64,000 nucleotides of DNA, from contig JAUCBJ010006426.1 in assembly GCA_032718475.1 (NCBI GenBank), forward strand, positions 1-64,000, given 5' to 3'. Under the pieces are notes generated by a model. The model was given only the letters and a program-made list of their open reading frames with translations. It had not been told where the DNA came from and ran no database searches. Shown here piece after piece: positions 1-64,000 of the stretch. Position 1 is the stretch's first letter; every line of letters begins with the position of its first letter. Both the position numbers and the translations under genes were made by a program. Source of the stretch: Nemertoderma westbladi. Taxonomy: Eukaryota; Animalia; Xenacoelomorpha.

Positions 1-193
1 AGTTTTTGATAATTTATTTTTTTTGAAATTTAGCCATTTTATTTTGAAAAAATTAATGTTCTAGAACAAATATTTTTTTAGACAAAGGCCTGGTTAGTAT
101 TTAAAAAGAACGGGATGGATATAAAACGTATATAAAATGAATAAAATAACTTTTTAGGCCGCGTTCACACTACCGAGTCAAAGTCAAAGTTAA

Positions 194-1689
194 CCCTATT
201 AAACCTGGGGGGGAGGGGGCCAATATGACCCCCCCCCCCGTGGTTTTTTTATTATAATTCTGAAACAAACGCAGTTGGGAATCTGAAATTTTATGACTTT
301 TCCTAAAAATCTATTATATTCCTAGTAGTGAAAGCCGTTTTCAAAAATATTAGGTAGTTTTCGAGTTATAGCACCATTTTTTAACCCTACTTTTAGCACT
401 TTTTTTGAGACGTTTTTTGAAAATTACATTTCATCAAATATGAATTGTAACATCTCTATTTTTTATTTACACCGGTTTTTTGGTCTTAGCAATTGGATGG
501 AATTCATATAAATTGATTTAGAAATTTCAAACTTGTTTTTTTCGGCGGGTGCCAAATTTTGGTGCCAGCACCAAATTTTGAAATATGTCAATTTTGTAAA
601 TTGATTGTTTGAAACTTATTTTTTACGCAATTGGGGTTTTTTGGGGTTCTGATTTCGATGAAATATATACGAGTTGCACCAAGCGTTTCAAACTTGTATT
701 TTTCGGTGCTGTGTGCAAATTTTGGTGCTAGCACGAAATTTTGAAAATCCATTCAATAGATAAAATTGCTTGTGACAATTTATTTCTTGCATTTTAGAGG
801 TTTATGGCTGTTCTGAATTCAATGGAATATATAATTATCGAACTAGACATCTCAAACTTGTATTTTTCAGAAGTGGGTGCAAAATGTGGTGCTAGCACCA
901 AATTTTGAACACCATCAAATATATCAATTGTCCCATCTTGTTTCATGCGTTATACGGGTTTGTTATGGTTCTGAATTCAATGGAAACAGTAAAAATTTCA
1001 TAAGAGTTTTCAAACTTGTATTTTTCGCCGGTGGGTGAAAATTGTTGGCCAGCACCAAATTTTGGAAAATGAGTAAATTGATCAGTAGATAGTAGCATCT
1101 TGTTTCTTGCGTTATACGGGTTTATGAGGGTCCTGAATCCGATGGAATCAATAAAAACAGCACTGGACATCGCAAACTTGTACTTTTTGGAGATGGGTAC
1201 GAAATTTGGTGCTAGCACCAAAATCTGTCAAATTACGCCGAAAAATACAAGTAGCAATGATCTGGCATATTTGAAATGTATTCCATTAGAATCAGCGCCC
1301 TAGAAAACCTGAAAATGTGAATTTATAGCATCATATAAGTGAATTAAAAATTTTGTGTTCTAACTGAAAAGTGCTGGTTACTTGTTTTTTCATTTTTTTC
1401 CTACGCAGAGAGGACTAAACAGCCATATATCATTTTTAAATATTTTCCAATGTATTTTGCGCCCCAGAAAACCTATATTGAAAAACAATTAGCCGAAAAA
1501 TGTAACTTTCAAATTTTGTGAAAATTGTGCACTACTTGTAATTTTGGTGCTGCAATATTACTACCACCCCAGTAAATTCAGACGTTTTCGTTAATATTTG
1601 TAGATTTTAGAGGGAGGGGTCAATATGACACCCCCCCCCCCCCCCCCCGCGGTATTTGTACAGCATTTTATAGCCCGGTACTAATAGGG
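194..1689. mobile_element. Non-autonomous piggyBac-like element
   Basis: TTAA (190-193) followed by CCCTATTA...; the other end reads ...TAATAGGG (1682-1689). Motif GGGG(C/T)CAATATGAC+polyC near both ends; no coding capacity. The right-hand TTAA is imperfect. Confidence 0.65.
490..1230. repeat. Diverged ~160-bp tandem repeat (5 units), each with a palindromic core
   Basis: AAACTTGT(A/T)TTTT recurs at ~529, 690, 854, 1012 and 1174; each unit contains a version of the palindrome AATTTTGGTGCTAGCACCAAATT. Confidence 0.8.
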
Positions 1690-2680
1690 TTTTAAAAGAC
1701 AAAATGTAAAACATATCACATGAAATTAATTTTTTCTAGAATGCCCTTATGTATTACATTAGGCCTATATAATGTATTATTATTTATTATTGCTAGCTAG
1801 CTATATTTATTTTCTTTTGAATTTGACCTTGACTTTGACTCGGTAGTGTAAACGCGGTCTTAAAATTTTTGAAATTTTTCAATTAAATTATCATGATATC
1901 TAGTAAAATTTATGGTAGCTAATAAATAATAAAAGCAATGATTAAAGTAATTTCAACAAAAAAATTTTTTTTTTAATTTTAAATTTTTATTGTTTCACTA
2001 GCTAATAAAAAGTACTAGCTAACACAAAATCAAAATTTCTAGCTACAATCTTACTGTCAAAATGTCAAATGTTCTAGAATAAAAACCTCATGATAAAAAG
2101 CTATTTTTCAAAAGAAAAAATTGGACTTCTGGATTTCTCTCACAAAAAAACCGCTTTATCTAATACTGTTTAATTCAATTTGAATATATTTATAAAAACC
2201 TTTAAAAAGGATTGTCCCATGCAATACAATATTCCATTGGAGCCACTAAAATTCAAAATGACCTCTATTGGACACTGTTCATAAAGGGCCACCAAAAAAT
2301 GAAATGGCTCTTACAAGACAAGACATTGTCCATTAGAGCAGAGCCACTTAAATATGAAATATATTTCAGGCAATTTTCCCTTAAAGCCATTCAAATCTGA
2401 AATGGTCCATATTGGATAGTGTCGCTTGGAGCCACTCAACTATAATGTGGCCCGATATTAGCCAATTTTTATCAAACGCCTTTGAAAAGGCAATGGCCCA
2501 TGCAAGACCATGTTCCATTTGAGCCAAAAGTTCGAAATGGCCTTAATTAGTCACTGTTCACAAAGGGCCACTAAAAAATATAATGGTTCTTACAAGACAA
2601 TGTCCCCTTGGAGCCACCCAATTGACAAATATTATTTAGATTATCTAAAAATAAAAAAAATAAAATGTTTGTTACAATAT

Positions 2681-3263
2681 ATTTTGTTACATTATGTCAA
2701 CTTAACAGCGTTCTGGTGAATTACTCATAACGCTGCAAAGTACTACTTTGCAGCGTTGCGGCCTATAGGACGGAACGTTGCAAAGTAATCAATGACATGG
2801 AAACAACTTCAATTACCGTATTCCAGAATGTATTATTTCCATTTATGTTAATGATTGCAGCTTTATTATCCAATTTGCAGTGACGGGACTAGCTACTGGA
2901 TGTAAATAATTGTTTAACATGTACTGTAATCCATTATGGCGAAACGTCCAATAGAAGACACTAAATTAACCAAAGAAAGTGACGACAGTGTTCAGTAAAA
3001 CTGTACGGACACAGAAGGTGAATAAGTTTGCTTCAGTCGACTATAGTCAAGATGGATTAATGATTTATCACATCCAAGCAGGAGATAACTTCCAATAAAC
3101 TTTAATTAGATTTAAATGTATAATTAATACTGTGTACCAGTGTACCTGTTAATAAATTTCACTTATATTCGATATAGTACATGATTAAAATGTATAAATG
3201 AGCAACCATAAAATCCTTTCTTCACAAACCGAACGCTGATAAGTTGACATAATGTAACAAAAT
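2681..3263. repeat. 33-bp inverted repeat pair, probably part of a non-autonomous element
   Basis: ATTTTGTTACATTATGTCAACTTAACAGCGTTC (2681-2713) vs its reverse complement at 3231-3263 (1 mismatch); direct repeat CATAACGCTGCAAAGT(A/G)CTACTTTGCA at ~2727 and ~3370. Confidence 0.6.
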
Positions 3264-5100
3264 TACATACATCATTGCTTGCAAAGGTCACTTTTCAGCG
3301 TTAAAGACCCTTGTTTATTGATGTAAACCTCCCTCGCTGCGCTCGCTCGGTACATAAATAAACTCGGGTCATAACGCTGCAAAGTGCTACTTTGCACACA
3401 ATGATGTAAATAGTTATTAGATTTAATTAATACGGGATAAAATTCACATTATATTTAATAGGCCTATAGATAATTGTTACATTAGGGTAAGAGGCAAAAC
3501 GTCTACATTTATGTCTCCAATATATGAATTACTGGTGGGGGATGGAATTCGTAGGGGTCGTAAGATGTATTTAGGCTCTATAAACTAATCCCCCACCAAT
3601 GACAAAATGTTAATAATGAAGTGTATAGTATGCGAAATAGTGATAAGTTATCCTTCCTAGAGGTACCGCGAACGGTCATACATTATTTCTTAAAAAAGCA
3701 CAAATTTTAATCGCTTGTCAGTGAGAATTTATTAAAACCTGTTGTTATTTACAGTATTGTTATTTACAATTTAACATATTTTGTTTGCACAAGTTTCGAT
3801 CTTCAAACGGCTGAGACATCCAAATAGTGGCGCAAATTGACCATTAGTGAAAAGGTATTGTTTATTGTTTTGGGTAGAAAACACCGCCACTAATGTTTGA
3901 AATTTAAATAAATAAATTTTTTAAATCATCTAAAAAACACATATTTTGTGTTTCCGGTCACTTTGCGCCATTAACTCGAGAAATCACATCCGCGTTTTTG
4001 ACTGTCGATCATAAGTGATAATAATTATCTATAACGAAAGACTTAAAATCGTCTAAAAACTACTTATTGTACAACTCATAATCAGAAATTACACAAAAGT
4101 GAATTGTATGCGTTATTGTAGATATTTATATTTTTTAAAATATTTGCAAAGGCATTTTTGGCTGTAGAATTAAATTGATAATAAATACTATTGTTTACCG
4201 CTAGGGGTGCAAGTTAAATTCATAAGAACTAAAGGCAATTTCCTTGTAATTGTTTATTTTGGGCCATTATGCCTAGATTGGGCCATTTTGTTCTAGGTGG
4301 GCCATATTTGCCCTAAGAGGACGTGTACCTTTTGGGCCATCGTAGTAGGATTAGGGCCATTGCTCCAAGCCCAAGGCCATTTAAGGGCCATTGGACCTTT
4401 AAAAGGTGGCCCTAATAGTGGGAAAGCTTATATATATATATATATATAATATTGCATTATTATGTTCGGGGATGGCACAACGAAATGAAAGACATTTCAA
4501 TTTCGTTTCACTTTACATTTTTATGTAAATTTAATTTATTAATTAAACATTATTTAAACTGATTTGTTGGTTAGTATGTTCCATAAATTTTTATATATCT
4601 TTGTAGATGAAAATAAAGTGCAGGTGAAGACCTATATGGGGGTTAAAGGCCTGAGCTCAACAAAAGGATTCACGTACAAGGTAAGTTTAGTTACAATCTA
4701 TAAAACAATTTCAATACAAAGTCATAAGATATGCGATCCCCCCATGGTTTCCCATAAACATCGCTATGATCCATGATATGTGGGTTGCAGCTTTATTAGT
4801 TTTATACTGCGTTTTCGGTTATTCTCATTATTAGGTACATTAACCCTATTTGACCCGGGGGGGGGGGGGGTATTTTTTAGTAGTTCAGTGGGCACTAACG
4901 TCTCGCTGGCACTAGCGTCCTATTGGTCATTATTAGTGCCCGCGATAATGCGAATAAGTCACTAAAGGTACTGAGACATTACTGCCTGTGGGCACTAATG
5001 TCTCGTGGGCACTAACGTCGCAAGGCCCATTGGTGTAACATCACAATAATATAATGACTTTGGGCAATTAATATTTTTTAATGCTTTTTTAAAAATTCCT

Positions 5101-5556
5101 GGGACACCTAACGTTGCATTTCCACATAAACGTTGCCACGTATGTTATATGGGTGGAGTTAAAGCAGTAAAGAAAAGTTGCTTCCACTGCGACAGGTGTG
5201 GTGAAAATCCGGGACTCTGTCTGTATTGGTGATTGTTTTAATAACTACCACAAATATTGAAATTAATATTGTGAATGTATTGATTTTCAAATTCTAATAA
5301 TTTTATCATTAAAAATAATGATAATAAATAATAATATAATGAAATTTGTTGTGTTCTATGGCCTAACTGTTAATTCATATTATGTGTGCTATGGCCATAC
5401 TATTATGCCAAGGGGGGTCAATCAACTCTACTCACTGATACCTAACCGGATCTAAAAATAGTTTTGAGTTATCTACGTTGACAAAAATTGTATCACTATT
5501 GCAAATAGTTCAGCACACTAGTGTGGATAAAGTTTTGGGGTTCAGACAGGAGAGGG
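5101..5556 (+). mobile_element. 3' relic of a piggyBac (cysteine-rich C-terminal domain and right end)
   Basis: Manual translation from 5101: ...HKRCHVCYMGGVKAVKKSCFHCDRCGENPGLC / (4-bp insertion) IGDCFNNYHKY*, a piggyBac-type CRD; ends ...AGAGGG followed by TTAA (5557-5560). Confidence 0.75.
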
Positions 5557-6360
5557 TTAATATCTGGTTTGGGGGCAGGTCAATTCCTATAGTCGCAATA
5601 CGTTGGAGCCTCACTGATGAATTGTTTTAATGTATTTATTGGAAATACCAAATTTCATTAAGTTCCAAACAATTTGTGATATTCATGTATGCCCAAAATA
5701 GAATTATCTAATAAAGTAATAACTCCGCACTTTAAGTAGCATATACATTAAGTTATTTATTACTTCTGTGTTATGATTATGAATGTGTGAATTATGAGTT
5801 GTTAGAGTCTGGTTCGATATAATGCAGTTACATTCTACCCCCTTTTAAACCCCTTTAGAGTTTAGGTGCACTCTATTTATTAAGTTCTACCACCAGATAG
5901 AACTCGTCGTAAGCTTTTAAATGATACCAATATCTTAATTTCGTTCAAATTCGAGTTACATGGGTTTGCCTTAGGACGGCAGAACTTAATGTGGTACACA
6001 GTCATGGTAGTTGGTCACAACTTACTTTAAACTTTCGGAAATTGTGAGTTAAATATAAAATTTATATTGCTTAATGTTTATTTTAAAACTTATTGATTCA
6101 TATAGGCGAAGTCGGGATCTTTCGTGGCAAATGTGGTCCTCATCCGTAACCACATTAACAAGGAACTACAACGTTATGGAAACCGCGAGTGGAACGTCTT
6201 CGGTTGGGCGAAGTTTGCGGTAACCACTGACGAATACGACACATCTGTTTCCTCAGCGAGGCTTCACTTCTGCAGCATCAGACCTGTAGACCACCACATT
6301 GTATTTGAGAAGTTCATTGTGCCCGTGGTTGTTCCCTATTTCGTCCATCCCTAGGTTGAA

Positions 6361-6678
6361 GGTCCCCCTCCTGCTGGCGGGGGTGACGCCCAACACGCAA
6401 GACCCCCTCCTGCTGATGGGGGTGATGCCCAACTCATAGGTCCCCCTCCTGCTGGCAGGGGTGATGCCCAACATGTAGGTCCCCCTCCTGCTGACGGGGG
6501 TGATGCCCAACTCGTAGGCCCCCCTCCTGCTGGCAGGGATGATGCCCAACACGTAGGTCCACATCCTGCTGACAGGGGCGATGCCCAACTCCTAGGTCCC
6601 CCTCCTGCTGGCGGGGGCGACGCCCAACACGTAGGTCCCCCTCCTGCTGGCGGGGGCAGCGCCCAACCCGCGGTATAA
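6361..6678 (+). repeat. 39-bp GC-rich tandem repeat (~8 units), open on + as (GPPPAGGGDAQHV)n
   Basis: Unit GGTCCCCCTCCTGCTGGCGGGGGTGATGCCCAAC..; stop-free in the same frame as ORF 6124-6354, separated from it by one TAG. Confidence 0.85.
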
Positions 6679-6719
6679 GCTATAGAATGTCGACTAGTAT
6701 GTCTGCTGCTTTTTGGGAC

Positions 6720-7508
6720 TTTTGAACGGAGCTTAATACGTTGTTTGAACTGAGCTTAATACATTTTTTGAACTGAGCTTAATACGTTTTTTACTATGTT
6801 GTTTGAACTGAGCTTAATTTGTTTTTTACTACGTTGTTTGAACTGAGCTTAATGCATTGTTTGAACTGAGCTTAATGCGTTTTTGAATACTTTGTTTGAA
6901 CTGAGCTTAATAATACCTTTTTTAATACGTTGTTTGAACATGCTTAATACGTTTTTTACTACGTTGTTTGAACTGAGCTTAATGCATTGTTTGAACTGAG
7001 CTTAATGTGTTTTTTAATACGTTGTTTGTACTGAGCTCAATGCGTTGTTTGAACTGAGCTTAATACCTTTTTTAATACATTGTTTGAACTGAGCTTAATA
7101 CGTTTTTTACTACGTTGTTTGAACTGAGCTTAATACATTTTTTGAACTGAGCTTAATACGTTTTTTACTATGTTGTTTGAACTGAGCTTAATTTGTTTTT
7201 TACTACGTTGTTTGAACTGAGCTTAATGCATTGTTTGAACTGAGCTTAATGCGTTTTTGAATACTTTGTTTGAACTGAGCTTAATAATACCTTTTTTAAT
7301 ACGTTGTTTGAACGGGCTTAATACGTTTTTTACTACGTTGTTTGAACTGAGCTTAATGCATTGTTTGAACTGAGCTTAATGTGTTTTTTAATACGTTGTT
7401 TGTACTGAGCTCAATGCGTTGTTTGAACTGAGCTTAATACATTTTTTAATACATTGTTTGAACTGAGCTTAATACGTTTTTTACTACGTTGTTTGAACTG
7501 AGCTTAAA
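6720..7508. repeat. Minisatellite with core TTGTTTGAACTGAGCTTAAT and a ~374-bp higher-order duplication
   Basis: More than 25 core copies; diagnostic variants (e.g. CTGAGCTTAATAATACC at 6901 and 7275) recur with a 374-bp period. Confidence 0.9.
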
Positions 7509-7710
7509 CTTCTGTTACCTGGGATCATGGATCCGGAAGTCAGCTGACGACCTTCGAATACGTAAGGGAAAGGCATGGGCAGCCTTGAATAGGCTTTCCA
7601 GGATTTGGAAGTCACCGAGAATTAATCGGAAACTTAAGGTCCGATTATTTAGAGCAGCAGTAGTTCCAGTACTCCTCTACGGGAGTCCATGCTGGGCTCT
7701 AACTGCTGAG
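7506..7710 (+). pseudogene. Fragment of non-LTR retrotransposon RT C-terminal (thumb) region, RTE-like
   Basis: FCYLGSWI...RIRKGKAWAALNRLSRIWKS...LKVRLFRAAVVPVLLYGSPCWALT matches the typical post-RT 'YLG...K.RLF...V..VLLYG.E.W' pattern. Confidence 0.8.
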
Positions 7711-8629
7711 GACAAATTTTGCCAAAGTCAGCAAGTCAGTATTCCTGTATATTCCCTGCAGTTGAGTGAGTGCGAGTACATAACTCTAGTCTCTAAAGGG
7801 CATAAAAGCTATAATTCTAATCAACAATCTGTTATAATTACCGTAAGTCTTTCATAAATCGTAAATCATATATTATTTAGAGCGCGACACCTAAACGGAA
7901 CTGTTCATACTATCCTGAAAGTGAACAAAGTTGTTAGGAATTACTGTAGTATATAGCGAGACTCAATCGATAACGGCCTAATATTTCGTCTGCCGATAGA
8001 ATTCAGATCCCCTTTGGGTCACACACTGCGCTGGTTTGTCTTTTATCTGATGTTCTTTCTTTGGTCTGGCTTAAGCACGTTTTCTGTGACAATTAAATCA
8101 GCAGGTAAACCCCTTGGGGACCATGTCATACATGGAAGTCATCACCAACTGTCCAGCGTCATTCATGGTATGTCATTGACTTGCTTAAAGAGCTAAATGG
8201 TTTGGAAATGTTCAGGACTGTAAATGCAGTGCTTCTTGTGGCTTCAGGAGACTTCCTGATACAGTAGATGTAGGCCTATTACATTATCTGTCAGCAGGTC
8301 AGTAGTACTGTAGTAGCCTAGCTAGCTGTTAGGTATACACAGTGTAGGTTTTACTAGGTTCACTATGTTTCTTCAGCTGAACACTAGGCAATAGATATTG
8401 TCTAAATTGATGGTGGAGGATCATTAATATCCGAGGCGACAGCGCAACATGTTATGGCGGTATGGCAATGATGACAGAGAACGTAGACGACACGGATTCT
8501 GATGATATATCTAATGATAGCAGTTCCACCGATGATGGTGACATCAGTAGTTCAGACTCAGGTGACTACTCTGATTGTCTTTATTCATTGCACAGTCAAG
8601 GCCATAATTGGGAGTTTGTAACTGGGGTG

Positions 8630-9200
8630 TCAGATGCTCGTGCGAGTTCTCCGTTTACCAGTACGCCAGGTTGGCAAAATAGAATCAGTTGGGAACACAA
8701 AGCCCAATTTCGCCTCATTTTGATTTTGTGTCATCGCTGGAAGACACCGCTTGATGCGTTCGCGATCAGATAACCTGTCGTAGACTGGCATATATTTATG
8801 CCAGTCGGGTTTTATGAATGGTTTGTTTGTATAGCTTGGATCATTTTTTATATACTTACACCATGATGCAGGGCAATCTTTATGCTGAGATTTGGGATCT
8901 TTGTATGAAGTATAATGGTGCACAGCAGCCATGATCTATTTAATTATTGTATCCAATAATTCATTCAGTTTTAGATCAGATAATTTTTTGTAATCAACAT
9001 CTGCAACATGTAACACACTAGAGTTCCGGTAAAAGCTGCTAAGTTTGTATATTTGTTTCTGGGTGAGACCACCTTTTCCACCGATTTTGTGGCTCTGGCG
9101 AACATTATCTAAGCCATGAGTCATCCGTTTCGCCACATTATTAATGCACTCAAATTGTGAAACTGGGTGGTCAGTACCACATGTCAAGTCATTCAAAGAG
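8630..9200 (-). pseudogene. Decayed DDE transposase fragment, Mutator-like (PF20700-type) family
   Basis: Motifs ECINNVAKRM, GGKGGLTQKQI.KL..FY, HH..S...QH..CP.SWCKY and RCL...TQNQNEA, split by a stop codon. Confidence 0.7.
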
Positions 9201-10669
9201 TGTGTCTTTGGTATATTATATCATGAAGGGGGAAGTTAGAATCAGTGCATAAATGCAGTTCATCTAACTTCCCCCAAATATCCACTGTTGAATAAATTTG
9301 AAGTAATATATTACAGGCGAAAAGGTGCGAGTTTTTTATTAAATAGTGTGTTTCATTTGTTATTTGATCTCTCTTTATTGTTTAAAGTGCATTTAATATC
9401 ATACTGGTTTTTTAGAATATTACAACCTTATGTTTTATTAATTTACCCAAAGGAATCGTTATACAAACCGGTTATTTGTACACCTATCCATAATGCGCTC
9501 AGTAAGGTGCAAACAACATATTAATATGAAAATAAAGTATCTGCAACGAAAAGAACCCAATACTATGCTATTTGACCTTATTAAAAATTTTGCACTTTGG
9601 TACACATATTTGTACAAGTGCACTTTGGTGGATCCTAAAGATGGTTCCTTTTTAATACACTTATGTTTATCCTCTACCGACCTACGATAGTATAAGATCA
9701 AGTGTCAGTTACTAAAAGTGTCAAAAATGCAATTTAATAAATCACGACATTTGCGATTTTGGACTATATTCAAGGAGATTTTAAATAACTTTATAGACAT
9801 AAAAAGGTAAACAAATGTTAAGATTTATAGTTAGAAATCACTCCAAACTACATTTTAATCAAAACAATAACATTCTACGACTTAAGAACTTTAAATAATA
9901 GTGTTTGAAATATCGAAAAAATGTGCACTATTTAAGTGCATTTTGCATTTAAGAACATGCGTCTTTTCCCAAGTTGTATGCTATTTCACACACTACAATC
10001 TATCCTCTATCCAATGAAAAAAGTTTCAGATCAAATGGCCCAGTAGAACCGAAGTTATTGATGTTTAAAAATAGTCACTCAAAAATTTCAAATTCACTTG
10101 GTCACATAGTCTAGTCGTGGTTATCAATCACGTTAATGTTAATAAAACCTAAGTTCGCGGGTACGAAATCCAATATTGACCATTCTTATTTTTTTGCAAA
10201 AAAAAATTATTTTTATTTTTTCACTAAAATCGCTCTAACTTCGGTTCTGGTGGTCCAAATTCAATAAAATTGGTATATTCTTTGCCATAATTTTTTTTGA
10301 TATACATCAGATAATATTTCAGACAGTATATTTTCCGGTTCCTGTTGCAGTGGAAGAGGGAGAGAAGGGCGAAAATCATGTTAATTGATAGTTTCAAACA
10401 CTTGCATCGTTAAACCAGTCGAGGTCGACTGTACGTTAACAGGAACTGGTTGTGGTTGCAGATGGTGTTTCATTGAAAGACAGAATTCTTGAGACACTAA
10501 TTGACTGGGTAACATTAATCTCGAATGGAGATTGCGAAATTGTTAGGGGGTGATAGGTGGTGAATGCGGAGGTGGCATTTTGTGTTTAACACGACTCCCT
10601 TAATCATCCCTTGATTCCTTCTAATTCTTCTAAGAATATTTTAAGTTCTGACCCCATACATTTTAACTA

Positions 10670-11330
10670 GTTTGGGCTGCGATATACGCGGATATTGGGT
10701 ACACGCTGCCTGCCTGAATATTTCAGCATCTGAGATACAAATTCTGGCCAAATGTAAATACTGTAAAGTTGTCTGCTCTCAGTACAAATCTATGGGTAAC
10801 CTCACAACAACCTCTGAGACTTCATCTTCTGAAGTCAAAATGTTGTCCGACTTGCATTCCTTGCTCTAGAAAGAGCTCAGTTCTCTCACGTCTGCCACCC
10901 AAAAGGTTTGCATTGATGAAAACACATCTGGTGAGATTTCGGATCAAAAGTTAGATACTGAGAACAGTGAGAGCATGAGGAGGGAAATCTCATTCTAAAC
11001 CAGCCCATGTATTTACTGCGGGGATGTGGCCAAAGAAGTACAAAATCAGCAGAAACGTCAAAACAATATTTTCATTACGGGTCTCAATTCCAGATGAAGT
11101 GTCTGACGATCTACATACTGTCAATGACTTTCTCACAACAAGTATCAATGCTGATCTTGCAGATAGTGTGGAAAAGGTTCTATTTCGATGTCGAGGTAAC
11201 AACAATAAATCATCTATGCTTATTGTGAAGGTTAAATCCGTAGGACTTAAAGAAGATAATTATGACGAATAAACAAAAACTGAGAAGCTTGCCTTCCTCT
11301 AATGTATTTATTTCTCCAGACTTAAAGTGA
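10670..11330 (+). pseudogene. Decayed LINE ORF1 (PHD finger plus CR1/L2-type C-terminal motif)
   Basis: GCDIRGYWVHAACLNIS...CKVVC (PHD-like); KQKLRSLPSSNVFISPDL at ~11270-11325 resembles the ORF1 'VFI.PDL' motif; several stops and frameshifts. Confidence 0.55.
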
Positions 11331-11564
11331 ACAAGCATATCTTCAAAGGTGTGAACAATGGCAGAATTGGAACTGCCAAGCCAGTACCAGTGCATCATGC
11401 ACTGTGCATGGGCCTACCAATAATACCAATGGTAGTAATAGGCCTTCCCTATGGGTAGGCCTATTAATACGCTGGTGCAGATGCAGTCAGTAAATATACC
11501 GTTCTCCATCATTTGGTTTATATAGAGCATTGCCAAGAAATGGTGCAATTCTTCTGAAGACCCG

Positions 11565-13490
11565 TAGATAGATAGATTTATTTATACATTATGTAAAAAC
11601 AATAACAAATACACCAAACAATGTACCGGTATAAAGGTATTGTCCAACATAACATATAGGATTACCCCTAAAGCTTTGCAGCTTATTTCCAAGGGGGTCC
11701 TTTATGTTACTTGGTTACAAATACAATATTACACTACGCTAACCTAAAACCAATATAAAACGTAATTACACTATGTACATGTACAACTTTACCGAGAGCG
11801 TGACAATGTCCGACTCAACGATAAAGATGTAATGTACAGAACAATTTATTATAAAACGTAATTACAGTATAAATAGTAAATAATTAATAAACTAATAACT
11901 TACTGTAGGACTATTGTACCTATTTTTACATTGCACACGGAGGTGAGATTTAACTGCAGATTTAAAAGAATGTTGATTATTTAGGTTTTTAATTTCATTA
12001 GGCAGAGCGTTCCAATTTTTAATGCCGTTAAAAAAGAAAGTATCAGATTCAATGGATTTACAATTCGGGAGGTAGAAGTTTGAAGCACTAGCTCTGGTAC
12101 TGTAAGAGTGTGTATCACGTACTCTGTTGAATTTTTGTTTTAGGTAATTGGGACATTTACCATTATACACTTTATGCACATGGTTAAGGCGTAGCTGCTT
12201 AACTCGACTATCTAAGCTTAAGTAGTCCAGATTCAGAAAAGTCATCTGGAGTTAGGTGGTGCCTAGGTTTGTAGTCTTTAATAAATCGTACTACTTTATT
12301 CTGAGCTACTTGTAATTTACATTTAAGCTGTTTGGTTAAGCCTTCATACCAAGAAGAGCACGCATAGTCCATGTGACACTGTATTAAAGAAGAGCAAAGT
12401 AACTTGCGGGAGTCGGTGTTTAAACTATTTTTATTTCTGTATAGAAATAGTATAGTAATTCTGGTAGAATCTCGAATAATTTGTTTTAAACCAAACAAAT
12501 TAAAATACTTTGGTACTGTTTACAGATGGGGGATGCTTTGTGATGGTAACAGATATTAAAATCACCTAAGAAATATATTTCACAGTCTGACCTAAGATTA
12601 CATAAAATTGTATTTTCAAAATTTTGCAAAAAATCTGATTGTTTAGGGGGCCGATATAAAGTACCGATTAAAATAGGTTTAGTTTTAGGAAGTAAAAGTT
12701 CCACCAGTAAAACTTCGTCACAAGACTCTAAATCTTCCCTACGATTAAAAGCTAAATCACATCGAATGTAAGTACAGACACCACCACCGTGTCTGTCCCT
12801 ATCCTTATGTAAAACTACATAATTATCAATATAAGTTTCTCCATCAGAAACGCTATCATCGAGCCAACTTTCAGAGATTGTTAAAACTGCTGGGTTGGAT
12901 TTATTGATTAAAATACGAATTTCGGAAAGTTTGGGAAGCAGAGATCGCATTTAAATGCAAAAAATGCAGACCTTTTTTCTTAGAAAATTTAAAAGTTTCA
13001 CTCTCAGCATCACTTGGAGTTTGCAGAGGCGATGTGAGGAATGAATCGTCGGTTTCTGATTCTAAAATAGTATCATGAAAGGGAAGTTTGGTAAAAATAC
13101 AGCTATTGCGGAGAAAACTTGGCTCAAGATTGTTTCTGGTGGAGAATAAATTACTGCTTTTCCTACGGGTAACATTTTAAATGTACAAATGTGTCACAAC
13201 TCTCGCATTGGACGATCTTACTCCGAGAGTTTGTTCCTCGTTGTAGGTGTATTGTATTACCCGTATTGTAGGTGTTCTGCACTGAGATTTTGACTATCTA
13301 CTGTTTTCTGTTTATTTAGTTGATCAACAGACTGTCTGATATCGGACACTGTAAAGAGTTGACAACTGTTCATCTTACTATCATCTAAATCTATTACTTC
13401 AATAGGCGAGTTTCCATGATCCGCAGCTATTCCAAATCGCTTTTTATAGTCATTAAAGAGTTGATCAGCGTGTATATGCCAATGGGAGGT
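11565..13490 (-). mobile_element. Internally deleted L2/CR1-group LINE (PHD, APE endonuclease, ORF2 C-terminus, 3' UTR)
   Basis: PHD remnant KIVQCESCDTFVHLKC (~13170-13220); APE motifs HLNA..L, ISESWL, GGGVC.YIR, YRPP, GDFN; then directly LIQCHMDYACSSWY...LQVAQNKVVRFI...WNALP; 3' tail (TAAA)(TCTA)n at ~11565-11585. RT core absent. Confidence 0.85.
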
Positions 13491-13494
13491 GCTT

Positions 13495-13710
13495 ACTGAA
13501 CAGACAGACCAACAAACAGACTTACTGACAAAGAGACAGACCAGACATACAATAAATTACAGAGACCACAGAAGTCATAAAATGTCTGTTTAAAACAATT
13601 GTGTGTTCTTATACAGCAATTTAGTAGATAAATGTACTTGACTAAAATGGACAGACAGACCAACAAACAGACAGACTGACAGGCAGACAGACATGATTGT
13701 CTGTCTATAT
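13495..13710. repeat. (CAGA)n-rich simple repeat
   Basis: Clusters of CAGACAGAC/CAAACAGAC at ~13500-13550 and ~13650-13705. Confidence 0.6.
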
Positions 13711-14387
13711 TTTTAAAAAACGGACCAAAACGGAATTCTCAGGAACCTAACTAAAATTTTGAAATGCCCCAATTCACTGCCTGCCCTGGCAGCCTAATGA
13801 ACTACTGTATTCCTTCGATTAGAGAACAAACACCGAATAGTAGAAGATAAATTACTATTGATATATACCCCGTTCACTAATAGAACATAGATAAATTACT
13901 GTTGGTTTTAGCAGGCAAATACACAAGAATAAGTTACTGTAGAATAAAATACCCCAATGTATCACTGTAGCGATATATATACCATTTTTCACAAATGGAT
14001 AAAATAATTATTTCATAAAGCAAAAACAATTCAAAACAAATCAAGCAAAACAATCCTGTCCTGACTATTTTTTTATATATATTGTTGTAATTGAGTAGGC
14101 CAATTTGTAAATGTATCATTTAATTCAATAATTGTACATACTTTACCATTTTACCGTTTTAAGTATTCATAAAATATAACTAAAGATAATATTAAAAGTA
14201 TTTAAAAAAAGTGACTGACGGGTAAAAAAGTTATGCTGGAGCAAAATAATAAAAGATGCTATTAAAAAAAACTTATTCTTTTTAGTATTTAAACAATACA
14301 GTTTGGGAATGGTTAAATATTATTATATCGTAATCCGAATGGATATTTAATTTTTCTTAGTTTTTTTTGGTATTGCATTTATAAGTT

Positions 14388-14692
14388 TTATGTAAACCAT
14401 TCCATTCGGATTCCGTGAAATCTTCCAATCCCAAGCACACATTGTGTATCCAATATGTACGACTTTTGCCCCCAACGTTTGTCACACCCCAACCAAAAGC
14501 CCGCCGTTTTCTTGTCATCAGCACTGTTCCACATTGCTTTGCAAAGTTTGCACTGATTCGCGATGGTTAACTGTCTTTTCTTGATTATTGGTTCCACTCT
14601 GGTCATTGGGGACAGTCCCAGGGCCACATCTGCTTGAGAAAGCTGCCGACTGACAGTGGGTGCCCTGATCGAAGTCCAACGATTTATTGCCT
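14388..14692 (-). pseudogene. Decayed exon encoding a PHD-type finger resembling those of the 35608 accessory ORF
   Basis: CKLCKAMW...GFWLGCDKRW then, after a frameshift, WIHNVCLGIG; putative acceptor ...ATTTACAG at ~14692. Confidence 0.55.
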
Positions 14693-15284
14693 GTAAATAT
14701 TGTATTAATAGTAACAAGTTTTTTTATTATTGTCGAAGAAAGAAAAAATTATTTAAAATTATAATTGTGAATATTTTATAATTTTATAATAAATTGTTCG
14801 GTGCATAGTTACATCTTCATCGTTGAGTGGGGCATTGTTACGCTCTTGGTAAAGTTGTACAAAGATTATAAAGTATTATAAATTGGTATAATAAACTAAC
14901 ATCCATTCCATTTGCCTCAATGTTATTCTTTAATGTATCAAATCCCGAATCAGGGTGTATGAAAACAATGGTCTCTTTCTCTTTTCAGATTAGTATAGCA
15001 ATCCCACAACTTTCTGGCGTTTATTGATTGAATTTATCAACCTATTAACATTTTTATCTAGGAATTAATAATAATTGTGTTTGTGATTTCAATTTCAATT
15101 TTGTATGCAAGTCTTTTATTATATTAACTTGAATGTGAATAATATAATATCATAATAATAAATATAATATAACTTATGTATAATAAAATTATTAACATAA
15201 TCCATCCGTGTTTGTTTTGTCTTTAGTGGTCACGTATTTAACCCTATTAAACCCGGGGGGGGGGGGGGGGGGCAGTCTCTATAC

Positions 15285-16645
15285 AAGACTGTAATGCATT
15301 TACACTTCGACCCTTCTCCAGTGATCACCGCCTTATTGTGGCCAAGGTAAGACTTAGTCTGCGTGCTAGCAGAATAACGAAATCTGCTCTCTGTTGCAAC
15401 AGCCAAGTGTGAGATCCAGCTTCACACTACAGCTGAGCAACAGGTATGAGGCTCTTGCCTCTGAGGCGGCAGATCACTGTGAGGGCTATACTGCCTTTAC
15501 AGAAGCAGTTAAGTTAGCAGCTGCAGAAACAGTTCCTGTATACCCTCGAAACAGGAAAAGGGCCCCCTGGTCTGACAACAAAATTCAGAAGTGCCGAAAT
15601 GACCTCTACAAGGCGCAGAAAGAGTCCCGACTCAAATAGACTACAGCGGCCAAGAATGCAGTTAAGGCCGCATCTAGGTCCCTGAACAGGCAGTACTCCG
15701 TTAATTTACAGGAGCTAATAAACGAACAGGTTGATTCCATCAATGATGCTGATGACAGCAGGCAATCATCCCAGGCATGGAGATCGATTAACTTGCTTGC
15801 TGGTCGAAAAAGCCAACCAACCGCCAAGGTTAAGGCTGAATCACCAGCCGATCGCCTCAATGGTTGGAAGGCCCACTTTGAAAAGCTGCTCAATAATGAC
15901 AGGGTATTGCCTGATAACTTTATAGAAGTAAAAGTGTCTGAGTCTGTACTCCCAGATATTCCCATTGGTGATATCTCCTTTGCAGAAGTGAAGGCTGCTG
16001 CAAAGAGCATTAAGACCAATCGTGCCAGTGGAGTAGCTAGATGGTGTTCCCCCTGAGGTCTTTAAAATACCTGAGTGTTTAAAGCTCATCTATCCCATCA
16101 TAGTAGACATGTACCGAACAACAAGAGTCCCACAAGAAATGAAAACAAATAAGTTGGTGCCAGTTCCCAAGAAGGGCAACCTAACACTCTATGGTTCTTT
16201 TCGGGGAATATCATTGATCTCGATTGCTGCAAAGCTATACAATAGAATTATATTAAATCGTATCAGGGATCCCATTGAGAGACTGCTCCGTGGAAATCAG
16301 AATGGGTTCCGTAAAGGTCGTGGGACCATGGAGCCCATTTTGGCACTTAGAAGGATAATTGAAGAGTTATCAAAAAAGAAAGACAGGCATCTGGCTGTTA
16401 TCTTTGTTGACTTCTTCAATGCCTTTGATTCAGTCTCTCACTCACATATGTTCAGCATACTTTCATTATATGGGATTCCTGATGAAATTATTGCAGCAAT
16501 CAGATCAGTATACGATGGTTCGACAACATTTGTGTCTACTGTTGATGGTGACACAGAACCATTTGAAGTGTTATGGGGCGTCCTCCAGGGAGACACACTT
16601 GCACCATTCTTGTTCATAATTGTTGTTGACTATGTTTTACGCACG
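15285..16645 (+). pseudogene. RTE-like LINE ORF2 fragment (end of APE to RT domain 4), disrupted
   Basis: SDHRLIVAKVRL; VPVPKKGNL...FRGISL...AKLYNRII; QNGFRKGRGT; FVDFFNAFDSV; GVLQGDTLAPFLF; ends before the YADD motif. Confidence 0.9.
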
Positions 16646-16960
16646 TATGGTGTTCAACTGTCACAATTATTCGGAATAAAGTCTAACCCGGAGAACGACA
16701 CTCACTCGAAGTTTGTACTACGCTGCCTGGAACTGGTATTTGATGACAGTGTTTTAAGAAACAATTCCAAAATTGGTAAAGAAAGCCGTGAATCAACGAA
16801 CAAACTCCAGCTCGATATTGGAAGAGTAAACTGGTGTAAGTTCGTTATCTTTAAGATGCGACCAGTCAACACTGGAGAGGATATGAGAAAATTATGGGGT
16901 CGAATTCAAATAATGTAAACACAGCCATAACGAAACGTTACAACAAAAATTATAACTAGT
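16646..16960 (+). pseudogene. BEN-domain-like coding fragment fused in frame to the truncated RT
   Basis: SKFVLRCLELVFDDSVLRNNSKIG......K.QLDIGRVNW...LWGRIQ, then after a frameshift NVNTAITKR; fits the BEN pattern F...L...F....L...S..G.....LD..RV...W.....N. Confidence 0.5.
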
Positions 16961-17329
16961 AACTCTGTACTATATATACCTACTGTTAAACTGTGAATGC
17001 ATGTTTTGTTTATATTTTACTATATTTACAGTACCTGTTTACCATTTATTGTTGTATGCAATATTTATTAACCCTTTACCACGCCCTTTTGCAAGTCCTG
17101 TTTTGTGTCCAATTATAAATTAATTATTATATTATTATAAATTAAACTAGTTCAAACATGGGGGGTGGTTGGTTTTTCTGAATAATATCCCAATCTGCCC
17201 TCCATCACCGTCTCATTGCCCCCTGCCAATGCTTCACTCCTACCGCTAGACCCAACCGCAACATCACTCCACAACCACCAGCACGACTACCGTTCATTGT
17301 CCCTATTCCAGCCCCAAGTCGCCGTTTTA

Positions 17330-17605
17330 TATCCCCACCCCAACCGGCTCCTCGTCAATGTTTTGTTGTCTCTCCTCCCCAACCTGCCCCCAGTCAAAGT
17401 TTTATCCCCTCTCCCCAACCAGCTCCTCGTCAACGTTTTGTCTACCCTCCCCAACCTGCCCCCCGTCAAAGTTTTGTCCCCTCTCCCCAACCAGCTCCTC
17501 GTCAACGTTTTGTCTACCCTCCCCAACCTGCCACCCGTCAAAGTTTTGTCTACCCTCCCCAACCTGCCACCCGTCAAAGTTTTGTCTCCCCTCCCCAACC
17601 TGACC
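17330..17605. repeat. 36-bp C-rich tandem repeat (~8 units)
   Basis: Unit CTCCCCAACCTGCCCCCCGTCAAAGTTTTGTCCCCT alternating with a CAGCTCCTCGTCAACG variant. Confidence 0.85.
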
Positions 17606-17898
17606 CCTGTTTCATCTCCTCTCCACAACCATCCCCAAGACGTCGATTTATCTCCCCGCAATCCTCCCCCACCCCTATGTCACCCGATTTTACTCCACCA
17701 GTTTCCCCGATGTTGATCACCCCACCACCCTCACCATTCGTTACTGTCTCTTATCGTCGTCCCCATTCTCAACTATCTAATTATCTAATACTATCTAATA
17801 ATTATTAAAACCATATACAGTTTAATATATTCAAATATCCAAATCCTTCCCCATACTTTCATTATTATTACTTACTATGGAACATAAGTTTGTCGAAT

Positions 17899-18703
17899 CA
17901 GTCATCACAGTCATCAGAACATCAGTCAAAACAACAAAAGGCTTATAAATTAATTGGATCAATAAACAACCTTCATCTCCTTTCCATTGAAACAGCTCTA
18001 AAGATTTTCGAAATAAAGATTGCCCCAATGGCACTTTATGGCTTCAAAAGTTATAGCCACCACCTTAAGCTGCAAAATCTAAAAGATATTGATCGGATCA
18101 AATCGCGCTTTGTAAAGAAAATGTTATGTCTACATAAATCATCGTCTTCGACAGCTGCAATAAAGCTTGCCAACTCAAAGATGTTTATAGAGACGACTCT
18201 AGACAAGAACCCTGATATCCTTAATCCAGACGTTCTAGAACAATATAGAGCACACAGGGAGGAGCGCACCGCCAACTTCGCAGCCAGGGGGTACCAGCGT
18301 GGCCCAGGGTTCACCACTAACTGGTGGAGACTCCCGGGGCAACGCAAAAGACACATCATTACCAGGACCACGATCCACGGCTGGCACCACAGGATCTGCG
18401 TAAACCGCCGATACCACGACCCGGAGGACAAATGTGTCTGTTTGTTCTGCAATGGCTGCTGCAGCGACAGATACCACGTCCTGTCTTGCCCGGACTGTCC
18501 TCGACCCGAAGCCCTCGCTACAGAAACCAACTAGAAAGGATAACTGGTGCAAAACATCTGCCGCTAACCATTTCTTTTTTTTATTAACATTTGTTTTTTA
18601 CTAACTATTTATTGTGCTTAAATATAGAATTAATTGTGCTTTTTCTTTTTTAATACTGGACTTAATATACTTACCCCTAAAGGGGTGTAACTTCTTTTAA
18701 AAA
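17899..18703 (+). mobile_element. 5'-truncated non-LTR retrotransposon copy with 15-bp TSD
   Basis: ATAAGTTTGTCGAAT at 17884-17898 and 18704-18718; ORF end has the post-RT motif KIFEIKIAPMALYG and a Cys/His cluster (CVCLFC...HVLSCP); short hairpin ACCCCTAAAGGGGT before an A-rich end. Confidence 0.85.
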
Positions 18704-18745
18704 ATAAGTTTGTCGAATTCGAATACGATATCATACAGTATTTAA

Positions 18746-20390
18746 CACCTGAACAGCCGGCATTTTGATATACCTAGAACAGCCAAAGTGAGTCAATTGA
18801 CTCATTTTAGTTTTGAGGCTATTTTTTGGTATTTAAAACCAAAATTACATCTTGAAATGTCTTTAATATAGTTCACATGTATTATGCAATCATTATGATA
18901 TATGTATATATTAACTGATGTGATGACTCATCACAATGATGAAGATGTGGCTGGCCACGAGAAAAGGGACCTTATGTCGCAAAACCTGATTCTGAGATAA
19001 TCGCGTTTAAAGTTTCCCTCTATTTTTGGACAAATTTGATTGGATTATCAATTTAGAAATGTATAAAACGATGAGGGAAATTCAAATTGGTTCTGATATT
19101 CATTATACCTAGGAAATAACTAATTACAGGAAGCAATATAAGATGTTGCAGTATTCTATATCCCACTGTTTTAGGGTTTTCATGTCTGAATTTAGGACTG
19201 AAATAAATTCTACTACTGTAATATATGTAGGTACTGTAGGCCTACAGTTATTTTTTAAATGCAATATACAGTAGCTATCATTTTCTTAATTTCATTGTTT
19301 ACATTATCAGTTCATTATCTGTGAAATCTTGCATGTCAACATGGCATTTCTAAGACGACGTATGAATTCTTCTCAAGCTTTGAGAAGGCTACAAGAACTA
19401 ATAGATTTCGATGATATGGACAGTGGTAGTGATGCAAGTGATGGTGAAGTTAATGATGATGCTGATGCTGAGATGCAGTTGGAGTCCGATTCAAGTGATA
19501 ACGACTCATCAGAAAATGATTCATCAGATGAAGCTGTCCCAAATGAAGATCAAAAAATTAGAAGTTGTGACGGTACAGAATGGACAATACTAAGAGCAGG
19601 ATCGACGGGAAAGTTCCAAAAACAAAATGTGCTAAGAAGAGCATCAAGAGTGACTGCCTACTGCAGAATTGTAGAAACGCCTATTGATGCCTGGCGACTC
19701 TTGATCGATGAAGGATTACTACACAATATAGTTCAATGCACCGAGGAATATGCAAAAACTTTCAATGTTGACTGGAATGTATCCGAAGATGAACTTGATG
19801 CTTTTATTGGATTATTATACATGAGAGGCTTATCAAATCAGCGAAATTTTCCGTTGGATTTACTTTGGTCAAATGAACTGGGCTCTCAGATATTCAAAGA
19901 TACCATGTCGCGTAATCGTTTTAGAGAAATAAAAAAATTTCTTCGGTTTGATCGAAAATCTACAAGACGTATATGTTTAGAGGATGATAAATTTGCTCTT
20001 GCTTCCGAAATTTTGGATCGATTTGTGGAAAACAGTCAAAAGGCTTATCTTCCAGATGAATCCCTCACTATTGATGAGCAGCTGTTTCCGACTAAAGCGC
20101 GCTGCAGGTTCACTCAATACATGCCAAATAAGCCTGATAAGTTTGGGATAAAATTCTGGATATTGGCGGAATTAGACTCAAAGTACTGTCTGAACATTCG
20201 TCCGTATCTTGGCCGAGATGAAACGAGAACTGAACAGCTAGGAACTCATGTTGTGATGACACTGATGAAGCCATACTTTGGATTTGGTTATAATGTCACT
20301 ACCGATAATTATCAAACACTCAAACTCATAGAGAAACGGACTTCGATAGTAGGTACGGTACGTGGAAACAGACGGGAAATACCTACAGAA
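18746..20390 (+). mobile_element. 3'-truncated piggyBac (left end plus N-terminal part of transposase)
   Basis: TTAA (18742-18745) followed by CACCTGAACAGCC; ORF has an acidic N-terminus, MSRNRF, IDEQLFP..RCRFTQYMPNKPDKFGIK, VTTDNY, GTVRGNR; third Asp, CRD and right end missing. Confidence 0.85.
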
Positions 20391-21345
20391 TACATGTCTG
20401 TTGTAGGTACCATCAACTCAAGACAGGGGGTGGGGGGGGGGGGGGGTCATGGTTCATGGGTCACGTTTCATTACATACATAGTTCATTCATTACACACAG
20501 TATACTATATGCAGCTGCAGTGTTATAGATAAAATAATAAACTACAGGGTGACAGGTACTGTACAGTATGTAACAGGCAGATTTTATGTTTTATACATCA
20601 GTCAGTCAGCCCGGCGCAGCATTTTGCATTGCACAGAGCCAGTGCATGATTTTTGGCCCTTGCATGGGCGTGGGTTTGCACAGAGCCGACGCAGGATTTT
20701 TAGCACCTGGCGTTGTTTTGCAGAGCCGGCACAGGATTTTTTTTACACCCAGTGTGGTTTTGCTCAGAGCCAGCGCAGGATTTCTGGCACACAGCGGCGC
20801 AGGATTTCTGGCACCCAGCGCCGCAGAAAATAAAACTATTCTAGGGCCTACAATACTACAGTACTGTAATGATTAGTACATTATTTTTTTATAATATTAT
20901 TATAAAAGTATTTATTAATGTAAGTACCGGTACAGTACCGGTCAGTATACCGGTACAGTACAGGGCCGGATTAACCAAAGCAGAGGCCCTGGACTAATAA
21001 AAATGTGGAGGCCCCCAGCCCCCCCCCCCCCCCCCCCCCCCCCCCGTAAAAAAATATCAAAAGTTTGGTTCGAACAAACAAACAGACAGACAAGATATAA
21101 ATACAAAATATTAAATTTTATTTCACCCTGCAGCTGCAAATGAGTCGATGATTCTCTGTAACTTTTAACTTCATCATTTTTCCGAGGCTACAGTAAATGA
21201 CCCGCATTACTTCATTAAACGTGGCTCGGCCCGCAAACTTGGTTTTGTAATTTTGTAATATATACGTTTAATTTCCTGATCCTGTAAATAATATAAGAAT
21301 AATAGGCCTATTTAATATGTTCACTCACAGTTACATCACATTTCT

Positions 21346-24023
21346 TCAGCATTTTAATAAGGCAAAATCATCAATAATTGAGCTGCAATCCATATCACGA
21401 ACAATGTCACTTTCTATAGCCATCAGGGCTAGATTTGATAATCGTCCATGACCCATCGATGAACGCAACACATTCTTAATCCGTTTGAGGAAATTGAAGC
21501 TGCGCTCACCACTACAGTTTGTGGAAAACTGGCAGAGATAGATGCGTAAAGCAACTTCTACATTCGGAAACGTTGATAATAAATCGGAGTCGAATATTAT
21601 TGAATACAGAGACATTGCAGTAATCTTAGCGAGCTTGCATCCTCTAACGAAGCAACAGAACTGCGCAAACTCACCGGGAAAGTCTGGCTCGATATCACAG
21701 CTGTAAATCTCTGTAAGGTGTGTTGCTTTTTGATGCAGGGATTCTGAACTTAGTGATTCAAATTCTGTTAGAAAACCGAATTTATCATAAACTGTCCTGT
21801 ACGCCTCTATGCGGGTATTCAATGCAGCTATCAACTGGTCAATGATAATTAAGAAAGTTTCTCTTCGAAATTTATCTCGGCCTGACAATGGGTCTTCATC
21901 GGGAATCGGGTTATCATCAAAACTAAATCAAAATATTCAGTGTGAAGTAGGTAATTTTGTTCCACGGATGAAACTCTATTATAATAAATTAATTAACTGT
22001 TTAATTAATTTTATTTAATTTATTTAATTAATTTATTTATTTAATTTATTAATTAATAGTATCACTTACCGCGTATTTCGTCGTCGAGTTCTTCTGATAT
22101 TAACAACATAGTCGACATCAACTTTCTTGAGTGCCTTTGCCTCAATTTCATCAAAGCCATGCCTTAAATTGTTTAGAAAGTCGACTAAAGACTTCAGAAG
22201 CGTGATGGCCGAGTTTAAATCAATATCATTTTTCTGTAATGATTTACTTGTTGCATTGAACCGTTGAAGAACTATACTCCACAGCTCGGCCACAATGGCA
22301 GTTTCTAAACTTTCCATATTTGTAGCCAAACATCTCGATTCGTGCCTCACATCAGCCTTCTGATCCTCATCAGCTGAAATACTTTCCAGTGCCTCAGCAA
22401 TCTCTTTAAATTGTTTCATGAACGCTTGGGTTGCATCAGCATGAGCTGACCATCTCGTGTCTGATAGACGCTTGACTGTTACTGGGTGGGGATTGGATGC
22501 AGGATCTTTTGTTAAGCAGTTGGTAAGAACACCCCACCGATATGTAGAAGCTGAAAAAAATGTATAAATATGCTGCAGTAGCCCGAAAAGATACTGCAGC
22601 AGGACAGCAATCCACAGCACATTGGCCAACTAAATTTAGTGAATGAGCGGCACAGGGAATATAATCAACGAGTGAATTCTGCTGCAGCAGCCGCGCTTGA
22701 ACGCCTTTATACTTACCACTCATGTTAGAGGCATTATCGTAACATTGCCCACGACAGTATTTAAAATCTATTTTTAGCTCACTTAAATATTTTAGCAAAG
22801 ATTCTGCAATAACTTCTCCGGAATGGCCTTCAATTTGCAAAAAATGCAAAAAGCGTTCAACGGGTTTGTGGATTTTGGGGTTAATATATCACAACACCAG
22901 CGTCCATTGATCAATATGTTCCAAGTCCGGCGTTGAGTCAATGCTGACTGAATAATATTTGGCATCGTGAACCTCTTGTACTATAATCTTTAAGGCTGTT
23001 TCACCCATTAAAGAAATGAACTCTTCACATTTAGTGGAAGACAAATACGAAACATTCAGACAAATACGAAACATTCCCTCTTCCAGTGTTACCATATTTT
23101 GCAATATGGGTTGATAAGAATGGATCAAATTTGGCTATTAGTTCTAAAGCCCCAAGATAGTTCCCATTAGAAACAGATCCAAATGTTTCATTGTCACCTC
23201 GGAAAGGAAGTCCCCATTCTGATAAAAATTTAACTACAGCAACAATGCGCCTAAGAACATCCCGCCAATAGTTTTTTTCGTTTTCAAACTGAGTTTCCAG
23301 TTCACTGTCAATCCATCCCGGAGCTGTCTGTCTGCTGCAAAAGCTAAACATTGCCTTTCTATGGTCAGCAGATATTTCATGCTCTGCAATATGGTGAGAA
23401 CTGTGTTGCCAGTCACTATATCCAGACTGTGCAAGCTGTGATGTAGATGTTGAATATAGCCGGCATACAAAGCAATATACACTTCCAAGCGATGGTGAAT
23501 AAAGCAGCCATTCACGTTTCACCTTTTCTCCATTACATTGATTGATTCGAGAAAATAAATTTCGTGATAAATAATGTTTCTGAGACTTGGTTTGTCTCTC
23601 GGAGGACATCAAATCCGCATCACGATTCTGGCAGGAAGATGGTCCTATCTTGGACCAATAGTTAACAAGATCGGTGTTGATACTCCACAATGCAGGATCT
23701 GTACTTGGTTTAGTTGATCTTGATATTGCAGGTGCAGGTACTGAATGACTTTGATCAAAATTCAACTCACCAGAATGCCCAGGTTCAAGTTCAACATCAC
23801 CATCATGTGGATCACTGGCTGATGACATATGTAGATCCTCAGCCTCACGATCAACACTCGAAGTTGAAGTTGGCATTGGGAGATCCTGATCAATAATTGC
23901 TGACTGGGATATACTGAAATATTGAGACAATTTCGGCGTCTTTGATAGCAAAAGGTCATCTTCAGCTGTTTTCTTTGCTTTATTCTTTCGCTTTGAACTT
24001 CCACTCATAAACACAGGTGACAT
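21346..24023 (-). pseudogene. hAT transposase, frameshifted, one intron (22069-21923)
   Basis: TTF-type finger (WLLYS...YCFVC...HE.S..H), DSTPD, GQCYDNASNMSG, CAAHSLNL, TRWSA and dimerisation motif CSGERSF..LKRIKN.LRS; a GT-AG intron restores RRNTR|FDDNP; 19-bp duplication at ~23040-23077 breaks the frame. Confidence 0.9.
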
Positions 24024-25177
24024 CTTTCAGTCTTTGAAGTAAGCAGGAAAGTTGTTAAGTTAATAGCAATACAATATATATAATAAACAAAGATTTTTTA
24101 GATTTTATTTTAGATAGATTTTAATTAGGCCTATTTCTTTTGTGTCTGTTATATTGTGTTTGTTTATAGTATCACAGTCCCTAGCCCCCCCCCGCCCCAC
24201 GGCCACACCCACAAACAAACTAACAATCTGACTGCCCCCCCCCCCCCCGGACTGTAATACAAATTGCACTTAATATTTTGGAGCAAAAATAATAATTCAA
24301 TAACTAAAAAACACTAGTACACAGTTTTATAGGTACAGTAAAGTCCGGGGGGGGGGGGGGGGGGGGGCGTCAGATAGATAGTAAAATAATATAATATTAT
24401 TATTATAATACAAAATAATATTGAAAGTGACGTTTTGATTGAAATTGAGCCTATTATGAATAATGATTTCAATATGGCGCCCCCTTTAAAGTGCCAGGGT
24501 GGTGTTCACTGTACAGTATGTATGACTGCCTGCATAGTCGTGTGTGAGCAAGCCAATCCAGTGGCTAGGGGAATGTCAGAGTAGGCCCCTTTCCATTATT
24601 GGTTTGCTTGAGGCTGGCTGTAATGGGATCAATGTATCAATGTAACCAACAAAGAGGTTAATAAAGGCACTACACACTAAGGCAGTGAGCCTATCCTCCT
24701 ACCACACATCACATCCTATCTAGAGGCATTCATTCTCTGCAGTGTTTGTTGGCCTAAGGCTTAAGGTAGATCCGGCCCTGTGAGCGTGAGACAGAGACAG
24801 GTAGTGGTGTCCAGTAGTAGGCTTTGCCTCATCATTCAATGTATACAGTCCAAGCCTGGTGGGCCCTGATCCAGTGCTTGCCTCTATGTTAAGACGGCAC
24901 TGTGTAGGCTGCTGCAGAGATAAATAAATAGGTGTGGGGGGGGGGGGGGGGGGGGTGTGGGTGTGGGGGTGTAACTCGTAGGAAGGGATGCCATAAATAG
25001 TGGATTTCTTGACAGCCTCGGAGCTTAAGCGTAAGCGTTTGCATTCACATAAAAAAGATAAACAATATATTAATTTTTTTAACACCATTTTTTAAATAAA
25101 AAGGTTGTAATTTTTCGAGGCCCCTAGATATCGGGAGGCCCTGGACTGCAGTCCATTTAGCCCTGCTGTTAATCCGG

Positions 25178-26241
25178 TGTAACAGCGGATTCTGTCCCCC
25201 CGCGGATATGGTCCGGGGGGACCGAATCCGCTAGCGGATTGAGTCCGGGGGGACCGAATCCGCTAGCGGATTCTGTCCCCCCTCCGCAGATTGAGTCCCC
25301 CCTTAAATTATAATTTTACAGTACAGTCAGACAGTGCTGAGTGCAGCAGTACTGGTACTGACATAGCAGCGTAGCTTATGCATTAAATTATAGACTGATT
25401 AAAACTGCAGTAGCTACCACTACTGCGTTAAACTAAATTCCCACATCTGTATATACTGATATAGTCGCATCAGTACAGTAGGCTATTATGGCCAACTTCG
25501 ATGAGACGCAGCTTTATCAAGCCGTCTATAATTATATTTCGGGAGATGACACATATCCAGTCAATTCAACAAAGTTGCAACTATACTCAGGAAAGCGGCT
25601 AATTTCAACATTATAGATTCATTATGGATGAGGGATGATTACATGAGGAGGAGGAAGATATTGTACTGTCCCTATTACAGTAAATAATCATACTGTAGTT
25701 CGAGTTGTCAGGTGTATTTGGTTGGATTTGTCATTGGTCAGTTGGTGTCATTTCGGTATATTCAGGTATATTCAGTTCAGCTGTTACACCTAAACCCAAC
25801 TGAGTAACAGTTATTCATATTCATTCATGTTCATTCATATTATTATAGTTTGCAGGTGGGGAGGATAAATTTTCTAATAATAAAAAGGTTAAAACAATAT
25901 AACCTCATTACAATAAATTTATCGTACTACGAAATTGGAGAGGAGCAGGTTACACACAATGTTTTCTAACCAGAACAATAAACGATACATACTGAATAAC
26001 CGGTCTGCCAGTATTGTATCCATTGACAATAAGGAAGGGAACGGAGCAGTCTGGCAGTGTATTTTGAATTTATTGCAATAACATTGGGGGGACCAAATCC
26101 GCGAACGAGGACCCAATCCGCTAGCAGATTTGGTCCTAGGGAGACCAAATCTGCTAGCGGATTGGGTCCGGGGGGACTAAATCCGCTAGCAGATCTGGTC
26201 CGGGGGGACCGATTCTTCGGGGGACTGAATCCGCTGTTACA
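25178..26241 (+). mobile_element. Non-autonomous Ginger1-type element
   Basis: Ends TGTAACAGCGGATTC...GAATCCGCTGTTACA; CCGG TSD (25174-25177, 26242-26245); ~33-bp subterminal repeats with AATCCGCTAGCGGATT; relic N-terminus MANFDETQLYQAVYNYISGDDTYP at ~25488. Confidence 0.8.
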
Positions 26242-26300
26242 CCGGCACTGGTCAGTCAGCTGGTACCCTATATAATTAACTCACCAATCAACTCTTAAAA

Positions 26301-29300
26301 CCCTTCCATGCATGAATTAATTTTTTTTTCAAATTTTTTCAGAAAAAACTATTTTCTGGTATATTTTTACCTGCAAATTCAGAAAAAAATATCAAAAATT
26401 AAAAAAAATGGTCAGTTTTTGAGCTATGGTGCGTTTTGTCTGCGTGCCACATATGGCACGATATGCATTAGAGGTAACAAAAAGTATAAACCCTTTAGTG
26501 CATGATGGGCCATATATGGCACAACACATAACACGACTCCCACGAAGTAGAAGAAAAATGTGCTTTTAATTTTATTATAATTTCCTTTTTTTATAATTAC
26601 ATAGATAATTACACACAAATCAGTTTGTGTGAAATTTCCTGAAACAATTTTGATCTTTATTAAAACATAAGGCAGTTTGGCATTTTTCGCAACTAACGAA
26701 TGTCCTTTTATGACAGTTTGAAAGTTTACACCTCAGTCGCTTTGGTTCATAAGAAGGCCAATGGCCAGTGCAGTCAAGCCTTATATCATCTCTTGGAAGT
26801 GGGGGTTCCCTTTTCCTTGGTTCTGTGGACAATGTACTTGGGCGACCACCTCTTGCACTTGAAATTCGAGATCCAATTCGGCACATCGTCACTCCTAGAC
26901 TCTCCCGAAACTCTGTGATGGTCATGTTAGAACTTGGACCATGAACCTTCCTGAACAAGATCCAACTATTGACAATAGTTACATCTATTAGATGGTAAAA
27001 CATGCGAAAATACCATTTCTTTGTCTTCATCCTTATTCGGTTTCGACCTAGGAAACTATTATGCAGGTCTACTCCTCCCATAAACCGATTGTACTCACGG
27101 ATTGCAGCAGGCTGTGATACTTCTCTATATTCCCCAGCACTTCTGAAATATCTTCTACATGTTCCAATAGGCATTTCCCCAACATAACTCGATGCCACAT
27201 GTACTGCTTTATTATCATTCCATGCCACTACACTAATATCTACACCTTTCTTTAATTTATCCTGCATCTCACTAACAGTTATATCATCCCCCTCTTTACC
27301 TGAACCATCTGCACCAACAATTCCTCTTCCACCCCCTCTCATTCTGACGTTTCCTCTACTACCTGCACTTCCGGCTCCAATAATTCCTCTTCCACCCCCT
27401 CTCACTCTGACGTTTCCTCTACCACCTACACCTCCAATTCGAGCAATTCCTCTTCCACCCCCTCTCACTCGAATGTTTCCTCTACCACCTACAACTCCAA
27501 TTCCAACAATTCCTCTTCTACCCCCTCTAACTCTGGCATTTCCTCTGACACCTGCACTTGCCGCTCCAACAATTCCTCTACCACCTCTCACTCCAAAAAA
27601 ATCGCTATCACATCCACTGTCTCTCTCATCCTGAACTGGCGCAATGTTGGTTACCACTTCGTCTGAATAACCTCTATCTTCCTTTCCGATATCTGCCACT
27701 GACTTGATTGGAAGTCCAGGAAATCGATTTCTCTGAATTGTCCCAAGCGAGTATATTCCACAGATAGCCAAATATACAAAAAGGCCCAGTGTACTAAAAT
27801 AGTTATCGAAATACAATTTATGGTTTTTATTTCTTGGTATACATCTACTAAGACGCATGACTATATTCGCACTAGCCCCAAGATCAGGTTCGCATGTATA
27901 TCTCTTTGGTTGTTCACCTGAATAGATCTCAAATACATATGTAAAGCCACTGATACCACATAGACATAGAAACTTAAATCCCCACTTATGAGGCTTCTTC
28001 GGGTTATACTGTCTCATGAAATGTTTAAACTTGGTTGCACAAATTTGTTCGTCCACGGACAAATACTCCTCACATGGAATTGTTCCAAACATCTTGTTTA
28101 GATGGTCAATAATAGGTCGCAGCCAAAATAAGCGATCATGATTAGGTTCACCCCTGGGAATCATATTAGTCACATCATTAAAATGTAAGAAGCGGCGAAT
28201 TTTCTCGAATATATTAACTGGCATTGTGTTAATTATTGTAGCATTGCCCATATAATAACTCCAGTAATGTCTGACATTGTTCAGCGGCATTATTGACATT
28301 AAGATGAGTATTCCTAAATATTTTGTGACAAGATTAGGAGTCAAAGAAAATTGTTGATTAACATCAACCTGCCTGGTGTATATATTAGATTCCCAGCACA
28401 TCTTTTCAACAATTTCTTTATTAAAGAAATACGAAAAAAATTGGTATGGTGATTCTAAACAGGTTACCGATTCTGGGAGCACTTCTGGGGAAAATGGATT
28501 GTCATGCCAGACAATGTGGCCTTCTTCCCATTTTACCTGCGTTGCTATGATGCCCAAGTTTGGTTTGAATTGCCCTTGATCGTTATCTGTCGTTGCTATC
28601 TGAACGTCCACTTGATCGTTGATAACATTTTGTTCTTGGCTTTGTTGAACTATTTCTGATGTTGAGGTGCTTCTGATCATGGGATTTTCATGATGTTGAT
28701 TTCCATAAAATCTTCTCACTGGAATTGAAATTGGAGTTTCAATCTCTGATTCCGATCCGGAATCTGATATATCTAATGAACTGCAACTATAATCCGAATC
28801 TGCTGATATGACAATGTTTAATTGTTCAATGTCTTCAAGGTCATCTTCTAAAAAAGAATCATCCATTTTACATTTTGCTTTTACATATCATGTCACACAT
28901 ACAAATTACACATCAATTCCATATTACAGTTAAAGTAAGCCAAATCTCTAAACAACATGTATAATTATTGAAGACATTCAACTAAATCTATAACATGTAT
29001 GTACATACAATCGAATAATTACCAGTTCACATAAATTCCACACAAAATGTGAAGTTATACAATAAATTGTTCAAACTAATAAAATTAAAATAACACTATA
29101 TTATTAATGTAATTTTAGAAGATATTGACAAACTGTTGTCTAGTGCAGTAGATTCATAAAAGATTTAAAACAGAAAAGAAAATGGATAAATGAAAGACTG
29201 ATTGAAATATACAATAGTCTGACTATAAGTAGCTGGATTCAGGCAGACAGGTAGAGTAAACGATGTTGGTGTTCCATTTGTGGCACGCTATGCAGTGAAC

Positions 29301-29712
29301 ACGTAAACATTTCTTTAAGTCTCTATTGCACACTGTGCCATATATGGAACACATGTATTTTTCACTGTAATGGACAAATTCTAAACTTTTACAATAATTT
29401 TGCATTTTTGGGTTATAAAGCGATAATTTGTTTACTAGAAAATAGTTTTTTTAACCACCACTGGCATATACATCGAAAATTACAACTCATTGAAAACTGT
29501 CAATTTTTGAAATTATCAATTTTAGACCTGGCCCGTTCTAAAGCATTATAAAAGTAATTCACACGCCATCTTGTGTACAGATTGTGTTTCAACTGCAAGA
29601 ATATAGAATTCAAGACATGTCCACCAAAGATTAGGATATTATGAGCAGGTTTCCATTCTGTAGAATTAAAAATAATAGGTGTTCCATATATGGCACAGCA
29701 TGCATGGAAGGG
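26301..29712 (-). mobile_element. Full-length piggyBac transposon
   Basis: Perfect 14-bp TIR CCCTTCCATGCATG / CATGCATGGAAGGG; TTAA at 29713-29716 and TTAA+AA at 26295-26300; subterminal GTGCCATATATGG-type motifs at both ends. Confidence 0.92.
26620..28866 (-). CDS. piggyBac transposase, open 748-aa ORF with internal Gly/Arg-rich insertion
   Basis: Catalytic motifs VDEQ, FDNYF and GGVDL; QYNPKKPHKWG; C-terminal CRD CKLSNC...CEKC...LC...CF..FH. Confidence 0.92.
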   Translation of the reverse strand: MDDSFLEDDLEDIEQLNIVISADSDYSCSSLDISDSGSESEIETPISIPVRRFYGNQHHENPMIRSTSTSEIVQQSQEQNVINDQVDVQIATTDNDQGQFKPNLGIIATQVKWEEGHIVWHDNPFSPEVLPESVTCLESPYQFFSYFFNKEIVEKMCWESNIYTRQVDVNQQFSLTPNLVTKYLGILILMSIMPLNNVRHYWSYYMGNATIINTMPVNIFEKIRRFLHFNDVTNMIPRGEPNHDRLFWLRPIIDHLNKMFGTIPCEEYLSVDEQICATKFKHFMRQYNPKKPHKWGFKFLCLCGISGFTYVFEIYSGEQPKRYTCEPDLGASANIVMRLSRCIPRNKNHKLYFDNYFSTLGLFVYLAICGIYSLGTIQRNRFPGLPIKSVADIGKEDRGYSDEVVTNIAPVQDERDSGCDSDFFGVRGGRGIVGAASAGVRGNARVRGGRRGIVGIGVVGGRGNIRVRGGGRGIARIGGVGGRGNVRVRGGGRGIIGAGSAGSRGNVRMRGGGRGIVGADGSGKEGDDITVSEMQDKLKKGVDISVVAWNDNKAVHVASSYVGEMPIGTCRRYFRSAGEYREVSQPAAIREYNRFMGGVDLHNSFLGRNRIRMKTKKWYFRMFYHLIDVTIVNSWILFRKVHGPSSNMTITEFRESLGVTMCRIGSRISSARGGRPSTLSTEPRKREPPLPRDDIRLDCTGHWPSYEPKRLRCKLSNCHKRTFVSCEKCQTALCFNKDQNCFRKFHTN

Positions 29713-30485
29713 TTAATACTAGGTAGGTATTAGGTAGGCCTATCTGCCTAGGCCTATACCAACATAGACAACAATAATAGGCCTAGTCTAGCCTAGCTAG
29801 ACGGTCATTGAGGGGTTTTGGTTTCGGGGACTGCGCAGGCCTATATGGGGAGAAGGACTGGTGGACGAATTCTAAACTCCACTCCGACCAAGAAACTGCT
29901 GCCTGCATTACAATTATTTTTCTGTCATGTTTGTGCCATTTCATCCTAAACCAATATTGAATAAGTATTAATAAGTTAAACCCACGTTCGTTGTGACCCT
30001 GTCCAATAGTGATAATTGTATTAATATAATTCAATTATTTTATTAAATTATTTTCCAATAATAGGCCTAGTTGAAATAAATGTATACATATCCAGCACCA
30101 GTATTACCGGTATGGTGAAATGAAAAAAATACATTTTAATATTGAAAAAGAAGGAGCAAAGCTATCAAAATTTTTATGGCAAAATATTTTTCTCACTTTG
30201 CATGCACTTCATGACTTTTGATCTTTTGCAAAGATTACTGAGCACTTTCAGTGTTTTTTACACAATTCTGCATAGGCCTATGTTTATTTCAATTCCACTC
30301 ACAGCACTATTGACTATTTCAAATCCGTGCACAATGTGTTGCAGTTTTTGCATTCCATTTTCAGCCTGGTATAGGCATAGACTATACTACAGTACTACAT
30401 ACCAGTAGTATACTAATTAAGATATAAGTAAGTTAAACCCTAGTAAATTTACATTCCCTATGCTATAGGCAGTTACGGACAGTTG

Positions 30486-30817
30486 CCTATATAGGCATCA
30501 ATAGACATTTCCTATTTAGGCAACATTTACAATGTAGTGTTGCCTTTATAGGTAATAGTGATGTATCTTTACTGCCTAATTAGGCAACATGTGACGGTCA
30601 GTGTTATAGATTATATTTTTTAAAATAAAGAATTAATTTGGCGCTGAATATTATTGTTACTTTAATAAATACAACAAGGTATAGCCCTGTAATTGATACT
30701 GGAACCAATTTTATTTACCTGTTTGTCTGGACGCAATGGTGTCTTTTTGTGAGGTGATGTCACTCATGTTGCCTAAATAGGGAACCTCAAAAAATTGGTT
30801 TGTGATGCCTATTTAGG
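30486..30817. promoter_or_regulatory. Six perfect CArG boxes CC(A/T)6GG in the left TIR
   Basis: CCTATATAGG 30486, CCTATTTAGG 30511, CCTTTATAGG 30543, CCTAATTAGG 30575, CCTAAATAGG 30772, CCTATTTAGG 30808; most flanked by GTTG/GATG and CAAC/CATC. The motifs are directly visible; their function is inferred. Confidence 0.75.
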
Positions 30818-31335
30818 CAACTACATACAGACATATACATACTGATATACTTTGATTATAAGAAAACGTTTTGGAGGATTGAGCTCAGTCAATCATTTTA
30901 TCTTTTTTTACTCTGTTACCGATTTCAGGATTTAATTTCTTTTAATTTACTTCCAGTACCTATACTCTTAAGACTGTCATGTCATAGTGGGGATTCATAT
31001 TGCGTAGTAGGCCTACAGTTGTAGCAGAGCAGCGCAGCAGTAGGTATGCCATGTCAAGATACTAGTAGTTATTATTTAGGCTGCTTTTAAGGCTCAGATT
31101 GGCAGATTGTTTCTATTTCGAATTTTTAATAATTGAGTCTGAGCGTTTCTGTATTTAGTATTGTGAAATTTTATACCTTCACTAATTCAGTCAATATAGG
31201 CTAGGCGACTTCATTTCATTGCAAGTGATCAAAGACATATATGTAGTTGCTATTCAGTCTTAAATCAGTTAGTATATACTGGATATTATATAGTGATTAG
31301 AGTACAGCCTTTGATACTGCCGACAGCCAGACTGC

Positions 31336-34300
31336 TTGGCGCCAAACAAAGGAGTAGAAACCGGATTGTGGGCCGCCACTATCCCTCGAAGAGGAATGCC
31401 GTGTTGCAGGTGCGGCATCAACAGCACTTGCGTGCGGGGCTGCGCCTGTGTAAAGGCCAAGATAGACTGCCTGAACTGCGTTCCCGGTAAGCGGAGACGG
31501 TGCCGAAACGGCGGGACCGATTCACCGATCAGCCAATCCCAACCCACCCCGACCAGCGATGGACTACGAGACTTGGTTTCACCCATTTCGTTCTCCCAGC
31601 CAACAGCTACAGAGTCGGGGGGGAGGGACGAGTCCTTCGACGAGACTTTGGTGGTGGAATTGTCGGACAGCGATGGTTCTTTCCATTCGCTCAGCGACAC
31701 ATTGGTGTCACGTAGTTCTGTGTCCGAGGTCAGTCTATCAGCCTCAACGACTCCAGAAGTCGGACTGTCGGGTCCAGATGTGCTCATGGGTCAGGGGAAC
31801 CCCGTTTCGCCAACCATTGATGCCGCCTCCCTGGACTGCGCCTCCGGTGTAGCCCCTACGGTGTCCAGTGCTGCCCCCCTTACCCCAACAGTGTCCGGTG
31901 TTGCCCCCCTCACCCATATGGTGTCCGGTGTTGCCCCACTCTCCACAACGGTGTCCGGTGTTGCCTCCCTAGATCTCACGCATACGGTGTCCGGGGTCGC
32001 CCCTACGGTGGCTGGTGTCGCCGCCCTCACCCCTACGGTGTCCGGTGTTGCCCCACTCACCACAACGGTGTCCGGGGTTGCCCCCCTCGATCTCACCCCT
32101 ATGGTGTCCGGGGTCGCCCCTACGGTGTCCGGTGTCGCCCCTATGGTGTCCGGTGTTGCTCCCCTCGCCCCTACGGTGTCCGGTGTTGCCACCCTCGCCC
32201 CAAATGTGTCTGGTGTTGCCCCCCTCGCCCAAACGGTGTCTGGTGCTGCCCCCCGGGCCCCCATGGTGTCTGGTGGCTCCCCCCTTGCCCCTATGGTGTC
32301 CGGGGTCTCCCCCCTCGCCCCAATGGTGTCCGGTGTTGCCCCCCTCGCCCCTATGGTGTCTGGTGCGCCACTGGTAGCCACAGCAACGCGACCACGCGGA
32401 ACTACGCAGCCGCTGAGTGCCACAACGCCAATAGCTGCCCCAATCCCGCCAACGAACGCCAACTCCAACAGAATAGTTTCATGGGGCAATGTAAGGCTAC
32501 CTTTACTTCAGTTGGAGACCTCGATCAATGGCGTCTACGACGTCATTGTTCACTGGCGACCCAATCTATTTTTGGTTCCACAGGGTATGGTCGGGCGCGA
32601 TTTTGTGGCAGGAATGTCCAATCTTCTGTCACTAGTGACGACGGGGAACCCTCTGCAGTCGTTTGCGCTGAAGGCGTTGATGGCAGCCCCGGCTTTGTTG
32701 CTCCAGAAACCAAGCCGCGCATCAACAACGGCGACACACCGGCGGGTTCTAGAATGCCGGCTGGAAAGTTGGAAACGCGGCGAATTCGGTGAACTCCTCG
32801 TGGAAGCCAGAGCAATTCAGGCGCACCTCCCCAAGCAACGTTTCCGAGCCGATTCTCAGAACGTTGCCATGCAGAAAGCGTTTGTGCGTCACATGCTGGT
32901 GGGAAACGTGTCTGCGGCGACAAGGAGTCTCAGCGACCTGAACCAGGGGAAACCGCTGAAGTTGGACGATACTTTCGTGGACAAAGACGGAACGACGAAG
33001 ATTGTCCGCGATGTTCTGCGGGAGAAACACCCGGCCGCGAAACCCGCCGATGAATCCATTCTCCTCACAGAGTTCGTTGGAGCCCCAGAGTACCACAGCG
33101 TGATATTTGAGCGCCTGAATGGACAGCTCATCTTGTCCAGTCTTCTAAGGATGCGTGGAAACGCTTCGGGACCTTCGGGGTTGGACGTCCAGGGATGGAA
33201 ACATCTCCTGACGAGGTTCCGGAATCAATCAACGGAGCTCTGTGACCGAATCGCCGATTTGGGGAAACTCATATCGCAGACTGTTCTTCCTCCAGGAATT
33301 CTTACACCGTTTCTGTCCGCCCGACTGCTAGCGCTTGATAAGAACCCCGGAGTCCGTCCCATCGGGATAGGCGAGGTTATCCGCCTGGTGGTCGTCAAGG
33401 CGGCGATGACCTGTATCCGCGGGGATCTACAGGAGGTGGGCGGCCAGAAGGCCGGCATCGAGTCCGCCATCCACTCGCTGAACGACGTGTTCGCCACGGA
33501 CAATGGCGACGCCGTCCTCCAGATCGACGCCACAAATGCGTTCAACGCGCTGAACCGCGAGGCGGCGCTGCAAAACATCCGGCTGGTCTGCCCCGCGCTT
33601 CACACCATCGTAGTGAATTGCTACGACCAGCCGTCGTGTTTGTTCGTGGGGGGCGAGACGATGTTCTCGGAGGAGGGCTCGACGCAGGGCGACCCGGTGG
33701 CGATGCCGATGTTTGGCGTCGGTCTCGTCCCGTTACTCGCCGAGCTTATGCGCGCCTGTACTGTCGTTCAGAAGTGGTACGCGGACGACGGGAATGCCGT
33801 GGGGAAACTCAAGGAACTCCAGAAGTTCTGGGACGTGGTGTCAGTGAGGGGGCCTCTCTACGGGTACTACCCGACTAAGTGCTGCCTCACCGTCAAGCCG
33901 GAGAAGTTGGAGGAGGCGAAGGAGATTTTCGCGGACACCGGCGTTGCCATCGACACGGTGGGGAACAAACTCCTCGGCGGAGTAATCGGGACCGAGGAGT
34001 TCCAGCGCGAGTACACCGAGCGGAAGGTGGAGGAGTTTGCCGCCGACGTGGATCGCCTCGCCACCATCGCCGCAGTCGACCCGCACTGCGCGTACGCCGG
34101 CCTCGCCTTCGGTCTCTCCTGCCGGTGGCGGTTCTTGGCGCGCGTCGTCCCGGGGGCCACGGATTCTTTTGGGAAGTTGGAGGAGGCCGTGGAACAGTGC
34201 CTCTGCCGGATCATTGACCGGCCGGCGGTATCGGCGACGGAACGCGAGTTGCTGTCGCTACCGCTTCGGGATGGTGGGCTGGGGATCCCGGTTCCCGAGG

Positions 34301-35288
34301 ATCTACGACCCCAATACGAGAAATACTGCGACCCGTTCATCTCCATGGAGGGCGAGTCAATGGTGGCAGTTAGGGAAGAGCAGACGCACGTAGCGAAGTT
34401 AGTTGCAGCCTCCTCCTCTGTTGTAGCGAAAGCTAAAAAGGAGGAGGTTTATGACAAATTAAGTAGTGAAATGCACAATTTGTGCGGACTAACTACTGAG
34501 AAAGGTGCGTCTGCCTGGCTAAATACCAAACCCTTAACGTTACACGACACTCACCTGTCCAAGGAAGAGTTCCGTGATGCAGTTTGTCTCCGGTACGGTT
34601 GGTCGCCAAGAAATCTTCCCTCTCGTTGTGTCTGTGGGTCGCGATTTTCTCCTTCCCACGTTCTGTCGTGTCCCACTGGGGGGTTCCCCTCAATCAGACA
34701 TAACGAGATCCGCGATTTCATCGCCGACTCCCTGACTGAGGTGGCCCACAACGTGGCTGTCGAGCCGATGCTCCAGCCGCTGACGGGGGAGTCCTTCACT
34801 CTCCGGTCCACCTCGACGGACCAGCAGGCGAGACTCGACGTGTCGGTAAGCGGATTCTGGGGCAACTGCTTCCAGAAGATGTTTATCGCGTGTCGGTGTT
34901 CAACCCGCTGGCGGACACCAACGCAGCGATGTCGCTGGACGCCGCCCACCTCCATCACGAGGCGAGGAAGATCCGGAGATACGAGGAGCGGATCCGTGAG
35001 GTTGAGCACTCAACCTTCACCCCCCTCATATTTTCCGCTTTCGGGGGCATGGCGCCGGCTGCGAAGCAGTTTGTCAAGTGGCTGGCGTTGAGGCTGTCGG
35101 AGAAACGACAGGTTCCCTACCCGGAGTCAGTAGTGTGGGTGCGGCGATGCATCAATTTCGCCTTACTCCGGTCGTCCCTGATGTGCCTCCGTGGGTTTCG
35201 GTCGGCCGCTAGAAGACCGGTGCGGGCAGCGGTGGCGGACGCGTCCATTGTGTGGGCGAACGCGGACTCGGACCCCGGGATGGCTTAG
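31336..35288 (+). pseudogene. CRE ORF: Cys-rich N-terminus, tandem repeat, RT, zinc finger, restriction-like endonuclease; frameshift at ~34888
   Basis: CCRC...C...CAC.....C.NC; GPSG, RPIGIGE, QIDATNAFN, GSTQGDP, WYADD, LRDGGLG; CVCG...HVLSC..GG....RHNEIRD; RLDV...; continuation HEARKIRRY...FTPLIFSAFGG in ORF 34890-35288. Confidence 0.9.
31845..32370 (+). repeat. In-frame ~30-bp tandem repeat (TVSGVAPLAP)n inside the CRE ORF
   Basis: About 18 copies of the core GTGTCCGGTGTTGCCCC. Confidence 0.9.
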
Positions 35289-35607
35289 ATGTTAGAGGTC
35301 TGGCGGGTTTGTTGGGTACTGGCAGTGGCAGACTGGTGATGGGTACTGAACCAATTTGTATGGTTTGTATTGTTGCTAGGTAACAGTTTGAATCAGCTGG
35401 TGGTGGGTTATATTTGTACTTGTTTTGGTGCGTTTTTATATTCGAATTATTGTTTGTTAATATTATAATATATGGAGGCTTTTGAGTAAAAAAAAAAAAA
35501 AAATATACTGTATTAATACATTTATCTCACCATCCAACTGTATATTACACACTATAGTTAGTCAGTCACATACTGTATTTAACCTAAATATATATAACCT
35601 AAACTAA

Positions 35608-37297
35608 ATGGAATTCGAAATTGGGAGCGATACCGATGATGATTGTAATGATTCTGGCCTGATGTTGATGAATAGATTGTGGCAAAATACACTACCCGAA
35701 CTTAATATACCGCCGCACTACTACCCAGTTGATCCACAACCCAAAACACCTCCATTATCCAACTGTGATATCCCATCTACGATTCTATTGGATTTCGATG
35801 ACGAAAGTAAAGATAAATCCTGGTTTCCTGTGAGGAATGATGGCAAGGGCATGTGTAGGGGTGGTTATGGTGTTGGACATGGTGGTTGTGACGGAGGAGG
35901 GGACAATGACATTGGGGTTATCACAGGGGGCATTGAGGGTAGGCCTATTGTAGTTGGTGCAGAAGGTATTTGGGGAGGTGATATTGGGGACACAGTAGTT
36001 GGAACTAACGTCATTGGGGGTGTTATTGGCAATGGGGAAATAGTAGTTGGAACTGCTGAGGACATTGGGGGTGATATTGAGAATATAGTAGTTGGAACTG
36101 AGGACATTGGGGGTGATATTGAGAATATAGTAGTTGGAACTGAGGACATTGTTGGTGATATTGAGAATATAGTAGTTGGTACTGAGGACATTGTTGGTGA
36201 TATTGAGAATATAGTAGTTGGTACTGAGGGTATTGGGGGTGACGTTGGGGACATTGTAGTTAGCGCTGAGGGCTTTGGGGGTGAGATTGGAAGTGGGGCT
36301 GAGAACATCGGACATAAAAAGAGAAAACTGAAATGCAAGACACAGGATCAACTGACTTTCAGTGCTGATAAAAAGCGCAATAGAGATTCAACTCTTTATA
36401 AACGAAAGTCAACCTTAAAATCTAAGTCTGATGATTTGGATATTACGACTCAAGTAAAAACAGACTTAATTTTTATGACCTCAAAGATTTCAAAGACAAC
36501 CAAAAAGGAAGTTTTCCATTTAGAATTTTATTCTTCGCATGATAAACACGCTACCAATACAAGTATTACAAGTCTTCTTTCTGGCCTAAATCTTCCCCTA
36601 TCTACTATTGGCAAACAAGAGTTCTCAACTAAGGGAGAGGCACGACAGGCTGTGGGCCGCATACTTATGGGAGATGAGTCTGCAGGCTATGGTGGCGGTG
36701 GAACTGCATGTGATTCGCATGTGGATGCACCACAGCCACTAGTCACACCAACAAAGGCGCCATATAGTGCAATGCCACGTGTGTTTCCTATTCCATCCCA
36801 AGTATGTAGGATTTGTGGGGTACTTAGTGGAGGAGAACGGGATATGGGAGGCTTGTGGTTTGGATGCCGTGGTATTGAAGGTAAATGTTCTGCATGGGCA
36901 CACGCCACTTGTCTTGGTGTTGGAAAAAATACAACAGCTATTACGGATAAATTGGAATGGAACTGTGCTGTTCATTTATCAGGGATCAGCACAACACAAA
37001 GCCGTGTTACACAGGTAATATCTAATAATCACGAACAAATGTGTCGGATCTGTGGGCGTCAGTATGGTGTCATTGTGGACATCGCTGGCCTTTGGCTAGG
37101 TTGTCAGGGGGGGTGATAGCGTCTTTAAACAGTGGGTCCATGCCCACTGCTTAGGTTTTCCAACTTTACGGAAAGGGAGTGAAACAGAAAAATCATTAGT
37201 GTGGGAATGCAAAGAACTCTCGAAATTACCTAATGTCCCTGTTTTAACCAAGAGAGGTAGAGGTCATCCTGCAAAAAGACAAATAAATAATTTGTAA
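35608..37297 (+). CDS. Transposon accessory protein: acidic 14-aa repeats, MADS-box-like segment, two PHD fingers, AT-hook-like tail (frameshift in poly-G at ~37110)
   Basis: NRDSTLYKRKSTLKSKSDDLDITTQVKTDLIF aligns without gaps to the MADS core; PHD1 CRIC...WFGC....C..WAHATC...WNCAVH; PHD2 CRIC...WLGC / WVHAHC...WEC; KRGRGHP before the stop at 37295-37297. Confidence 0.7.
35990..36270 (+). repeat. In-frame 42-bp tandem repeat (EDIGGDIENIVVGT)n
   Basis: Four near-identical units plus degenerate flanking copies. Confidence 0.9.
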
Positions 37298-37977
37298 TCA
37301 ACTAATTGAGTTTTATAGTTTAATATATAGGCCTACTTGTTGATTTTAAAACATTATTTACCTTTGTAACCTCACTATGCAATGATTTAAATGCAATAGT
37401 TAAGAATTTAATCAGTGAATCATACTTTTAATATTTTGTTTATCTTAAACTCAATTTAAGTATCAAACTCAATTCGAGACAGGGGAGCTGGGAGGGACTT
37501 GACACAAATCACACCTCGATGAATTAAATATATAATCTCGGCAAATTAGCAATGTTAATTATCAATTAAGGGAAAGGAGCAGGTTACAGTGGTATGCTAT
37601 TCTACAATAAACGAAAGTCAATAGCAAAGGCTACAGTGGCATATTATTCTAACCAAAACAATAAATTAAATACATATATTCAGGTTACAGTTTCATTTTT
37701 GAGAGTAACCATCTATGAGTTGCTTTGAATTTCCCCAGGGGAAGGATGAATTTTATTTTAATTGTGTCAAGAGTAACCCACCCCCCCCCCCCCCCCACAA
37801 CCCCATCTGCTCAATTCCAACTGATCATAACAACATTCAATAGGTGATTAGGCTAGGTGATGTATAAGATTTAATCAGTTTCATAATCACTAGAATTACT
37901 TGTATCCGTTTCATTACAGTCCAAGAGAGGCGGGAGTGAAGAGACAGTTTCAGTATAATCCTCTAAATATTTATTTA

Positions 37978-40532
37978 TTAGCACCTGTATATATCAGGGT
38001 ACTCAAAAATATTATTATACAGTTCAATGAACGAATTCTTCAGATGGCATCTTAGAAGTCTTTGTAAAATATGATCACTAATGTCCTTATTTGAGCAATT
38101 TTTAGAAAACCACTCAATAATTGTCTTTAATTGGTCTATGGTTTGATGATCAGACGATTCTTTAAGACATTCTTGCGTATATGTAATTGGAACTGGCTCG
38201 CATTTCGGATTTTCTGATCCTGAAAATACAGCTTTGCAACAAGTTATTAAATTAGTGTAGCCATATTCTAAAAACATTCCAAAATGAGAACTCATTTCTC
38301 CACTTAGTCCAAGTGGATGACGTTTGTCGGGTATAAATTGCGAACTCATTACGAAATGAGAATTGTGTAATAATTTCCTAAATTCCAGTACCATTTTCGA
38401 AAGGTCTACATTTTTTTTTCTCAATATATCAGCTTTGTATGGATCCACTGTATATGATGCAATAAAGACACTGTCTCTCACTTCTGCAAGCGAGTTGACA
38501 GTTCTGTAGTTTGTAATCCATCGTTTCCAAGATGGTAGACCCCCACTCGTATTCCTCTTAATTTTTTTGTGCACTTCTTCTAAAACATAATCTAGCCCCT
38601 GGCCTTTAAATGACAGACCCCGGGAGAAACCTTCATTTTCATACAGTCTTGAAATATACCCAGGTAGCTGCCACTTTTGTATGAAATAGTGTGTTATAAT
38701 TTTTCTGTAAATATGATTTGTGTGTGCAAAAAAGGTTGGTGCGAACTTGAATAAGAAAGTGTCAATTGCTTTAGAGTTGTTGCGTCGAATTCCAGATTTA
38801 AATAAGTAGGCTGATAGTTAGGACCAATTGTCCAATCAAATAACATTTTTTGGGATGGATTCTGAATCTTGTTCGCCCATAGATAAAAATCATTTATTGT
38901 AATATCTGTTGTCATTTTCTTTGCATATATTTCACTGATGGCCAACATCATTATCTCTTTCAAATTAGCAATTAATATTATATCGAATACTTCAGTCATC
39001 TTGTGGTGATCATTTGCTTTTAAAAAGGCTGATTGAGCCTTGGTCGTTTTGTAATTAGCAATTTCGGTAGCAAACATCTGTAGGAATGGTGTCCAAAGAA
39101 TCTTAGTTAAAGTTTTTATCATGTTCAAATGAATATGTCCAAGTCCAGGCTTTAATATAATTTGTGATGCCAGCTCCATATTTTTTTTTAGAATATCAAT
39201 AGCCAGAGAATATGGCAAACCATCCATGACAACAACTAACCACTTTCGGTTTTCTGATAAAAAATGTAGGCATAATTTCTGTAGAGAATTTTCCACTGCC
39301 TCTGATGACCCTGGATCACCTGGAAATGGATCATGTATTCTAAACTGTATGTCACCATCTTTCTTATCGAAATTAATTGATGTGCCATCGATAAAAGGAT
39401 ATGTATCCATTACACGAACACCAGTAGACAATTTGTCAGAGGCAAGATAATCATCATGCAGTTCGTTTACAGAACAACCATTGGAAATAAATTCAGCCTT
39501 GACCTCTTTGAAAACCGAACTTAAGAATCTAAGTCTTGTTGCTGCCGCAAACTCATCCATCTTGTCAACTTCGCATGACAACAAACTATCGAAACTCCCA
39601 CGGTCTATGAACTGAAGCGCAGTGAACTGTGTAGGTTGGATCGTATGGAACAGCATACTAGCAACACTAGTCGTTTTAGATATAGGAACTCCTTGGAATA
39701 TTACATGATAAGTTTTTAGATAATGTTGGTTGTTATCAATGACTACATGCAAATCACCAGGAGTTTCATAAGGAACTTCAAGTGCTTTCTTCATGACCTG
39801 ACCTTTTAGAAATGTGGTGCTTCCACTGGGAGAACCTAAACCTTGTAACATCGTTCCAATTTTACTACTGGAAAGCATATATGACACATACTTCTGCATA
39901 AAAGTAACAGGACCAATAAATGAATTCATCAATAAAAAACATAGTTGTTCAACAGTTTTAATTATTTTGAATTTTATACTTTTTGTAGCTTGAATATCAA
40001 TTGATTCCACATCTGCCATGAAACAGCAAAACTCCAAAAGAGTGGGATCTACATGAGAAAAGAAATTATCGCCAATAATTTCTTCATGAAAACAACCTTT
40101 AAGGTTTGCTGCAGTTTTAATAATAGAGGTTTTTAGAGATTTAAGGTAGTCTTGAATGTTATCCTTCGAATGTGAATCATTCAGATGATATACAACTTCA
40201 ACATTATCCTCTTCCATATTGCCACTTCCAATATAATCGTGCACAGTTGTTTCCTCAGTATATGTCCGTTTGGTTACTTGACTTACATGTTGAAGTAGGT
40301 TGTTTTCATTGAATTCAATTTTTGCAGAATGGTAACAAGAACGGCAAACATACCTGGTACTGGAAGGTCCCATACTTGATGTTGTTTTCTTTCTGATGAA
40401 TGCAACAACTGCGGCACTTACTTTTTTGCGTGCAGGATCAGTGCTCAGCAAGTCTGTAGTTTTATTACATGATCTTACCATGCATTTTGCCTTCCAATGC
40501 CAACTGGATCCTTGAATAGGAGGTACTTCCAT
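37978..40532 (-). pseudogene. Academ/DUF6589-like DDE transposase with one frameshift (~38820)
   Basis: N-terminal CxxxxC...CxxC; VVIDNN (D1); WLVVVMDGLPY (D2); PGLGHIHLN; the shifted frame reads GIRRNN...FFAHTNHIY...GQGLDYVLEEVHKKIK (E) and runs into ORF 37978-38574. Confidence 0.75.
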
Positions 40533-41700
40533 TTGAGATCAAATTATTTGATGTATTATAAGGTCTGAAGGTTAATGCATCAACTCTTACAATTATAATT
40601 TAATTTAATCATTTATACGTAACATATACGTGTACACCACATCTGATCTGTGGTACGTACGTCATACGTATACACTACAGTACATTCCTCATTCCGGGTG
40701 GTCCTCAAACCATTTTATAATGGCTGTCAATGGGAGGATTGAAAGGATTGAATGGCTAACTTCAAACCAAATTTTTTATAAAAATGATGGTTTGAAACTT
40801 TCAATCCGCTCCAGGCGCCTGGTTTGAAAGGATTGAACATCCACATACATTCATTCATTCATACTTGAACATACATTTTTTTTAAAGGCTGTTACTTCTA
40901 AGTTAATTTGATTGATGAAGTCGGTTGGCTTTGTTTGTACAATTTCCGAATGTGGTTACAGACAACACATGCCCCAGGCTCCTTCCCACATACAGCGCCG
41001 ATAATGGGATTGGATACAGGCAGCTCAGCATTAGGATTGAATATTCCAGACATACAAACCTGCAATTTTTTGTGGTTTGAAGTTGGATTGAACAGGATTG
41101 AGGAATGACCCCCAGAATGAAGAAAACCACCCAGAATGAGGAATGTACTGTATACAGGATACCAGGTATATAAAATGATCCTGAGCTATTTATTATAGGC
41201 TTAGGCTGCTATGTGAATCTATGGATCCGGCCAGATAATAACTATTGATTCAATTTACCATTATTTTAATTAAATGAAATAATTAATATATTATCAGACT
41301 AGAGCAAGACAAAAAAATTTACATTTATTCAATAAGGCAGTACAGTATGGTACAATACTGTGTAGTTCAGTCTAGTTATGCCATAATCAATCCCAATCAT
41401 TATTCATTATATTTCATTTTACCGGTAGTGGACTTCATAAATTTTTAATATATGTACACATACAGGCTGACTGACAGGTACCGCGTCATTAAGTCCTTTG
41501 GCCATTAGTTCCTGTGGCATTAGGTCCTGTGGTGTAATATCATGGTGTTGTTAAGGGAAAGGAACAGGTTACAGTGACATCATTCTAACCAAACAATAAG
41601 TCAACCAAATGACGCTTTTTACCTTTACCGAAGATACTAGGCTGAAAGGATATATTTCAAGAGTGGATTAAATATACTGTAGTGCGAGTTAGGCTAGTTG

Positions 41701-42032
41701 CCTAAATAGGCATCACAAACCAATTTTTTGAGGTTCCCTATTTAGGCAACATGAGTGACATCTCCTCACAAAAAGACACCATTGCGTCCAGACAAACAGG
41801 TAAATAAAATTGGTTCCAGTATCAATTACAGGTCTATATACCTTGTTGTATTTATTAAAGTAACAATATTCAGCGCCAAATTAATATCCTTATTTAAAAA
41901 AATATAATCTATAACTCTGACCGTCACATGTTGCTTAATTAGGCAGTAAAGATACATCACTATTACCTATAAAGGCAACACTACATTGTAAATGTTGCTT
42001 AAATAGGAAATGTCTATTGATGCCTATATAGG
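41701..42032. promoter_or_regulatory. CArG box array in the right TIR (4 perfect, 2 with a C>T change)
   Basis: CCTAAATAGG 41701, CCTATTTAGG 41737, CCTATAAAGG 41966, CCTATATAGG 42023; CTTAATTAGG (~41934) and CTTAAATAGG (~41998) are degenerate. Confidence 0.7.
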
Positions 42033-42921
42033 CAACTGTCCGTAACTGATAGGTAATATGAATCCCATAACCTTCATCAATATATTATGGTATATATCAG
42101 AAAAATTGGTATTAAAGCAAACATTGCCAGTAGCATTTCATTGCAATAAGTTATTTAAGTAGGCCTACTGGTACCAGTAGGCCTGGACTACCAGTATTAA
42201 ACCTTTGATATCTGAGGCATATCAGGGCATTGCATGTACTTACTAATATAAGTTAATGCAATGTCTAGTGATGGTCCAGATAATGTTCTTCTGAATTTTG
42301 TAAAAATAATTGAAAGTCAATCCTGATTATAAAAAAGTGTGAGTCAGTCAATCAACAGGTTGGTTTAGTAAAAAGTTGGCAAGTTAATGCTATAATGTTA
42401 TATATATACCTAAAACTCTAAAAGAGATAAAACACTGATAGATAATTGATAATATAAAAAGGAAAGTACATGCACTGCTTAGTGTCACTGTCTTTAAATG
42501 GTACCGGTACTAAAATTCTCATGCCCCCATCTCACATCTAGTAGCCAGTATTATTTGTCTTACAAATATGATTATTATATTTATTACCGGTATTTACTGG
42601 GATATGGCTTCTTCAATCGCTATATATCTTTACAGTTTATAAAAGTAGAGTCCAGATATGATATAGTTTATTTTTTTTTTAGTTTTAGAGTTAAAGAAAG
42701 GGTATTTCCGCGTTTCAGCATCGGTGGCATCATTTTTTTTTGCTACAAAACAGGGCTCTCTGGGAAAAATCTCTCTCTCAAAATTCAGTTACTACACGGA
42801 AAGGACTCAGACACTTTTGCCTAAATTTCCAGTCTCTACAGGAAAATACTGGGAACAATTTTTTAAATTTTTTATTTTTAGTTAAAGAAATTAGTAATAT
42901 TCAACTGGCAATGATGTACAT

Positions 42922-43540
42922 TAGGGTGAGGCTGGAGCCCCAACTTCTTCAGAATGGGCCTAGTATCAATCAAACCTCAATGGTCAATTTAGTGGGGGTA
43001 GAAACCCTCAAAACTAAAATAGAGTGAATATATATAGGACATAAACAGCAAATAATACATTTTATTTTAATTCAGCAAATCACTCACAGCTATACTATCT
43101 ATAATATAAATCATTAATGATTAGTAGTAGTAGTGTTATGCCAATTCAATATGATCTGAAAATTTAATGCCTATACCAACTCCTAAGAAGTTCAGAGAGT
43201 TAAGAACCAAGTTCTTTCATTTGGAGCTCTTTTGGATGATTGGCTGATTGGGCACACGTTTAGGGTCATTTTCACGTTCAGGTTCAATCTTTGCAACTGA
43301 ACTGAAATCACTTGCCAACTTCACACCTCCCTCTGCACTATCGTTTAATAACCTGAAATCTTCAACTGCTCTTTGAAATGCTAGATAAAAAATGTCAATG
43401 GGCCATGGAATAACAGGTACTTGGATGAATGAAGAAGATTCTAGACCCATGATACTAAATTTCATGTACCTCTTTAAATTTTTTAATGGTCAATGAATAC
43501 TTTCGGCACTCATACCTAAATCCTTAAGCTTGTACAAATA
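42922..43540 (-). mobile_element. 3' fragment of a hATm-like transposon
   Basis: LLNDSAEGGVKLASDF resembles the 'VND.AERGVKL' motif; candidate terminus TAGGGTG at 42922. Confidence 0.55.
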
Positions 43541-44274
43541 CGTAGACCTTACGTAGACCGTACATTTATGTAGAGCAATATTAATAATACACATTATAAT
43601 GTGTATCTATGAGTAAAATATCTGAAAATTGTTCATGTTTTTTTTCCTGTTTGGTCATTTATATATCTTACTATTTGTAGTATGTCATAGGCCTTTGATT
43701 TTGGGTAACTTTGACTCCCCCCCCCCCCCCCCCAGATTTCCCTTCTTTCCTATTGCATTCTGAAAGATAAAACAAATTTACAGATGGTGATTCATCCAGG
43801 GTGAAACTTTTGTATAGTCCTGCATTTCGAATTTTATATAAAATCATTCCCCCCATGAAGTAGATGGTTCAGATATTCTTCATTTTCTATTCTTAATTTT
43901 TTAGGTGACTTTCACTAAAGCTACTTTCAGAATGTTGCAAAAATGGTATCAAACAACAAACAAATCAGTGTTTAGTATGTTAAAAAAATGTATTCTGTAA
44001 AATATAATATGTGTATACAGAAACCTAGTAACATTGCCATTGTTTTCTTAGCAAAATAAAATTTTAGTAGCTTTCGTAAGCAACGGATGTGCAATGAAGC
44101 AACCTATGGATACAAACTTTTCCATAAACAAAGTGATTTAACTGTGTAAGTTAAAGTGTCTGTAAAAGTTACCCCCCCCCCCCCCCCCGTATCAGTATAC
44201 TTTACCATCATAACATTTCAGTTCCTATGTGCATACTCAGAATCCCCCTCAACCCCCAGCCCCCCCCCCCCCCC

Positions 44275-44515
44275 CACTTTATTTAGTAGAAGCTGTGCAT
44301 CTGCTAGCTTATTAGAGAGCAGGGCGATGTCATCCGCGAAGTCGGTGTGGTGTCTGTAACTTTAGTTGCTGGATATCTACTACTTCGTCGTTCTTGAAGT
44401 GTTAATCCCAGATCTTCACCCTTTGTGGCCGTCCTCATCCAGTATCCAGTACAATTACAAATAGTAATGGTGCTAATGTATCACCTTGCAGTACGCCAGC
44501 CAGGATTGAGAACCG
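44275..44515 (-). pseudogene. RTE-like RT fragment (domains 4-5)
   Basis: Minus strand reads ILAGVLQGDTLAPLLFVIVLD and DFADDIALLSNKLADAQLLL. Confidence 0.75.
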
Positions 44516-44519
44516 TGAC

Positions 44520-45278
44520 ATCCATGATAATGGAAGTTACAGAGCGATATCCATAGCCCCCATTATCACGAAACTCTGGGAAATTATTGTAGTCGATGAA
44601 ATAAAGAAAATTAGAACCAATGACCTACAGATGGGTTATAAGTCTGGTTATGGAACAGATGTTCCATACTTAATGGCAAGCAAAATTATCAAACACTTTA
44701 ATGCGCAAGGCTCAAATGTCTACATGGTGTCGCTTGATCTTACCGCTGCCTTTGACACTGTGTCATATAAAACTTTATTTGATAAATTAGAAGACACAGA
44801 CATAAACAAGTCCCTTCTGTTTTCGTTGGTATCATATTATAGGAAGTCGCATGGATATATAGCTATGAATGGACAAATAACTAGAAGTCCAATAAAACTT
44901 GAATGTGGTGTTAGGCAAGGTGGTGTCCTCTCTGCACTAATTTTCAACATCTACCTTTCGGAGTTGTTCGAAGAACTAGAAAAATCAGGCTACGGGCTTT
45001 ACCTTAATAAATCTGCCTTCCCTGGATTATCTTACGCTGACGATATTTTATTGCTTGCTAATTTAAAGGGAGATATACAATCATTATTAATGATATGCGA
45101 AGAATATTTTATAAAACATAATCTACGTCTGAATCAGAAAAAGACCTGGTATGTCGTGAGCCCAGCAACGCAAAGAGATAGAGCTGACATTAACCTTGGG
45201 AGCAATATCAGTTACAATGTTCATCTAAAGGATGGTACCAGACTTACGAGAACCCAATTCTGTACCTTCCTTGGTCTG
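44520..45278 (+). pseudogene. Non-LTR RT fragment cut by the LTR element
   Basis: YRAISIAPIITKLWE, QMGYK, LDLTAAFDTV, GVRQGGVLS..IFNIY, YADD; ends at TFLGL exactly at the LTR boundary. Confidence 0.88.
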
Positions 45279-46551
45279 TGTACGCGCTTTTGAAGACCTT
45301 TAGCAGTTTAACCCGCCAAAATTTATATGTCTTTTGGTTTATAAATATACTTTAGAAGATGACAAATATTTAATACCAATAAACACAACATTAGCAGAAG
45401 CCAGCCTAGTGCGTGTCCATTCACCCGCTGGATATTCCCGGGAGACTGGATTCTGAGGGCTTAGATTATTATTGCAGTGTAAGCTTACTGTACTGTATTA
45501 TTCGATTGATCGTTAATAATTAATTTCTGACTAATATTATTCACTTTCGGGAAATATTAACAGTTCCTTTAGGACGTGGCGCTCTATCTAAGTAAACAGA
45601 GATATGACTTATACTAATCACAACGGTAAGTTGGTAAGGCTTAAGATTCACGTATGAGGCGCATTCTTTAGGAAATGCTTAGTTATCAGTCACAATCAGG
45701 CACACTACCGGTAACATACAATACTGCTCACTAATTTGCCGACCGTCAATGAATTTTATCATATATAAAGAGAACAGCAACGAATCATGTAGGGCTTACC
45801 AAATAGCATTAAATTCACTACAAACCACAACAATATAAGTCGCAATCGCTATATATAACCCGTCTCTCTAACCTGTAGTGTATCAAGAAAATTGGGAAAT
45901 TTGGGTTCTTTATATATGTTCTCCAAATAATGTTCAACCAAACACAATAGTAAACAGCAGTATAATAATGTATATTGAACCGATAATATAAAAATAGAAA
46001 CCAGTTGATATGAATTGATATATGATGTGGACTGTTATGAACTGGTAACAGCTATACGCTCTATAATTTAAGCCTACTAATGTTTCTTCTAAAGTATGAA
46101 ACTAATTGATTCTAGAGCCGTTGTTCCTGGCCTAGATAGCAATAACAAAGTATCAAGAAAAAACAGTAAGACTGAACACTCTCCTTATGATCGGCCGAAA
46201 AGCTACACGTCGACAGGAAAAATCGCTCTGATTGGCTCAAGCCAAACAAAGAACCATGCGTCCAATGGCTGTTTCCATGTCAGCAACCAGCTGTTAGATG
46301 TCGTAATATGAATCATCACGGCTAAGCTGTGAAAGGTATTTGGTGCATTGCAGGTTTTTTGCCTTACCATGTCCGTTAAAACACGTATATAGCAGAATGA
46401 CTTTTATGTCCGTTAAAACACCGGTAACGGTACCTTGCGGGCGAGGGGAATATATATACAGTTAGAGAACCTTTTTTAGAGTATTCCAGCGCCTGGGGGA
46501 AACTGGATTGCGAAGCAAAAGGGCCAGTTATATCCCACAGAAGCTTTTACA
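45279..46551 (-). repeat. 3' LTR (~1.27 kb; inner boundary inferred)
   Basis: On the minus strand it starts TGTAAAAG right after a purine tract GGGAGCGG (46552-46559) and ends ...CGTACA; only 45279-45902 is confirmed by the second copy. Confidence 0.7.
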
Positions 46552-46629
46552 CCGCTCCCAGAAAATGGGATTTGAGTCTATACAATATACAAAATCACAG
46601 TTTCTAATATACGTAAATACTCTAAACAG

Positions 46630-48405
46630 TTAGTCTTTCTTGCGCGGACGGCGTTTACGCAGTTTTTTAAAGCTAGCCAGAGTCCTTTTCTCTTTGGGGC
46701 GAGCCACTTTACAAGGAGGGCTATAACTCCTGGGTGAAGGGTGCAATATGATTGCATCAGAGGTTGTAGGATTATGGTCGGTGTATCCGCCAGTCGAAGT
46801 ACCGGGTTGATTGACATCAACGTCAGGTGAGAGGGGTCTAACGGCTTTGAGAGCTCGTTTCAAGACAGCCGCTCTTACGGGTCCTTTACGAGTGGTCTGA
46901 ACGAGGGCCGTGGGTGGACCATAGGCAGTTAGAAACTTCCGGGGTTTAATGGTCCTTTCCAACTCGCGTTCGCGGGCTCGGTATTCGTAAGGCCTTCGAT
47001 GTACTTCCTGCAACTCGGGGTGTGAGTTAACAAACAAGTCTCCATAGTCCGGATCCTGACGGATATAATTGATTAAGTTATAGGAATGAAGGTCGCTAGG
47101 ATTAACACTCCTGAGAAATTTGCGTACGAATTTAGTTGAAATACATTCTCCGACGCGCTTCAGTAGCTCGTAACTTGATATGCGTGATTTCTGTTCAACA
47201 GAAGCGAATAGATAAGGATGGAACGCATAAACTCCTTCGTAAGCGCGTCCGGGATAATAGCGATGGCGCGAATCACAATGTAAATCAGCGTTCGCTTCCC
47301 AAGCTCTGATGTAACGCAGTGTGATCATTTCATCTACGCTTTCCAAATCGTGATTAAAAGGGCAGTCGAAACTAGCATGTCCCTTTAGTTGACAATGGTG
47401 ACATTGAGTCATAAATTGAGGGCAAACCGCAAAGATATGTAAGTTATTGAGTCTGCAATATGCGCAATAAGTTTCCATAGTCGGTTGTTCTTGGAAATAG
47501 GAACAGCGGACGTTGGTGTCCATGGGCGTATCGTGGTCTCTCGATGCGCATAACCGACAACGTTGCCTAGAAACATAGTTGGCATGTCGATAATCGTACG
47601 CAGTGAGACACTGTGGACCTTGATACCATTCTATGATGTAATCGTTATCGCTGTTCCGGGGCGCGATAGGCTGAATCTCTTCAGATTCTAGACATATTGG
47701 TTCGTCTTCCAAGTGCATAGCTGAAGTGGGCGCGTCTGTCTCTTCAGGTGAACCTATTGTCTGAATTTCCACGACAGAATAACCTGTGGGGATTCGAGGT
47801 CTTTGTATAACAGAGGAGTGCAAGTTCGATATACAAATCTCTTTGAAAATGGCGAATCCAGCGCTATCCAACTTCTCTGCAGCTGAGTTTCTTAGGCTGA
47901 GTTTGGTCAAAGCGCGGTCTTTAAATTGGCTATCCACGTTGCGGAACGGGGTTAAAAATCTCCGGAAACATTCGAAACGGATGAATTTATTATGTTCATC
48001 TAGCTTAGCGAGTTTGGTCCCAAGTATTAATGGATGGGCGCGTATAGTACGACTGCACACATCGGCTAGCCAACCGGCAAGTGCGGTGTTTTCAAAGATC
48101 GTGTATATAGCTAAGGAGGGACGGAGTGGAACACTCATGAAGCTATACACGGCGCCAGGTGCGGTCAATGGTCCATCAAAGTATAATCGAGAATAATGGT
48201 CTCCGTATACCTGTTGATAGTTAATGGGATTTCCGACCTTGAAATTCCATCCGTATTCCTGAAAGGCAAGATGTCCGATGGAAGTTCGTTGCACCTTGGT
48301 AATGTTGCTAGACGTATTAGCATACATGGTGCGGAAGAAACCTCGACCTTCTGCCCAGGGAGCAATCAGCTGAGTATCAACGAAAGGGTATGGAATGTCC
48401 TCCAT
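46630..48405 (-). CDS. Unknown 591-aa accessory protein of the BEL element with three zinc-knuckle-like motifs and a basic C-terminus
   Basis: Open ORF between integrase and 3' LTR; CRLCASRDH..., CAYC.....H....C, CHHCQLKGHASFDC; tail KKLRKRRPRKK; splice-acceptor-like CCTACAG just before the ATG. Confidence 0.75.
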   Translation of the reverse strand: MEDIPYPFVDTQLIAPWAEGRGFFRTMYANTSSNITKVQRTSIGHLAFQEYGWNFKVGNPINYQQVYGDHYSRLYFDGPLTAPGAVYSFMSVPLRPSLAIYTIFENTALAGWLADVCSRTIRAHPLILGTKLAKLDEHNKFIRFECFRRFLTPFRNVDSQFKDRALTKLSLRNSAAEKLDSAGFAIFKEICISNLHSSVIQRPRIPTGYSVVEIQTIGSPEETDAPTSAMHLEDEPICLESEEIQPIAPRNSDNDYIIEWYQGPQCLTAYDYRHANYVSRQRCRLCASRDHDTPMDTNVRCSYFQEQPTMETYCAYCRLNNLHIFAVCPQFMTQCHHCQLKGHASFDCPFNHDLESVDEMITLRYIRAWEANADLHCDSRHRYYPGRAYEGVYAFHPYLFASVEQKSRISSYELLKRVGECISTKFVRKFLRSVNPSDLHSYNLINYIRQDPDYGDLFVNSHPELQEVHRRPYEYRARERELERTIKPRKFLTAYGPPTALVQTTRKGPVRAAVLKRALKAVRPLSPDVDVNQPGTSTGGYTDHNPTTSDAIILHPSPRSYSPPCKVARPKEKRTLASFKKLRKRRPRKKD

Positions 48406-49314
48406 ATTCCTGTAGGATGACTAATATGTTTTCCGCCATTGATGGTAGTGGTAGAGAGCAGGGGAAGGCCTATGTCGTATTCAGAAATATTCAGAAATAC
48501 GATCTCAGTAGGAGGATTCAATCATTAGGAGGATTCAATCATTCGAAGACTATCTCTAAATGAATTTATCCCTAGCGAGGAGGTAAATACCAGTTCAAGG
48601 ATATGTTTGTCTCAGTTGTTCTACATAAGATTTATTTCTCCAATCATTGAGGGAGGTGAACAACCAGATTTATGACACATAATGGTACCAGTTGTTCACA
48701 AACTATCCTCGTGTCCTTTCAGTCCTTGTTTGTATCACGGTTGCGGACTTAAGGAAATTATTGGTGGTTGATTTTCTAATCAACAACGCGAGGGTGGAAG
48801 TTGATATCATAAATATCAACAGAATGTGGAATGTGACATGGACGAGAGGTGCGGACACCAATATGAGCATACAAATAAACAGTAAGGGGTGGGGGATTTA
48901 TTAGGAGGCGGTATGATCCATACCACGATACGGCAATGATTGGTCGATCGTCTCCCAAAGCTCCGAGCACATTGGGAAGAGAAGGTGGGACGAAGTATGC
49001 TATATTTTCGATAGCGATGTATAGAGGGATAAAGGGAGTAAAGAGGAGGGAGGATATATGGTAGTATCCATAAGATACCACAATGGACATGTTTCCGTCA
49101 CATCATCATTCATTCTTGCCCTTTAATTGTGATACTGATCACAATAATTACAGGAAAACGATGAAGGAAGAGAAATTACAGCCTCCCGAAGGAGACCGCC
49201 CGCGAGCACCCGTGCCCCGGGGAAAAACTATTCACATCATGGACCCTAGACATTAACCCATGTCTCTTCTCCAGTGTTCTCCTCTATTTGTCTTTACAAG
49301 TTTTCTTCCGCGTT

Positions 49315-49692
49315 CTATCTTTCGAGTTGTTTTCGAATAGAATTCTCGCGTTCCATTCTCGGTTTATCGTTACGACTCCGCTGGGTATGATATTTAAATA
49401 GAACCATTTCCCTTTCTGTATCTACATCGTCCGTATCATGTAAATCGATAGGGTGGCCGGTCTCTAGGAAGTCCATATACGTACCATTACGATTCGTATA
49501 GCGAGTGGTGAATTTTCGATAGTCCAATTCATGCGCAAGTTGCTCTTGGGACATCGGCGGTTCGATATAACGACCATCGTCCTCCGTAATGGTTGGATCG
49601 GCTTCACCGCGTATTAAGCTATCCACAAATGCTTGTAAAGGTAGAGTATATCGCTCCCTAATACCAAGATCATCTTCTATCAACTCCGTCAT
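49315..49692 (-). CDS. Possible small accessory ORF or exon within the BEL 3' region
   Basis: 125-aa charged ORF on the element's sense strand, preceded by an acceptor-like AAACTCAG; no recognisable domain. Confidence 0.35.
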   Translation of the reverse strand: MTELIEDDLGIRERYTLPLQAFVDSLIRGEADPTITEDDGRYIEPPMSQEQLAHELDYRKFTTRYTNRNGTYMDFLETGHPIDLHDTDDVDTEREMVLFKYHTQRSRNDKPRMERENSIRKQLER

Positions 49693-51152
49693 ATCTGCTA
49701 TCTGAGTTTATTAATATCAAATAAGTTTGTATTTAGGCGAGCGGGCGTCGCTGCCTACTTCTCTTTGCCCCCGGACAGTGGGATTCTCAGCGCCGATGTA
49801 CCGTCGTCGCGGTGTTTACGCCAACATGTAGCAACAGCACGACAACGATAACCGGCACAAGTCACTCCACTGTCCATCCCAAAGGCTTGGATCCACTTAG
49901 GTTCTTTCTATAGGAGAGTTGGGCTATTTTTACAATTGCGACTAGCTACTGTAAACATACTTTAGCAGTAACATTCACCTATAAACGCACAAATTCCACA
50001 CAACTGTCAACAACTGCACACACACAGGCCATTTGTCCGTTAGTCAGTGCCTTCCAGAATGTCACGTTATTACTGTGTATCCTTGGATACTAACAGTGTG
50101 CTATGTTCTCTATGCTATGCAATGGGACAAGCTTTCTATTGTTCTTTTAACTTGCTTCTAATTCTAGCGTGGGTGTTGCTATGGTGACATTATGGAATGC
50201 TAGCGGTAGAATTAGGGTAATTCTCATGCATACAGATCTGGGATGCTATTTAATAATAATTCTTTAATTGTCAATATCCTCTTTATGCATGATTTTGTTA
50301 ATTTTATCGGCTATTGACTATATGTTGGAGATTCTCGCACTCTAATACACTCAATAGGATGAATCTCCGCTCCCATGATCTATTAATTAATGGAATTTTG
50401 GGAATGTTATAAATTGTACAAAATGACAATTTATGAAATTCATTTAAAAATATGAATTTAAATTTATTCCCGTGAATTTTATTATTTGATGTTAAAATTG
50501 ACACAATTTGATTCCAGAGCAGGTCTGGGGACATAGGATCCTTAATTCTATGAAATTTGTCTTTTAAGAGTATCGGGAAGTGCTACGATATCTTAATCGA
50601 CTAGAATTACAGATGGTCAAAAGGTTTAACAGATTTATTTGCGTTTTACGCTACTGTTAGAGGGACATCACGCTACTATATGTATTATTTAATATAAGGT
50701 AGAAGAGCAATATCGCACGAAGCAATGTCAGTGTGAAGAGGCAAGTCGTTTCCAAGGTCTACCCAGAGCTTGGCTTAGCCGAGACACGAGGATCTGAACT
50801 TTGCATTCCTAATACTCTGCCTACCGATAATACTTGAATATAGTAGTGGCTTTATTGTACTTTAATAAGTACGGACATTTCATCTTACTGTAGTCACGTA
50901 TTTATAATATGATACGGACAGTAAGGAAAGAGAAAAATTATTTCTCGCCGTCGCACTAAATATATATTATAAGTAATTACGTACGTAATAAACACTAATA
51001 TATTGCACTAATCTACTAAATAATCACTAAAATAACATTTTACTAAATAAAATTGAATAAAAACGATTATAATAAAGTACATAATAAAGTTCGCATATAA
51101 AAATATAATAAAATAGATAAAACAATATAGTCATACACCCACTCCAGACGTA

Positions 51153-54100
51153 TTACGTGGGGGAGTCCCTAGATGTTTGAGGAATTAGGGAGGTGGTCGT
51201 GGGAAGAGTGTCTTGCCTTCCATAGTTCCCAGAGAGTTCTCTGTCTCTTTCCAGTAAACATAAACGACCAACTGGGCGATTGAGTTGTTGCGTCTCAAAG
51301 ATGATGCCTGGCTTCTTGAAGTTACGCCGCATGACGATGAGTTCTACCGAGCGTATTAAACCATCATCTGAGATGTGTGTCTCGATGATACGACCTGTCT
51401 GCCACCGTTTACGTGGGAGGTCTGGATCTACAATAAGCACCATATCTCCGGCGCTGACGTTTTCTTGCTGCGCAAACCACTTAGTTCGAAGTTGTAGCGT
51501 GGGCAGATAATGTTTCTCGAAATGGTCAGCGAAACGACGGGATAGCAACTGCATAAGTTGCCAAGTTCGACGGCAGTATTCGTCTCCGTCGGCAATCTCC
51601 GATCGTGGGAGCATGGCTACAGGTTTCTTCAGTAGGAAGTGCGCGGGTGTTAGCGCTTCCAGGGAATCGGGACTCGATGAGACTGGCATAAGCGGTCTCT
51701 CGTTGAGATAGGCAGCGATTTCCTCCATTAACGTCCGCAAAAGTTCGTCGGTGAGATACGCGCGGCATGGCACTATAAAGTGAAATGCGGTTTTGACACT
51801 TCGAATTAATCTCTCCCAACTTCCTCCCCACCAAGGGGCGTCGGCAGCGTTGAAGGTCCAGCTAGACGCTGTTATCCTTAGCTGGTCGTCCACCTGTCTT
51901 TGGTTCCAGTCCTTCACGTAAGCCTGTATCTCGTTGTTGGCACCTATGAAGTTCGTTCCTTTATCCGATCTCATGGTATTACTCGTCCCGAAGCGAGCGA
52001 TCTGTCGTCGTAAACTTAAGACGAAGCTGTTAGTAGATAGATCGTTCACCATATCGAGATGGATGGCTCTACAAGTCATGCACACGAAGATGACACACCA
52101 TCTCTTGACTATAGTCCTTGCACGATATACTTCAATAGGGCCAAATAAATCTACACCAGTATTAGTAAAAGGTGGTTCATAAAAGCTTACTCGTTCCCTA
52201 GGTAATTCTGCCTCTCACTGTGTTAAAGGCCTACTGAATGCTTTCCTACAGGGTATGCAGTTCCTAAGAACTTGGTTCAGAGCTCTACGGGGTTTATCAA
52301 AATAATAGCGAGTTCGAATTTCGCTAAGAATTCGTTCTCTACCAGCATGATAAAGTTTACCGTGAACGTCTACAATCATCTTGATTTGTACTTCAAGATT
52401 TCTAATAAGTATGGGGAATTTGATGTCAAAGGATAAGGGCGCATTGGTGAGTCTTCCTCCAACACGTATTAACCCATCTATCATTGTGCTCGAGAATCGA
52501 TCCCTTAAGCGCATCTGCGGATTTCTCAACAACAGGAAGTACTTTTCGGAATCCTCATAGCATTGCAGGAGTCTCAGTATCTGCTTATTTGTTTCTTCAT
52601 GCTCCTGGTGACTAATTTTCTCTTTTAGAAAACGATCAGATATCTTATATTTGGGTAAATTCTTAATAACATGAACTTGTGCAGATGTCAATGGAGCGTG
52701 ATCACTAGTGGTCTTCGTCCTGGAGTAGTGATGATGAAAACATCGTCTTAAATATATGACGGCTTTACAGAGCCGATTCCAGTAACTGTAATGATGCATT
52801 GCTCTCTGCAGCATGGGTGAGATTCCTTGCGAGACGTCTGGTATTCCAGATTTCCAATCTTTATCTCTAATTTCCACAACAGACTTATTTGTGTTGAGGG
52901 ATTGTGGATCCGAAGCATAATTCCCGGAAGTATGTAATACAGATAGATCGATAGTCGGTTTAAATAACTTCGATTTACTCGCCCGGGTTTTAGGTTTGAC
53001 TGTCTCCACTCCCTTGGCTTGTCTAATCTCTGCCGTAGTAAGGTGAGGAGGCCATTCATCCTCTTCCTTGCTCAGGAAGTCGGGTCCATCCAACCAATCT
53101 GGAGTATCTATCAGTTCCTGTGGAGTTGCTCCCCTGGAGGCGATATCGGCTGGATTAATCGTACCAGGGCAATGTCTCCATTGATCTATCTTTGTGCGAC
53201 TAAGAATAATAGCTACTCGGTTAGTAACAAAAACGCTAAACTGACAGACTTCATTGGTTAGATACTCTAACACGAGTAAAGCGTCAGTCCAATAAACCGT
53301 TTTCTCCAGTGGATAGTCGATTTGTTCCGTTACGTTCCGGCCGATGGCTGTAGCGTATAAAGCCGCCTTTAACTCCGCTCGAGGAACCTTTAACTTGTTG
53401 TTAATCAATGCCTTAGAGGTAACCAAGGCGACTTTGATTCCATCCGGAGTTTCGACTCGCAGATATGCTACTATACCTATTCCCATGTCGCTGGCGTCTC
53501 CAAACACATGGAGTTGATAGGAATACGTAGGAAGAACATGGCCAAAATATGCACGGGAAATTATAAAGTTCTCGATGGCAGGTAGAGAATCTTCCCATTT
53601 CATCCATTTCTTTAACAATTCCCCTTTAAGCGGATCGTCCCATGAGTGGTTTTCAAGCCACATTTGTTGTACTAAACTCCGAGCAATCAATATAACTGGG
53701 CTAATAAATCCCAATGGGTCGAAATAAGTGCTCAGGATACTTAAACAAATCCGTTTGGTCCGAACTGGATTATCTCGCTGTTTTAACTGAAAAAACAGGA
53801 TGTCTCTTTCAGTGTCCCACTTCAAGCCTAGCGTCTTGGTTTCAGGAAGATCGTCCTTTATTAAATCTAGGTCTTTCGCTCCGCGGTCTTCTACCGGTAT
53901 GGCTTCCAGAAACTCACGGGAGTTGCTAGTGAATTTCGTCCGCCTCTTTTCAAACACTCTACCGTTCCTTTCGCGACAGCTATGGCTTCTTCTACTGATG
54001 GAAGGGACCTTAAATTGTCGTCCATGTATATATTGCATTTTATGTTGTCTATCACTTCTTTGGAGAAGGAGTCTCGGTTATCATTCGCAGTGGTTCGCAC

Positions 54101-55855
54101 CACGGAGCAGGCGTTGGAAGGGCTTGATATGATCCCAAAAGCCTGGATGGTCATCCAGTACTCTACCGGTTTCTGGTTGAGGTCTCCTTCAGGCCACCAC
54201 AGAAATCTCAGGCTGTCTCTATCTCTATCCAGCGCCTTGACTTGTAAGAACATTCCTTCTATATCAGAGGCGAACGCGATGGAATATTGTCTTAATCTTA
54301 ATAGTATTCCCAACAAAGATTGGAGTAAGTTGGGTCCTGGTAACAACTCGGAATTAAGGGATTGGCCCATATATAGAGCGGAGCCATCAAATACGACTCT
54401 TACTTCATGGGGTTTACCGGGTTTGGGAACGTAATGATGTGTTAAATAATACGTTCTCTCAGTCACTGGTGTTCCTTCCGGTACTCGCTCCGCGTATCCC
54501 TTTGTTATAAATTTCTTCAGCTGAGTTTGGTACATTTCTTTCGCTGAAGCATTAGCTGTAAGTCGTCGATGTAATTGAGCGATTCTTTTCTCTGCTAAAG
54601 GTCTGTTATTTATAAATCTAGGTTCTCGTTTTCGAAATGGTAGGCCGATTTCATATCTACCTTGGTCTTTTAAAAAACGTGTAGTTGTTTCCTGGATTTG
54701 CTTGGCTCTTTCTTCTTCTATCGATAGAGCCTTATCATATGAATTGGGTTCTACCAGTTCCTGAGTAAAGAATCGTATGGCTAGTTCGTCCCGAGTTCTA
54801 GCGTTGTAGCGCTCTATCTCATCGTTTAGTTCGTCATTGTAAGCGATGGGTTCCGATGGGTGAATCAGTTGACATAGGTTCACCTGACTTTTCCAAGTTT
54901 GGTTTTCTGTAAGTAGGTCGATTGTGTTCTCTTCATCGAAGAGTTGGTAGATGTCGTCATTATCTGAGGAGTATGGTGTTCCCTCAGTTAGTTCGTCCAC
55001 CTCACTGCTCTCCACTTCCCAATCGTGTACTTGGTATGTTTGTTCTTGTGGCATTCTCTCTTCGAGAGTCCTGCGGGAAGGGCCAGTAAAGTACCAACCT
55101 ACTCTAGTTCTTACTGCATAGGTTTGCAGTGGCTGTGGTTGAGCAGGCCGTTTCTCCAATGTTTCGAGCGCCTCATGCGCGTTTTGGCCGATGAGTATTG
55201 GCACTCCAGGATAATCTGTCTGGAATCGAGGTATCTTAAGATGTTGGATGCTCTGGTCCTCGTCCCAATCATAAAGGTCTGCTTGAGTAGTAGCGAAGTT
55301 CTTTATAGCCACCATTTTTACCGACCTTATACCTTGTGTTCCTAACTTATCCTGGGGGGTGGACAACACACCTACATAGTAATCTGCCGTTAAGGTCGAT
55401 TTCCAAACCTGCATAATTCCTGACATATTCAATTTAGTCCGGAACTTGGGTTGTCCAGCAAAGATATCTTCGGCTAGTTCTTGATCGATGAATGTTCCTG
55501 TGCTGCCAGAGTCAAGGAGGGCGTTCACTATGTAACTTTTGTTAAGACCGTGAACTCTTACCTGCACTACAGGAAATTCTCTGATTCCTACGTTGGAAGT
55601 TGGAGCTTTCCAAGATGGTTGTTTGGCAAAAGTAGTTGGGGGAAACTCATTGTTGGTGTCCTTTTCATAAGTAAGTGCTCGATACACTGCGGTATTGATT
55701 AGATAACAGGATTCGTTGGCGTCGGAGAATTCGTCAGTATAGAATCCTTCCATCTCAGACTCCTGATCAGTGTCGTTTACATCACTGAATTGGACATGTA
55801 GTTCGGGCTCACTTACCTGGCTCGGGTTGTCTCGGTCGAACTCACTGTGTAACAA
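51153..55855 (-). pseudogene. pol: BEL/Pao pol (protease, RT, RNase H, integrase, DUF5641-like end), disrupted
   Basis: LLDSGS; RVVFDGS, SDIEGMFLQV, FG..SSP, YMDD; FGDAS; H...H...CIPC; GVDLFGP, SDKGTNF, APWWGGSWERLIRSVK; frameshift at ~53990 and stop at 52215. Confidence 0.93.
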
Positions 55856-58800
55856 GATGTGATGTTTCGCGCCACACTTTGCACACTTTATGTCGGAGTA
55901 ACAGGTTCGCCGTTGGTGTCCTGGTCTGAGGCAATTATAGCATAACCGCTTGTCCTACACAACTGCACGTCTGTCTACAAGGGATTTCTTTAGAAATTCA
56001 GCACACGCACTCAAACGGTGGGTCCCGTCGCACAGCGCACAGTTAGGTTTTATGTTACTCACTTTACCTTGGGTAACCTGATGCACTCTCGTTCTTTGTT
56101 CGGGCTTTCTTACGTGCATTCTGTTAGGGGACTGAGGAGGGGTCTTGGCAACCTGTTCTCTCCTATCGTTGGTTCGAGACTTGTATTTACTTACGTCTTT
56201 TGGGGTTTTGCTAACGTAGTAAGATCGGTCAGTGTCTTTCCCACTGTCTTCTTCTTGAGAAGCTTGGCTTTCGCCGTCGTCAGTGTAACACACCGGTGTT
56301 ACTCTTCTCCTAGAAGCGGGTTTCTCACTTACCTTATTTTCCGATGTTTTCTCTCTGGACTGCTTGATGAGTTGTAATTTTACCTCACCATCTAAGAAGG
56401 ACATGAGATCAGCCATGGTAGGGCTTCGTCGTTGTTGTTCATTCATGTACAACACTTTCTTGTCCCAACGCGTACATACTCCACCCTTTGGTAAAGTAGA
56501 GACTACGGCTCCAATAACCATTGAACTCTGATATTCATGAGACTTACCTAACCAGTCCAATTGTCTACAGATCTCTTGAATCTCATCGGAAAACTCTATA
56601 ATCCCGCTACTAAGGAAGTGTCGGGGGGCTACTAATTTTGCATACAAATACTTAGCTATGTTATCCTTATTACCATACCTGATGTTTAATGTATCCCATA
56701 CTTGTCTTAATCCTTCTGGATGTCCAATAAACTTTAACGCCATTAACTTGGGAGGTCCTTCCAAGCACTTGATGAGGAACCTAAGTTTCTCTCCGTTAGA
56801 TAGTACAGAGTTCTGTATGCTGTCTTTGTAATATTCATTGAAAGGTAACCATTTCATCTCATCTCCATTGAATTTGACGATCTCTCCCACTTTGACCGCT
56901 TGGCGGGCTTCTGTTCTAGCCATCTGACGCGTAAAGCTTTCTTGGGCCATCGTGTTATTTAATATCGAATTATCGGTATATAAATTTCTCGGATCATTGT
57001 CAGGTCTATAGGGGATATCATTAATAACAGGTCTATAATCACCCTTAATAGGGTTTGCTATAGGAGTTTCAACTTCACTAGCAGTATGCGGATGCGTGTA
57101 GGCTCCACACCTTGCGCATGTAATGCTTCAGACCTAACAGGTTGACACAATGTTACAGGGGGTATTGGTATGCCCTTTTGTATATTGACTAATTTGTCGC
57201 GTTCCAGTGCGATACTTTGCTGCACTTCTTGCAATTCTGCCCTACCTTCCCTTACTGTTCCCTTAAGCTGGTGGACAGTCTCCTGCATCTGTCCGAGCAG
57301 GAGATTCATCCCCCGCCGTCCCTCCTCTACCCACTCGACCGCCGAAGCGGGAGTCGCCAACATTGTAGCGGGCTGACGTGGGACGACGGGAGACAAATCT
57401 TTGATTTCTCTCTCAGCTTTCAGGACAGGAATATTCTCATGGACTGTTCTACCGGGTACAGGCAGTGTAGTACTGTGTAAAGGGAACTTAGAGTTAAGCT
57501 CTGGAAGTACAGGGGTCTCTAGCACAGAAGTGACTTTGGGAACGACAGGCCTAATTATTTCAGGCTCATCAACTATTGTAGGGAGTCTTTTGACCCGAAT
57601 AATTTGTTCTGTGGGTTCTGTATTGCCTAAGTCTGCGCTAGTTAATTGTCTTCTAACCGCCGGGGGTAAATCAGGCAATTTGTGACGGTGAGATGTTTTT
57701 CTACGCCTGCTTAGACGAGATATATTTCCTCCGCCTTCAGGATCGGTGGTTTCGCTTTCCTCAGAGGATGTGTATCCCTGGCGTTTGGGAGTAGATCTAC
57801 TCCTCATCTGCATTTGCCTAGCAGTTAACTGTTTATTTATGCAGTCTTGCGTCTCTTGAAGATTTTCCAACTCCAGTTGTGTGGTCTCTTCAGACGCTCT
57901 CTGTTCTGCGTCTGCCAATGCCATTGCTGCTGCTGCTTTGGCTGCTTCCACTGTCGCTGCCGCTTTTGCTTCTGCCTCTTCCACTGCCGCTGCTGCCTTT
58001 GCCGCTGCTACTGCCTTTGCCGCTTCCACTGCCGCTGCCGCTTTTGCCTCTTCCACTGATGCTGCCGCTTTCGCCGCTGCTACTGCCTTTTTGTCCTCTA
58101 TCCGCCTTCTCTTTACCTGTTCTTCTTGGACTCTAGCGAGGCGGAGTTTTTCATCAAATTCTGCTTGGTTAGCAGCTAACATTTCAGCATCGATTGAATC
58201 TAACATACGCTGGGTTCCTTCACTATTGGGGGAAAGTCCAGACAGCCGTCTCCTCAACTCTTCGTCTCCTAGGAATCGCTGATAGTCGGACAGATAAATG
58301 TCGATGGCGTCTCTCGTTCGTGGTTTCTCTGAGGTCTCTTCGCCTTCCACTTGAGAAAGGGTGGCATCGGTTGGTTCTTCATAAGTTAGTCTCTCAGACA
58401 GCTGGGATTTCCACTGGTCCGTTTCTTGTACTTTGCGACCTACCCGCTGGAACCAAGTTTTGACAGCAACCTGCAGCGACGTGTCCTGTCTTCTTTTGGA
58501 AGTTTCCTCAAAAGCTGATAGGATTAGTCGAATGCGTAGGGTTCTTTCGCGTACTTGATATAGCAGTTCTTCCTGCTCTTGAGGTCCTTGGGGTTGTCGA
58601 AACAGTTGTTCTTCTAATCTCTCTAAGGAGCCGAAGAATCCCTGCACATATCCTGCTGCCGACCTCTTCCAAACAGCTGGATCCATCGTATCTTTAGCCA
58701 CTCCCATCCTGTGTATATCTTCCCAAGTAGCCTCGGACAAATCTAACGGGAGTCCGGGTCCGGGAAAGTTCCATTGTGACTTGACAATAGACATCAATTC

Positions 58801-59265
58801 TTCCCTGGCGTATCCCGCATAATCATCTTGGGTCGCTCGCTTATTTCTCGCCCAATCTGCTTGATGTTCCTCCACCGCAATCGATATAGTTGTTAGCACT
58901 ACGGCAGGAAGGGTGAGAAGGGGGTCCGAGTAGGCTTTAGCCGTCATCTGCACTCCGCGTTCGGGGGTCAGCTCTACAGTATCCGAACTACTGGAGCTAT
59001 CGGATCGCTGGGAACAAGTTTCTTGACTAGGATGTTGCTGCTGTTGGACAGCTGCTTCCTGGTTCCGTTTGACTTGGGCCCGAGTGCCGATGATAGACCT
59101 ACGGTGTTGGATTAGCTTACGGTCTGATACTACTACTGTAGGGATGACCTTTCTTTCAGTAGGAGGTGAGCTGAACTCCTTTCTTAATCGCTCCACACTC
59201 CTATCTGTGTCACAGATGGTTGTATCGATTAGACTGTCTGACAGGTTTTGCTGAGTGTCAGACAT
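55856..59265 (-). pseudogene. gag: BEL/Pao gag with long N-terminal coiled-coil/Ala-rich extension, disrupted
   Basis: DUF1759-like FNGD...W..F...EKLRFL..CLEG; knuckles CALCDGTHRLSAC, CYNCLRPGHQRRTC, CAKCGAKHHILLH; stop at 55955 and frame break near 57058. Confidence 0.88.
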
Positions 59266-60607
59266 GTTTAGCTATACAGTTGAATGTCTACTGCTATAGT
59301 TTTAGTTAAAGCAAGTCTAGTAATTCAGTATGACCGTTGGCCTAGTACCGTTAATTTATTACAGTATATTATAATACCGGTATACTTATGGTATATATAA
59401 GTATTGTAAACTAGGTTTGTCACAGAGTACCGGTATATAAATTTAGCACAAATATATATAAATATATAATAGGCCTATCGTGAATACCGGTATACAGCTT
59501 ACACTGATAGTATATATAAGTATAATTATGGACTAGAATTAATCACAGAATACCGGTATGATTTTAGCTCAAATTTATAGAAATAAATATAATAAGCCTA
59601 TGGTAAATACCGGTATGTCAATTATTTTAAAATAATTGAATTTCTGAATATTTTAGGGTTACTTGGTTACTTTAACTTACTTTATTACCGTTATTTAAGC
59701 AGTAGTCCAACTGATATTGACCTAGTTGTTGTATGGCAGGCCTACTATTTATAAATCGTTTGAGTTGATTTATAATAGATATATACCCGTTTAAAAGGGT
59801 TTTGTCAATATTTGAAATAAATGTTATTATTTCTGGGGGAAGTCACTACACAGAAGCTGTGCGCTCTCAGTGAAGTGCTACCTATGGGACACTAAAACAG
59901 ATAATTCTAATTTACCTAAGTTACTTAATACTACAAATTACTTACGATACGGGTGAGATTAATTCTCTAATTAAACACAACAAAAAATTACGTATGAAAT
60001 TTTTAGGGTAATTTTACAGGGAAACTACAAACCAGTCTAACAAAGGGTTAGAATTCTGGTTATTACAACGGACGGGGTACTACGGTATTTGAAATAATAA
60101 GTAGTAGTAAATATATTGCACTGTCCAGATAGGAAAATACCACCGCCTGACGACCTATAGCCGTATCACTATAGGTACTACGTTATGTATCACGGAGTGT
60201 TCCTACCTAGAAGTTAATTACCGCGGACTACCAGATCCAACGTGCCTATTAACCACTTTACAACACAATACACTGCCTACACACTAATTACTTTCGGAAA
60301 GCACTGTACACTAAACCCTAAATTAGGTACAAGTACTGGTACTTGTATCATATAACCAGTAGTTAAATATACTTGAACAGTTAAAAGAACCACGGCATCT
60401 GCTGGAGTGACCGAAGCACAAAGTCACCAGTCTTGTCCTACGCCAAGCAGCCCGTGTAGTACCGGGGTTAATTTAACTATAACGGTATGTGTAACAAGCA
60501 CAATTACTGTAGGAATAAACTTGGGGACCTGAATGTTGCGAATAATCGCATAAACTCTGAATAATAAATATTACGCTACCCGTACAGAATACTCAAACAA
60601 ATACAAA

Positions 60608-61150
60608 CCAAAACGCTGGCAGACTACCACCAAGCCTAAATAAACTACTGTATGTGCAGATTCCAAAACGGTTAGTTAGTATGCGTTCTAACACGGTAGT
60701 ACGACTTATTCTTTAAGAGGGGATTGACCTTACAGCTATGGCTGCCCCAACTTACTAACTGGCACTTTATCAGACAAACTCTACACACGCAGCAATCTCT
60801 TCAGACCTAATAATAGCTAGACAACAATCCAGCCTACAAAATATCTGAGTAATAACTATTACGGTACCTGAACAGACCACACAAACAAACACAGGCCAAA
60901 ACGCTGGCAGAATACTGTCAAGCCTAAATAAACTACAGTATGTGCAGATTCCAAAATTGTTAGTTAGTATGCGTTCTAACACGGTAGTACGACTTATTCT
61001 TTAAGAGGGGATTGACCTTACAGCTATGGCTGCCCCAACTTACTAACTGGCACTCTATCGGACAAACTCTACACACGCCGTAATCTCTCCAAACCCAACA
61101 ACAATCCGACAACAGTCCGGCCTACAATTATCTGAACAATCTGAGCAGAC
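60608..61150. repeat. ~288-bp tandem duplication in the BEL leader
   Basis: CCAAAACGCTGGCAGA... starts at 60608 and 60896, with long stretches of identity. Confidence 0.85.
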
Positions 61151-61498
61151 TTACACGTCTTCAGCTCAATATTAACTTACTAGGAAATAAAACTGACAGA
61201 AATAGACCTAAGTAAAATCCCAATAAAAACCAGGCGTCCCCGATTTAATATCGAGACCTACCGGTATACAATAATCAAATCGAATAATACTAATGTACTT
61301 ATACTGGAAGTACCGGTTAGGACAGTTGGGCCTACAGGCCTACAGAAGTACCGGTTCTGGCAGTTGGACCTACGGACCTACAGCAGTACCGGTTCTGGCA
61401 GTTGGGCCTACTGACCTACAGAAGTACCGGTTCAGGTTTACCGGTTGACCGGTACTTTCAACTTTATTGCTTACTGCAATAAAGTCAATAGCTGTTAT

Positions 61499-62122
61499 TG
61501 TACGCGCTTTTGAAGACCTTTAGCAGTTTAACCCGCCAAAATTTATATGTCTTTTGGTTTATAAATATACTTTAGAAGATGACAAATATTTAATACCAAT
61601 AAACACAACATTAGCAGAAGCCAGCCTAGTGCGCGTCCATTCACCCGCTGGATATTCCCGGGAGACTGGATTCTGAGGGCTTAGATTATTATTGCAGTGT
61701 AAGCTTACTGTACTGTATTATTCGATTGATCGTTAATAATTAATTTCTGACTAATATTATTCACTTTCGGGAAATATTAACAGTTCCTTTAGGACGTGGC
61801 GCTCTATCTAAGTAAACAGAGATATGACTTATACTAATCACAACGGTAAGTTGGTAAGGCTTAAGATTCACGTATGAGGCGCATTCTTTAGGAAATGCTT
61901 AGTTATCAGTCACAATCAGGCACACTACCGGTAACATACAATACTGCTCACTAATTTGCCGACCGTCAATGAATTTTATCATATATAAAGAGAACAGCAA
62001 CGAATCATGTAGGGCTTACCAAATAGCATTAAATTCACTACAAACCACAACAATATAAGTCGCAATCGCTATATATAACCCGTCTCTCTAACCTGTAGTG
62101 TATCAAGAAAATTGGGAAATTT
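61499..62122 (-). repeat. 5' LTR remnant (inner 624 bp)
   Basis: Matches 45279-45902; by eye only one substitution (GCGTGTCC vs GCGCGTCC). Confidence 0.9.
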
Positions 62123-62470
62123 TAAAAAATCTTACTCAATTTTAACATCAGAGGTGTTGAATTTATATGGAATATATGGGATCCAATCAATTCGTATACA
62201 TAATGTTAAAGCCATGATTTCAGCCTACTATAAAGAGTTTCAAAGCCATCAAAAACATCCAGGAAGGAGTAAATTCTTGGATGACTGTGACACACCAATA
62301 TCTTTCAAGTCCAATAAACAGCCTAAATGGGTTCTGGAGAAGGATTTATTGTGGTATGAAAACCGACAAGCCAGTCTTGGTGGCAGTCTAGGCCCTGTTG
62401 ACAAGGAGGCTTTGAAACGATCAAATAGGCAGAAATCTGAAGTCCATGGATCCATGACAAGTCCACTTTC
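62123..62470 (+). pseudogene. N-terminal fragment of a hATm-like transposase
   Basis: EKDLLWYENRQASLGGSLGPVDK resembles the 'E..F..DQR..R...G.VD' motif of this group. Confidence 0.4.
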
Positions 62471-62869
62471 ACTTGGCGGCCGACATTTTTTTACCAAAAC
62501 AATAAATGGAAGCTGGAATTTCAGGAATACAGCCCCGACTTTAAATGCAAAACAAATATAATTCCCTGCAAGGTTTTCGGGGTCGAGAAATCTATTTTTG
62601 ACATTTTCATGGTCATATCACTTTGTTCTGTTGCCATGGTAATGGGATAATTTTCATCTCTAAAGCTACTATCAGTTGCCGAAACGCGACAACAGCGTAA
62701 CAATGCTGATAATTCAGGAACTCAAACTGATCCCAGTACCGAGGAAGTTGTCTTTGTATTTGGGGACTACAACCTCCCCTGTATCATAAACTCATCAACT
62801 CTCCACACAAAGGAAACTTACCACGATCCTGAGATTCTATCGGTTACTACAAAGTCGCGGTTTCTACAG

Positions 62870-63957
62870 ATGGGAACTGCGTTGCATCGGGAACCTGGGA
62901 GTGGGAAGCAACAGGTTGGAGGGTAGTAGTCGAGGTAACGGGGAGGGAGTTAGTGGTTGGTGGGTGAATGGAGGGGGGGAATAGATATAAATCCCTCCAA
63001 CCAGGACGTCATTGCAACATGTGGGTTCAACGGGGGATTTCATTAATATCAATAACTGGTAGGAACTATAAACTGGGAGAACTATAAGGTTACTACTAAC
63101 TGGAAGGGGCATTCTGGGCGGGTTTACTGTATTTGGTTCAACTCGAATGGGTCCGGTTGGCCAGCTGACCATGCAAAGCCATGTGGTTTATAGGAATATA
63201 ATAAAAGAAATACTCGTCTTCATTATAAGCCTCATTGCATTCGTCCTGTTTTGTATTTAAATATATTTCTTAAACGCAGGCTGACGATCTTTATAATAAT
63301 AATAACTAGGGATGCGTTCAACATGTGAAGCCAGGTGGTTTATATAATAATATAGTCAACACAGTACTCGTCTTCATTATAAGCCTTGTTGTGCTTGTCC
63401 TGTTTTGTATTTAAATAACTTTCCTAAACGAAGACTGATGATCTTTATAACTACAGATGCGTTCAATAGGCGAAACCAGGAATGGTTTATAGGAATATAA
63501 TCAACGCATTACTCGTCTGGGCGGGTTTACTGTATTCGGTTCAACTCGAATGGGTCCCGCCGATTGGCCAGCTGTTCGAGTGATAGTACAGTAAAAGTTT
63601 GGTGGACTGGAACCCAAGAGCTGTTGTACGAATACGGGGGCACAGTGGCAGAGTGGGGGGGTCTATAGACTGGGTTGGGGTCCGGGTGGGGAGTCTGTGG
63701 TGTCGGTAGGTGGGGGGGGGAGGATCCATCATTCGTTGTTGGTACAGGGGAGACCTTGTGGAGACAGGAAGCAACTCATGAGATCCCGAGGATCGTATTG
63801 AGTCCCAACGGGTTGAGAATCGCTGCTGTTGGGTTGAATGGGTTGATTTATATTATAAATTCTGGAACTGGGGAGGTTATCAACCGGATTGAAGGAAAGG
63901 ATGGGAGCCGCATCAAAGCTGTGGATTTCTGTAAAGATAAACGGCATATTATTACAG
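62870..63957 (+). pseudogene. Decayed WD40-repeat coding exons
   Basis: Acceptor TTTCTACAG then (D)GNCVASGT and NPSNQDVIATCG; later SDSTVKVW, IVLSPNGLRIAAVG...IKAVDFCKDKRHIITG ending at donor AG|GTAATT (~63957); stops and frameshifts present. Confidence 0.65.
63113..63560. repeat. Local duplications between the WD40 fragments
   Basis: TCTGGGCGGGTTTACTGTATT(T/C)GGTTCAACTCGAATGGGTCC at ~63113 and ~63517; ~150-bp unit containing TACTCGTCTTCATTATAAGCC at ~63210 and ~63366. Confidence 0.75.
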
Positions 63958-64000
63958 GTAATTAATATACTGATATAATAGGCCTCCTTTATTACAACAA

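Follow-up and report, generated by a model that had tools for sequence, protein, structure and literature searches.

A two-gene DNA transposon of Nemertoderma westbladi with a MADS-like partner protein and CArG-box arrays in its inverted repeats: a possible end-recognition module

Several described transposon systems combine a transposase with a DNA-binding protein or with repeated binding sites. PIF/Harbinger elements carry a transposase gene and a separate gene for a DNA-binding protein (PMC8616336, in excerpt), and VANDAL elements encode VANC, a protein that is sequence-specific and whose repeated targets lie in the very element that encodes it (PMC5735166, in excerpt). In terms of termini, CMCT elements are characterized by CA..TG ends and a target-site duplication of 2-5 bp (PMC12730594, in excerpt), and the duplication is 3-4 bp in AcademX and 9-10 bp in AcademH (PMC10045372, in excerpt). 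MADS-box genes have been found among the cargo of Starship elements (bioRxiv 10.1101/2024.06.28.601215, in excerpt), and further context is given in excerpts of PMC10799480, PMC5751038 and PMC9587614. In the papers searched, no transposon bounded by terminal inverted repeats (TIRs) that encodes a MADS protein and has CArG ends was described; Repbase, subscription journals and supplements were outside this search, and Repbase or Kojima 2020 might list such families.

We have analyzed a 64,000-nucleotide stretch of Nemertoderma westbladi DNA (contig JAUCBJ010006426.1), hereafter the window, in which positions 30470-42048 are a DNA transposon with 354-bp TIRs and a 5-bp target-site duplication. 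On the one hand, the element resembles PIF/Harbinger, as far as the excerpt describes that family, in its design of a transposase with its own DNA-binding protein gene. On the other hand, the PIF/Harbinger partner is a SANT/Myb/trihelix protein and the duplication is 3 bp, whereas here the partner is MADS-like and the duplication is 5 bp, and no Pfam match to a SANT/Myb partner or a Harbinger transposase was found in the element proteins. The likeness to VANC lies in a transposon-encoded protein with repeated candidate sites on the same element; however, the fold is unrelated, the host elements are of the plant MuDR type and, according to the VANC excerpt, the targets are internal, while the boxes described here are terminal. 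With SRF/MEF2 proteins (PF00319; PDB 6byy) and the CArG box, the element shares core helix residues, the box consensus and a GGNAA extension, but its domain lies under the Pfam cut-off and within a 562-aa transposon protein having two PHD-like fingers. The element adds variation to the two-gene transposon design, namely a MADS-like partner and a matching site array.

Ends, nested insertions and reading frames of the element

The TIR arms are 96% identical over 357 alignment columns and are the longest inverted repeats of the window, in agreement with the boundaries that an earlier sequence-only reading had given. In public contigs of runs X1 and X2, which come from two studies, an empty site was present: 30464 is joined there to 42049, and five letters are shared at the joint; the joint was absent among the contig joints listed for runs X3 and X5. 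Considering that the depth of this joint is above that of the element interior, the joint may stem from a repeated flank, in one of its paralogous copies, and the empty site may thus be either an allele or such a copy. In both cases, the joint fixes the element ends and the 5-bp duplication. TIRs, a target-site duplication and an empty site, three features of a TIR DNA transposon, were found. The duplication ATAGG, the nested 4,229-bp retrotransposon and the frameshifts in both element genes were absent from the sequence-only reading. The coordinates of all features are listed in Table 1.

Table 1. Positions of the element features in the window
Feature	Position	Strand	Basis or remark
Left target-site duplication, ATAGG	30465..30469	+	sequence and empty-site joint
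Left TIR, 354 bp, starts CAGTT, six boxes	30470..30823	+	inverted-repeat comparison and box count
Left-TIR CC(A/T)6GG boxes, 6/6 perfect	starts 30486, 30511, 30543, 30575, 30772, 30808		sequence
Nested non-LTR retrotransposon, 4,229 bp, foreign to the native element	31282..35510	+	RVT_1 E 0.015
Retrotransposon parts	RT ORF 31315-35091; poly-A 35488-35503	+	
Retrotransposon 8-bp duplication, ATATACTG	31274-31281 and 35503-35510		
Partner gene, 562 aa with the differences of X3; frameshift near 37107	35608..37297	+	ORF reading
Basic arm and MADS-like domain, core 36370-36474	36316..36585	+	Pfam, Atlas, MEF2 alignment
PHD-like finger 1, last ligand pair C..H	36805..36975	+	Pfam PHD E 0.0031
PHD-like finger 2, split by the frameshift	37042..37220	+	second half PHD E 0.061
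Basic tail KRGRGHP, imperfect likeness to an AT-hook	37250..37270	+	sequence
Transposase-like gene, 887 aa with the differences of X3; breaks at 38818 and 37988 in the window copy	37871..40532	-	ORF reading
N-terminal C-x4-C...C-x2-C, residues 17-66	40484-40335	-	sequence
Candidate catalytic motifs	VIDNN 39743, VMDG 39230, GLGHIH 39146, DYVLEE 38592	-	picked by eye, assignment inferred
Probable small nested element with 27-bp inverted repeats at its ends	40676..41152	.	sequence
Right TIR, four perfect boxes and two one-mismatch boxes	41695..42048	-	inverted-repeat comparison and box count
Right-TIR CC(A/T)6GG boxes, 4/6 perfect	starts 41701, 41737, 41966, 42023		sequence
Right-TIR imperfect boxes	41934, 41998		CT in place of CC (mismatched bases 41935, 41999)
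Right target-site duplication, ATAGG	42049..42053	+	sequence and empty-site joint

The native element measures 7,350 bp (about 7.35 kb) with two small nested repeats included and the retrotransposon excluded. Contig 17 of X3 joins 31281 to 35516 with five letters between them, which corresponds to the site without the retrotransposon. This insertion, which we take to be CRE-like, has a Cys-rich N-terminus, a long segment of 27-33-bp tandem repeats, a reverse transcriptase and a C-terminal nuclease-like region, and it is frameshifted near 34888, where the contigs of all four runs have an extra base. Positions 37557-37700 and 41554-41600 belong to a short repeat family inside the element with a summed depth above 10,000 in the runs, and 37745-37833 is skipped by the X1 and X2 contigs. 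The window is transposon-rich eukaryotic DNA with piggyBac-like, hAT-like, LINE-like and BEL-like frames recognized by eye; frames named piggyBac-like, hAT-like and BEL/Pao-like lie at 19290-20528, 21346-24026, 26620-28887 and 51153-59271, of which the piggyBac-like frame 26620-28887 carries a Gly/Arg-rich insertion in its core.

The two genes of the element are convergent, and both are frameshifted in the window copy. When 29 listed X3 substitutions, with 14 further ones left aside, and four of the indels listed for this run were applied to the window sequence, both genes became fully open. Run X2 has the same indels with an extra base at 37214, and X1 retains the breaks of the window copy with one more at 39181. 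In the basic arm of the partner protein, residue 246 is Arg in all three runs (X1-X3) versus Gln in the window copy, and residue 243 is Arg in two of the three versus Cys. In the second PHD-like finger, the window copy has Phe at 37125 and Leu at 37218, for which X2 and X3 have Cys and His. Because the X3 differences restore these finger ligands and arginines of the basic arm, the window copy belongs, in decayed form, to a family whose genes are intact, and the open frames together with the recovered Cys and His indicate a partner gene that was still intact at the time of transposition.

MADS-like partner protein and box arrays

The partner protein begins with an acidic, Gly/Ile/Val-rich region encoded with 42-bp repeats. 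The sequence-only reading had placed a MADS-like peptide at 36379-36474 in the second ORF of the element, and we located it there, in ORF 35608-37116. It had also proposed a profile search against SRF-TF (PF00319). In this search SRF-TF was the top Pfam family, with E 0.0013 for the whole ORF and E 5.7e-5 for a trimmed query, but the score of 22.9 bits did not reach the gathering cut-off of 26. Accordingly, the proposed MADS resemblance stood in the ranking, with MADS coming first in Atlas and PDB searches as well, and fell short in the score. The ten best family-bearing Atlas matches all fall into a single family or clan, headed by MADS clusters. Three clusters scored 0.81, two of them named MADS-box and two with SRF-TF, and this score is at the level of a lead and was also reached by a third of shuffled proteins. 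The sole PDB sequence match was a MEF2 chimera (E 0.77, gapless over the core), and the trimmed 56-aa core gave no PDB sequence at E<=10.

In the MEF2 alignment, R15, N16, R17, T20, K23, R24, K25, L28 and K31 are kept, and G27, K30 and E34 are not. The residues K23, R24 and K31 of helix 1, which are in register here, are DNA-contact or DNA-facing residues in MEF2B, and the E14K substitution gives MEF2A more bending and binding to SRF sites (PMC7470950, in excerpt). Position 14 of the element protein is Lys, and the SRF site is the type of box present in its TIRs. A single-sequence monomer model of low confidence (pLDDT 42) has no first helix and shows strand-strand-helix after the core; a Foldseek search with this low-confidence model returned no fold match. 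Based on the sequence comparisons, we consider it very probable that the segment is of MADS ancestry.

Downstream of this segment, the PHD fingers named in the sequence-only reading obtained profile support for both positions, but under the cut-off; finger 1 scored 18 bits against 24 for PF00628, with His as its last ligand. Four of its five PDB matches were from KDM5A/B and Pps (E 0.18-0.72). The AT-hook-like tail is present as a basic KRGRGHP, but the core arginine that we take to be usual for an AT-hook is missing.

Six CArG sites per TIR, six perfect on the left and four on the right, had been counted in the sequence-only reading and were recovered at the starts in Table 1. On the left they are spaced by 25, 32, 32, 197 and 36 bp. 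The first box starts 17 bp from the element tip, and the two ends carry mirror-image arrays. Runs X1, X2 and X3 have C at both mismatched right-TIR bases and hence six perfect boxes out of six; this indicates, and does not prove, that the true right end has all six, because both TIRs probably collapse into one run contig. When the left TIR was shuffled 20,000 times with its dinucleotides approximately preserved, the shuffles held 0.053 boxes on average and 2 at most, versus the six real boxes. The remaining 63,292 bases of the window outside the TIRs contain eight CC(A/T)6GG sites, and CCTAWWTAGG occurs five times in the left TIR versus none in those bases. A general enrichment of TAGG in the genome was rejected as the source of the boxes (401 observed versus 454 expected). 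As a separate observation, the 8-mer TAGGCCTA outside the TIRs was counted 34 times over both strands of the palindrome versus 1.5 expected and is unrelated to the boxes.

The sequence-only reading had described an A/T core that varies between constant CC/GG and flanking TTG/CAA. The constant CC/GG was borne out, but the core is not freely variable. Among the 12 left-TIR half-sites, CCT is invariant, the following A is present in 11 and only the two central bases vary. The flank was upheld in part, with T at -2 in 12/12 but T at -3 and G at -1 in 9/12 each. The motif is thus a longer dyad, about TGTTGCCTAWWTAGGCAACA, in which only the central two bases are free, and dimer sites are likewise dyads. 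Of the left-TIR half-sites, 9/12 carry the GGNAA extension that plant MADS sites are reported to have (PMC6019531, in excerpt), versus 2/16 half-sites of the other boxes of the window.

Transposase-like protein and relatives

The transposase-like protein gave no Pfam match, and no nuclease or helicase family was detected in either element gene (Pfam, E<=1). Its single-sequence model has a pLDDT of 34, a confidence at which the Foldseek search was uninformative. The D, D and E residues picked by eye are candidates for the catalytic positions of a DDE transposase with an RNase H fold. Its language-model neighbors in the Atlas were hypothetical clusters of Mucoromycota (0.93 and 0.91) and, with 197 features in common, a DUF6589 cluster (0.90). 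We take DUF6589 to be the Academ-type transposase; the protein is probably Academ-related and is left unclassified. The likeness to Academ is at the feature level only, the element has in addition a MADS-PHD gene that is separate and convergent, and at 5 bp its duplication lies outside the ranges of both AcademX and AcademH. AcademX and AcademH encode a nuclease or helicase according to the excerpt of PMC10045372, whereas Pfam detected neither in the genes of this element. Like CMCT elements such as EnSpm and Transib/RAG-like transposons, the element has CA..TG termini and a duplication within 2-5 bp, as given in the excerpt of PMC12730594. However, neither C(2)C nor H(3-4)H lies between candidate D2 and E (the only C..C is at residue 63), and the partner is not RAG2-like. 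The C/DxxH signature of hAT/P/MuDR/Kolobok/Dada is not present either, and GLGH follows candidate D2. The convergent two-gene layout with a PHD-bearing partner is one that RAG transposons presumably share.

No transposase relative was found among 6,102 candidates at E<=0.001, among 850 candidates in which the C-terminal part was compared with longer proteins (E<=0.1), or in metagenome and viral contigs. For the MADS-PHD part, 411 candidates contained no relative, and a full HMMER scan of 1.84 billion sequences returned two matches, P0001 and P0002. The former was rejected as the translation of a long tandem repeat. The latter is a true relative of the PHD part, and P0003 is a longer member of its cluster. 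P0003 (ENA, 14,942-bp contig) is 275 aa long, shares the C..H-ending PHD variant and has an upstream basic segment that may be a further degenerate MADS. It has no SRF-TF match and aligns in two registers, in one of which the KRK run is missing. A scan of viral contigs with P0003 found none.

In metagenomes, a pattern search identified 76 loci with paired boxes, 36 of them with at least three CCTW4AGG sites, and 0/76 encode a relative of either protein detectable by tblastn, phmmer or motif. Since such palindromes also cluster in unrelated DNA that has no MADS gene, the motif alone is no pointer to a MADS protein. At four loci (L003:145-441, L009:905-1201, L041 and L064), which lie on eukaryotic-looking contigs, we observed a MITE-like, near-palindromic repeat family of about 300 bp with ends TACTGTAAAA...TTTTACAGTA and two central GCCTATATAGGC boxes. 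Other clusters lie in a giant-virus-like contig (L038:9950-10045) and between two divergent plant Myb genes (L012:4622-5420).

Possible role of the MADS-like protein at the element ends

We are inclined to think that a MADS-like dimer of the element binds the end boxes. This reading is favored by boxes beyond chance, the confinement of CCTAWWTAGG to the TIRs, the dyads and the GGNAA extension, and also by the kept MEF2 contact residues, Lys14 and the arginines at 243 and 246 in the runs. It is weakened by the SRF-TF score under the cut-off, the Atlas value shared with shuffled proteins, the loss of G27, K30 and E34, and by P0002 and P0003, which have no SRF-TF match and of which the alignment lacks KRK in one of two registers. 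The Cys-rich N-terminal finger of the transposase, which could itself read the boxes, also argues against it. Considering that the array starts so near the tip and is mirrored, we propose a role as an organizer of the ends. In this mechanism, the partner protein would have descended from an SRF-type MADS factor and would dimerize and bind TTGCCTAWWTAGGCAA; boxes 2-4, 32 bp apart or about three turns, would place bends in phase, and the phased bends would present the CAGTT at the tip to the transposase. The MADS-like partner would then play the end-presenting role that is given to Myb/SANT proteins in Harbinger, and the PHD-like fingers may hold the complex on chromatin, either to choose targets or to escape silencing. 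That the dimer both binds the boxes and organizes the ends for the transposase is a tentative proposal, to which we assign somewhat less than an even chance.

The boxes may instead be promoter sites, since both genes point inward from the TIRs. The MADS-PHD protein would then bind them and drive the transcription of the two genes or protect them from silencing, outside the cutting complex, for which VANC of Arabidopsis VANDAL elements may be taken as a precedent (PMC5735166, in excerpt). However, the mirrored array close to the tip is the layout of end-binding sites and no CC(A/T)6GG box occurs between the TIRs and the start codons, so we regard this explanation as unlikely. We also give a low probability to the explanation that the transposase reads the palindromes through its N-terminal C-x4-C...C-x2-C finger, with the CArG likeness being coincidental and the MADS-like protein a transposase partner, decoy or passenger. 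Transposases commonly bind repeated subterminal motifs, which speaks in its favor, as do the palindrome clusters in DNA without a MADS gene; but it needs the sole non-transposase DNA-binding fold of the element to match the end motif by chance, GGNAA and Lys14 included.

Recruitment of host SRF by the boxes, with the divergent element protein acting only through heterodimers or as a competitor, would suit the left boxes, all six of which match the canonical CC(A/T)6GG, and the loss of several conserved MADS positions in the element protein. We hold it to be quite improbable, because the tight CCTAWWTAGG core and a T at -2 that never varies suggest a single dedicated binder, and the element protein retains DNA-contact residues. 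Least credible, and in our view very improbable indeed, is a segment not derived from MADS, in which the profile is mimicked by a basic helix and the strand after it. Every score is under the curated thresholds and no fold match was obtained, which favors this explanation, but MADS came first in the sequence searches of Pfam, Atlas and PDB, and no other family came near.

In summary, binding and organization of the ends by the MADS-like partner is a plausible interpretation, resting on sub-threshold sequence matches and on co-location in one family. We tentatively suggest, as a possibility slightly short of even, that an undescribed lineage of Academ-related animal transposons captured an SRF-type MADS factor and rebuilt its ends from the sites of that factor. 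The factor and its sites, a domesticated pair from the host, would form the end-recognition module, and the PHD fingers would link it to chromatin. Such a finding would give a function to the accessory gene of a poorly known transposase group, and the two-component system can be tested directly by gel shift and excision assay. Domestication is usually told as a transfer from transposon to host; if true, this would be the reverse case, with a protein and its cognate site on one 7-kb element. Up to twelve CArG boxes per insertion, readable by host SRF, are predicted, and the element, if the proposal is true, would spread SRF sites in finished form across the genome of its host.
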